From: Desulfonatronum sp. SC1
GTDB taxonomy: Bacteria > Desulfobacterota > Desulfovibrionia > Desulfovibrionales > Desulfonatronaceae
Length of the DNA stretch: 32,000 nt
Assembly: GCF_003046795.1 (NCBI RefSeq)
Contig: NZ_PZKN01000009.1
Location: 69,980 to 101,979 of the forward strand
Reading direction: 5' to 3'
Shown here in pieces: positions 1 to 32,000 of this stretch. The position numbers were made by a program, and so were the translations under genes. Each line of letters starts with the position of its first letter. Within the stretch, counting starts at the first letter, position 1. The notes under the pieces are model-generated. The model made no database searches, had not been told where the DNA came from, and was given only the letters and a program-made list of their open reading frames with translations.

Positions 1-2689
<2,689 letters not shown>

Positions 2690-2690
2690 G

Positions 2691-2745
2691 AGTGACTAAG
2701 CGAGTGACCAACTCCGCCGAGCCTGGTCACCCGTGAAGTGACCAA
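2691..2745. promoter_or_regulatory. Cluster of GTGACYA motifs in the only real intergenic gap of the operon, including a perfect inverted repeat TGGTCAC-N7-GTGACCA (2724-2744)
   Basis: AGTGACTAA lies at 2691-2699, AGTGACCAA at 2703-2711 and AGTGACCAA at 2737-2745. The inverted copy TGGTCAC lies at 2724-2730. All fall in the 85-nt brxC-pglXI spacer. Confidence 0.35.
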
Positions 2746-2774
2746 GCTGAGAAACAAGACACCAGCCAAGGATT

Positions 2775-5597
2775 ATGAAGATGAAAGTAAACAGTTTGTT
2801 CGATTCGCTGCTAGAAGAGCCGCAGAAGCCCTCCGGCCCGGTGACGTGTCTCGGCATGACCTTTGAGAACGACGAGGCCCGCCGCGCCCACTTTACCGAG
2901 GAACTGCGCAAGAAGCTGCAGGACCCGGAGTTCCGCAAGATCGAAGGCTTTCCCATCGGCAGCGACGAGGACATCCTGAATCTAAGTGATCCGCCGTATT
3001 ACACCGCCTGCCCGAACCCGTGGATTGCTGACTTCATTGCCGAGTGGGAGGCGCAGAAGCCGGAACAGCCTGAAGGCTACCACTATCACCGTGAACCATT
3101 TGCGGCCGACGTGAGCGAGGGGAAAAACGACCCAATTTACAACGCGCACTCCTACCACACCAAGGTGCCGCACAAGGCCATCATGCGCTACATCCTCCAT
3201 TACACGCAGCCGGGAGATATCGTGTTCGACGGGTTCTGTGGGACCGGCATGACCGGTGTAGCGGCGCAGATGTGTGGTGACCGCGAAGTGGTCATGTCTC
3301 TTGGCTACCAGGTTAAGCCGGACGAGACCATTTTGCAGGAAGAGATCGATGAAGATGGCAAAAAGGTTTGGCGGCCGTTTTCAAAACTGGGCTCTCGTAG
3401 GGCTGTGCTGAACGACCTTTCGCCAGCGGCCACATTTATCGCCTACAACTACAATACGCCAGTCGATGTAGCAACATTTGATAAAGAGGTCAAACGCATT
3501 CTCAAGGAAGTCGAAAAAGAATGCGGCTGGATGTATGAGACCAAGCACTCGGATAATCGTATAGGAAATGTCAATTATACCATTTGGTCTGATGTGTTCT
3601 TGTGCGGTGAATGTTCGCAAGAGATTGTCCTTTGGGATGCTGCTGTTGACAAGGATTCTGGCGAGGTTTCATCAGAGTTTTTGTGTCCAGGATGCGGAGC
3701 TAGTTGGACCAAGAGGACAGCCGAACGAGCTTTCACAACGACTTTTGATCAATCATTGAATGAAACTATAAAGCAAGCCAAAAAGATTCCAGTCCTTATT
3801 AATTATTCGGTGTCAGGGAAAAGCTACACCAAGACTCCCGATGAATACGACTTCGGGCTTCTTAATAAAATTGATAGTAGTAATATCCCGACTTGGTTCC
3901 CTGTTGACCGATTGATGGATGGGAAGGAGACCCGTAGAAACGATCCTATTGGAATAACGCATTCCCATCATTTTTATACTAAGAGAAATTTATGGGTGTT
4001 TAGCTCATTTCTCTCCAAAACTATGGGCTCATTTTGGAAGAATCATTTCTGGGGCGCAGCCAAAGACTGCCAGTCTTATGCAACCAGAATGATCAAAATC
4101 AATATTAAGCGGCTATTATTCGGCGGCGGGCAGTTTATGGGATTCGTAGGTGGCACTCTATACGTGCCTAGCCTTCACGGAGAACAAAGCACGCTTAAAT
4201 CAATAGCGACAAAAACAAAAAAGGTTTCTTCTAATTACAGGAACCGAATGGACCAGTCTGGTGTAATGATAGGCTCGAGTTCGCTGAGTTCATCTGATAC
4301 CCAACCAGAAGAATCAATCGATTACATTTTTCTCGATCCTCCATTTGGCTCAAACATCAATTACTCTGAACTGAATTTTCTATGGGAGTCCTGGCTTAAG
4401 ATCTGGACAAATATTGAGCCAGAAGCCATTGAGAACGATGCTCATAGCAAAACGCTCGATGATTATCGCCATTTGATGACGAAATGCTTTCGAGAGGCTT
4501 ATCGTGTCCTGAAGCCTGGCCGTTGGATGACGATAGAGTTTTCAAATACAAACGCAGCGGTTTGGAACAGCATCCAGACTTCGCTTACCGAGGCCGGATT
4601 CATTGTTGCCAACGTATCCGCTCTTGACAAGAAGCAGGGAAGTTTCAAAGCCTACACTACCCCTACGGCAGTCAAACAAGACCTCGTCATCTCGGCATAC
4701 AAGCCCAATGGCGGTTTTGAAGAGCGTTTCCAAAAGGAAGCGCAAACTGAAGAAGGCGTGTGGGATTTTGTCCGAACCCACCTAAAGTATCTGCCAGTCA
4801 CCAAGCGCCAAGGCGCGTTGATGCTTTTTGTTCCTGAACGTGATCCGCGCATCCTGTTCGACCAGATGATCGCATTCTATGTCCGCAAGGGTTACCCCGT
4901 GCCGATCTCTAGCCAGGAATTTCAGATCGGGCTGGCACAACGTTTCATAGAGCGCGACGGCATGTACTTCCTACCGGACCAGGTGGCCGAATACGACCGC
5001 AAGATAATGACCTCCGGTGCCCCACAGCAGCTTTCGATGTTCGTCTCCGACGAGGCCTCGTCGATCCAGTGGCTCCGCCAGCTCATCAGAGAAAAACCGC
5101 AGACGTTCTCCGGCATCAATCCGCAGTTCATGCAGCAGCTCGGCGGCTGGAGCAAAAACGAGGCACAGCTCGACCTGCGCGAACTGCTGAACCAGAACTT
5201 CCTCTGCTACGACGGCAAAGGCCCGGTGCCCGAGCAGATCCACGCCTACCTCTCCACCAACTGGAAAGAGCTGCGTAACCTGCCCAAGGATAATCCGACC
5301 CTGGTCGCCAAGGCACGCGACCGCTGGTACGTGCCTGATCCCAACAAGGCGGGCGACCTGGAGAAGCTGCGCGAGAAGGCACTACTCAAGGAGTTCGAGG
5401 AATACAAAGAGGTCAAAAAGAAACTCAAGGTCTTCCGCCTGGAGGCTGTCCGCGCCGGATTCAAGAAAGCCTGGCAGGAGCGCGACTACGCCGTCATCGT
5501 CGCCGTGGCCTACAAGATTCCCAACAACGTTCTTGAAGAAGACCCCAAGCTGCTCATGTGGTACGACCAGGCAGTAACCAGAATGGGAGGCGAATAA
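2775..5597 (+). CDS. pglXI: BREX-associated DNA methyltransferase of the N4/N6 (PF01555-like) type, PglXI-like, 940 aa
   Basis: SAM-binding motif I is VFDGFCGTGMTG (aa 150-161). Catalytic motif IV is IFLDPPFGSNINY (DPPF = aa 521-524, nt 4335-4346). There is also an N-terminal SDPPYYTACPNPW box. A CGEC...CPGC zinc ribbon (aa 277-307) sits between motifs I and IV. Context is brxC upstream with helicase and pglZ downstream. Confidence 0.8.
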   Translation: MKMKVNSLFDSLLEEPQKPSGPVTCLGMTFENDEARRAHFTEELRKKLQDPEFRKIEGFPIGSDEDILNLSDPPYYTACPNPWIADFIAEWEAQKPEQPEGYHYHREPFAADVSEGKNDPIYNAHSYHTKVPHKAIMRYILHYTQPGDIVFDGFCGTGMTGVAAQMCGDREVVMSLGYQVKPDETILQEEIDEDGKKVWRPFSKLGSRRAVLNDLSPAATFIAYNYNTPVDVATFDKEVKRILKEVEKECGWMYETKHSDNRIGNVNYTIWSDVFLCGECSQEIVLWDAAVDKDSGEVSSEFLCPGCGASWTKRTAERAFTTTFDQSLNETIKQAKKIPVLINYSVSGKSYTKTPDEYDFGLLNKIDSSNIPTWFPVDRLMDGKETRRNDPIGITHSHHFYTKRNLWVFSSFLSKTMGSFWKNHFWGAAKDCQSYATRMIKINIKRLLFGGGQFMGFVGGTLYVPSLHGEQSTLKSIATKTKKVSSNYRNRMDQSGVMIGSSSLSSSDTQPEESIDYIFLDPPFGSNINYSELNFLWESWLKIWTNIEPEAIENDAHSKTLDDYRHLMTKCFREAYRVLKPGRWMTIEFSNTNAAVWNSIQTSLTEAGFIVANVSALDKKQGSFKAYTTPTAVKQDLVISAYKPNGGFEERFQKEAQTEEGVWDFVRTHLKYLPVTKRQGALMLFVPERDPRILFDQMIAFYVRKGYPVPISSQEFQIGLAQRFIERDGMYFLPDQVAEYDRKIMTSGAPQQLSMFVSDEASSIQWLRQLIREKPQTFSGINPQFMQQLGGWSKNEAQLDLRELLNQNFLCYDGKGPVPEQIHAYLSTNWKELRNLPKDNPTLVAKARDRWYVPDPNKAGDLEKLREKALLKEFEEYKEVKKKLKVFRLEAVRAGFKKAWQERDYAVIVAVAYKIPNNVLEEDPKLLMWYDQAVTRMGGE

Positions 5598-8245
5598 TGG
5601 CAGCATGTAATGAAAAATTTCCTCAGGGTAGCCGTTGGGTGCGTGCCGATTTTCATCTTCACACTGCGGCCGACAAGGAATTCTCCTTTGCGGGGAACCC
5701 CGACTTTTATTGCTCGGATTACATCCATGCGTTGAAGGATGCCGCCATTGAAGTCGGTCTGATTGCAAATCACAACAAGTTCGACTTTGATGAATTCAAG
5801 GCGTTACGAAAGTCCGCTCGAAAACAAGGCATTTTTCTTTTGCCTGGTGTCGAACTGTCCGTTAATGACGGAAGTAACGGCATTCACACTCTCGTCGTTT
5901 TCGGTGAAGAATGGTTGGCGAATGGGAAAAATTATATCAATCAATTTCTCAACGTTGCGTTCGAGGGGAAAATACCAGATCAATACGAAAATGAAAATGG
6001 TAGAAGTTCATTGGGCTTGCTAGAGACCATCAAAAAACTCGAAGGATATAACAAAGATTTTTTCCTGGTGTTTGCGCATGTCGAAGATAAAAGCGGATTA
6101 TGGAACGAATTGGACGGAGGCCGCCTGCAGGAATTAGGGAAATCAGATCTCTTTTGCCGGAGAGCCTTGGCATTTCAAAAAGTTCGAACCCATGTTATGC
6201 CAGACCGTAAATGCCGTGTAAAAGTTCAAGATTGGCTCTGTGAGACTTATCCTGCGGAAGTGGAAGGATCAGACCCCAAGTCAATTGATCAAATTGGAAA
6301 AGGGGAGAAGTGCTACCTGAAAATAGGCGATTTTACATTTGAGGCAGTCAAGTACGCACTTCTGGATCATAACCACCGCCTTGCATGCCAACCACTAATT
6401 TATAAACATTCACACATTCAAAGTGTCTCCTTTGATGGAGGCGTACTTGATGGAAAGACTATCAACCTTTCTCCTGAGTTAAATACACTCATTGGTATTC
6501 GGGGTAGTGGAAAATCTTCCATTGTGGAAGCGATCCGCTATGCCCTGGATATTCCGTTTGGCGAAAAAGCACTGGATACCGATTATAAGACCCGCCTCGT
6601 TGAACACGCCTTGGGAAGCGGAGGAAAAATTACGCTCAAGGCATTTGATCAGCGAGGGCAGCAATACGAAATCAGGCGTATCAGCCGGGAAAAGCCAGAT
6701 GTTTATGTTAAGGGCATTCTCCAACCGGGCATATCAATTCGGGAAACTGTTTTGCATAAACCCATTTATTTTGGACAGAAAGATCTCTCTTCGACAGGGG
6801 AAGGCTTTGAAAAAGATTTAGTAGAAAAACTGGTTGGCGAAAAGCTGGCTGGCATTCGTGCTCGCCTTTCTGACCAGAGCCAAAAGGTTACGGAGATTGT
6901 CAGTCGATTAAAGAAGCTTTCCAATGTTGAAGAGAAAAAGGCAGAATACAAAAGTAAAAAGCAGGACGCTGAATTCAGGCTTGAATTCTACAAAAAATAC
7001 GGAGTTGAGGAGAGGCTTCAAAAGCAGGTAGATTTTGATGCGGATTCGAGGAAATGCACTCAAGTGCTTACTTTCGTTCAAGGCTATCTGCGCGATCTGG
7101 AATCATTCATCAATCAATATGAGGATGATTTAAACAACCAGCGAATTTATACTTCAAAACAGAACAAAGATTTTTTTGATACCTTTTTTGCAGACTACGA
7201 TCAGCTCATTGACTCTTTTAATCGCACTAAGGATGCCCTTGCTTCTGGAAATCAAGTGCTAGCCGCACTTCGGACGAAATCAGAGGAATTCAGTAAGCTC
7301 AAGGAAGGGCTTAAGGAGGAATTTGCAGAAATCGAAAGAAAGCTGGCCGAACAATTGAAAGAGGCTGGAGTACAGGCCATTCGTCCGGAAGAATTCCGAA
7401 ACCTTAGGAAGACGGTGGATCAGGCCACGCAAATGCTGCAGGCTTTAGAAAAAGAAGAGGCAGTTCGCGGAAGTTTAAGAGGAGATTTTTTAAAGGATCT
7501 AGCTGCATTAAATGATCTTTGGCACGAAGAGTTTAAGACTATAAAGGGCGAATTGGATAAGGTCAACGAAGGTCATTCATCTCTGGCGATCGCTGCTGAG
7601 TTCAAAGGTGACAAAGTAGCCTTTATTAATTTTATGAAGGAAATTTTTCGTGGCAGCCGAATCCGGGAATCTACATTTCAGAATCTTTCCGATAGCTATG
7701 CCGACTTTGGAGCCATGTATAAGGATTGGAACTCTGTCAAAAGGGAGGTTGGAAACTCGGCAGATGTTTTTGGGCAATACTTCAGTAATAATCTTGAAGC
7801 GCTTCTGACTTTTCAAGTCCCCAATCGTTTCACTATCAAATATAGGGGCAAAGAACTGAAACACCATTCCTTGGGCCAGCGGGCATCTGCGTTGATCCTC
7901 TTTGTGCTAAGTCAACAGGAAAATGACGTTTTCCTTATTGATCAGCCAGAAGATGATTTGGATAATCAGACAATTTATGAAGATGTTATCAAGCTAATTC
8001 AAAGTTTAAAGCCGAAAACCCAGTTTGTCTTCGCTACTCATAACGCCAATTTTCCTGTGCTTGGTGATGCAGAGCAAGTTATCGCTTGCTCATATTCCGA
8101 TGATAAAATCCATGCTGTAAGTGGAAGCATCGACTGTCCAAAACTTCAACAGGAAATTGTTGACATTATGGAGGGCGGTGAAGAGGCATTCAGGCAGCGC
8201 AAAAGGAGATATGAAATATGGAAACCGCTGAGCTCCTTGAAATAA
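5597..8245 (+). CDS. Fusion protein: N-terminal PHP-family phosphoesterase domain + SMC/RecF/ABC-like ATPase with a long coiled coil (882 aa from ATG 5597)
   Basis: PHP-type metal-ligand pattern: RADFHLHT (HLH at nt 5654-5662), IANHN, PGVELS, IHTLVVF, VFAHVED. Walker A is LIGIRGSGKSSIVEAI (nt ~6494-6517). About 300 aa of E/K/L-rich coiled coil follow. The ABC signature-like motif is HSLGQRA, Walker B is VFLIDQPEDDLD (nt ~7931-7963), and the H-loop is FATHNAN. I prefer ATG 5597 over the track's 5558: GGGAGG lies 6 nt upstream, and it overlaps the pglXI stop as TAATG. Confidence 0.8.
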   Translation: MAACNEKFPQGSRWVRADFHLHTAADKEFSFAGNPDFYCSDYIHALKDAAIEVGLIANHNKFDFDEFKALRKSARKQGIFLLPGVELSVNDGSNGIHTLVVFGEEWLANGKNYINQFLNVAFEGKIPDQYENENGRSSLGLLETIKKLEGYNKDFFLVFAHVEDKSGLWNELDGGRLQELGKSDLFCRRALAFQKVRTHVMPDRKCRVKVQDWLCETYPAEVEGSDPKSIDQIGKGEKCYLKIGDFTFEAVKYALLDHNHRLACQPLIYKHSHIQSVSFDGGVLDGKTINLSPELNTLIGIRGSGKSSIVEAIRYALDIPFGEKALDTDYKTRLVEHALGSGGKITLKAFDQRGQQYEIRRISREKPDVYVKGILQPGISIRETVLHKPIYFGQKDLSSTGEGFEKDLVEKLVGEKLAGIRARLSDQSQKVTEIVSRLKKLSNVEEKKAEYKSKKQDAEFRLEFYKKYGVEERLQKQVDFDADSRKCTQVLTFVQGYLRDLESFINQYEDDLNNQRIYTSKQNKDFFDTFFADYDQLIDSFNRTKDALASGNQVLAALRTKSEEFSKLKEGLKEEFAEIERKLAEQLKEAGVQAIRPEEFRNLRKTVDQATQMLQALEKEEAVRGSLRGDFLKDLAALNDLWHEEFKTIKGELDKVNEGHSSLAIAAEFKGDKVAFINFMKEIFRGSRIRESTFQNLSDSYADFGAMYKDWNSVKREVGNSADVFGQYFSNNLEALLTFQVPNRFTIKYRGKELKHHSLGQRASALILFVLSQQENDVFLIDQPEDDLDNQTIYEDVIKLIQSLKPKTQFVFATHNANFPVLGDAEQVIACSYSDDKIHAVSGSIDCPKLQQEIVDIMEGGEEAFRQRKRRYEIWKPLSSLK

Positions 8246-9375
8246 TAAGTCGTGACGAGGACAGCAAGCATCAGTTTAAGGCCAACATTACGAATGAAAC
8301 GTCTTTGGCACAGGAGATGGTTGCCTTCAGTAACTCCGGAGGTGGTTCAATTTTCATCGGTGTGAGCAATGATGGCACATTCTCTGGATTGGAACGGAGC
8401 GACATGGGGCGACTTAACCAGTTGGTCTCAAATGCGGCATCGCAGCAAGTTAGGCCACCGATAAATCCATTGACGGAAAACATCCCTACTCCCAGCGGGC
8501 TTGTTATGCATGTGATTGTTCCGGATGGCATCAGCAAGCCCTATATGGATAAAAATGGAGTGATCTGGGTAAAGAGCGGGTCTGACAAGCGTAAAGCAAC
8601 GTCTCGGGAGGAAATTCAGCGGCTATATCAGAGTGCCAGCTTAATTCATGGTGATGAGATCCCTGTTGCGGGGCTGACAGTTGCCGACCTTGATGTTGAT
8701 TACTTCAGGGAGTTTTTCGAAAGAAATTTTAGAGAATCGCTCGAACAGCAGGAGCTGGCATTGCCGGAACTTCTCCACAATATGAATTTGATGAAAGACA
8801 GTTCTCTAAATATCGCCGGCGCACTGCTATTTGCAAAAAATCCAAGCTTCAAGTTGCCGGCATTTATCGTTAAAGCTATTGCTTTCCGGGGCAATGAAAT
8901 CCATGAGACGGAATATATGGATAGCCGAGATATTTCAGGAAAGTTGCCCGATATATTTCGACAAAGCATGAGTTTTGTGCTTGCCAACATTCATCATGTC
9001 CAAGGCGATCAAGATGTGAACGCTCCAGGTCAGCCCGAAATCCCGCCAATCGCGCTTGAAGAACTCATCGCCAATGCTCTCATTCACCGGGATTATTTTG
9101 TAACCGCACCTGTAAGAATTTTTATTTTTGACAACCGAGTAGAGATAATTAGCCCTGGGCACCTGCCCAATAACTTAACGATTGAAAATATAACAAGTGG
9201 AAACTCGAATATTCGGAACCCCATCCTAGCTTCCTTTGCGACAAAAATTCTGCCTTACCGAGGCCTAGGAAGCGGCATCATCCGTGCTTTAAAGGCCTAT
9301 CCTCATATTCATTTTGAAGATGATCGGGACGGGAATCTCTTCAAAGTGACTATTCAGCGAACAGCGAATGACTGA
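8218..9375 (+). CDS. AlbA_2 (PF04326, Schlafen-fold 'divergent AAA') + HATPase_c_4-like domain protein, COG2865-type, 385 aa
   Basis: The N-terminus reads ESKHQFKANI...LAQEMVAFSNSGGGSIFIGVSNDGTFSGL, typical of AlbA_2. The C-terminus reads LEELIANALIHRDYFVTAPVRIFIFDNRVEIISPGHLPNNLTIENI..GNSNIRNPILASF...RGLGSGIIRA, typical of the RecG-C-like/HATPase_c_4 module. A GGAG SD lies 9 nt upstream of ATG 8218. The start overlaps the preceding gene by 28 nt. Confidence 0.75.
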   Translation: METAELLEIISRDEDSKHQFKANITNETSLAQEMVAFSNSGGGSIFIGVSNDGTFSGLERSDMGRLNQLVSNAASQQVRPPINPLTENIPTPSGLVMHVIVPDGISKPYMDKNGVIWVKSGSDKRKATSREEIQRLYQSASLIHGDEIPVAGLTVADLDVDYFREFFERNFRESLEQQELALPELLHNMNLMKDSSLNIAGALLFAKNPSFKLPAFIVKAIAFRGNEIHETEYMDSRDISGKLPDIFRQSMSFVLANIHHVQGDQDVNAPGQPEIPPIALEELIANALIHRDYFVTAPVRIFIFDNRVEIISPGHLPNNLTIENITSGNSNIRNPILASFATKILPYRGLGSGIIRALKAYPHIHFEDDRDGNLFKVTIQRTAND

Positions 9376-12259
9376 CCACTGGCAATACAGCACCGTTCAT
9401 AACAGTGCCTGCAAGGTCATCGAAGAACAGATCCTGTGGGGGCAGACGGTGTGCCGTGTCTGGTTGCCGAACCAGGACGCAGTGGTGCGCGTGCCCCGCT
9501 CCGCTTTGCGGCCGCTGAGTGCCGACCTGCAGCCGGAGATCGAGGCCGGACGCATTGCCTATGTGGCCGCCGCAGCCAAGGTGGCCGAGGTGCTCGAGGG
9601 CTCCACCAGCGCCATCGAGGGTCATGTATTGCTGGCTCCCATGGAGTCCAACGTCATTCCTCTACCGCACCAGATCCACGCCTTGTCCCGGGCCATCTCC
9701 GGCGACCGCGTGCGATACTTGCTGGCTGACGAGGTGGGTCTCGGCAAGACCATCGAGGCCGGCTTGGTCATGCGTGAACTCAAGTTACGCGGGCTGGTGC
9801 GTCGAACCTTGGTTGTCTCCCCCAAAGGTATCGCCACCCAGTGGATGGCGGAAATGCAGACACACTTTAGCGAACAGTTCCGGCTCGTGCTGGGCGACGA
9901 TATCAGCACATTACAACGTCTTGCCCCAATGGCAAACCACCGAAGTTCAGCCTGGTCGATGTTTGATCAAGTCATCGTCTCCCTGGATTCGGTCAAACCC
10001 ATGGACAGACGTCGCGGTTGGACGGCAGAACGAGTTGCCGAATACAACCGCAGCCGATTCGAGGATCTGATTACTGCCGGTTGGGACCTAGTGATTGTGG
10101 ATGAAGCGCACCGGCTGGGTGGCAGCACCGACCAGGTTGCCCGCTACAAACTCGGCCAGGGATTGGCGGAAGCCGCGCCCTATTTGCTGCTGCTCTCGGC
10201 TACGCCTCACCAAGGCAAAACCGATGCCTTCCATCGCTTGATGAACCTGCTGGATGATGCCGCTTTTCCGGATATGGGCAGCGTCTCCCGCGAGCGGGTT
10301 GCCCCGTATGTCATCCGCACTGAAAAGCGCAAGGCCATCGATGCTGATGGGAAGCCGCTTTTTAAACCTCGACGCACGCTGATGGCTCCTGTGGTCTGGG
10401 AGAGCCGCCATCACCTGCAGCAGCTACTTTACGAAGCGGTTACCGACTACGTGCGCGAGGGCTACAACCAGGCCTTGCGCGAGAAGAAGCGCCACATCGG
10501 TTTTTTGATGATCCTGATGCAGCGCCTGGTGGTCTCCAGCACCCGGGCGATCCGCACCACTTTGGAACGTCGGCTTGGGGCGCTCAAGGATGGCGAGCAA
10601 CAAGCCAGTATGCGACTGGCGGAGCTTGAAAACATCGCGGAGGAATCGGACAGTTTCGACGAACTGTACGACATGGACGGCCAGGAATTGCTCGAAGAAT
10701 TGCTGAAGTCCCATGTGTCGGCCCTCCAGAACGAAAGGAGTCTGGTTGAGACCCTACTCGACGCGGCAGTCCGTTGTGAGCAGGCGGGGCCGGATGCCAA
10801 GGCTGAGGCGTTGATCGAACAGATCTACAAGTTGCAAGCCGAGGAAAACGAGCCGGATCTGAAGGTGCTGATTTTCACTGAGTTCGTGCCTACGCAGCAG
10901 ATGCTCAAGGAGTTTCTTGAAGCGCGGGGCATCTCGGTCGTCACCCTGAACGGTTCCATGGGTATGGAGGAGCGGATGCAGGCCCAGGATGCCTTCCGCA
11001 AGTCGCACCGCGTGCTGGTTTCCACCGACGCAGGCGGCGAAGGCCTGAACCTGCAGTTCGCCCACGTTATCATCAACTACGACATCCCGTGGAACCCGAT
11101 GCGGCTGGAACAGCGGATCGGACGCGTTGACCGAATCGGCCAGCCCAAAACGGTGCGGGCGATCAATTTTGTTTTTGAGGATTCGGTCGAGTTCCGGGTC
11201 CGCGAAGTGTTGGAGCAGAAGCTCTCCGTGATCTTCGAGGAGTTCGGCATCGATAAGACCGGCGACGTTCTCGACTCCGCCCAGGCCGGAGAATTGTTTG
11301 AGGATGTGTTCACCACGGCGATTCTCAATCCAGATGGTATCGAGACCTCCGTTGATCACACAGTAGCCCGTATTCGAGATGAGATTCAGCATGTGCGAGA
11401 GTCTTCGGCGATTTTCGGCATCTCTGAAGAACCGGATGTACAGGCCGCTGAGCGTCTACGCTCCCATCCGCTACCCCACTGGGTGGAGCGAATGACGGTT
11501 GGCTACCTCAACTCCCATGGCGGTGCTGTCACCCGCAAGCGTTCGTGGTGGGACCTGGGCTGGCCGGATGGCCAGCAGCATCGCAAATGCGTTTTTAGCG
11601 CCCGGGAAGCGGAGCGCCTGACTGATGCCACGCTGCTCAATCTTGAAAACAACCGGGTCCGTGGCCTTGCCCTGAATCTGCCACAGATGGCCGCCGGTCA
11701 GCCTTTGCCTTGCGTAAGCTTAAATGGACTGCCAGCCAACATCGCAGGTTTTTGGGGCCTGTTTGAAGTTCGCCTTCAGGCCGGGATGCACCAGAAGACG
11801 CAACTTCTGCGCATCCCCACTGTGCGGCGTGGCTATGTCAGCGTGTTTTTGAGCGAGGAAGGCAAACTGTTTCTGCCCACTGCCCGGCATATCTGGGATG
11901 CGCTGCAGACAGCGGAAGTTGAAATGCAAGACACCCTTGGACAGGATGAATCCATTACCGTCTATACGCGCTTGCAGGAAGCAGCAGAGCAGGCCGGGCA
12001 GGAGCTGTTCGACACATTGCAACAGGCTCACATTGATTCGGTGACACGGGAAGAGGAACGCGGCATGGTCGCCTTCACCTCCCGGCGCAAGGCTATCGAG
12101 CGAGTTGGGCTGCCTGAAGTACGCCAGTACCGTCTGGCCCGCTGTGATGCCGAGGAAGCTGAGTGGCGGCATGAACTGCTATCAGCGCGGCAGATCGTAC
12201 CGGAAATCAGGTCGTTGCTGATGTTACGCGTCGTCAAGGCACCCCAATGCAGTTTATAA
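9368..12259 (+). CDS. brxHII: SNF2/RapA-like DEAH-box helicase, BrxHII-like, 963 aa
   Basis: Helicase motifs: I LADEVGLGKT, II VIVDEAHRLGG, III LLLSATPHQG, V VSTDAGGEGLNLQ, VI WNPMRLEQRIGRVDRIGQ. It sits between the BREX methyltransferase and pglZ. The start overlaps the upstream stop (ATGACTGA, 9368-9375). Confidence 0.8.
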   Translation: MTDHWQYSTVHNSACKVIEEQILWGQTVCRVWLPNQDAVVRVPRSALRPLSADLQPEIEAGRIAYVAAAAKVAEVLEGSTSAIEGHVLLAPMESNVIPLPHQIHALSRAISGDRVRYLLADEVGLGKTIEAGLVMRELKLRGLVRRTLVVSPKGIATQWMAEMQTHFSEQFRLVLGDDISTLQRLAPMANHRSSAWSMFDQVIVSLDSVKPMDRRRGWTAERVAEYNRSRFEDLITAGWDLVIVDEAHRLGGSTDQVARYKLGQGLAEAAPYLLLLSATPHQGKTDAFHRLMNLLDDAAFPDMGSVSRERVAPYVIRTEKRKAIDADGKPLFKPRRTLMAPVVWESRHHLQQLLYEAVTDYVREGYNQALREKKRHIGFLMILMQRLVVSSTRAIRTTLERRLGALKDGEQQASMRLAELENIAEESDSFDELYDMDGQELLEELLKSHVSALQNERSLVETLLDAAVRCEQAGPDAKAEALIEQIYKLQAEENEPDLKVLIFTEFVPTQQMLKEFLEARGISVVTLNGSMGMEERMQAQDAFRKSHRVLVSTDAGGEGLNLQFAHVIINYDIPWNPMRLEQRIGRVDRIGQPKTVRAINFVFEDSVEFRVREVLEQKLSVIFEEFGIDKTGDVLDSAQAGELFEDVFTTAILNPDGIETSVDHTVARIRDEIQHVRESSAIFGISEEPDVQAAERLRSHPLPHWVERMTVGYLNSHGGAVTRKRSWWDLGWPDGQQHRKCVFSAREAERLTDATLLNLENNRVRGLALNLPQMAAGQPLPCVSLNGLPANIAGFWGLFEVRLQAGMHQKTQLLRIPTVRRGYVSVFLSEEGKLFLPTARHIWDALQTAEVEMQDTLGQDESITVYTRLQEAAEQAGQELFDTLQQAHIDSVTREEERGMVAFTSRRKAIERVGLPEVRQYRLARCDAEEAEWRHELLSARQIVPEIRSLLMLRVVKAPQCSL

Positions 12260-15200
12260 CTAATGGCCCCGATATCCCTGATGCCCTCTTGCAGGCGCAC
12301 GAAGATGGCCGTGTGGTTTTCTTCTGCGGTGCGGGCATTTCCTACCCTGCGCGCCTGCCGGGTTTCGCGGGTCTGATCGACAAGCTCTACACGGTATTGG
12401 CCGTCACACCCAACGCGGTGCAGCAGGCAGCGATCAAGGCCGGACAGTTCGATACCGCCATCGGCCTGCTGGAAGCGGATATCATCGGCGGCCGCAAAGA
12501 GGCGATTGTTCGCAAAGCGGTCGCAGACATCCTGAAGCCCGACCTCAACGCCCCGAACGCCTCGGCAACCCACGAGGCGCTGCTAATGTTGGGCAAGTGC
12601 CGTAACGGCCACACCCGCCTCATCACCACCAACTTCGATCGCCTGTTCGAGGAAGTGATCGCCGCGAAGTCGCTGCCCGTCGAGAGCTTCAAGGCCCCAC
12701 TGTTGCCTGTACCGAAGAACCGTTGGAATGGCCTGGTGTATCTGCACGGCCTGCTCGGTGCGGCACCGACCGCGAGCGAGCTGGACCGGCTGGTCATCTC
12801 CAGCGGCGATTTCGGCCTAGCTTATCTCACCGAGCGTTGGGCGGCGCGTTTCGTCAGCGAGCTGTTCCGCAGCTGCACCGTCTGCTTCGTCGGTTACAGC
12901 ATCAACGACCCGGTATTGCGCTACATGATGGATGCCCTGGCCGCCGACCGCCTGCTCGGCGAGTCGCCACCGGAGATGTTCGCGTTCGGCAGCTTTTCCA
13001 AGCGCAAGGAAGAGGAACGGGCCAACGAGTGGCGGGCCAAGAATGTCACGCCCATCCTCTACCGCGAGCACAACCGGCACGCCTATCTGCACAAGACACT
13101 GCGCGCATGGGCCGAGACCTACCGCGACGGCGTGCGCGGTAAAGAGCGCATCGTGGTCGAATGTGCCATAGCGCGACCGCTGGCGAGCACTAAACAGGAC
13201 TACTTCATCCCCCGAATGCTGTGGGCGCTCAGCGATCCGGACGGCCTGCCCGCCAAGCGCTTTGCCGAGCTTGACCCCGTGCCGTCGCTGGACTGGTTGG
13301 CACCTTTGAGCGAGGACCGCTACGGCCACGCTGATCTGAATCGTTTCGGTGTTCCGCCGAAGACACCTGCCGATGACAAGCTCACCTTCAGCCTGACTCG
13401 CAGACCCTCGCAGTATCCACTCGCGCCGTCGATGTGTGTCGTTGATACTGGTGCGCGCGGCAGCCACTGGGACAAGGTGATGGGGCATTTGGCACATTGG
13501 ATGATCCGCCACCTCGATGATCCGGCCCTGCTGCTGTGGCTTGTCAAGCGCGGCGGACAACTGCACGACGACCTGATCCGGTTGATAGAACACCGCCTCG
13601 ACGAGTTGGCCCAGCTTGAACGCGAGGGCAACACCGCCAAATTGGCGCGTATTCGTGAAAACGCACCCAACGCGATCCCCGGTCCGCTGATGCGGACCCT
13701 GTGGCGACTGCTGCTGACCGGGCGCGTGAAATCGTGGCTGCGCGACTACAACCTTTATCGCTGGCGCGACCGCTTTAAACGTGATGGTCTCACCGCCACC
13801 TTGCGTCTGGAGCTGCGCGAGATGTTGACACCGCGCGTGTCTCTGCGCGAACCCTTCAGTTGGCCGGATGATGACCGGGAAAGCCCAGAGCCGTCGCAGA
13901 TTAAAGATCTGGTGGAATGGGAGATCGTGCTTTCGACGGATCACGTCCATTCCAGAATGCGGGATCTGCCCAGGGATGAACGCTGGACCGCCGCATTGCC
14001 GGAGCTGCTATCCGATTTCAGCACGTTGTTGCGCGATGCACTCGATCTGATGCGTGAGCTCGGCAGTGCAGAAGCCCGGAGCGACCTATCCTATATACAT
14101 CAACCCTCGATCAGTGGACACCCTCAGAACCGTGACTTCCACGACTGGACGGCCTTGATCGAACTGACCCGGGATGCGTGGCTGGCCACAGCGGCCCAAT
14201 CCCCCGAGCGCGCGGAACTCATGGCGGAATCGTGGTCGCACACGCCCTATCCGCTGTTCCGGCGTCTCGCCCTCTTTGCCGCCGCACAGAGCAATGTAAT
14301 ACCCCTCCGGCGTGCACTCGATTGGCTGCTGGCGGCCGATCACTGGTGGCTGTGGTCGGTGGAAACCGAACGGGAAACCATGCGCCTGCTCGTGGCCCTG
14401 GCACCGCAACTCGATGAGGTGATGCTGCGGGCACTGGAACAGGCCGTGCTCGACGGCCCTCCCCATGATATGTTCAAGGATAACATCGAGCCCGAGCGCT
14501 GGACACGAATTGTTGACCGCACAATCTGGCTCCGGCTGGCAAAGATCGTCGAGGCTGGTGCGGTCTTGGGTATAGTTGCCAAGGACCGGCTGGACAGGCT
14601 CTCAGCTCAGTATCCTGAGTGGCAACTCGCGGTGGATCAGAGCGATGAGTTTCCTTACTGGATGGAGAGTGGCTGGGTCGGTGACAGGGACCCATGGCGG
14701 GATTTCGTATCAATACCTCGCAGCAGGCGCGGCCTATTGAACTACTTGATCGCAAACACGGTGTTGCCCGAGTCGAAACAAGACGACTGGCGAGAAAGGT
14801 GCAAGGATAGCTTTCAAAGCACGGCGTACGCCTTGTGTCATTTGGCAGGACAGAATGTTTGGCCGTATGATCGCTGGCGGGATGCGTTACAGGCGTGGTC
14901 AGAAGAGGAACTACAAAACCGCTCTTGGCGGTACATGGCCCAGGTCCTTGTAAATGCGCCCGATGAAATGCTGCAAACGCTCGCCCATGGTGTCAGCTGG
15001 TGGCTGCAGGCCATTGCAAAGACCTTCGAGGGACACGAAACGCACTTCTTCGGGTTAGCTCGCCGCATCCTGGCGCTGGATCATCAGGATGTCGTCGATA
15101 CCGATGACCCCGTCGGGCGAGCCATCAACCATCCCGTGGGTCAGGTAACGGAGGCACTGCTGCGCTGGTGGTATCGACGCTCACTGGAGGATGGGCAATG

Positions 15201-16035
15201 TTTGCCCGCAGAGCTCAAGCCCACGTTCACTGAGCTTTGCGATACCGGGATCGACAAGTTTCGGCATGGCCGTGTTTTGCTGGCGGCGCATGTCATCACG
15301 TTGTTCCGCGTGGACCGGGATTGGGCGACGCACCACCTGTTGCCCCTTTTTGACTGGCAACGATCGGAAGCCGAAGCGCGCGCGGTGTGGGAAGGTTTCC
15401 TGTGGTCACCGCGCCTGTACTGTCCTCTGATGGAAATGCTTAAGCCGGCCTTCCTCGATACCGCGCGCCATTTTGCGGCATTGGGCAAGCACAACGGCCA
15501 TTACGCATCGTTACTGACATTTGCTGCCCTCGACCCAGGTGACACCTTCACCACGGCTGAGCTGGCGGCCGCCACCCGCTCACTCCCGCCGGACGGTTTG
15601 CACGATGCAGCACAAGCATTGGTGAGAGCGCTTGAGGGCGCGGGCGATCAACGTGCCGACTACTGGACCAACCGGGTTGCCCCGTACCTTCACGCCATCT
15701 GGCCTAAAACGCGAGACAACATTTCACCCGACATCGCCGAAAGTCTTGGCCACCTGTGCATAGCGGCACAAGATGCGTTCCCCGAAGCATTGACGCTGCT
15801 CCGTGTCTGGCTGCAACCGATTGAACACCCGCACTATATCGTGCATCTTCTGGACGAATCTGGACTGTGCAGACAGTTCCCTGCGGAGGCATTGCTGCTG
15901 CTAGATGCAGTAATTGCCGAACAGCAGTGGGCGCTCATGGAGTTGGGTCAATGTTTGGATGAGATTGTGCAGACCGCGTCACATTTTGCGCAAGATGCCC
16001 GTTACTTGAAGCTCCGAGAGTATTTGCGCAGATGA
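12247..16035 (+). CDS. Large SIR2-like (SIR2_2/DSR-type) domain protein: N-terminal ~300-aa sirtuin-like domain + ~950-aa C-terminal region of unknown function (1262 aa)
   Basis: SIR2_2 hallmarks: VVFFCGAGISYPARLPGFAGL (Rossmann G-rich loop), LITTNFDRLFE (Asn129, nt 12631-12633), LVYLHGLL (His167, nt 12745-12747), VISSGDFGLAY, VCFVGYSINDPVLRYMMD. The rest is W/L/R-rich, probably helical repeats. It overlaps brxHII by 13 nt and pglZ by 4 nt (ATGA). Confidence 0.75.
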   Translation: MQFITNGPDIPDALLQAHEDGRVVFFCGAGISYPARLPGFAGLIDKLYTVLAVTPNAVQQAAIKAGQFDTAIGLLEADIIGGRKEAIVRKAVADILKPDLNAPNASATHEALLMLGKCRNGHTRLITTNFDRLFEEVIAAKSLPVESFKAPLLPVPKNRWNGLVYLHGLLGAAPTASELDRLVISSGDFGLAYLTERWAARFVSELFRSCTVCFVGYSINDPVLRYMMDALAADRLLGESPPEMFAFGSFSKRKEEERANEWRAKNVTPILYREHNRHAYLHKTLRAWAETYRDGVRGKERIVVECAIARPLASTKQDYFIPRMLWALSDPDGLPAKRFAELDPVPSLDWLAPLSEDRYGHADLNRFGVPPKTPADDKLTFSLTRRPSQYPLAPSMCVVDTGARGSHWDKVMGHLAHWMIRHLDDPALLLWLVKRGGQLHDDLIRLIEHRLDELAQLEREGNTAKLARIRENAPNAIPGPLMRTLWRLLLTGRVKSWLRDYNLYRWRDRFKRDGLTATLRLELREMLTPRVSLREPFSWPDDDRESPEPSQIKDLVEWEIVLSTDHVHSRMRDLPRDERWTAALPELLSDFSTLLRDALDLMRELGSAEARSDLSYIHQPSISGHPQNRDFHDWTALIELTRDAWLATAAQSPERAELMAESWSHTPYPLFRRLALFAAAQSNVIPLRRALDWLLAADHWWLWSVETERETMRLLVALAPQLDEVMLRALEQAVLDGPPHDMFKDNIEPERWTRIVDRTIWLRLAKIVEAGAVLGIVAKDRLDRLSAQYPEWQLAVDQSDEFPYWMESGWVGDRDPWRDFVSIPRSRRGLLNYLIANTVLPESKQDDWRERCKDSFQSTAYALCHLAGQNVWPYDRWRDALQAWSEEELQNRSWRYMAQVLVNAPDEMLQTLAHGVSWWLQAIAKTFEGHETHFFGLARRILALDHQDVVDTDDPVGRAINHPVGQVTEALLRWWYRRSLEDGQCLPAELKPTFTELCDTGIDKFRHGRVLLAAHVITLFRVDRDWATHHLLPLFDWQRSEAEARAVWEGFLWSPRLYCPLMEMLKPAFLDTARHFAALGKHNGHYASLLTFAALDPGDTFTTAELAAATRSLPPDGLHDAAQALVRALEGAGDQRADYWTNRVAPYLHAIWPKTRDNISPDIAESLGHLCIAAQDAFPEALTLLRVWLQPIEHPHYIVHLLDESGLCRQFPAEALLLLDAVIAEQQWALMELGQCLDEIVQTASHFAQDARYLKLREYLRR

Positions 16036-18062
16036 GGATCACAATGACTCTTGGTGCAACTTCAAAAATGAGTAGCTGGCGGGATGCCATCCTGAACGAC
16101 TTTGTCCCCAACGTCAGCAAACTGACCTTGGTCGCCGACCCGGACTGTCTGTTGTCCGAGGAGAAACTGTCGCTGGCGCTTCGCGGGCGAGGCTTCGACC
16201 TGATCGAGTTCAATGACCCGGTCGAATTCAGATACGCCTATGAGTCCAAATACCGCTCTATCTGGGACCAGGGCAAGCACACCGATCTGGTGGTGATCCT
16301 CAGGTTGCAGGATGCCGAACTTGAATCCTTGCCTTACGATCTGCTCCAGGCGGGCAGGAAGCTGTCGTTCAACCTGGGGGAGCTTTTCCCAACGCTCAGT
16401 TACCCGGTCATCGAGAAGCTTGACCGGAGCCTGCTGGACGCGCTTTTTGAAGCTCAGCGCAAGTCGTCACTGGATCGCATGGGCGACAACGCCACCAAGG
16501 ATTTCATTCTCCGTCATGTGTTCGGCATCGCGGCGGAGTTGATTGCCAACGAGGTGGACCTGCTTCGCGCCTTGCTCCGTTTGCATTACGGCAAACTTCA
16601 GATTCCTCTGATGCTGGCCGAGCGGCTCATCCAGGTTATTAAAGGCCATGATGGACTCAAGTCCTGGCCGCTTTCTGAAATCGTTCCGGACGACGAGGCA
16701 TTCTTCACCTTTTTGCAGGAACGCTGGCCGGTTTTTCTTTCCAGACTTGGCGGTGCCAATCAGGTCAGAGATGACTCGCCAGGTTTTGGCCTCAAGTATC
16801 CTGGTCCGGATCACCTGCCGTTCGACCATCAGGACATCAAGGTCTACATCGACAACCTTTTCCTGGAGGGGAAACTCACTCCTGTCGAGGCCAAAGGCAT
16901 TGAAGTGGATGCTGGGTCCTGGGTTCGGAGCGGTATTGCCACGTCCGTCTTTGCCGATGACGGTCTGCGGATCTCTGGTTTGTTTGATCTTGTCGAAAAA
17001 GATCTGCCCACAGCGGAAGCGCGTTACTCAGACTGGACCGCCTTTGCATTAAAATGGGCGGAACTGTCCTCGCTGGTTCATTGCAGCATAAGCACCGAGT
17101 ATCAGACCCGGCTCAGGGAAATCGGCGATGCCTTGAACACAACCTTTGCCGGCTGGCTGACTGGCCACTACTCGAGTCTGATCAACTTGCCGCCGACCAC
17201 TCCGGCCATGCTGCACCATGTGCCGCGCCGCCTGGCTCGGGACATCGAGGATTCCACTGACAGCCGAGCTGCGCTGATTGTGATCGATGGACTTGCCTTG
17301 GATCAGTGGGTGACCATCCGCCAGCTTCTGCAAAAGCAGGATGCCAGCCTGGTCATGCGCGAATCCGCAACTTTTGCCTGGATTCCAACGCTGACATCGG
17401 TATCGCGGCAATCAATTTTTTCGGGCAAGCCGCCGCTCTTTTTCCCCTCATCCATCAACTCGACAAACAGCGAAGAGAAACTCTGGAAGCAGTTCTGGGA
17501 AGGCCATGGACTGTCCCGGCTGGATGTCGCTTACCAGCGAGGCCTTGGCGACGGCGATGCTGCGGGCGTCCTCGACATCGCAATCCACCATGGGAGGACC
17601 AAGGTGGTGGGGCTGGTCATAGACAAGGTAGACAAGATCATGCACGGGATGCAACTCGGCTCAGCCGGGATGCACAACCAGATCAAGCAATGGTGCCAAG
17701 GTGGTTTTCTGGCCGCCCTGGTCGGCCAACTGTTGGAATACGGCTATGAGGTATGGCTGACGGCTGATCACGGCAACATTCAATGTGACGGCAAAGGCCG
17801 CCCATCTGAGGGTGTGATTGCCGAAACTCGCGGCGAGCGGGTTCGCGTATATCCCACCCCGGAACTCCGCGCTCAGGTGGCAGGAGCCTTTCCTTTTGCC
17901 CACAAGTGGCAACCAGTCGGATTGCCACCAAACTATTTCCCCTTGGTGGTCAATGGCCACGACGCGTTTGTTAGTCCAGGAGATGTCATCGTAGGTCACG
18001 GCGGTGTAGCCATTGAAGAAGTCATCGTGCCCCTGGTGAAGTTTGAAAGGAGGACTCGGTGA
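16032..18062 (+). CDS. pglZ: PglZ, BREX alkaline-phosphatase-superfamily protein, 676 aa
   Basis: PglZ/alkaline-phosphatase-like motifs are ALIVIDGLALDQW, TLTSVSRQSIFSG and VWLTADHGN. Size and operon position fit BREX. The start could instead be ATG 16044. Confidence 0.8.
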   Translation: MRITMTLGATSKMSSWRDAILNDFVPNVSKLTLVADPDCLLSEEKLSLALRGRGFDLIEFNDPVEFRYAYESKYRSIWDQGKHTDLVVILRLQDAELESLPYDLLQAGRKLSFNLGELFPTLSYPVIEKLDRSLLDALFEAQRKSSLDRMGDNATKDFILRHVFGIAAELIANEVDLLRALLRLHYGKLQIPLMLAERLIQVIKGHDGLKSWPLSEIVPDDEAFFTFLQERWPVFLSRLGGANQVRDDSPGFGLKYPGPDHLPFDHQDIKVYIDNLFLEGKLTPVEAKGIEVDAGSWVRSGIATSVFADDGLRISGLFDLVEKDLPTAEARYSDWTAFALKWAELSSLVHCSISTEYQTRLREIGDALNTTFAGWLTGHYSSLINLPPTTPAMLHHVPRRLARDIEDSTDSRAALIVIDGLALDQWVTIRQLLQKQDASLVMRESATFAWIPTLTSVSRQSIFSGKPPLFFPSSINSTNSEEKLWKQFWEGHGLSRLDVAYQRGLGDGDAAGVLDIAIHHGRTKVVGLVIDKVDKIMHGMQLGSAGMHNQIKQWCQGGFLAALVGQLLEYGYEVWLTADHGNIQCDGKGRPSEGVIAETRGERVRVYPTPELRAQVAGAFPFAHKWQPVGLPPNYFPLVVNGHDAFVSPGDVIVGHGGVAIEEVIVPLVKFERRTR

Positions 18063-18814
18063 TGGGCAAAAGACACGAAGCCATTGGCATCAAGCAGGCG
18101 ATCCGTTTCGAGTGGATGCAGAAAGTAGCCAATCTTTTGCTGGCTGGACTCGATGCAAAAACCATCCGCCAGGAGCTGCATGAGTTCCTCACGGACAGAA
18201 AAGGCAACGGCACTGAAGGTGAACGAAGCGATCAGACCCGGACATTTGTCGTCAACAACCTGATGAAGATCTGGGTCTCTCCTGACCCCGAACTAATTTC
18301 ATTCCGGGATACCTCGCTGGCGTTTCTGCAGGCAAACCCGTCCATGGCCCTGGCGGTTCACTGGGGGCTGATCTCAGCGGTCTATCCGTTCTGGTTCTCT
18401 GTAGCCCGTCAGACCGGCCGCCTGTTGTCCTTGCAGGATCAGGTGACCCAGACGCAGATCATCAACCGCCTCAAGGAACAGTACGGCGACCGGCAAACCG
18501 TGAGTCGCTATGCGAGATTTGTCATCCGCTCCTTTGTCGCCTGGGGAGCCCTGAAGGATTCCGAGGCCAAAGGCTGCTATGAGAAAGCCGCCCTGGTGAG
18601 TATTGCCGAACCAAAACTGGCCATCCTGATGTTCGAGTCCGCACTCCTCGCCACCCCGGAGGGCAAGGGCGCATTGGGGCTGCTCCTGAACAACCCGGCA
18701 TTCTTCCCATTCCAGCTCCCCGTGATGACCGGTGACTTTGTATCCCAACGCAGCGACCGGATCGATGTGGTTCGCTATGGTTTGGATGATGAATTGTTGA
18801 AATTGAAGGCATAG
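18062..18814 (+). CDS. Terminal BREX operon gene, BrxA-position protein (~250 aa); assigned by position only
   Basis: Clean 250-aa ORF. Its ATG at 18062 overlaps the pglZ stop (TGATG). In type 3 BREX, brxA follows pglZ. I cannot recognise DUF1819 motifs by eye. Confidence 0.45.
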   Translation: MGKRHEAIGIKQAIRFEWMQKVANLLLAGLDAKTIRQELHEFLTDRKGNGTEGERSDQTRTFVVNNLMKIWVSPDPELISFRDTSLAFLQANPSMALAVHWGLISAVYPFWFSVARQTGRLLSLQDQVTQTQIINRLKEQYGDRQTVSRYARFVIRSFVAWGALKDSEAKGCYEKAALVSIAEPKLAILMFESALLATPEGKGALGLLLNNPAFFPFQLPVMTGDFVSQRSDRIDVVRYGLDDELLKLKA

Positions 18815-18874
18815 CGACACATGGCAAGGAATGAATTCAAGAAATCGGGGCAGAAAAGTTGAGGAGGGTTTCGT

Positions 18875-19141
18875 GTGAGCGCATCTGACAATCTTGAATC
18901 AATATTGGCTGCTCCATTTGGTGACGCTCTGGATGCTCTGGACGCGCTTATGGCCCAGCACTGGCACGACCGTCTGACCATGGCTCTTACCACTTTTTAT
19001 ATCCGATTCATCCTCGACAGCCCCTTCTTCAAGAGCGGCTTTTGGTCCAACGGTGGGACCAACGGTTGGACCAGGGGTGGGACCAGGGGTTGGACCAGGG
19101 GTAGGACCAACGGTGTGACCAGGGGTGGGACCACTTTTTAA
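18875..19141 (+). CDS. Hypothetical 88-aa ORF whose C-terminus is encoded by a 12-nt tandem repeat (GGTN GWTR GGTR GWTR GRTN GVTR GGTT)
   Basis: GTG start, with GGAGG (18863-18867) 7 nt upstream. A weak hairpin plus T6 lies downstream (19145-19166). The opposite strand is also open across the repeat (GPTPGPTPGPTPGPTVGPTVGP), so coding status and strand are uncertain. Confidence 0.25.
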   Translation: MSASDNLESILAAPFGDALDALDALMAQHWHDRLTMALTTFYIRFILDSPFFKSGFWSNGGTNGWTRGGTRGWTRGRTNGVTRGGTTF

Positions 19142-19446
19142 GACTGCCACATCCTGGCAATTTTTTCATCAAGAACGGTATCTGGTACGACCGTCTGACC
19201 ATCCTCAACGCTCAGAGATTTGACCCGCCCTATGCTCAGATAAATTGACCCACCTTCCTCCAATGCTCAAGAAGCAGACCCACCTCTCTGCCGAGGGTCT
19301 TACCAATTTTTGTAACCGATTCATCCTCGAACCACTTCTTCAATGGTGAGTTTTGGTGGGACGGTATCACCAGGGATCATACCACTTTTTGGCTGGTTCA
19401 TCCCTGACGGCCTCTCCTTCAAGAGCTGGCTTTGGTGGGACGGCAG
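18987..19446. repeat. Three degenerate copies of a ~70-nt unit (18987-19060, 19299-19372, 19378-19446), plus a 21-nt repeat at 18961-18981 and 19182-19202
   Basis: Copy 1: cttaccactttttatatccgattcatcctcgacagccccttcttcaagagcggcttttggtccaacggtgggacc. Copy 2: cttaccaatttttgtaaccgattcatcctcgaaccacttcttcaatggtgagttttggtgggacggtatcacc. Copy 3: ataccactttttggctggttcatccctgacggcctctccttcaagagctggctttggtgggacggcagt. The 21-nt repeat CTGG(C/T)ACGACCGTCTGACCAT has one mismatch between its two copies. Confidence 0.75.
19052..19135. repeat. Seven tandem copies of a 12-nt unit, GGTNNGACCANN
   Basis: The units are GGTGGGACCAAC, GGTTGGACCAGG, GGTGGGACCAGG, GGTTGGACCAGG, GGTAGGACCAAC, GGTGTGACCAGG, GGTGGGACCACT. 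A half unit (GGTCCAAC) lies at 19044-19051. Confidence 0.9.
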
Positions 19447-19653
19447 TTGCAAACAAGTTCGCACCGCGGTAGCAACAGAGGTAAAAGGTAAAACCGTTAG
19501 CCCGGGGCAGCACCGTGCAGCTGCGAATGAGTCCAGATTCCATCATAAACTGACTCATTTTTGCCTGGACAAAGGGGGCCACCTCAACTGCCACGCTGTT
19601 CTCGTCGGCTTTTGAGAGAGGGTCATGGCTAAGGCCTAACAATTGCCTCCTAA

Positions 19654-19792
19654 AGTTACCAACTTTATTTTACATAATTTTGGAAGCCTTATGGAGAAAG
19701 CAATCAATTAGTTACCAACTTTATTTTTTTTCAGAAATTTTACTGCCCGTATTTGCTTGCCTCCTGTCCGAAAAAGTTACCAACTTTATTTT
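19654..19792. repeat. Three direct copies of the 18-nt sequence AGTTACCAACTTTATTTT (19654-19671, 19710-19727, 19775-19792)
   Basis: All three are exact 18-mers. The two outer copies are each preceded on the + strand by GCCTCC (the - strand reads ...GTAACTTT..AGGAGGCAA). They lie between the znuB stop (19814) and the repeat-rich junction. Confidence 0.9.
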
Positions 19793-19813
19793 GATTCGAC
19801 ATGAAGTTGTGGG

Positions 19814-20635
19814 TCAAGGAGTATGAGGTGCTCCTCGCATCTTTCCCCAAAGCCGGGACAGAAAGAATCCGCCAGCCGCCACCATGACGATGGCCGCACC
19901 AGCGGTCAGATTCAGGGAGTAGGCCAGAAGCAATCCGCTTACGCAGAACACGGCGCAGAGTAGCACGGACCAAGCCATCATGATTCCCAGTGAACGCGCA
20001 ACCCTTTCCGCCATCACGGCTGGAATGGTCAACAGCGCGATGACCAGAATCAAGCCCACGGCCTGGATGACCGTTACCACGGTCAACGCGGCCAGAGCCA
20101 AAAGGCTGAAATACAGGCCGCGCACCGGGACGCCCATAACCCGTGCATGCTCCTCGTCGTATGACATGGCCAACAGGTCGTGATAGAAAAGCCTCACCCA
20201 GCCCAGCACCACCAGATTCAACGCGGCCATCAGCCATAGGCTTGTGCTGGGCACCAACAGAATGCTGCCAAACAGGTAGCTCATCAAGTCCACGTTGTAC
20301 CCAGGGGTCATGTCCACCAGGATGATCCCCGCGGCCATGCCCACGGCCCAGATCACGCCAATGGTGGCGTCGCTGCGATGCTTGGCCCCCAAACTGATCC
20401 CGCCCATGACCAAGGAAGCCAGCAAAGCGAACAGCGCGGCGCCGAGATACGGCGACGCGCCCAGATAGATCGCCGCGCCCACCCCGCCATAGGAAGCGTG
20501 GGCGACTCCGCCGGACAGAAAGACAAGACGGTTGACCACAACCAAGGCCCCCATCACCCCGCAACAAACGCTGATCAGCAAACAGGCCGCCAAGGCGTTG
20601 CGCATGAATTCGTACTGGAGAAAATCCGGGATCAT
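19814..20635 (-). CDS. znuB: Zinc/metal ABC transporter permease (ZnuB-like), 273 aa
   Basis: Polytopic hydrophobic protein (LLISVCCGVMGALVVVNRLVFLSGGVAHASYGGVG...). It is the last gene of an SBP-ATPase-permease operon and overlaps znuC by 4 nt. Confidence 0.8.
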   Translation of the reverse strand: MIPDFLQYEFMRNALAACLLISVCCGVMGALVVVNRLVFLSGGVAHASYGGVGAAIYLGASPYLGAALFALLASLVMGGISLGAKHRSDATIGVIWAVGMAAGIILVDMTPGYNVDLMSYLFGSILLVPSTSLWLMAALNLVVLGWVRLFYHDLLAMSYDEEHARVMGVPVRGLYFSLLALAALTVVTVIQAVGLILVIALLTIPAVMAERVARSLGIMMAWSVLLCAVFCVSGLLLAYSLNLTAGAAIVMVAAGGFFLSRLWGKMRGAPHTP

Positions 20636-21396
20636 GAGCAGCGATGCTCCTTAAGCACTCGGTGGGGCACCGGCCCGTGGGTCACCAGTTCCACGGGGCA
20701 GTGGTAGACGGTTTCAAGCATTGTCTGGGTGAACTCGGCCCGGTCATGGTAAAAGAGCGTTTTGTTCACGCAGGCCACGGACGTGGCGTAGCTGGAAAGA
20801 ATGGAGAGATCATGGCTGACCACGATGATGGTCATGGACGCGTTCAATTCCTTGAGCAAATCATAGAGGGCCGTCTGAAAGTCCCGGTCCACGCTGGCCG
20901 TGGGTTCGTCCAGAAAGAGCAGTTCCGGGTCGTTGGCCAGGGCTCTGGCGATAAAGACCCGTTGCCGTTGACCGCCGGAAAGCCGGCCGATGCGCCGATC
21001 GCGCAAACCCCACATGCCCACCCGCTCTAGGGCTAGGCGCGTCGCCTCCCGGTCCGCCGCGTCGAAACCGCGCCAAAAGGAGCGCTGAGGCAAGCGACCG
21101 AGCAACACCACGTCTTCAACCATAATGGGAAATTGGGTATGAATACTGGTGTGTTGCGGAACATACCCCACCTTGCGGGGCATCCTTCCAGGGGCCGCGC
21201 CGAGCACGGAGGCGACGCCTTTGCGTGGCTTCAGGATTCCCAGCAGGATCTTTAGCAGCGTGGTCTTCCCCCCCCCGTTGGGTCCCAGCACGGCCAGAAA
21301 TTCCCCCTGGCGCACACGCAGCTCCACGTCTTCCAGGACGGGATGTCCATCATAGGCGAAGCACACACCCTGGGCGTGCACGACAGGAGGGGACAT
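20632..21396 (-). CDS. znuC: Zinc/metal ABC transporter ATP-binging subunit (ZnuC-like), 254 aa
   Basis: Walker A is GPNGGGKTT, the ABC signature is LSGGQRQRVFIARAL, Walker B is LLFLDEPTASVD and the H-loop is VVSHD. Confidence 0.9.
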   Translation of the reverse strand: MSPPVVHAQGVCFAYDGHPVLEDVELRVRQGEFLAVLGPNGGGKTTLLKILLGILKPRKGVASVLGAAPGRMPRKVGYVPQHTSIHTQFPIMVEDVVLLGRLPQRSFWRGFDAADREATRLALERVGMWGLRDRRIGRLSGGQRQRVFIARALANDPELLFLDEPTASVDRDFQTALYDLLKELNASMTIIVVSHDLSILSSYATSVACVNKTLFYHDRAEFTQTMLETVYHCPVELVTHGPVPHRVLKEHRCS

Positions 21397-21408
21397 GGGA
21401 CAACTCCG

Positions 21409-22395
21409 TTACTGCATCGCTTGCTTGAATGTTCTGGCCACGTCGCGCATGTTCTCCATCCAGTTTTCTGCCAACGGGTTGATTGCGATGGTCCGGCCAT
21501 TGATGGCCGAGGCGATGGTTTCTGCGCCGCGGGTGGAAAACTGCGGGGAGACGAAAACAACGCGAATCCCATCTACCTTGGCCCGCTGAATCAGATGTTG
21601 CAAGTCCTGGGCCTTGGGTTCCTTGCCCTCCAGTTCCACCGGGATCTGCTCAAGCCCGTAATGCCGAGCAAAGTAGCCCCAGGCGGGATGAAAGACCATG
21701 AACGCCGTCCCTTGCTTTCCGGCCAAGGTTTGGCGGATGTCCGCATCCAGGGCGTCCAGGTCGGCCATGAATGCCTTGAAGTTGGCTTCATATACCGGTG
21801 CATGCACGCCGTCGAGGGCCGTCAAGGCCTCGAGGATGTGCCGTGCCTGGATGCGGACCAAATCCGGCGAAAGCCAGACGTGGGTGTCCAGTCCGCCGTG
21901 ATGGTGGTGGTCATGCTCGTGGTCATGCTCGTGGTCATGCCCATGATCATGGTCGTGACTCTTTCCTTGAGCATGTTCGTGTCCGTGATCGTGATTCTTT
22001 CCATGATCGTGCCCATGGTCATGATGGTGGGGGATCATGGGGAGTTTCTCGATGCCCGCATCCGTGTGGACGATCCGCAGTTCAGGATGAAGTGCTGCTA
22101 TCTTGGACAAAAGGTTTTTCTCGAATTCCACCCCCAAGGCAAAATATATCTTGGCCTGGGCCAAGGTCCGCATCTGGTCCGGTTTCGGCTCGTAGACATG
22201 CGGGCTGACGCCCGGCGGGACCATGACGGACACATTTACGAGTTGGTCGCCGATGCGCTCCACGAAGTACTTTTGCGGCGCGATGCTCACGAATACCTCA
22301 AACGGCTGTGCTCGGACGGATGCCGCGCTCAGCGTCATGAACAACACCACGAACAGAGCAATCCCAAGCCTCAAATCCCAATTTTGCATATTCAT
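21409..22395 (-). CDS. znuA: Periplasmic metal-binding protein of the ZnuA/TroA cluster with a long His/Asp-rich loop, 328 aa
   Basis: Signal peptide is [30 protein letters not shown]. The His-rich insert is [52 protein letters not shown] and FHPAWGYF motifs are typical of ZnuA-type SBPs. Confidence 0.85.
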
Positions 22396-22447
22396 ATCCT
22401 CCTGGTTACCTTACCCGATGCGGCACGCCTCTCGTCCTCAGCCTTTC

Positions 22448-22473
22448 GATGATATTGATTTTGCGGTATCATC
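22448..22473. promoter_or_regulatory. Fur/Zur-box-like inverted repeat GATGATA-N12-TATCATC in the divergent znuA / zur promoter region
   Basis: A perfect 7-bp inverted repeat built from GATAAT-like hexamers (GATGAT ATTGAT ... GTATCATC). It lies 53-78 nt upstream of the znuA ATG and ~137 nt upstream of the Fur-family gene. Confidence 0.45.
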
Positions 22474-22609
22474 ACGGATGATGGCAAGCAAATGGCGTTG
22501 TTGAGAGTCAATTGATAACCTTCTTGGCAAATGGTAAGGGGAAAAGAGGAGAGAGGGTGGCCTCGAAAAAAAAACGCCCCGAGCGAAAGCGACCGCATAA
22601 AAGCCGGAA

Positions 22610-23029
22610 ATGAAACGAAAAACACAACAACGACAAGCTATTCAATCGGTCCTTGGCAAGGCCATGGGACCGCTGACCATCCCCGAGATTCACCGGGAAG
22701 CCTTACGCTATTCGCCAGGCTTGGGAATCGCCACGGTCTATCGAACCGTTCGAGATATGTTGGAACAGTGCGCGATTTTACAAATCGGCATTCCAGGAGA
22801 AATCCCCAGATACGAGGACGCGCATCGCTCACACCATCATTTTTTCCAGTGCCGCGTTTGTTCCCGGGTCTTTGAAGTCCACGAATGTCCCACCGACCTT
22901 CATCGCTTGGTCCCGGAAGGGTTTGAGTTGGAGGATCACGAGGTGTTCCTGTTCGGTCGTTGCAAGGACTGTCGCGGGGTGCCTGCGGATATGCATCCCG
23001 CCAAACCGGCAGAAACGATCGACATGTGA
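22610..23029 (+). CDS. zur: Fur-family metalloregulator, probably Zur, 139 aa
   Basis: N-terminal wHTH region reads RQAIQSVLGKAMGPLTIPEIHREALRYSPGLGIATVYRTV. The HHHF motif and two CxxC pairs (QCRVC, GRCKDC) are typical of Fur-family proteins. It is divergent from znuACB. Confidence 0.8.
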   Translation: MKRKTQQRQAIQSVLGKAMGPLTIPEIHREALRYSPGLGIATVYRTVRDMLEQCAILQIGIPGEIPRYEDAHRSHHHFFQCRVCSRVFEVHECPTDLHRLVPEGFELEDHEVFLFGRCKDCRGVPADMHPAKPAETIDM

Positions 23030-23052
23030 TTCGTTTCTCCAGGAGCCGACAG

Positions 23053-24108
23053 CTACTTGATCTCCAGCCGGGGAGCTCCAGGGTGATGCGAAACGGCCCG
23101 CCCGATGACCTCGCACATCTCCCCTCCCTCTTGAAGCAGCCTTTGGGCCTCGGCCACCTGCTTCTCGGCAACTCCCAGCACCAGACCGCCGGAAGTCTGG
23201 GCGTCAAAAATCATGTCCGTGCGCAGCGTGTCCACGCCGGGCTTGATCTCCACCTGCTTGGCGCAGTGCTTCTTGTTGGCGAAACTGCCAGCGGGAAGCA
23301 TGCCCATGGCGATCAATTCCAAGGCTCGGTCCAGGACCGGAACGCTTTCGGCGTCCAGGACAATCCGTACGTCCGAGGCATTGGCCATCTCCAGCAGATG
23401 CCCGCCCAAGCCGAATCCGGTCACATCCGTGGCACCCTTCAATCCTAGCTTGGCGATGACTTCCCCGCCAACCCGGTTCAGCCGCCCGGCCCAGTGATAC
23501 AGAAGCTTTTCCAGCTCTTCCGCGCCGGGCAACTCGGCCTTCAACCCCGTGGCCAAGACGCCTGAGCCCAACGGCTTGGTCAGAATCAGCCGATCACCGG
23601 GACGCAGGCCACCATTGGTCGCATAACCTTCCGGAGCGACGACGCCGGTGACCGCCAAGCCGTATTTGATCTCCTGATCTTCGACGCTGTGACCTCCGGC
23701 CAGCACCGCTCCGGCCTCTTGGATCTTGTCCAATCCGCCGCGCAGAATTTCCTTGAGAATATCCTTGGAAAGGGTTTTGATTGGAAAACAGACGATGTTC
23801 ATGGCGCACCATGGAGTTCCCCCCATGGCATAAACGTCCGAGAGCGAGTTGGCGGCGGCGATTTGCCCGAACCAATAGGGATTGTTGACGATGGGGGTGA
23901 AGAAATCCACGGTCTGAACCAGGGCCATGTTCGGCGGGAACCGGAGTATCGCCGCGTCCTCGGCATGCGCTGTTCCGGAAAGCAGGCGCTCGTCCGGGTG
24001 AATGACGAGATCCTTTAAAACGCTCTCCAGGTCCCCTGGAGATATTTTGGAGGCTCAACCGGCGGCACTGACACCGCGGACCAGAGCACAGTCATCCAGA
24101 TTGATCAT
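23053..24108 (-). CDS. selD: Selenide, water dikinase (selenophosphate synthetase) with an in-frame UGA = selenocysteine at codon 18; 351 codons
   Basis: The track ORF (23053-23928) begins MALVQTVDFFTPIV..DVYAMGG, which is internal SelD sequence. Reading the same frame upstream gives MINLDDCALVRGVSAAG-U(TGA, 24057-24055)-ASKISPGDLESVLKDLVIHPDERLLSGTAHAEDAAILRFPPN. This matches the SelD glycine-rich active-site loop (E. coli GAGCGCKISPKVL), with Sec at the catalytic Cys position. GAGG motifs lie upstream of ATG 24108. Confidence 0.85.
24024..24042 (-). promoter_or_regulatory. SECIS-like mRNA hairpin 12 nt downstream of the selD UGA
   Basis: On the - strand, UGA is followed by GCCUCCAAAAUA and then UCUCCAGG-GGA-CCUGGAGA. 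This is a perfect 8-bp stem with a G-rich apical loop. The spacing is typical of bacterial SECIS elements. Confidence 0.6.
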
Positions 24109-24112
24109 AACC

Positions 24113-25111
24113 TCAACCTCGTTGGTGATGGAAGGAATCAGAGTGGCCAACGGAGCGACGCACCAAGTCGAACACTTCCTCTTCGACCTGATGCTGAATC
24201 GCCTCGGGCTGCTCAAATGTCTCGGCTGCTTCGATGACGAATTTCAAAAAATACCGTACGACGGGAAACTGGTGACGCAAGGGGTGATGGACAACGAAAA
24301 AACTGCGCTCGAAGCGGAGTTCCGGAATGCTGACGGCGGTCAATTCTCCGCGCTGAAGGTACTCCCGAGCGGCCAGCCGGGAGCTGACGGTAATTCCCAT
24401 GCCGCAACGCACGAAACGCAACAGGGCTTCCGTGCCGTCCACGACGCTGACCACGTTCAGTTCCTTGGGCGAACATCCTGCTTTTTCCAAGGCCTGCTCC
24501 ACGGCAAGTCGCGTTCCTGATCCAGGTTGGCGCACCACCCAAGGCATCTTGGCAATGGATTCCATGCTGAACGGTGTGCGGCGTCCGGACAAAAAATTAG
24601 GCGCAGCCAAGACCACAAGCGAGTCGTCCACCAAGGTCTGAAACTCCAGCTCAGAAGATTCGTCCCTGGCTCCTACCACACCGACACATAGCTCTCCCCG
24701 GGAAATCAAGTCAAGAATGTTCAAGGAATCGCCTTCGACCAGAGAGATGCGGACATTGGGATATTTTCGTGAAAAACGGCTGAGCAATTCCGGAAAAAGG
24801 TAGTTCGTGGGAATTGTGCTTCCCCCCAGTTTCAACTCTCCGGACACGTCGTTGGACAGCAAACGAATTTCAGACTCGGCCCGATCCAGGGATGTAAAGA
24901 TGGAAGCGCAATGCCCGTAGAGAATGTCCGCGGCCTGAGTCGGTAAAATGCCGCGCCCGAGGCGATCAAACAATGAGACTTGGATGGATTGTTCCAATGA
25001 GGCCACATGGGCGCTGATGGTGGGTTGAGACAAAGCAAGGTCTTCCGCGGCCCGAGAAAAGCTTTTTCGCTCATATACCTTGGCAAAGGCTCTCAGTTGA
25101 CGCATATCCAT
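24113..25111 (-). CDS. LysR-family transcriptional regulator, 332 aa
   Basis: N-terminal HTH reads MDMRQLRAFAKVYERKSFSRAAEDLALSQPTISAHVASLE, followed by a LysR substrate-binding-type C-terminal region. Its stop lies 4 nt before the selD ATG. Confidence 0.85.
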   Translation of the reverse strand: MDMRQLRAFAKVYERKSFSRAAEDLALSQPTISAHVASLEQSIQVSLFDRLGRGILPTQAADILYGHCASIFTSLDRAESEIRLLSNDVSGELKLGGSTIPTNYLFPELLSRFSRKYPNVRISLVEGDSLNILDLISRGELCVGVVGARDESSELEFQTLVDDSLVVLAAPNFLSGRRTPFSMESIAKMPWVVRQPGSGTRLAVEQALEKAGCSPKELNVVSVVDGTEALLRFVRCGMGITVSSRLAAREYLQRGELTAVSIPELRFERSFFVVHHPLRHQFPVVRYFLKFVIEAAETFEQPEAIQHQVEEEVFDLVRRSVGHSDSFHHQRG

Positions 25112-25152
25112 ATATACGATCCAAGCAATAGATTTTAGCTATCGAACAAGTT

Positions 25153-25180
25153 AAAAAAAAGGCAGAGCAAGAGCTCTGCC
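25153..25180 (-). terminator. Rho-independent terminator of the ribosomal protein/rpoA operon
   Basis: The - strand reads GGCAGAGC-UCUU-GCUCUGCC followed by U8. It lies 22 nt after the rplQ stop. Confidence 0.8.
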
Positions 25181-25201
25181 TTTATCACATGCATCAATGG
25201 T

Positions 25202-25684
25202 TCACTCAGTGGACTTTTCTCGAGGGGCCGAAGAGGCTTCTTCGGTCGCGGGATTCTGTGGAACCGTGCTTTGCGCAACGGATGTTGTCGGAGAATTCCC
25301 TATCTCAGTTTGTCCACTCACGCCATCATGCTTCGTAAACTCAATGAAAGCCAAAGGAGCACAGTCTCCCGGTCGTGGTGACCCAAGCTTCAATACGCGT
25401 GTGTATCCACCAGGGACATCCTGATACAAGGGAGCAATCTCGTCAAACAGTCGTTTAACAAGCCCATGGTCCCCCAAGACCTTGTACACCAGCCGCCTGG
25501 AATGCAAATCATTGCGCTTTGCCTTGGTCACGAGTTTTTCAACCACACCACGAAGTTCCTTGGCCTTGGCTTCAGTGGTTTGAATACGGCCATGCTGGAT
25601 CAGCGCGCTGGCCATGTTCCGAAACATGGCTTTTCGGTGGGCCGGTGTCCGGTTGAACTTTCTACCGCTCTTCCTGTGTCTCAT
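25202..25684 (-). CDS. rplQ: 50S ribosomal protein L17, with a ~40-aa low-complexity C-terminal extension
   Basis: [45 protein letters not shown] is canonical L17. Confidence 0.95.
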
Positions 25685-26714
25685 GAGTTTCTTCCTTCTT
25701 CAACCATTCCTGATATTTCTCTTCGAAATTAGGCACATCGGTCCCAAAATCAAAGCCCATTTTATTGACAACGCGCCGAATTTCCTCAAGTGACTTCCGA
25801 CCGAAGTTCCGCGTTTCCAAAATTTCGTTTTCCGTCTTTTGAACAAGTTCGCCAAAAATAGCTATTCCAGCGCTCTTCAAGCAATTGGTCGCCCTTACGG
25901 AAAGCTCAAGATCCTCAATGGACTTGAACAAAACGGGATCAATACTTTGGTCCGTGGCGTCCGCCGCTCCTTGTTCGTCGTCGCTGTCATCGAATGCGAT
26001 GAACACGGAGAGCTGGTCTTTAAGTATCTTGGCGGAATAGGCGAAAGCATCATCTGGACGTACTGACCCGTCTGTCCAAACTTCCATGACCAGCTTGTCA
26101 TAATTGGTCATCTGACCAACTCGCGCCTGCTCCACGGAATACGCGGCCTTAAGGATAGGAGAAAAGTTCGCGTCCAACGCGATCAATCCAATTTCCTCGT
26201 CCAGGCCTTCATGCATTTCCGCTGGAAGATACCCCTTGCCCATACGGACTTCAAGCTCCAAGCGAAAATCAACGTCGTCAGTCAAAGTAGCGATGAGTTG
26301 TTCGGTATTGTAGACCTTGACCCGTTGATTTTCCTGAATAGCGGAAGCAGTGACCACTCCTTTAGAGTTTGCCGTGAGCTGAAGTCGTTGTGGCTCATCG
26401 GTGGTCATGGCCAAGCGAACCTGCTTCAAGTTAAGCACGATATCCGTGATATCCTCAAGAACGCCAGGAATAGTCGAAAACTCGTGCTGGACGCCCTCGA
26501 TGCGCACGGCGACGATGGCCGCCCCCTGCATAGACGACAGCAGGACGCGACGCAGGGCGTTGCCAATTGTTGTCCCAAACCCACGTTCTAACGGCTCACA
26601 GATAAACTTGCCGTAGGTATTGGTAGAGCGCTTGTCCTTGACAAGCTGGTCGGGCTTGACCAACTCCGTCCAATTTCGGGTGTTGAGGAGCTTGTCGCCT
26701 TTACGAATGAACAT
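25662..26714 (-). CDS. rpoA: DNA-directed RNA polymerase alpha subunit
   Basis: [24 protein letters not shown]...[17 protein letters not shown]...[12 protein letters not shown] prefer ATG 26714 (AGGTG 6 nt upstream) over the track's TTG at 26729. Confidence 0.95.
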
Positions 26715-26732
26715 TCTATGCACCTGCAAAGA

Positions 26733-27359
26733 TTATTTTGAATACAACTCTACGATGAGCTGTTCGTTGATCTGAAAAGATATATCTTCGCGAGTCGGAA
26801 CGGCGACGAGTTTGCCTCTAGTCTGAGGACCGTCGACTTCCAACCAAGCGGGGGTTCCGCGACGGGCGATCACCTGCTGGGCTTCCTGAATAACGGGAAT
26901 CTTGCGACTCGACTCCTTGACCACGATCTCGTCACCAATGCGCAAGCGCAAAGAGGGTATATTCACCTTATGGCCGTTCAAGGTAAAATGACCATGGCGG
27001 ATTAACTGTCGGGCCTGATCGCGAGAATTTGCATATCCCATGCGGTAAACGACGTTGTCCAGGCGTGTTTCCAGCAATACCAATAAATTGGTTCCGGTTA
27101 CGCCCCGTTGCTTGTCGGCCCTGGAAAAATAATTCCGGAACGGTCGCTCAAGTACTCCGAAAGTGCGACGTAATTTCTGCTTTTCTCGCAATTGCAAGGC
27201 ATAGTCGCTGAACTTTTTCCGTGCACGACCGTGTTCCCCGGGTGCATATGAACGTCGCTCGTAGGCACATTTGTCGGTGAAACAGCGATCACCTTTCAAA
27301 AAAAGCTTTGCGCCTTCCCGGCGGCACAATCGGCATTTTGCATCAGTATATCTGGCCAA
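26733..27359 (-). CDS. rpsD: 30S ribosomal protein S4
   Basis: [32 protein letters not shown]... is canonical S4 with its zinc-finger N-terminus. Confidence 0.95.
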
Positions 27360-27384
27360 AATCTCCTACCTCCCCTCTCCTTAA

Positions 27385-27777
27385 TTAGACCCTTCTGCGT
27401 TTGGGCGGACGGCAACCATTGTGCGGAATCGGCGTGATGTCACGGATATAGGTTACCTGAAAGCCGACCTTGTTAATGGCCCGCATGGCTGCTTCGCGGC
27501 CGGAGCCCGGCCCCTTGACCAGTACGCCTACGGTTCGCATGCCTTGTTCCTGCGCCTTGCGAGCTGCGGTTTCGGCGGCGAGTTGAGCAGCAAAAGGGGT
27601 GCTTTTCCGCGATCCTTTGAAGCCGGACATTCCGGAACTGGCCCAACTAACTACGTTTCCCTTCTGATCGGTAAAGGAAATGATGGTGTTGTTAAAGGTG
27701 GCCTGGATGTGAGCGACTCCCACTGGAATGTTTTTTTTCTCTTTCCGTTTGCCGGCTTTACGAGCAGGTCTTGCCAT
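27385..27777 (-). CDS. rpsK: 30S ribosomal protein S11
   Basis: [30 protein letters not shown]...[20 protein letters not shown]. Confidence 0.95.
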
Positions 27778-27846
27778 ATCTTTAATTGCTCCTGTCCCTA
27801 ATGAGTTCTTGATTAAATATTGGTCAACAGCCCTTTGTCCAGTCGG

Positions 27847-28218
27847 CTACTTTTTTCGCTTTCCAACGATGGAGCGTCGTGGACCCTTACGGGTTCTCGC
27901 ATTGGCGTGAGTGCTCTGGCCGCGCACAGGCAATCCCTTTCGATGCCGCAACCCTCTGTAGCAGCCAATGTCCATCAGGCGCTTGATGTTGCTGGTCACG
28001 TCACGTCGTAGGTCACCCTCTACTTTATAGGTGGATTCAATTTCCTTACGAATGTCGTTGATCTCGTCCGCGCTTAAATCATCGGTCTTCTTCGTCCACG
28101 CAATGCTCGTCGCATCCAGTACCTTTAAAGCAGTTGTCCGACCAATCCCGTAGATGTAGGTCAGAGCGATATCCATTCGTTTGTTCTTGGGCAAATCAAC
28201 CCCAGCGATTCGTGCCAC
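27847..28218 (-). CDS. rpsM: 30S ribosomal protein S13
   Basis: [34 protein letters not shown]... Confidence 0.95.
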
Positions 28219-28230
28219 GGTTCTCCTCCA

Positions 28231-28344
28231 TTATCCTTGACGTTGCTTGTGACGGGGGTTTTCGCAAATAACCCGTAAAATTCCATTGCGGCGAATGATT
28301 TGACACTTGTCGCAAACTTTCTTCACGGACGGCTTGACTTTCAT
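28231..28344 (-). CDS. rpmJ: 50S ribosomal protein L36 (37 aa; absent from the ORF track)
   Basis: Hand translation of the - strand gives [37 protein letters not shown]. It carries the CxxC...C..H zinc-ribbon pattern and sits in the canonical position upstream of rpsM. Confidence 0.9.
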
Positions 28345-28368
28345 TTGGTACTCCAACGGTTAATTCAA

Positions 28369-28575
28369 TCAAATAGTGATTCGACCTCGTTTGAGATCGT
28401 ACGGAGACTTTTCCACCTGAACATTGACTCCAGGAAAAAAGATGAACGTGAAAAATTTTTAAATTCCGGATAATTAGACCAAACCGTCATCTCTGTTGAA
28501 CAGACTCGCGAAACATGGCGCTCGGCAAAGCCAAAATTACGTGCCATCTACTTCAATGGCCTCTTCCTTGGCCAT
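28369..28575 (-). pseudogene. infA: Decayed translation initiation factor IF-1 gene (infA relic) in the canonical map-infA-rpmJ slot
   Basis: Three-frame reading of the - strand gives MAKEEAIEVDGT*(TAA), then a frameshift, then VILALPSAMFRESVQQ. A second frameshift gives DDGLV*(TAA)LSGI*(TAA)KFFTFIFFPGVNVQVEKSPYDLKRGRITI*. This aligns along the full length of IF-1 (E. coli ..[64 protein letters not shown]). The relic has at least 2 frameshifts and 3 in-frame stops. Confidence 0.75.
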
Positions 28576-29347
28576 ATTCAGCATAACTCCTGCTCAATAT
28601 CTCAGGACCATTTGAAGTCAAGGCTATGGTATGCTCAAAATGCGCCGCGAGGCTGTTGTCCTTGGTCACAGCCGTCCATCGATCGGAAAGAATCTCAACC
28701 TCGTCCTTGCCTGCCGTGACCATCGGCTCGATTGCCAAAACCATGCCGGTCTTTAGCGGTATATTGGAATATCGCTGCGGAATGAAATTTGGAATCTCTG
28801 GCTTTTCGTGGAGGCTTCGGCCAATGCCGTGTCCAACGAATCGCTTGACCACGGAACAGCCTTTTTCTTCGACATAGTGTTGAATAGCTCGGGATATGTC
28901 ATAGAGCTGGTTCCCAAGGACGGCCGACTTAATTCCGATATCCAGAGCGCCACGAGTAATGTCAAGTAACTTCTGGGTACTGTCTGAAATCGAACCCACG
29001 GGAAACGTCCGAGCCGAGTCTCCATAAAAGCCTTGGTAGATGACTCCAAAGTCGATACTGACGATGTCGCCTTCCTGAAGTGTCCGATCAGAGGGAAAAC
29101 CGTGAACGACTTGTTCATTGATCGAGCAGCAAAGTGCGTAAGGGAAACCCCGATATCCCTTGAACGCCGGCTTAACATTAAACCGAGAGCACCATGTCAG
29201 GGCAATTTCCTCAAGATCAATGGTTTTTATGCCTGGCCTTACGCTTTCTTGTAGTACATCCAGAATAATGGAAACGATCCGATTCGCCTCGCGGAGGATA
29301 TTGATCTCTTTCTCATTCTTCAAATAGATGCCAAGGTACTTCTTCAC
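28553..29347 (-). CDS. map: Type I methionine aminopeptidase
   Basis: INILREANRIVSIILDVL, NEQVVHGFP, GDIVSIDFGVIYQGFYGDSARTF, FVGHGIGRSLHE, LAIEPM and AHFEHT are the metal-ligand motifs of MAP. Confidence 0.95.
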   Translation of the reverse strand: MKKYLGIYLKNEKEINILREANRIVSIILDVLQESVRPGIKTIDLEEIALTWCSRFNVKPAFKGYRGFPYALCCSINEQVVHGFPSDRTLQEGDIVSIDFGVIYQGFYGDSARTFPVGSISDSTQKLLDITRGALDIGIKSAVLGNQLYDISRAIQHYVEEKGCSVVKRFVGHGIGRSLHEKPEIPNFIPQRYSNIPLKTGMVLAIEPMVTAGKDEVEILSDRWTAVTKDNSLAAHFEHTIALTSNGPEILSRSYAEYGQGRGH

Positions 29348-29349
29348 AC

Positions 29350-30690
29350 CTACCGCCTGCCTTTGATCCGTGTTTTTTGCATCAGTCCTTCATACTGATG
29401 AGTAATGAGATACGAATCAACCTTGCTCATGGTGTCCATGGCGACGACCACAGTGATCAACACGCCGGTTCCGCCAAAATAAAAAGGTACATTGAACTGT
29501 GAAATAAGCAACATCGGCAACACGCAGATGGCGGAAATGTACAGCGACCCCCAGAGGGTAATCCGACTGAGAACGGTGTCAATGTATTCACGTGTTTTCA
29601 AACCGGGACGAATACCAGGAATGAAGCCGCCCTGCTTACGAATATTTTCGGCGATATCCTTGGGATCAAAAATAATAGCCATATAAAAGTAACAAAAGAA
29701 AATTATCAACGCGACAAATACTGTGTTGTAAAGAATCGTCGCCGGATCGAACATCATGGAGACTCTGTTCAAAATCTCGGATTGGGAAAATGAAGCCAAA
29801 GTCGCTGGAAACATCAACATGGAAGACGCGAAGATCGGGGGGATGACTCCAGCGGTATTAATCTTCAACGGCAAGTGCGTTGTCTGCCCTCCGTACATTT
29901 TCCGTCCAAGCATCCGTTTAGCGTACTGGATGGGTATTCTGCGCTGCCCTCGTTCCATGAAGACGATGAAAATCAAGACGCCGGCGACAAGCAAAGCCAG
30001 GAGTAGGGCTACGAACAAGGAAATCTGCCCAGCGCTCATTAACCGAAAAGTATTGATTATGGCACCAGGCAATTGGGCGACAATACCTGCGAAAATGATC
30101 AATGAAATGCCGTTTCCGATACCGTATTCGGTGATCTGCTCACCAATCCACATCAACAGGACGGTACCAGACACCATGGTGATGATCGTGGTCAGGCGGA
30201 AAGCCCAGCCTGGGTCCATGACCACAGCGGCCCCCCCTGGGCTGGTCATGTTCTCGATCCCGATGGCGATGCCCAGGCCTTGAACCGCAGCGATCATTAC
30301 CGTTCCATACCGAGTATACTGCGTAATTTTCTTTCGTCCTGAGGCGCCTTCTTCCTTGAGACGCTTCAACTCCGGACTGACAACGGTCAACAACTGAATG
30401 ATGATCGATGCGGAGATATAGGGCATGATGCCCAAAGCGAAAATGGAAAGATTGCTCAGGCCGCCACCGGCGAACATGTCGAACATCCCAAACAGTGTTC
30501 CCTGCATGCTGGCGAAAAAATCAGCCATTGCACTGGAATCGACCCCGGGGACAGGGATATGAACTCCGATCCGGCAAGTCGCCAAGAGCATAAACGTAAA
30601 CAGGATCTTGCGTTTTAATTCCGCGAGACCACCGGATTTACTGGTTGTTTGCTGCACGCTGTTCGCCTTCAATAGCAACGGCTTGGCCAC
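29350..30690 (-). CDS. secY: Preprotein translocase subunit SecY
   Basis: GGLAELKRKILFTFMLLATCRIGVHIPVPGVD...LSIFALGIMPYISASIIIQLL... This is a 10-TM type profile. With this start it overlaps the 3' end of rplO by 53 nt; no other in-frame ATG is plausible. Confidence 0.9.
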   Translation of the reverse strand: MAKPLLLKANSVQQTTSKSGGLAELKRKILFTFMLLATCRIGVHIPVPGVDSSAMADFFASMQGTLFGMFDMFAGGGLSNLSIFALGIMPYISASIIIQLLTVVSPELKRLKEEGASGRKKITQYTRYGTVMIAAVQGLGIAIGIENMTSPGGAAVVMDPGWAFRLTTIITMVSGTVLLMWIGEQITEYGIGNGISLIIFAGIVAQLPGAIINTFRLMSAGQISLFVALLLALLVAGVLIFIVFMERGQRRIPIQYAKRMLGRKMYGGQTTHLPLKINTAGVIPPIFASSMLMFPATLASFSQSEILNRVSMMFDPATILYNTVFVALIIFFCYFYMAIIFDPKDIAENIRKQGGFIPGIRPGLKTREYIDTVLSRITLWGSLYISAICVLPMLLISQFNVPFYFGGTGVLITVVVAMDTMSKVDSYLITHQYEGLMQKTRIKGRR

Positions 30691-31108
30691 CAGCTTTGGA
30701 AATCTTGTCGATGGCCTGTTTGCTGAATCGATGCGCCTCTACCCGAACGGCAATGGAGATATCCCCTCTCGCCAGAACCTTGATCGGCAGTCCGCGTTTA
30801 CCGAATCCCGCAGCATAAATGGCTTCCAGTGAAATTTGGTCGGCTTGCGGAAAGAATTCCAGCAACCGATCCAAATTGACAACAGCGTATTCCGTTCGAA
30901 AAGGATTTTTGAATCCGCCCTTGGGAAGTCGTCGCTGAAGAGGCATCTGGCCGCCTTCAAAACCGGGGGCCTTGGTCCCTCCGCTACGGGATTTTTGTCC
31001 CTTGTTACCCTTGCCGGAAGTGCATCCCCAGCCGCTGCCGGACCCTCGTCCAACACGCTTTCTGTTTTTGCGCTCCTCGTAAAACGGATAGAGATCATGT
31101 AATTGCAT
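30638..31108 (-). CDS. rplO: 50S ribosomal protein L15
   Basis: MQLHDLYPFYEERKNRKRVGRGSGSGWGCTSGKGNKGQKSRSGG... I prefer ATG 31108 (GGAAGGA upstream) over the track's extended start at 31183. Confidence 0.9.
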   Translation of the reverse strand: MQLHDLYPFYEERKNRKRVGRGSGSGWGCTSGKGNKGQKSRSGGTKAPGFEGGQMPLQRRLPKGGFKNPFRTEYAVVNLDRLLEFFPQADQISLEAIYAAGFGKRGLPIKVLARGDISIAVRVEAHRFSKQAIDKISKAGGQAVAIEGEQRAANNQ

Positions 31109-31191
31109 ATTGTCCTTCCAGAGTATGCGCGTTAGCAACCAACGCGCCTTGACATGCTTGAAAATAAAGGCAGCGTTGCTCAAAGATCGAG

Positions 31192-31692
31192 CTAGCGGCC
31201 AAGACTGACGTTCTGCCCGCGGAGTTCGCTTACCTGTTCAGCTGAACGTAGGGAAACGAGACCCTGGACGGTTGCCTTCAGCACGTTATGCGGATTATTG
31301 GTTCCAATGGCCTTCGTCAAAATATCGCTTACGCCGACAGCTTCCATCACGGCTCGCACAGGTCCACCGGCAATGATTCCCGTTCCCTTTGACGCTGGCT
31401 TCAAAACAACATGACCGGCTCCGTACTGTCCTTCAACCTTGTACGGGACCGTTCCGTCGACCAGATTGATTTTTTGCATGGTCTTTCGTGCTCGTTCCGT
31501 GGCTTTGCGGATCGCTTCAGGGACCTCGTTGGCCTTACCAAGGCCGTATCCAACGGAATCCTTGCCGTTGCCGACGACGACAAGAGCACTAAAACTAAAT
31601 CGGCGGCCACCTTTGACTACTTTGGCCACGCGATTCAGATATACAATTTTCTCTATGAACCCTAATTGCGTCTGTTCCATGAAGGTCCCCAT
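31192..31692 (-). CDS. rpsE: 30S ribosomal protein S5
   Basis: [51 protein letters not shown]... The start is either ATG 31692 (TAATG overlap with the rplR stop) or ATG 31680. Confidence 0.9.
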
Positions 31693-32000
31693 TAGAATTG
31701 AAGTCCGCCCTCGCGAGCGCCATCGGCAAGAGCCTTGATCTTCCCGTGATATATGTACCCACCGCGATCAAATACGACTTGGCGGATATCCTTTTCCTTG
31801 GCCTTGTTCGCCAAGTCTTTCCCGACCTGCATAGCCGAGTCACGGGTGAAGCCGTTCACGCCGCCGTCCTTTGACAGATTCAAGGACGAAGAAGAAGCAA
31901 GGGTATGACCGTTGTCGTCATCGATCAATTGTGCATAGATGTATGCATTGGATCGAAAGACCACCAAGCGAGGTCGCACGGCATTACCACTAATTTTCTT
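31692..32000 (-). CDS. rplR: 50S ribosomal protein L18 (5' end beyond the window edge)
   Basis: ...[39 protein letters not shown]...[25 protein letters not shown]. The frame is open to nt 32000; the track's 'M' at 31979 is an internal GTG. Confidence 0.9.

Follow-up and report, generated by a model that had tools for sequence, protein, structure and literature searches.

Organization of the cassette and its junctions

The analysed window covers 32,000 nucleotides of Desulfonatronum sp. SC1 and contains a type 3 BREX operon in which two additional genes are embedded. According to the list of open reading frames and their translations, with identities taken from PADLOC, Pfam and NCBIfam, all genes around this cassette belong to a single operon on the + strand. 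BrxC (62-2689, N-terminus lost at the window edge) is followed by the type 3 BREX methyltransferase PglXI, or BrxXI (2775-5597; PADLOC PglXI 1520 bits; Pfam N6_N4_Mtase), which borders the cargo slot on the left. The slot holds trlF (gene 1, 5597-8245), which encodes an 882-aa fusion of a PHP-like phosphoesterase and an SMC/Rad50-like ABC ATPase, and trlG (gene 2, 8218-9375), which encodes a 385-aa protein with a Schlafen/AlbA_2 and a GHKL (HATPase_c_4) domain. The type 3 BREX SNF2-type helicase BrxHII (9368-12259; PADLOC BrxHI/BrxHII 1624.6 bits; Pfam SNF2-rel_dom and Helicase_C) forms the right border, followed by Dsr1 (12247-16035), PglZ (16032-18062) and BrxA (18059-18814). The mechanical reading frame of gene 1 begins at a GTG at 5558. 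The real start was set at the ATG at 5597, because an 882-aa NCBI protein matches at 100% identity and coverage and the homologues align from residue 1.

All three junctions were read directly from the sequence. On the left (5585-5599), the stop codon of PglXI (TAA, 5595-5597) and the start codon of trlF (ATG, 5597-5599) share one base within TAATG, preceded by GGGAGG at 5585-5590. The last PglXI codons (…ATGGGAGGCGAATAA) provide a Shine-Dalgarno sequence for whichever cargo comes next, and the 3' end of PglXI is kept up to its stop codon in 12 relatives carrying different cargo. At the junction between the two cassette genes (8204-8245), AGGAGA (8204-8209) precedes the trlG ATG at 8218, and the start of trlG overlaps the 3' end of trlF out of frame by 28 nt (8218-8245). 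On the right, the stop codon of trlG and the ATG of brxHII overlap in ATGACTGA (9368-9375). The exchangeable segment includes the first four brxHII codons, since homology to the relatives restarts only at TGGCAATACAGCACCGTT (BrxHII codon 5). No promoter of its own was detectable for the cassette, which is translated through coupling to the BREX genes. The seamless coupling described in the original prediction was thus upheld at each junction, as were its two reading frames (5597-8245 and 8218-9375), the ATPase motifs and the drop in GC.

The GC content of the cassette is 0.440 (44.0%), compared with 0.577 (57.7%) for the rest of the operon. At third codon positions the values are 0.42 for gene 1 and 0.47 for gene 2 versus 0.67-0.83 in the flanking BREX genes, with PglXI at 0.62 overall owing to its own low-GC centre. 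Single-line counts made previously were reproduced (0.35, 0.30 and 0.38 versus 0.58, 0.57 and 0.65) but exaggerate the cassette-wide contrast. The foreign origin proposed for the cassette holds on these measurements. A cassette GC below that of the flanks was also found in 34 of the 63 TrlFG loci compared, and the similarities of the BREX backbones among loci are incongruent with those of TrlFG.

Domain content of TrlF and TrlG

Gene 1 passes the curated model NCBIfam TrlF_fam_ATP with 579.7 bits (cut-off 350), and its product is 100% identical to the NCBI entry 'TrlF family AAA-like ATPase [Desulfonatronum sp. SC1]'. The next best match was Ppl (NCBIfam 166.7 bits; PADLOC Ppl 131.6 bits), for which the curated cut-off of 1000 bits was not reached. 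The N-terminus forms a PHP-like metal-phosphoesterase domain (5627-6391, aa ~11-265), in which the motifs HLH (aa 20-22) and NH (58-59) lie and the residues H20, H22, D26, H59, E86, H97, H161, E163, D226 and K228 are invariant in 73 homologues. Pfam PHP remained below threshold and did not call the domain, and the AF2 model of this region is poor. An hhalign comparison with E. coli YcdX (probability 65.6%, E 5.8e-5) aligned the HxH, H and E motifs, and RNase AM aligned through the same motifs and a fourth His.

The N-terminal half of the ATPase head (6410-6805) carries the Walker A motif GSGKS (aa 303-307, nt 6503-6517; G303-S307 invariant in 73 homologues) and is matched by Pfam SMC_N, AAA_23 and AAA_29 at aa 282-320. 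A predicted antiparallel coiled-coil arm follows (6806-7570, aa 404-658), with helices at 404-440, 444-467, 471-517, 524-589 and 597-658 in the AF2 secondary structure; a check of the cysteine positions found no CxxC zinc hook in it. The C-terminal half (7571-8242; Pfam AAA_21 at aa 678-818) contains the signature SLGQRA (aa 758-763), the Walker B motif LIDQPEDDLD (780-789) and the H-loop ATHN (813-816), all invariant among the 73 homologues. Foldseek matches of the model were JetC, SMC, MukB, Rad50, RecN and RecF, and those to SMC, JetC, MukB and Rad50 are heads with coiled coils. The original reading of gene 1, PHP-type motifs at the N-terminus joined to an SMC/Rad50-like ABC ATPase, was therefore confirmed; the coiled coil is present, but it spans about 255 aa and not about 300.

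In TrlG, Pfam detected SLFN_AlbA_2 at aa 14-127 (6.5e-20) and HATPase_c_4 at aa 297-361 (2.8e-14) and no HTH, with just 24 residues left after the last domain, in agreement with the domains previously assigned to gene 2. The structure model of TrlG was unusable. In PADLOC the protein matches the N-terminal SLFN and ATPase part of a pAgo model; on its domain content it is classed as a stand-alone 'Schlatpase' without HTH. The GHKL/Bergerat ATP-binding domain (9025-9300) has the N-box E282-x3-N286-A-x-x-H290-R-D292 and the glycine boxes G314 and G349, G351, G353, and these motifs are invariant in 73 homologues. The counterparts of the N-box residues in the SLFN-pAgo structure, E314 and N318, bind Mg-ATP. 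The Schlafen/AlbA_2 domain (8257-8598) has the Schlafen box VAFSN at aa 35-39 and the motif E14-D15-x3-Q19-x-K21, a non-canonical Ex4QxK instead of the published Ex4(E/D)xK. Q19 is invariant in 73/73 TrlG sequences, while the paralogous Schlatpases of three loci (L002, L023 and L100) carry the canonical Ex4ExK. It has been reported that the D22N exchange in CbCash, analogous to the glutamine of TrlG, abolishes tRNA cleavage. With glutamine invariably in place of the second catalytic acid, it is uncertain whether TrlG would cut tRNA as canonical Schlafens do.

Distribution of the pair and the slot in type 3 BREX

The original prediction did not recognise the two genes and assigned them to no named system. 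By NCBI names and the NCBIfam model they are TrlF and TrlG, a widespread and functionally unproven pair that takes its names from the Photorhabdus TRL operon ('temperature restriction locus'), and the nearest validated relative of TrlF is itself a named system, Ppl. The pair is conserved and co-inherited with its catalytic motifs intact. Among 80 homologous loci fetched from many phyla, TrlG lies directly downstream of TrlF in about 75; the genes overlap by 13-31 nt in all 75 loci where this was measurable, and the pairwise identities of the two proteins correlate with r = 0.88. TrlF occurs without TrlG in two loci (L069 and L070). About half of the loci sit within methylation-based systems, namely 19 in type I R-M operons, 11-12 in BREX-3 and 6 in other methyltransferase/ResIII loci. 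The pair also lies near MmeI-like genes (5 loci), and some copies stand alone with a small HTH gene. Most copies were found outside BREX. TrlFG was further found on 229 plasmids, including the IncC plasmid pNDM-1_Dok01, where it adjoins genes of a Tn7-like transposon, and 38 of the 5426 complete E. coli genomes carry it.

The premise that the methyltransferase of type 3 BREX leads directly to the helicase was not borne out. The junction between PglXI and BrxHII is occupied in 60/60 related BREX-3 loci, with a gap of 1066-7490 nt, and the two genes are never adjacent. Relatives whose BrxHII is 73-92% identical hold 24 cargo arrangements whose proteins fall into some 30 clusters, among them Ppl (518 bits), Ppl with a Schlatpase, IetA-IetS, GajA-GajB (Gabija), AbiU, AriA/AriB-like (PARIS-like), OLD/AriA-like, NsnB/HEC-03-like, HEC-01 and PDC-S19. 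Cargo and backbone meet at sharp breakpoints, which lie at the stop codon of PglXI on the left and at BrxHII codon 5 on the right. The slot is a hypervariable site for exchangeable defence modules. The co-occurrence of the pair outside BREX and the other defence systems found in the slot both support the idea that the original prediction preferred, namely an autonomous module nested in BREX.

Proposed function and relation to known systems

We consider it rather likely that the cassette is a horizontally acquired TrlF-TrlG pair carried as exchangeable BREX-3 cargo, acting as an independent second-layer anti-phage system of the abortive type and not as a BREX subunit; it is possibly a back-up layer. 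Published catalogues count Schlafen-ATPase proteins within BREX and R-M loci as back-up effectors, and Schlafen and GHKL modules together have been described as ATP-oligomerised tRNase effectors. TrlF would probably dimerise through its SMC/Rad50-like heads, and its PHP domain, by analogy with its distant relative Ppl, may act on foreign DNA ends as a nucleotide-gated nuclease or sensor. Growth arrest would fall to TrlG, working as an ATP-driven oligomer. In Photorhabdus, the TRL operon arrests growth above about 35 °C and is transcriptionally induced upon temperature up-shift; the arrest is relieved when trlG is mutated or the operon deleted, and in temperature-tolerant mutants every mutation found lies in trlG and none in trlF. 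This pattern suggests that toxicity resides in TrlG, the effector, and that TrlF senses for it or restrains it. Temperature restriction is the sole recorded phenotype of TrlFG and its authors did not read it as immunity; no phage-challenge experiment on the pair was found in the literature searched.

Constant nesting and translational coupling could also reflect functional dependence on the host system instead of autonomy. TrlFG would then be a guard wired to a methylation-based system, like PrrC in the type Ic locus EcoprrI or PARIS ('phage anti-restriction induced system'), staying inactive as long as BREX or type I R-M is functional and causing growth arrest and/or DNA degradation once a phage anti-restriction protein (Ocr, ArdA, Stp-like) disables the host system. 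The pair adjoins an SF2 translocase gene (HsdR, BrxHII or ResIII) in roughly 30 of the 80 loci, and in HsdM-HsdS-TrlF-TrlG-HsdR it fills the slot of PrrC in the EcoprrI locus. The spacing to host genes is mostly -8 to +20 nt, and expression is therefore tied to the host operon. In relatives, the same BREX slot houses PARIS-like AriA/AriB and OLD-family ATPases, and a BREX survey applies the term 'backup suicidal effectors' to embedded Schlafen, HEPN and TOPRIM genes, which also fits such a guard. However, many loci are free-standing and bring a small HTH regulator of their own; the Photorhabdus TRL operon is one of these, and its toxicity requires no R-M partner. The host systems also differ in mechanism, against a specific protein-protein link. 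Dependence of this kind is a serious but clearly less probable reading.

A role outside immunity, as the stress- or temperature-responsive growth regulator proposed for Photorhabdus or as an SbcCD-like DNA-repair nuclease, would suit the only experimental phenotype and the resemblance of an SMC/Rad50-like ATPase with a phosphoesterase to repair complexes. We regard it as improbable given the patchy spread driven by horizontal transfer (few E. coli genomes, plasmids, adjacent Tn7-like transposon genes), the location within R-M and BREX operons, the defence systems among positionally equivalent cargo and the anti-phage function of the closest characterised relative; heat-triggered toxicity is plausibly a side effect of an abortive-infection effector. 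Slightly more improbable still is that TrlFG is an integral accessory required by this BREX variant, for example its missing nuclease and sensor; the original prediction had offered an accessory sensor or effector of this BREX variant as its alternative. The nuclease effector of BREX is not agreed, 11-12 of the 80 loci have the pair between PglXI and BrxHII and both cassette ends are coupled, but the location of most copies outside BREX, with type I R-M and free-standing contexts among them, the many arrangements in the slot of close relatives, the foreign GC and the incongruent similarity patterns all argue against it. An addiction module, in which TrlF restrains the toxin TrlG and the pair mainly serves to stabilise the mobile element or the R-M/BREX operon that carries it, appears equally remote. 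The Photorhabdus mutations, never in the larger trlF, fit harm from loss of trlF with trlG intact, and conjugative plasmids carry the pair, as do loci with Tn7-like transposon genes. Yet antitoxins are not typically large proteins rich in enzymatic domains with conserved ATPase and PHP sites, and TrlF occurs without TrlG in two loci. Addiction would, moreover, overlap with abortive-infection defence and does not exclude it.

The independent defence pair that we favour can be compared with known systems at the level of both proteins. Photorhabdus TrlG has the same architecture as the Desulfonatronum protein, with domains at 14-128 and 298-365 and likewise no HTH. TrlF is a distant, collinear relative of Ppl, a validated anti-phage protein that has been described as a 3'-5' ssDNA exonuclease inhibited by NTPs. 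The mechanism of Ppl may not transfer to TrlF, because TrlF misses the Ppl cut-off and is 23-26% identical to Ppl-like proteins across the PHP region. The view of TrlF as a single-chain analogue of a nuclease and SMC-like ATPase pair stands as an architectural parallel, but it is not unprecedented, since Ppl already has this fusion of a phosphoesterase with an SMC-type ATPase.

The TrlFG cassette and its two proteins

The ORF list and translations placed one tightly packed operon on the + strand of the window, running from BrxC (62-2689, its N-terminus lying beyond the window edge) through PglXI (2775-5597), gene 1 or trlF (5597-8245), gene 2 or trlG (8218-9375), BrxHII (9368-12259), Dsr1 (12247-16035) and PglZ (16032-18062) to BrxA (18059-18814). 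The BREX type 3 genes and Dsr1 were recognised with very high scores by PADLOC, Pfam and NCBIfam, trlF by the NCBIfam TrlF model and trlG by its Pfam domains. The three junctions of the cassette were read in the sequence exactly as the original prediction had described them. The trlF ATG overlaps the PglXI stop in TAATG at 5595-5599, with GGGAGG seven bases 5' of the ATG; trlF and trlG overlap by 28 nt (8218-8245), with AGGAGA just 5'; and the right junction is ATGACTGA at 9368-9375. A GTG at 5558 was ruled out as the trlF start because the database protein, which is 100% identical, has 882 aa, and the start was thus set at ATG 5597. The GC content of the cassette was 44.0% against 57.7% for the remaining operon, and the third-position GC was 42-47% against 67-83%. 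The GC counts of single lines made earlier were reproduced and the cassette is indeed lower, but those lines exaggerate the contrast. A promoter and terminator scan of 2500-12500 gave signals no better than shuffles and no tRNA genes were found in the window, so nothing points to internal promotion or to insertion at a tRNA-type integration site; neither a small trlR-like ORF nor a promoter signal above chance was found 5' of trlF in the window.

Several features of the surrounding sequence were also recorded. At 19814-31692 (- strand) the BREX island adjoins core genes, namely those of a metal ABC transporter (ABC-3 permease, ABC_tran ATPase), of an AIR-synthase-related protein and of a LysR regulator, followed by rpoA, rpsD, map, secY and rpsE. 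No integrase was found in the window. Pfam gave no match for a 369-aa ORF at 21343-22452 (+), which shares part of its sequence with an antisense ORF of 328 aa. Dsr1 (+ strand), a full-length sirtuin (NCBIfam 1985.6 bits, cut-off 1400), sits between BrxHII and PglZ as a second nested system; its overlap is 13 nt with BrxHII and ATGA with PglZ, and its GC is normal (0.60). Among related BREX-3 loci it was found only in L096 (83% identity), whose first-slot cargo differs, and in L124 (55%). The central third of PglXI (3495-4544 (+), aa ~241-590) has a GC of 0.43 and a GC3 of 0.45, against a GC3 of 0.71-0.72 elsewhere in the gene. The identity of PglXI to its relatives is mosaic, with C-terminal segments at 90-96% where the contig holds only the gene end, and with a best segment of 50-79% in complete genes. 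The low-GC centre and the mosaic identity fit a putative swapped, nested target-recognition domain.

The protein in NCBI that is 100% identical to gene 1 is annotated as 'TrlF family AAA-like ATPase [Desulfonatronum sp. SC1]', and the TrlF family model (NCBIfam NF045780) was matched with 579.7 bits (cut-off 350), residues 11-873 corresponding to model positions 2-944 of 944. The next best families were Ppl (NCBIfam 166.7 bits, cut-off 1000; PADLOC 131.6 bits) and Spaf_1101. Since the Ppl score is far under the cut-off, TrlF belongs to a sister family of Ppl and is not Ppl proper. PARIS, Lamassu, Gabija, Septu and MADS were also considered for gene 1 and rejected, as their matches were limited to the P-loop or the signature motif.

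The four ATPase motifs of TrlF, Walker A GSGKS (aa 303), signature SLGQRA (758), Walker B LIDQPEDDLD (780) and H-loop ATHN (813), are all invariant in 73 homologues. In the AF2 model (pLDDT 65.6) a long helical arm (aa 404-658) interrupts the head. The ATPase and the coiled coil are resolved, the first 50 residues of the PHP-like part are not, and Foldseek is therefore informative for the SMC part only. The matches of this model were JetC, SMC, MukB, Rad50, RecN and RecF heads, with E values down to 3.6e-11. The split motifs, the coiled-coil insertion and the fold match identify TrlF as an SMC/Rad50/RecF-type ABC ATPase, in agreement with the original prediction. A Rad50/SbcC zinc hook is absent, C487 being the sole cysteine in the arm with no CxxC, and no Mre11/SbcD-like gene was found near the cassette by Pfam or PADLOC.

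The N-terminal domain, which had been read as a PHP phosphoesterase, required closer comparison. Pfam PHP (PF02811) did not match the TrlF of the window even at E <= 10, and on TrlF relatives it gave E values of 0.02-0.07 (13.9-15.6 bits), below the cut-off of 26.4. Because Pfam gave no PHP match, alignments to YcdX and RNase AM were made with hhalign. The profile of the TrlF N-domain aligned with E. coli YcdX over the first three motifs (probability 65.6%, E 5.8e-5) and with RNase AM over four PHP motifs. The metal ligands of PHP proteins come in the order HxH … H … E … H … H … D(x)H, on a TIM-like barrel. In TrlF the PHP-type residues H20, H22, H59, E86, H97, H161 and D226 are invariant in the 73 homologues, and the last PHP histidine is replaced (SD226-P-K228). 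AF2 confidence was low at aa 1-50 and 218-268. In addition, the NCBIfam alignment to Ppl, which is described in the literature as PHP plus ATPase, is collinear (TrlF residues 11-625 to model positions 1-600). The PHP assignment is thus weaker than had been assumed, yet the invariant residues, the YcdX and RNase AM alignments and the collinear Ppl match support a putative PHP-type domain; Pfam is silent on it and the AF2 model is poor there. Profile searches of the PDB sequences, made with TrlF, with TrlG and with the N-domain of TrlF, yielded nothing useful, the matches being one SMC P-loop, 3LMM 'uncharacterized protein' and chance ZinT matches.

TrlG, a protein of 385 aa, has SLFN_AlbA_2 at aa 14-127 (PF04326, 72.3 bits, cut-off 25.3) and HATPase_c_4 at aa 297-361 (PF13749); Pfam found no HTH, and 24 residues remain past the last domain, which bears out the earlier reading of gene 2 as AlbA_2 plus HATPase_c_4 without a C-terminal HTH. 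The GHKL N-box (E282, N286, H290-R-D292) and the glycine boxes are invariant in the 73 homologues. With PF04326 and PF13749 in one chain and the GHKL Mg-ATP residues kept, TrlG belongs to the SLFN + GHKL combination recently named 'Schlatpase' and characterised in another context. Its Schlafen (SAFAN) box is VAFSN (aa 35-39), of which A36, F37 and N39 are invariant. The family-wide catalytic motif of Schlafens is Ex4(E/D)xK, which TrlG does not have: its motif is E14-x4-Q19-x-K21, and Q19 is present in 73/73 sequences. The canonical glutamate is present in other Schlatpases of BREX loci, and in CbCash the substitution D22N at the corresponding position abolishes tRNA cleavage. Given this invariant Ex4QxK, canonical nuclease activity of TrlG should not be assumed. 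The AF2 model of TrlG, made from a 16-sequence alignment, was unusable (pLDDT 45.9).

Distribution of the pair and the PglXI-BrxHII slot

A scan of one genome per species found TrlF relatives in at least 534 species-representative genomes, and the best 80 loci of these were taken for context. These best 80 have 55-87% identity and come from Desulfobacterota, Gamma- and Betaproteobacteria, Nitrospirota, Planctomycetota, Verrucomicrobiota, Spirochaetota, Clostridia, Acidobacteriota and others. In ~75 of the best 80, TrlG lies directly 3' of TrlF, so that the co-occurrence in other genomes proposed as a check was indeed found; the loci without TrlG are contig ends, one shortened copy (L051) and two loci with TrlF alone (L069, L070). 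In all 75 measurable loci the end of trlF and the beginning of trlG share 13-31 nt, and the pairwise identities of TrlF and TrlG correlate (r = 0.88), which indicates co-inheritance. The two solitary copies (L069 722-3337, L070 10001-12619), without any TrlG, lie directly between HsdS and HsdR, and TrlF can thus exist as a single gene, like Ppl. Relatives were also noticed in phage records: the unannotated, ~20 kb Listeria phage records OR846775.1 (10761-13355) and OR848124.1 hold a full-length TrlF relative of 40% identity, and Yersinia phage vB_YenM_42.18 and a Vibrio phage element hold Ppl-like 'chromosome partition' proteins of 26-30% identity.

The pair is also mobile. Full-length TrlF is carried on 229 plasmids, among them NDM-1 plasmids of the IncC type from Klebsiella and E. 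coli. On one of these, pNDM-1_Dok01 (IncC), the gene order is HTH, HsdR, TrlF, 'RNA-binding domain-containing protein', HsdS, AAA ATPase and HsdM, with hsdR through hsdM joined by 4-nt overlaps, and the locus adjoins Tn7-like transposon genes. The hsdR/hsdS-flanked variant was found in 38 of 5426 complete E. coli genomes, and these two genes are its neighbours in every one. The GC content of the cassette is more than 3 points under its flanks in 34 of 63 loci and above them in 4.

Neighbours in the 80 loci, many of them on short contigs, were labelled with a Pfam census and phmmer seeds. Type I R-M operons host 19 TrlFG loci, arranged either as HsdR-TrlF-TrlG-HsdS-[AAA_13-like]-HsdM or as HsdM-HsdS-TrlF-TrlG-HsdR-[YgjP]; BREX-3 hosts 11-12, in exactly the position seen in the window; N6_N4 methyltransferase and/or ResIII genes are neighbours in six, and MmeI-like enzymes are nearby in five. 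These methylation-based contexts make up about half of the 80 loci, and the remainder are stand-alone, often with a 60-90 aa HTH gene 5', like trlR. The distance to same-strand host genes is mostly -8 to +20 nt, so that coupling to the host operon is the rule for TrlFG and not a peculiarity of the window. The AAA_13-like gene of the first type I arrangement (L038, L041, L043, L051, L059; 14044-15159 of the pNDM-1_Dok01 locus, L083) encodes a conserved 371-372 aa 'AAA family ATPase', which matches the C-terminal part of Pfam AAA_13 only and is wedged between hsdS and hsdM with 4-nt overlaps. Extra Schlafen + ATPase paralogues (413-419 aa, canonical Ex4ExK) share the BREX-3 operon with TrlFG in L002 (11632-12891) and L023 (5310-6551), the extra copy of L023 lying between BrxC and PglXI.

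The position of the cassette in BREX-3 was studied in 80 loci from metagenomes, each with a BrxHII 73-92% identical to that of the window; 60 of these loci include both PglXI and BrxHII. The gap between the two genes is 1066-7490 nt and is occupied in 60/60 loci, so the statement that type 3 BREX passes directly from the methyltransferase to the helicase fails in this clade. The BrxHII-PglZ gap is 9 nt in most loci, and the few larger gaps include the Dsr1 copies of L096 and L124. The slot genes of the 60 loci form ~30 protein clusters in 24 arrangements. PADLOC identified genuine Ppl, alone (518.2 bits, L085), and PADLOC and Pfam together identified a Ppl-like protein with a 418-aa canonical-motif Schlatpase, IetA-IetS, AriA/AriB-like pairs, an OLD/AriA-like ATPase, GajA and GajB, AbiU, NsnB/HEC-03-like ATPases with a partner of no known kind, HEC-01A, PDC-S19 and, as a weak match, PD-T7-3-like cargo. 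Several slot genes have no PADLOC or Pfam match, such as L089 4941-6467 (509 aa), L086 7946-8992 (349 aa) and L142 8288-8974 (229 aa). TrlFG proper occupies the slot in L132 and L156 of the 60 loci, with a remnant in L150. A second lineage of pairing was observed in L100, L133, L134 and L160 (also L143 and L163), where a Ppl-like PHP-ATPase of 921-924 aa is followed by a Schlatpase of 418-419 aa. The two genes overlap in the first four loci; in these four and in L143 the Schlatpase has the canonical Ex4ExK, read as GEDSSLELK in the four and as GEDNSFEYK in L143. The Schlatpase is 25-27% identical to TrlG.

Both edges of the slot are sharp. On the left, nucleotide homology among loci runs to the PglXI stop, ending in a conserved …ATGGGAGGCGAATAA with the SD GGGAGG, which serves any cargo as its ribosome-binding site. 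On the right, homology restarts at brxHII codon 5 (TGGCAATACAGCACCGTT), so that the first four brxHII codons move with the cargo. These breakpoints and the shared ribosome-binding site indicate that the 'seamless' junctions belong to the slot itself. The similarity of BREX backbone and TrlFG is incongruent: L023 has a close backbone (77-89%) and a distant TrlFG (60%), and L003 and L005 have distant backbones (39-64%) and a close TrlFG (74-84%). The low GC of the cassette agrees with the foreign origin proposed earlier. No description of the PglXI-BrxHII junction as an always-occupied exchange slot was found in the searchable literature. In one type 3 BREX clade a second, exchangeable defence system is always present at a single, precise junction, which supports layered, back-up immunity. 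Reading the slot contents is also a simple route to new defence systems; several cargo genes match nothing.

Possible functions of TrlFG

Beyond the identity, pairing, mobility, slot behaviour and intact motifs observed here, we infer that TrlFG most likely works as a second-layer defence module in its own right, because the slot-equivalent cargo consists of defence systems, because Ppl, its nearest characterised relative, protects E. coli from phage in a screen, and because bacterial Schlafen proteins are abortive-infection effectors. The wide occurrence of the pair outside BREX also favours the nested autonomous module over the other possibility raised originally, an accessory of this BREX variant. 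The slot content varies among the 60 loci, TrlFG proper being present in 2-3 of them, and most TrlFG copies lie outside BREX, which argues against an accessory, a BREX-specific pair and a BREX core component alike; the type 3 core consists of six genes, BrxF, BrxC, PglXI, BrxHII, PglZ and BrxA. In a stronger, guard version, TrlFG would watch the restriction system hosting it and fire once that system is inhibited. It is suggested by the position of TrlFG beside HsdR, BrxHII or ResIII genes, by the PARIS-like cargo of the same BREX slot and by the parallel of PrrC between hsdS and hsdR, although the stand-alone TrlFG copies argue that dependence on a host system is not obligatory.

For the autonomous defence module, the roles of the two proteins may be suggested from Photorhabdus. 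Its growth above ~35 °C was regained by spontaneous mutants, with all mutations found in trlG and none in the 2.3-fold larger trlF, and deletion of the whole operon likewise restores growth above ~35 °C (PMC7554251). By these genetics TrlG would be the growth-arresting component and TrlF would be dispensable for TrlG toxicity; by analogy with AriA and AriB, TrlF may sense or restrain TrlG. A more far-reaching joint reading, which we consider rather unlikely, takes TrlFG as a distinct, widespread 'restriction-linked' abortive system. Serving whichever system hosts the pair (type I R-M, BREX-3 or others), TrlF would then keep watch over anti-restriction proteins, DNA ends or nucleotide pools, and would control TrlG; the invariant Ex4QxK of TrlG would mean that it acts otherwise than by the tRNA cleavage of canonical Schlafens. 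The PglXI-BrxHII and hsdR/hsdS junctions would be dedicated docking slots for interchangeable back-up modules, to which the host gene would give a ribosome-binding site and with which it would share a start codon.

TrlFG is common yet missing, as a system, from defence catalogues, and its sole published phenotype is the unexplained temperature restriction of Photorhabdus. If true, the defence-cargo reading would make that phenotype a case of auto-immunity, extend the Ppl family by a two-gene relative and give a natural Schlafen with an altered catalytic motif. No phage-defence test of TrlFG was found in the searchable literature; with native copies in 38 complete E. coli genomes, the pair can be tested directly.

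Relation to known systems

PrrC and RloC are anticodon nucleases embedded in type I R-M loci. Like TrlFG in type I loci, a PrrC-type guest gene lies between hsdS and hsdR and is co-expressed with the R-M system, and RloC is a Rad50-like coiled-coil ATPase joined to an RNase. Both are single proteins and their nuclease domain differs from TrlFG, to which we know of no detected sequence relationship. TrlF shares the ATPase head and coiled-coil fold with Wadjet JetC/JetD, Lamassu LmuB/LmuA and SbcCD/Mre11-Rad50 (Foldseek E 1e-11 to 1e-6). It differs from these SMC machines by a putative PHP-type nuclease fused in cis and by the lack of kleisin/KITE, LmuA/LmuC and Mre11/SbcD partners and of a zinc hook. 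Membership of Lamassu was rejected, LmuB reaching only 43.9 bits with no LmuA or LmuC homologue in the cassette.

PARIS, which joins the ABC ATPase AriA to the TOPRIM tRNase AriB, is like TrlFG a two-gene system with an ATPase sensor and a separate effector, and PARIS-like pairs fill the same BREX slot. TrlFG has no TOPRIM gene, and TrlF itself includes a putative PHP domain as well as a long coiled coil. The match of AriA to the C-terminal head of TrlF is weak (33.4 bits, residues 754-827, signature and Walker B region only), and with this partial match and the absence of a TOPRIM gene, PARIS membership was rejected as well.

With other Schlatpases (the N-terminus of SLFN-pAgo, pSlfn-HisKinase, those of BREX/R-M clusters), TrlG shares SLFN_AlbA_2 + HATPase_c_4, the SAFAN-like box and the GHKL N-box; it differs from them by Ex4QxK and by having neither HTH nor Argonaute. 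Schlafen-ATPase genes within BREX/R-M loci have been catalogued as back-up effectors. TrlG has an obligate PHP-SMC partner upstream, which those Schlafen surveys do not mention; the text of the BREX survey contains neither 'PHP' nor 'Ppl'.

The closest relative of TrlF among validated systems is Ppl (PADLOC PDLC02208, NCBIfam NF042955), with which it is collinear in an N-terminal PHP-type domain, an ABC/SMC-like ATPase and a coiled coil over about 880-930 aa. By blastp, TrlF is 23-26% identical to Ppl-like cargo in the PHP half and ~40% identical in the last 120 aa. Genuine Ppl (518 bits) fills the same PglXI-BrxHII slot in sister BREX-3 loci. Ppl is a single-gene system, whereas TrlF is nearly always found with TrlG; some Ppl-like slot genes have a partner too, a different Schlatpase with the canonical motif. 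A review describes Ppl as a 3'-5' ssDNA exonuclease: NTPs bound at the PHP and NTPase domains inhibit it, and nucleotide depletion together with 3'-OH ends activates it.

The nearest likeness of the pair as a whole is to the 'temperature restriction locus' trlR-trlF-trlG of Photorhabdus laumondii, from which the name TrlF comes (Hapeshi et al. 2020, bioRxiv 10.1101/2020.06.02.129163 / PMC7554251). The two proteins are the same and follow in the same order, with overlapping genes. The domain positions of TrlG are nearly the same, 14-127 and 297-361 in the window against AlbA_2 at 14-128 and HATPase_c_4 at 298-365 in Photorhabdus, where TrlF is the adjacent 'histidinol phosphatase' (PMC7554251). 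Pseudospirillum japonicum is among the closest TrlG homologues listed there (PMC7554251); as Allopseudospirillum japonicum it is one of the loci analysed here (L072), with a TrlF 57% and a TrlG 63% identical to those of the window. The published phenotype is temperature restriction, and a role in immunity was not proposed (PMC7554251). Unlike the stand-alone three-gene operon of Photorhabdus, in which the small HTH regulator trlR lies upstream with a temperature-induced promoter, the cassette has no trlR and is translationally coupled into the BREX operon; small HTH genes lie 5' of TrlF in several stand-alone loci. The original prediction did not recognise the pair, and this has to be revised: Pfam and PADLOC returned the domains as they had been read, but gene 1 passes the NCBIfam model that carries the established name TrlF, gene 2 is a TrlG as in the Photorhabdus locus, and the pair is already named with its function unproven. 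The cassette belongs to the TrlF/TrlG family but lacks trlR, and is not Ppl, PARIS, Lamassu, Gabija or BREX core. Set against these systems, TrlFG is no new category; it is a common, experimentally tractable candidate system whose Schlafen site is unusual, and a clean case of a defence-cargo slot in BREX.

Follow-up and report, generated by a model that had tools for sequence, protein, structure and literature searches.

The described system closest to the gene studied here is Dsr1 (Gao et al. 2020; Garb et al. 2022), with which it shares homology from end to end, a SIR2_2 domain with invariant Asn and His, a helical sensor of ~950 aa and a length of ~1260 aa in a single polypeptide. Dsr1 homologues protect on their own, both in Bacillus subtilis and in Escherichia coli, and lower NAD+ (10.1101/2022.04.14.488369; 10.1101/2021.12.14.472415), so integration with BREX is not required for Dsr1. 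Because the NAD+ depletion seen by Garb et al. was transient and growth arrest was absent, ‘abortive infection’ may be the wrong term. The phage major capsid protein as trigger comes from one 2026 preprint (PMC12803255) and one E. coli homologue, probably ~50-55% identical to our protein; the same preprint reports the TPR sensor of Dsr1 to be homologous to that of Avs7, which is also capsid-triggered, however the STAND NTPase module of Avs7 is absent from Dsr1. Similar to Dsr1, DSR2 of B. subtilis joins an N-terminal SIR2 NADase to a large, alpha-helical C-terminal part that senses a phage structural protein, in its case the tail tube and not the capsid protein reported for Dsr1. Among solved structures, KomC (KomBC/Kongming; PDB 8zsf, 9xvc) comes closest to the SIR2 domain in both sequence and fold, although with 264 aa it consists of that domain only and acts together with partner proteins and a nucleotide signal. 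The nesting of defence genes within operons for BREX, DISARM, Hma and type I RM has been described under the heading ‘guilt-by-embedding’, with 96.7% of the nested genes co-oriented (Payne et al. 2024 preprint), and examples include BrxU in the pEFER BREX, PARIS in BREX and PrrC in EcoprrI. The main texts searched on embedded defence genes make no mention of Dsr1, SIR2 or an NADase as BREX cargo, or of a brxHII-pglZ slot.

The gene lies in a 32,000-nucleotide stretch of Desulfonatronum sp. SC1 (the window), which is also the source of what is known of its wider genomic context, and its flanking genes (PglXI, SNF2 helicase, BREX_PglZ_3, BrxA) are those of a chromosomal BREX type 3 operon. The features referred to below are:

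9368..12259, + strand: brxHII, the BREX-3 SNF2 helicase and left flank of the slot (PADLOC PDLC02500, 1624.6 bits)
12247..12259, + strand: 13-nt overlap of brxHII and dsr1 (ATGCAGTTTATAA), with the brxH stop inside dsr1 codons 4-5
12247..16035, + strand: dsr1, full-length canonical Dsr1 of 1262 aa (NCBIfam NF041818, PADLOC PDLC02183)
12247..13150, + strand: N-terminal SIR2 NADase effector domain, aa 1-~300 (Pfam SIR2_2, KomC alignment, fold matches)
12631-12633, + strand: codon of catalytic Asn129 (TTNFD motif)
12745-12747, + strand: codon of catalytic His167 (YLHG motif)
13147..16032, + strand: C-terminal ~960-aa all-alpha helical-repeat sensor, the Dsr1 body (cluster search, AF2, Foldseek)
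15800..16035, + strand: clade-B-type 3' tail of dsr1, aa ~1185-1262, a recombinant segment (identity profile, tail/context survey)
16036..16067, + strand: linker from the dsr1 stop to the pglZ body, with the likely pglZ start at ATG 16044 (GAGGA Shine-Dalgarno) and the ancestral dsr1 stop at 16045-16047
16032..18062, + strand: pglZ, the BREX-3 phosphatase and right flank of the slot, as its longest ORF (BREX_PglZ_3, PADLOC PglZ)

With a probability of roughly 0.8, we read this gene as a canonical Dsr1 carried as optional cargo in a conserved brxHII/pglZ slot, an independent layer and not a BREX subunit, whose embedding arose once and whose body was later replaced. The identity of the gene is the firmest part. 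The 1262-aa ORF with its ATG start is present in the window as an earlier note on this DNA had described, and that note's guess of a ‘DSR1-like single-gene system’ was exactly right: the protein matches the NF041818 equivalog with 1985.6 bits against a cutoff of 1400 bits (residues 1-1261 on profile positions 1-1263 of 1263) and the PADLOC Dsr1 model with 1707.1 bits (1-1262 on 1-1272 of 1275), and is 100% identical to the NCBI record ‘Dsr1 [Desulfonatronum sp. SC1]’. These full-length curated matches, among a family of more than 4000 homologues, establish the gene as an ordinary member of an already-described anti-phage NADase family, and bear out the earlier reading as a defence sirtuin with a SIR2_2 pattern. 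In fact the GAGIS, TTNFD (N129), YLHG (H167) and FVGYS motifs are all found, and Pfam SIR2_2 covers residues 124-270 (E 1.8e-24). The catalytic Asn/His assignment also holds, as both residues are invariant across 56 diverse family members, and a phmmer alignment places TTNFD on the TTNYD of KomC and H167 on H146, which is the mutated His of the PDB entry KomC(H146N). KomC, DSR2 and ThsA are the best fold neighbours of the AF2 SIR2 model, which is of low confidence at residues 146-202; a profile search of PDB sequences with the family alignment reached nothing past KomC, and KomC itself in fragments only.

The ~950-aa C-terminus, said earlier to match nothing recognisable, is instead the alpha-helical repeat sensor that defines the family, as the whole protein fits the curated models end to end, and this region alone as query returned 2826 representative clusters, nearly all with the same ~1250-aa architecture. 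Its proposed nature as an alpha-solenoid and candidate sensor was well judged: the AF2 model consists entirely of helices (pLDDT 80.7), and Foldseek finds generic alpha-solenoids only. Membership of neighbouring families can be set aside on similar grounds. The match to DSR2 is confined to the SIR2 domain: PADLOC gives no hit to a DSR2 model, and the 50 best folds for the C-terminal model include no DSR2 chain. The match to ThsA of Thoeris is weak and SIR2-limited (23.5 bits, residues 19-266), and we found no SLOG domain in the protein by Pfam and no TIR gene in the locus.

Characterised Dsr1 genes and most genomic ones stand alone with their own promoter, whereas the window copy overlaps both of its BREX-3 neighbours and leaves no intergenic space. 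On the left, the brxH TAA at 12257-12259 lies within ATGCAGTTTATAA, so the 13-nt overlap noticed earlier is real, and the same architecture is found in the related loci L019, L031, L059, L073, L076, L120, L121, L125-L128 and L130; BrxH itself is 85-92% identical to that of 70+ related loci. On the right, the dsr1 stop TGA (16033-16035) does overlap an in-frame ATG of the pglZ ORF at 16032, as had been noted, but this ATGA is probably not the start of pglZ because the conserved part of PglZ starts only at residue 13 (ATG 16068). This position is indicated by the PADLOC match (residues 13-676), by NCBIfam BREX_PglZ_3 (903.6 bits, residues 17-671) and by 80 relatives, and pglZ probably starts at 16044 or 16068. 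Compared with embedded relatives, the window and L121 have a CGA to TGA change, by which the premature stop of dsr1 and the ATG at 16032 arose at once, trimming 4 C-terminal residues relative to L120. The ancestral ATGA coupling maps to 16044-16047, with a GAGGA Shine-Dalgarno 5 nt ahead of it. Homologous linkers are present in L120, L121, L073 and L059 and in part in L031, and the equivalent of pglZ M13 is TTG in L121 and AAG in L073. A sigma-70 consensus scan, doubtful in itself for a deltaproteobacterium, gave 1 promoter-like site against 3.8 expected and none near dsr1, and predicted terminators were at chance level. The overlaps and the absence of a promoter-like site near the gene suggest that dsr1 is expressed as part of the operon.

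A survey of related loci shows that the embedding, which had looked obligate, is not, since in 61 of 74 close BREX-3 relatives brxHII directly overlaps pglZ with no gene between (in a canonical caATGAgt overlap with a AAGGGAGG Shine-Dalgarno), and 35/37 genomic Dsr1 loci are elsewhere, leaving 2/37 at this position. The slot holds Dsr1 in 3/74 of these relatives plus 1 cut locus, small IVS-like ORFs in 8/74 and a helicase+DprA pair in 1/74. Standalone homologues occur in E. coli PAR, on Shewanella plasmids and in Pseudomonas and Thauera, and a near-identity DNA search with 9368-18814 against E. coli genomes and plasmids returned short dsr1 patches only, belonging to standalone dsr1 genes. A BREX type 3 core component would be present at its position in most loci, and dsr1 is not; it is nested, co-oriented and variable, similar to the accessory genes of Payne et al. 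(2024) that lie between core genes and are optional across relatives, and for which a layered-defence logic is plausible. It differs from these in that the slot keeps its junctions while the body of the cargo is exchanged. Both the gene in the window and the type of its arrangement are thus known already, and as an ordinary Dsr1 carried as optional cargo in a recurrent slot the gene represents layered defence and no new system type. One further locus, L038, was considered as a BREX remnant and rejected, being a truncated standalone dsr1 (97% identical, but only in its first 37 aa) followed by unrelated sequence. Dsr1 is also the sole large cargo that we found repeatedly in the slot, which is likewise what a functional BREX-Dsr1 partnership would predict.

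How the gene came to be there can be read in part from its mosaic structure. We found that the window Dsr1 differs from those described in that its body is of clade A and its termini are of clade-B type. The breakpoint lies near aa 1185-1190, and the tail is 70-77% identical to clade B versus 46-55% to the relatives of the gene's own body. Tail type forecast context in 14/14 cases, 6 of them predicted before look-up, with B-type tails embedded (10/10) and A-type tails standalone (4/4). Moreover, embedded loci have homologous 5' and 3' junctions and linkers, and Dsr1 bodies of different clades that are 53-89% identical. The core genes of the window are sister to those of L031/L076, and yet the Dsr1 of these loci is only 55% identical to the window's (dS 3.35 versus 0.77-1.16 for the core genes); against both L120 and L121, dsr1 has a lower dS than its flanking genes. 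The homologous junctions, the clade-mixed bodies, the mosaic gene and the 14/14 fit together suggest a single ancient insertion, after which recombination replaced the resident alleles. The embedding would have arisen once, the junctions being homologous at both ends in all embedded loci, would have spread between BREX-3 loci by homologous recombination via flanking brxH and pglZ sequence, and the sensor-bearing body of the resident gene would have been swapped for standalone Dsr1 alleles while the older termini were retained. An origin of clade A inside BREX with a single escape was rejected, as the basal clade-A branches carry the A-type tail and embedded copies are nested in derived positions. 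The earlier proposal of long co-residence stands in so far as the embedding is old and common to a lineage (dS 0.3-0.5 to embedded relatives of identical junction architecture), however its argument from base composition does not. Both the GC (0.603) and the GC3 (0.709) of dsr1 are indeed in line with brxH (0.699) and pglZ (0.668), and the upstream cassette (5558-9375) is low in GC (0.43-0.46), but clade-A dsr1 has a GC3 of 0.72-0.74 in every context, including a standalone copy with 48% GC flanks, and the match is therefore no evidence of amelioration.

Could Dsr1 instead have been captured separately and repeatedly at an insertion hotspot? Embedded copies are spread over at least 4 positions in the Dsr1 body tree, although these are NJ trees with short, poorly supported internal branches on which the number of independent replacements rests, the slot demonstrably takes unrelated cargo, and the out-of-frame TAA in the Dsr1 consensus start ATGCAGTTTATAA would end any upstream frame. 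We nevertheless consider this unlikely, as the 3' linker and 5' junction are homologous among embedded loci whatever the clade of the body, whole-gene capture of clade-A copies would not yield the clade-B termini that they carry, and no recombinase, repeats or target duplications were seen. That the gene is an inactive passenger, either a decaying remnant or a housekeeping deacetylase unrelated to defence, has as its sole support the premature stop and its four lost residues, and is effectively refuted by a full-length ORF with intact motifs and dN/dS of 0.12-0.17, by an equivalog match to a defence family and not to CobB/Sir2 deacetylases, and by L121, which has the same stop and is also intact.

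A closer relationship with BREX is a further alternative. PrrC guards EcoprrI, and by analogy Dsr1 might stand guard and fire once a phage anti-BREX protein inhibits BREX, or be an effector activated by BrxHII/PglZ, its position and coupling being under selection. The junction architecture has been kept across large divergence and several body replacements, Dsr1 is the only large cargo that recurs (4/80 loci plus a remnant in L103), embedded loci show an altered BrxH C-terminal tail and a PglZ N-terminal extension, and guard logic for embedded systems is discussed by Payne et al. Against this, Dsr1 is absent from 82% of BREX-3 loci whose PglZ is 82-92% identical, proteins with bodies 84-87% identical to that of the window stand alone, and Dsr1 works alone in heterologous hosts. 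Moreover, embedded proteins have no additional domain or insertion that would set them apart from standalone ones, their B-type tail is the one that standalone clade-B Dsr1 ordinarily carries, and the same slot accepts unrelated cargo, all of which makes functional integration, in our view, quite unlikely. In another reading, the brxHII-pglZ junction could be a dedicated ‘socket’ for a Dsr1 module, in which recombination repeatedly exchanges the capsid-sensing body with standalone alleles and phage specificity changes accordingly, with BREX and Dsr1 forming a co-regulated two-layer unit and Dsr1 possibly guarding against BREX evasion; junctions and gene termini would be kept because they carry the dsr1/pglZ translational coupling or contact BREX proteins. 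This too seems improbable to us.

For the preferred reading of an independent Dsr1 in an optional slot, a mechanism can be outlined. From the arrangement of the genes, dsr1 would be co-transcribed with the BREX genes and its translation coupled to brxHII, its ATG sitting where that of pglZ is in cargo-free loci and pglZ being re-coupled via the short linker. By analogy with its homologues, the ~960-aa helical-repeat sensor would bind a late phage protein (the major capsid protein in the case of E. coli Dsr1), and binding would activate the SIR2 domain through Asn129/His167 to hydrolyse NAD+, as shown for Dsr1 homologues, whose NAD+ depletion halts phage replication. Given such a capsid-sensing NADase mechanism, Dsr1 would form a second layer of defence that is independent, acts late and is abortive or static, behind the early methylation-based block of BREX.

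Taken by itself the gene brings nothing new, since it is already annotated as Dsr1 and both layered and embedded defence are well-established themes, and the history of the slot is a modestly interesting evolutionary detail. Nonetheless, the survey provides a testable example of how embedded cargo may be kept and diversified without mobile-element machinery, through a slot that is fixed and keeps its coupling junctions, through lateral spread via homology of the flanking core genes and through replacement of the sensor-bearing body by gene conversion. BREX-3 loci with ~90% identical core proteins, with and without Dsr1, also form natural matched pairs, and these are well suited to asking if an epigenetic block that comes early and a capsid-sensing NADase that comes late work independently or in synergy.

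The open reading frame at 12247..16035 (+) is intact in the window sequence, encodes 1262 residues and, judged from its sequence, is a canonical, already annotated Dsr1. It matches the NCBIfam equivalog NF041818 from end to end (1985.6 bits, cutoff 1400; residues 1-1261 aligned to profile positions 1-1263) and the PADLOC Dsr1 model at 1707.1 bits, has more than 4000 homologues at E<=1e-20, and is 100% identical over 99% of its length to the NCBI entry 'anti-phage defense-associated sirtuin Dsr1 [Desulfonatronum sp. SC1]'. The earlier note had placed the protein among the defence sirtuins with DSR1 as a fallback guess, and both were right; its GAGIS, TTNFD, YLHG and FVGYS motifs lie where it put them, and the 1262-residue frame overlaps both neighbours as described. 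The brxH frame (9368..12259) ends with a TAA at 12257-12259, within the dsr1 start ATGCAGTTTATAA, an overlap of 13 nt. At the other end, the downstream (pglZ) frame has an in-frame ATG at 16032 that overlaps the dsr1 TGA (16033-16035). The NCBI record of the identical protein is 1248 residues long and begins 14 residues later, with the TTG of Leu15 as its probable start (window 12247-12288); family-wide conservation of the N-terminus MQFITNGPDIP indicates that the ATG at 12247, overlapping brxH, is the true start.

Residues 124-270 match Pfam SIR2_2 (E 1.8e-24). The proposed catalytic residues hold up, as Asn129 and His167 are invariant across 56 diverse family members, and in a phmmer alignment with the solved SIR2 NADase KomC, TTNFD falls on TTNYD and His167 on the His mutated in 'KomC(H146N)'. 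Modelled with AF2, residues 1-320 (pLDDT 66.7, low over 146-202) have KomC, the DSR2 SIR2 domain and ThsA as their best folds (E 1e-7 to 1e-5, TM 0.5-0.6). The C-terminus had been thought to match nothing recognisable, which is not supported: its 962 residues as sole query recover 2826 representative clusters, and since the best 150 of these are nearly all ~1250-residue proteins matched at ~300-1260, this region is the family-defining body. Its AF2 model (pLDDT 80.7) is nearly all helix, with only generic alpha-solenoids (karyopherins, Pds5B, MMS19, PP2A-A; TM 0.17-0.27) as Foldseek neighbours and DSR2 absent from the top 50; a PDB sequence search found no Dsr1 structure. DSR1 protects B. subtilis against phi29 with transient NAD+ depletion and without growth arrest (Garb et al., preprint 10.1101/2021.12.14.472415), and plasmid-borne ECOR17 dsr1 by itself protects E. 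coli and is counteracted by T4 nrdC.5 (Srikant et al., 10.1101/2022.04.14.488369). Moreover, a January 2026 preprint (PMC12803255) describes the Dsr1 sensor as a bilobed TPR-repeat domain common to Avs7, with EcDsr1 toxicity triggered by phage major capsid protein and its effect abolished by effector disruption. Based on these published results and by homology, the C-terminal repeats would sense phage capsid protein and switch on the SIR2 NADase, and the loss of NAD+ would stop phage replication.

The genes flanking dsr1 form a type 3 BREX operon:

Start of window, cut by the window edge: BrxC, BREX-3 core
Upstream of dsr1: PglXI, BREX-3 core
9368..12259: SNF2 helicase, BrxHII by position (best PADLOC model labelled BrxHI)
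12247..16035 (+): dsr1
Downstream of dsr1: PglZ (NCBIfam BREX_PglZ_3, 903.6 bits)
18059-18814: BrxA, after PglZ

The embedding between brxHII and pglZ had looked obligate in the earlier note, and the comparison does not support this. When the target protein was used as query with one genome per species, BrxH lay upstream of dsr1 in only two of 37 loci, L031, where PglZ follows, and L019, where the contig ends within dsr1. In L021 dsr1 lies 5 kb from a brxC-pglXI pair of opposite orientation, and no BREX gene lies within 10 kb of the remaining loci, among them the Pseudomonas and Thauera copies at 81% identity; standalone dsr1 genes are annotated on Shewanella plasmids and within a defence island of E. 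coli. A metagenome scan anchored on PglZ gave 80 BREX-3 loci (PglZ 82-92% identical), and the junction was visible in 74. The slot is empty in 61 of these, with a brxH/pglZ overlap caATGAgt behind a strong AAGGGAGG Shine-Dalgarno. Dsr1 fills it in three (L059, L073, L076), in addition to the cut locus L078; eight carry inserts of 317-440 nt, coding a PDDEXK_3 protein, a 23S-rRNA-IVS four-helix-bundle protein or an unknown ~100-residue ORF; one (L109) holds a DEAD helicase and a DprA/SLOG protein; and in one (L103) brxH is replaced and only a C-terminal remnant of Dsr1 is kept. Since most junctions are empty and Dsr1-bearing loci are scattered among empty ones on the BrxH+PglZ tree, we conclude that Dsr1 is optional cargo of a variable slot. 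This fits the embedding of defence genes described for BREX, DISARM, Hma and type I RM operons, 96.7% of them co-oriented (10.1101/2024.01.29.577857); the main texts of that study and of the 2026 NAR BREX-diversity survey make no mention of SIR2, Dsr1 or NADase cargo.

Among the other occupants, the 23S_rRNA_IVP inserts (L075, L083, L085, L111; ~425-440 nt) are preceded by GTGCGnAGTGC-type repeats and followed by the reverse complements of these, and look like a small mobile intervening element. The PDDEXK_3 (GxxExxY-like) ORF is found in L065 and L087, and the unknown ORF (MVEIKSRDYWFK...) in L049 and L080. The helicase (692 aa) and DprA/SLOG-cluster4 protein (468 aa) at L109:5518-8999, with 4-nt overlaps, may be an uncharacterised defence pair. 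At L103:6593-10010, which lacks brxHII, pglXI is followed by an AAA_15/AAA_21/DUF3696 ATPase and a 356-residue protein, and the Dsr1 remnant (...QDPPYQRLIEYARRRGEL*) directly upstream of pglZ suggests that cargo was lost or replaced. Two standalone copies are pseudogenes: L025:10001-13753 (~80% DNA identity to the window) is frameshifted after 208 aa, and L038:10001-10111 retains just its first ~37 codons (97% aa identity), after which the sequence is unrelated.

All embedded loci share homologous junctions on both sides. The 5' junction reads ...aagg[c/g]nnccnaATGCArTTyATAr; on the 3' side, the dsr1 stop is joined to the conserved pglZ sequence AGTAGYTGG by a linker, (c)cctggtgcaacttcaaaa, that can be made out in the window, L120, L121, L073 and L059, and in part in L031. 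In L120 dsr1 ends cgcagaCGAggatcacaATGAcc (RRRGSQ*) with an ATGA overlap with pglZ, corresponding to an ancestral ATGA at window 16044-16047; relative to it, a CGA->TGA change in the window and L121 makes a premature stop, and in the window this one change also gives the 16032 ATG. At the position of the canonical pglZ start (M13 of the window frame) L121 has TTG and L073 has AAG, so pglZ probably starts within the linker in embedded loci.

The Dsr1 bodies of these loci nevertheless fall in different clades. The window protein, NCBI proteins P0002, P0003, P0005-7, P0009, P0083 and P0093, and L073/P0051 belong to clade A (81-89% identical to the window protein); Dsr1 of L031/L076, L059, L078 and L019 is 50-55% identical to the window protein. 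Over residues ~20-1185 the window protein shares 83-89% identity with clade A, the standalone P0004, L003 and L018 included, but the last ~75 residues show 46-55% identity to those three versus 67-77% to clade B, and the first 20 are identical to clade-B L023; the window gene is thus a mosaic of a clade-A body and clade-B-type termini. The B-type tail occurs in about 10 of 119 clade-A proteins, and every one of the 10 examined lies between BrxH and PglZ, as against none of the four A-tail cases, all standalone; for six cases context was predicted from tail type ahead of look-up. The window core genes are sister to those of L031/L076, with dS of 3.35 (saturated) for Dsr1, 1.16 for brxH and 0.77 for pglZ, and dsr1 is less diverged than its flanks relative to L120 and L121 (dS 0.32 and 0.46; flanks 0.57-0.84). 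In a rooted, bootstrapped NJ tree with weak internal support, embedded clade-A copies occupy several derived positions within a standalone radiation. We infer one ancient insertion, which would have spread between BREX-3 loci through flanking homology, its body being replaced by recombination with standalone alleles. The proposed long co-residence therefore stands as to an old arrangement in the lineage, but the arrangement is optional and Dsr1 works alone elsewhere.

Mosaicism in the operon is not confined to dsr1. BrxA alleles differ sharply and do not track PglZ: window BrxA has dN 0.03 to L040, L053 and L059 and 0.28-0.40 to L073, L031 and L121, although PglZ/BrxH of the latter are about as close to the window as those of L040. 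Core composition is uneven at 62-5597 (GC3 0.83 in BrxC, 0.62 in PglXI; GC 0.48 at 3001-5000), perhaps because the methyltransferase has exchanged a target-recognition region. Between pglXI and brxHII lies a low-GC (0.43-0.46) two-gene cassette (5558-9375), whose ORFs overlap pglXI, one another and brxH. One product is a TrlF-family AAA-like ATPase (NCBIfam NF045780, 579.6 bits; Ppl-like), the other a Schlafen/AlbA_2 + HATPase_c_4 protein. Schlafen-kinase-wHTH proteins are common BREX-linked effectors (2026 NAR BREX survey). This interval measures 854-5932 nt in 52/52 related loci (L040-L119) with both genes visible, and as it is never a direct junction it would be a second cargo slot, seemingly always occupied. 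At 19814-31692 (-) the locus adjoins housekeeping genes (znuB/znuC/znuA, AIR-synthase-like, LysR regulator, rpoA, rpsD, map, secY, rpsE), which places it on the chromosome beside a ribosomal-protein cluster; neither an integrase nor a tRNA turned up on that side.

All embedded Dsr1 copies are full length with every catalytic motif kept, and dN/dS is 0.12-0.17, the same as in standalone comparisons. In line with the earlier note on GC, the GC and GC3 of dsr1 (0.603/0.709) resemble those of brxH (0.588/0.699) and pglZ (0.563/0.668), unlike the cassette. We rejected this match as a sign of amelioration, since clade-A dsr1 has GC3 of 0.72-0.74 in every context, including a standalone copy with 48%-GC flanks. 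A window scan with the sigma-70 consensus, of doubtful relevance to this host, found no promoter-like site preceding dsr1 and no more terminator-like sites than chance would give, which is weakly consistent with operonic expression. A functional partnership between BREX and Dsr1 we hold to be unlikely, at about one chance in seven or eight. The gene itself is known, a canonical annotated Dsr1 by sequence, embedded in an old but optional arrangement, and the recurrence of Dsr1 in the slot with preserved junctions is the sole feature that would warrant an experiment.
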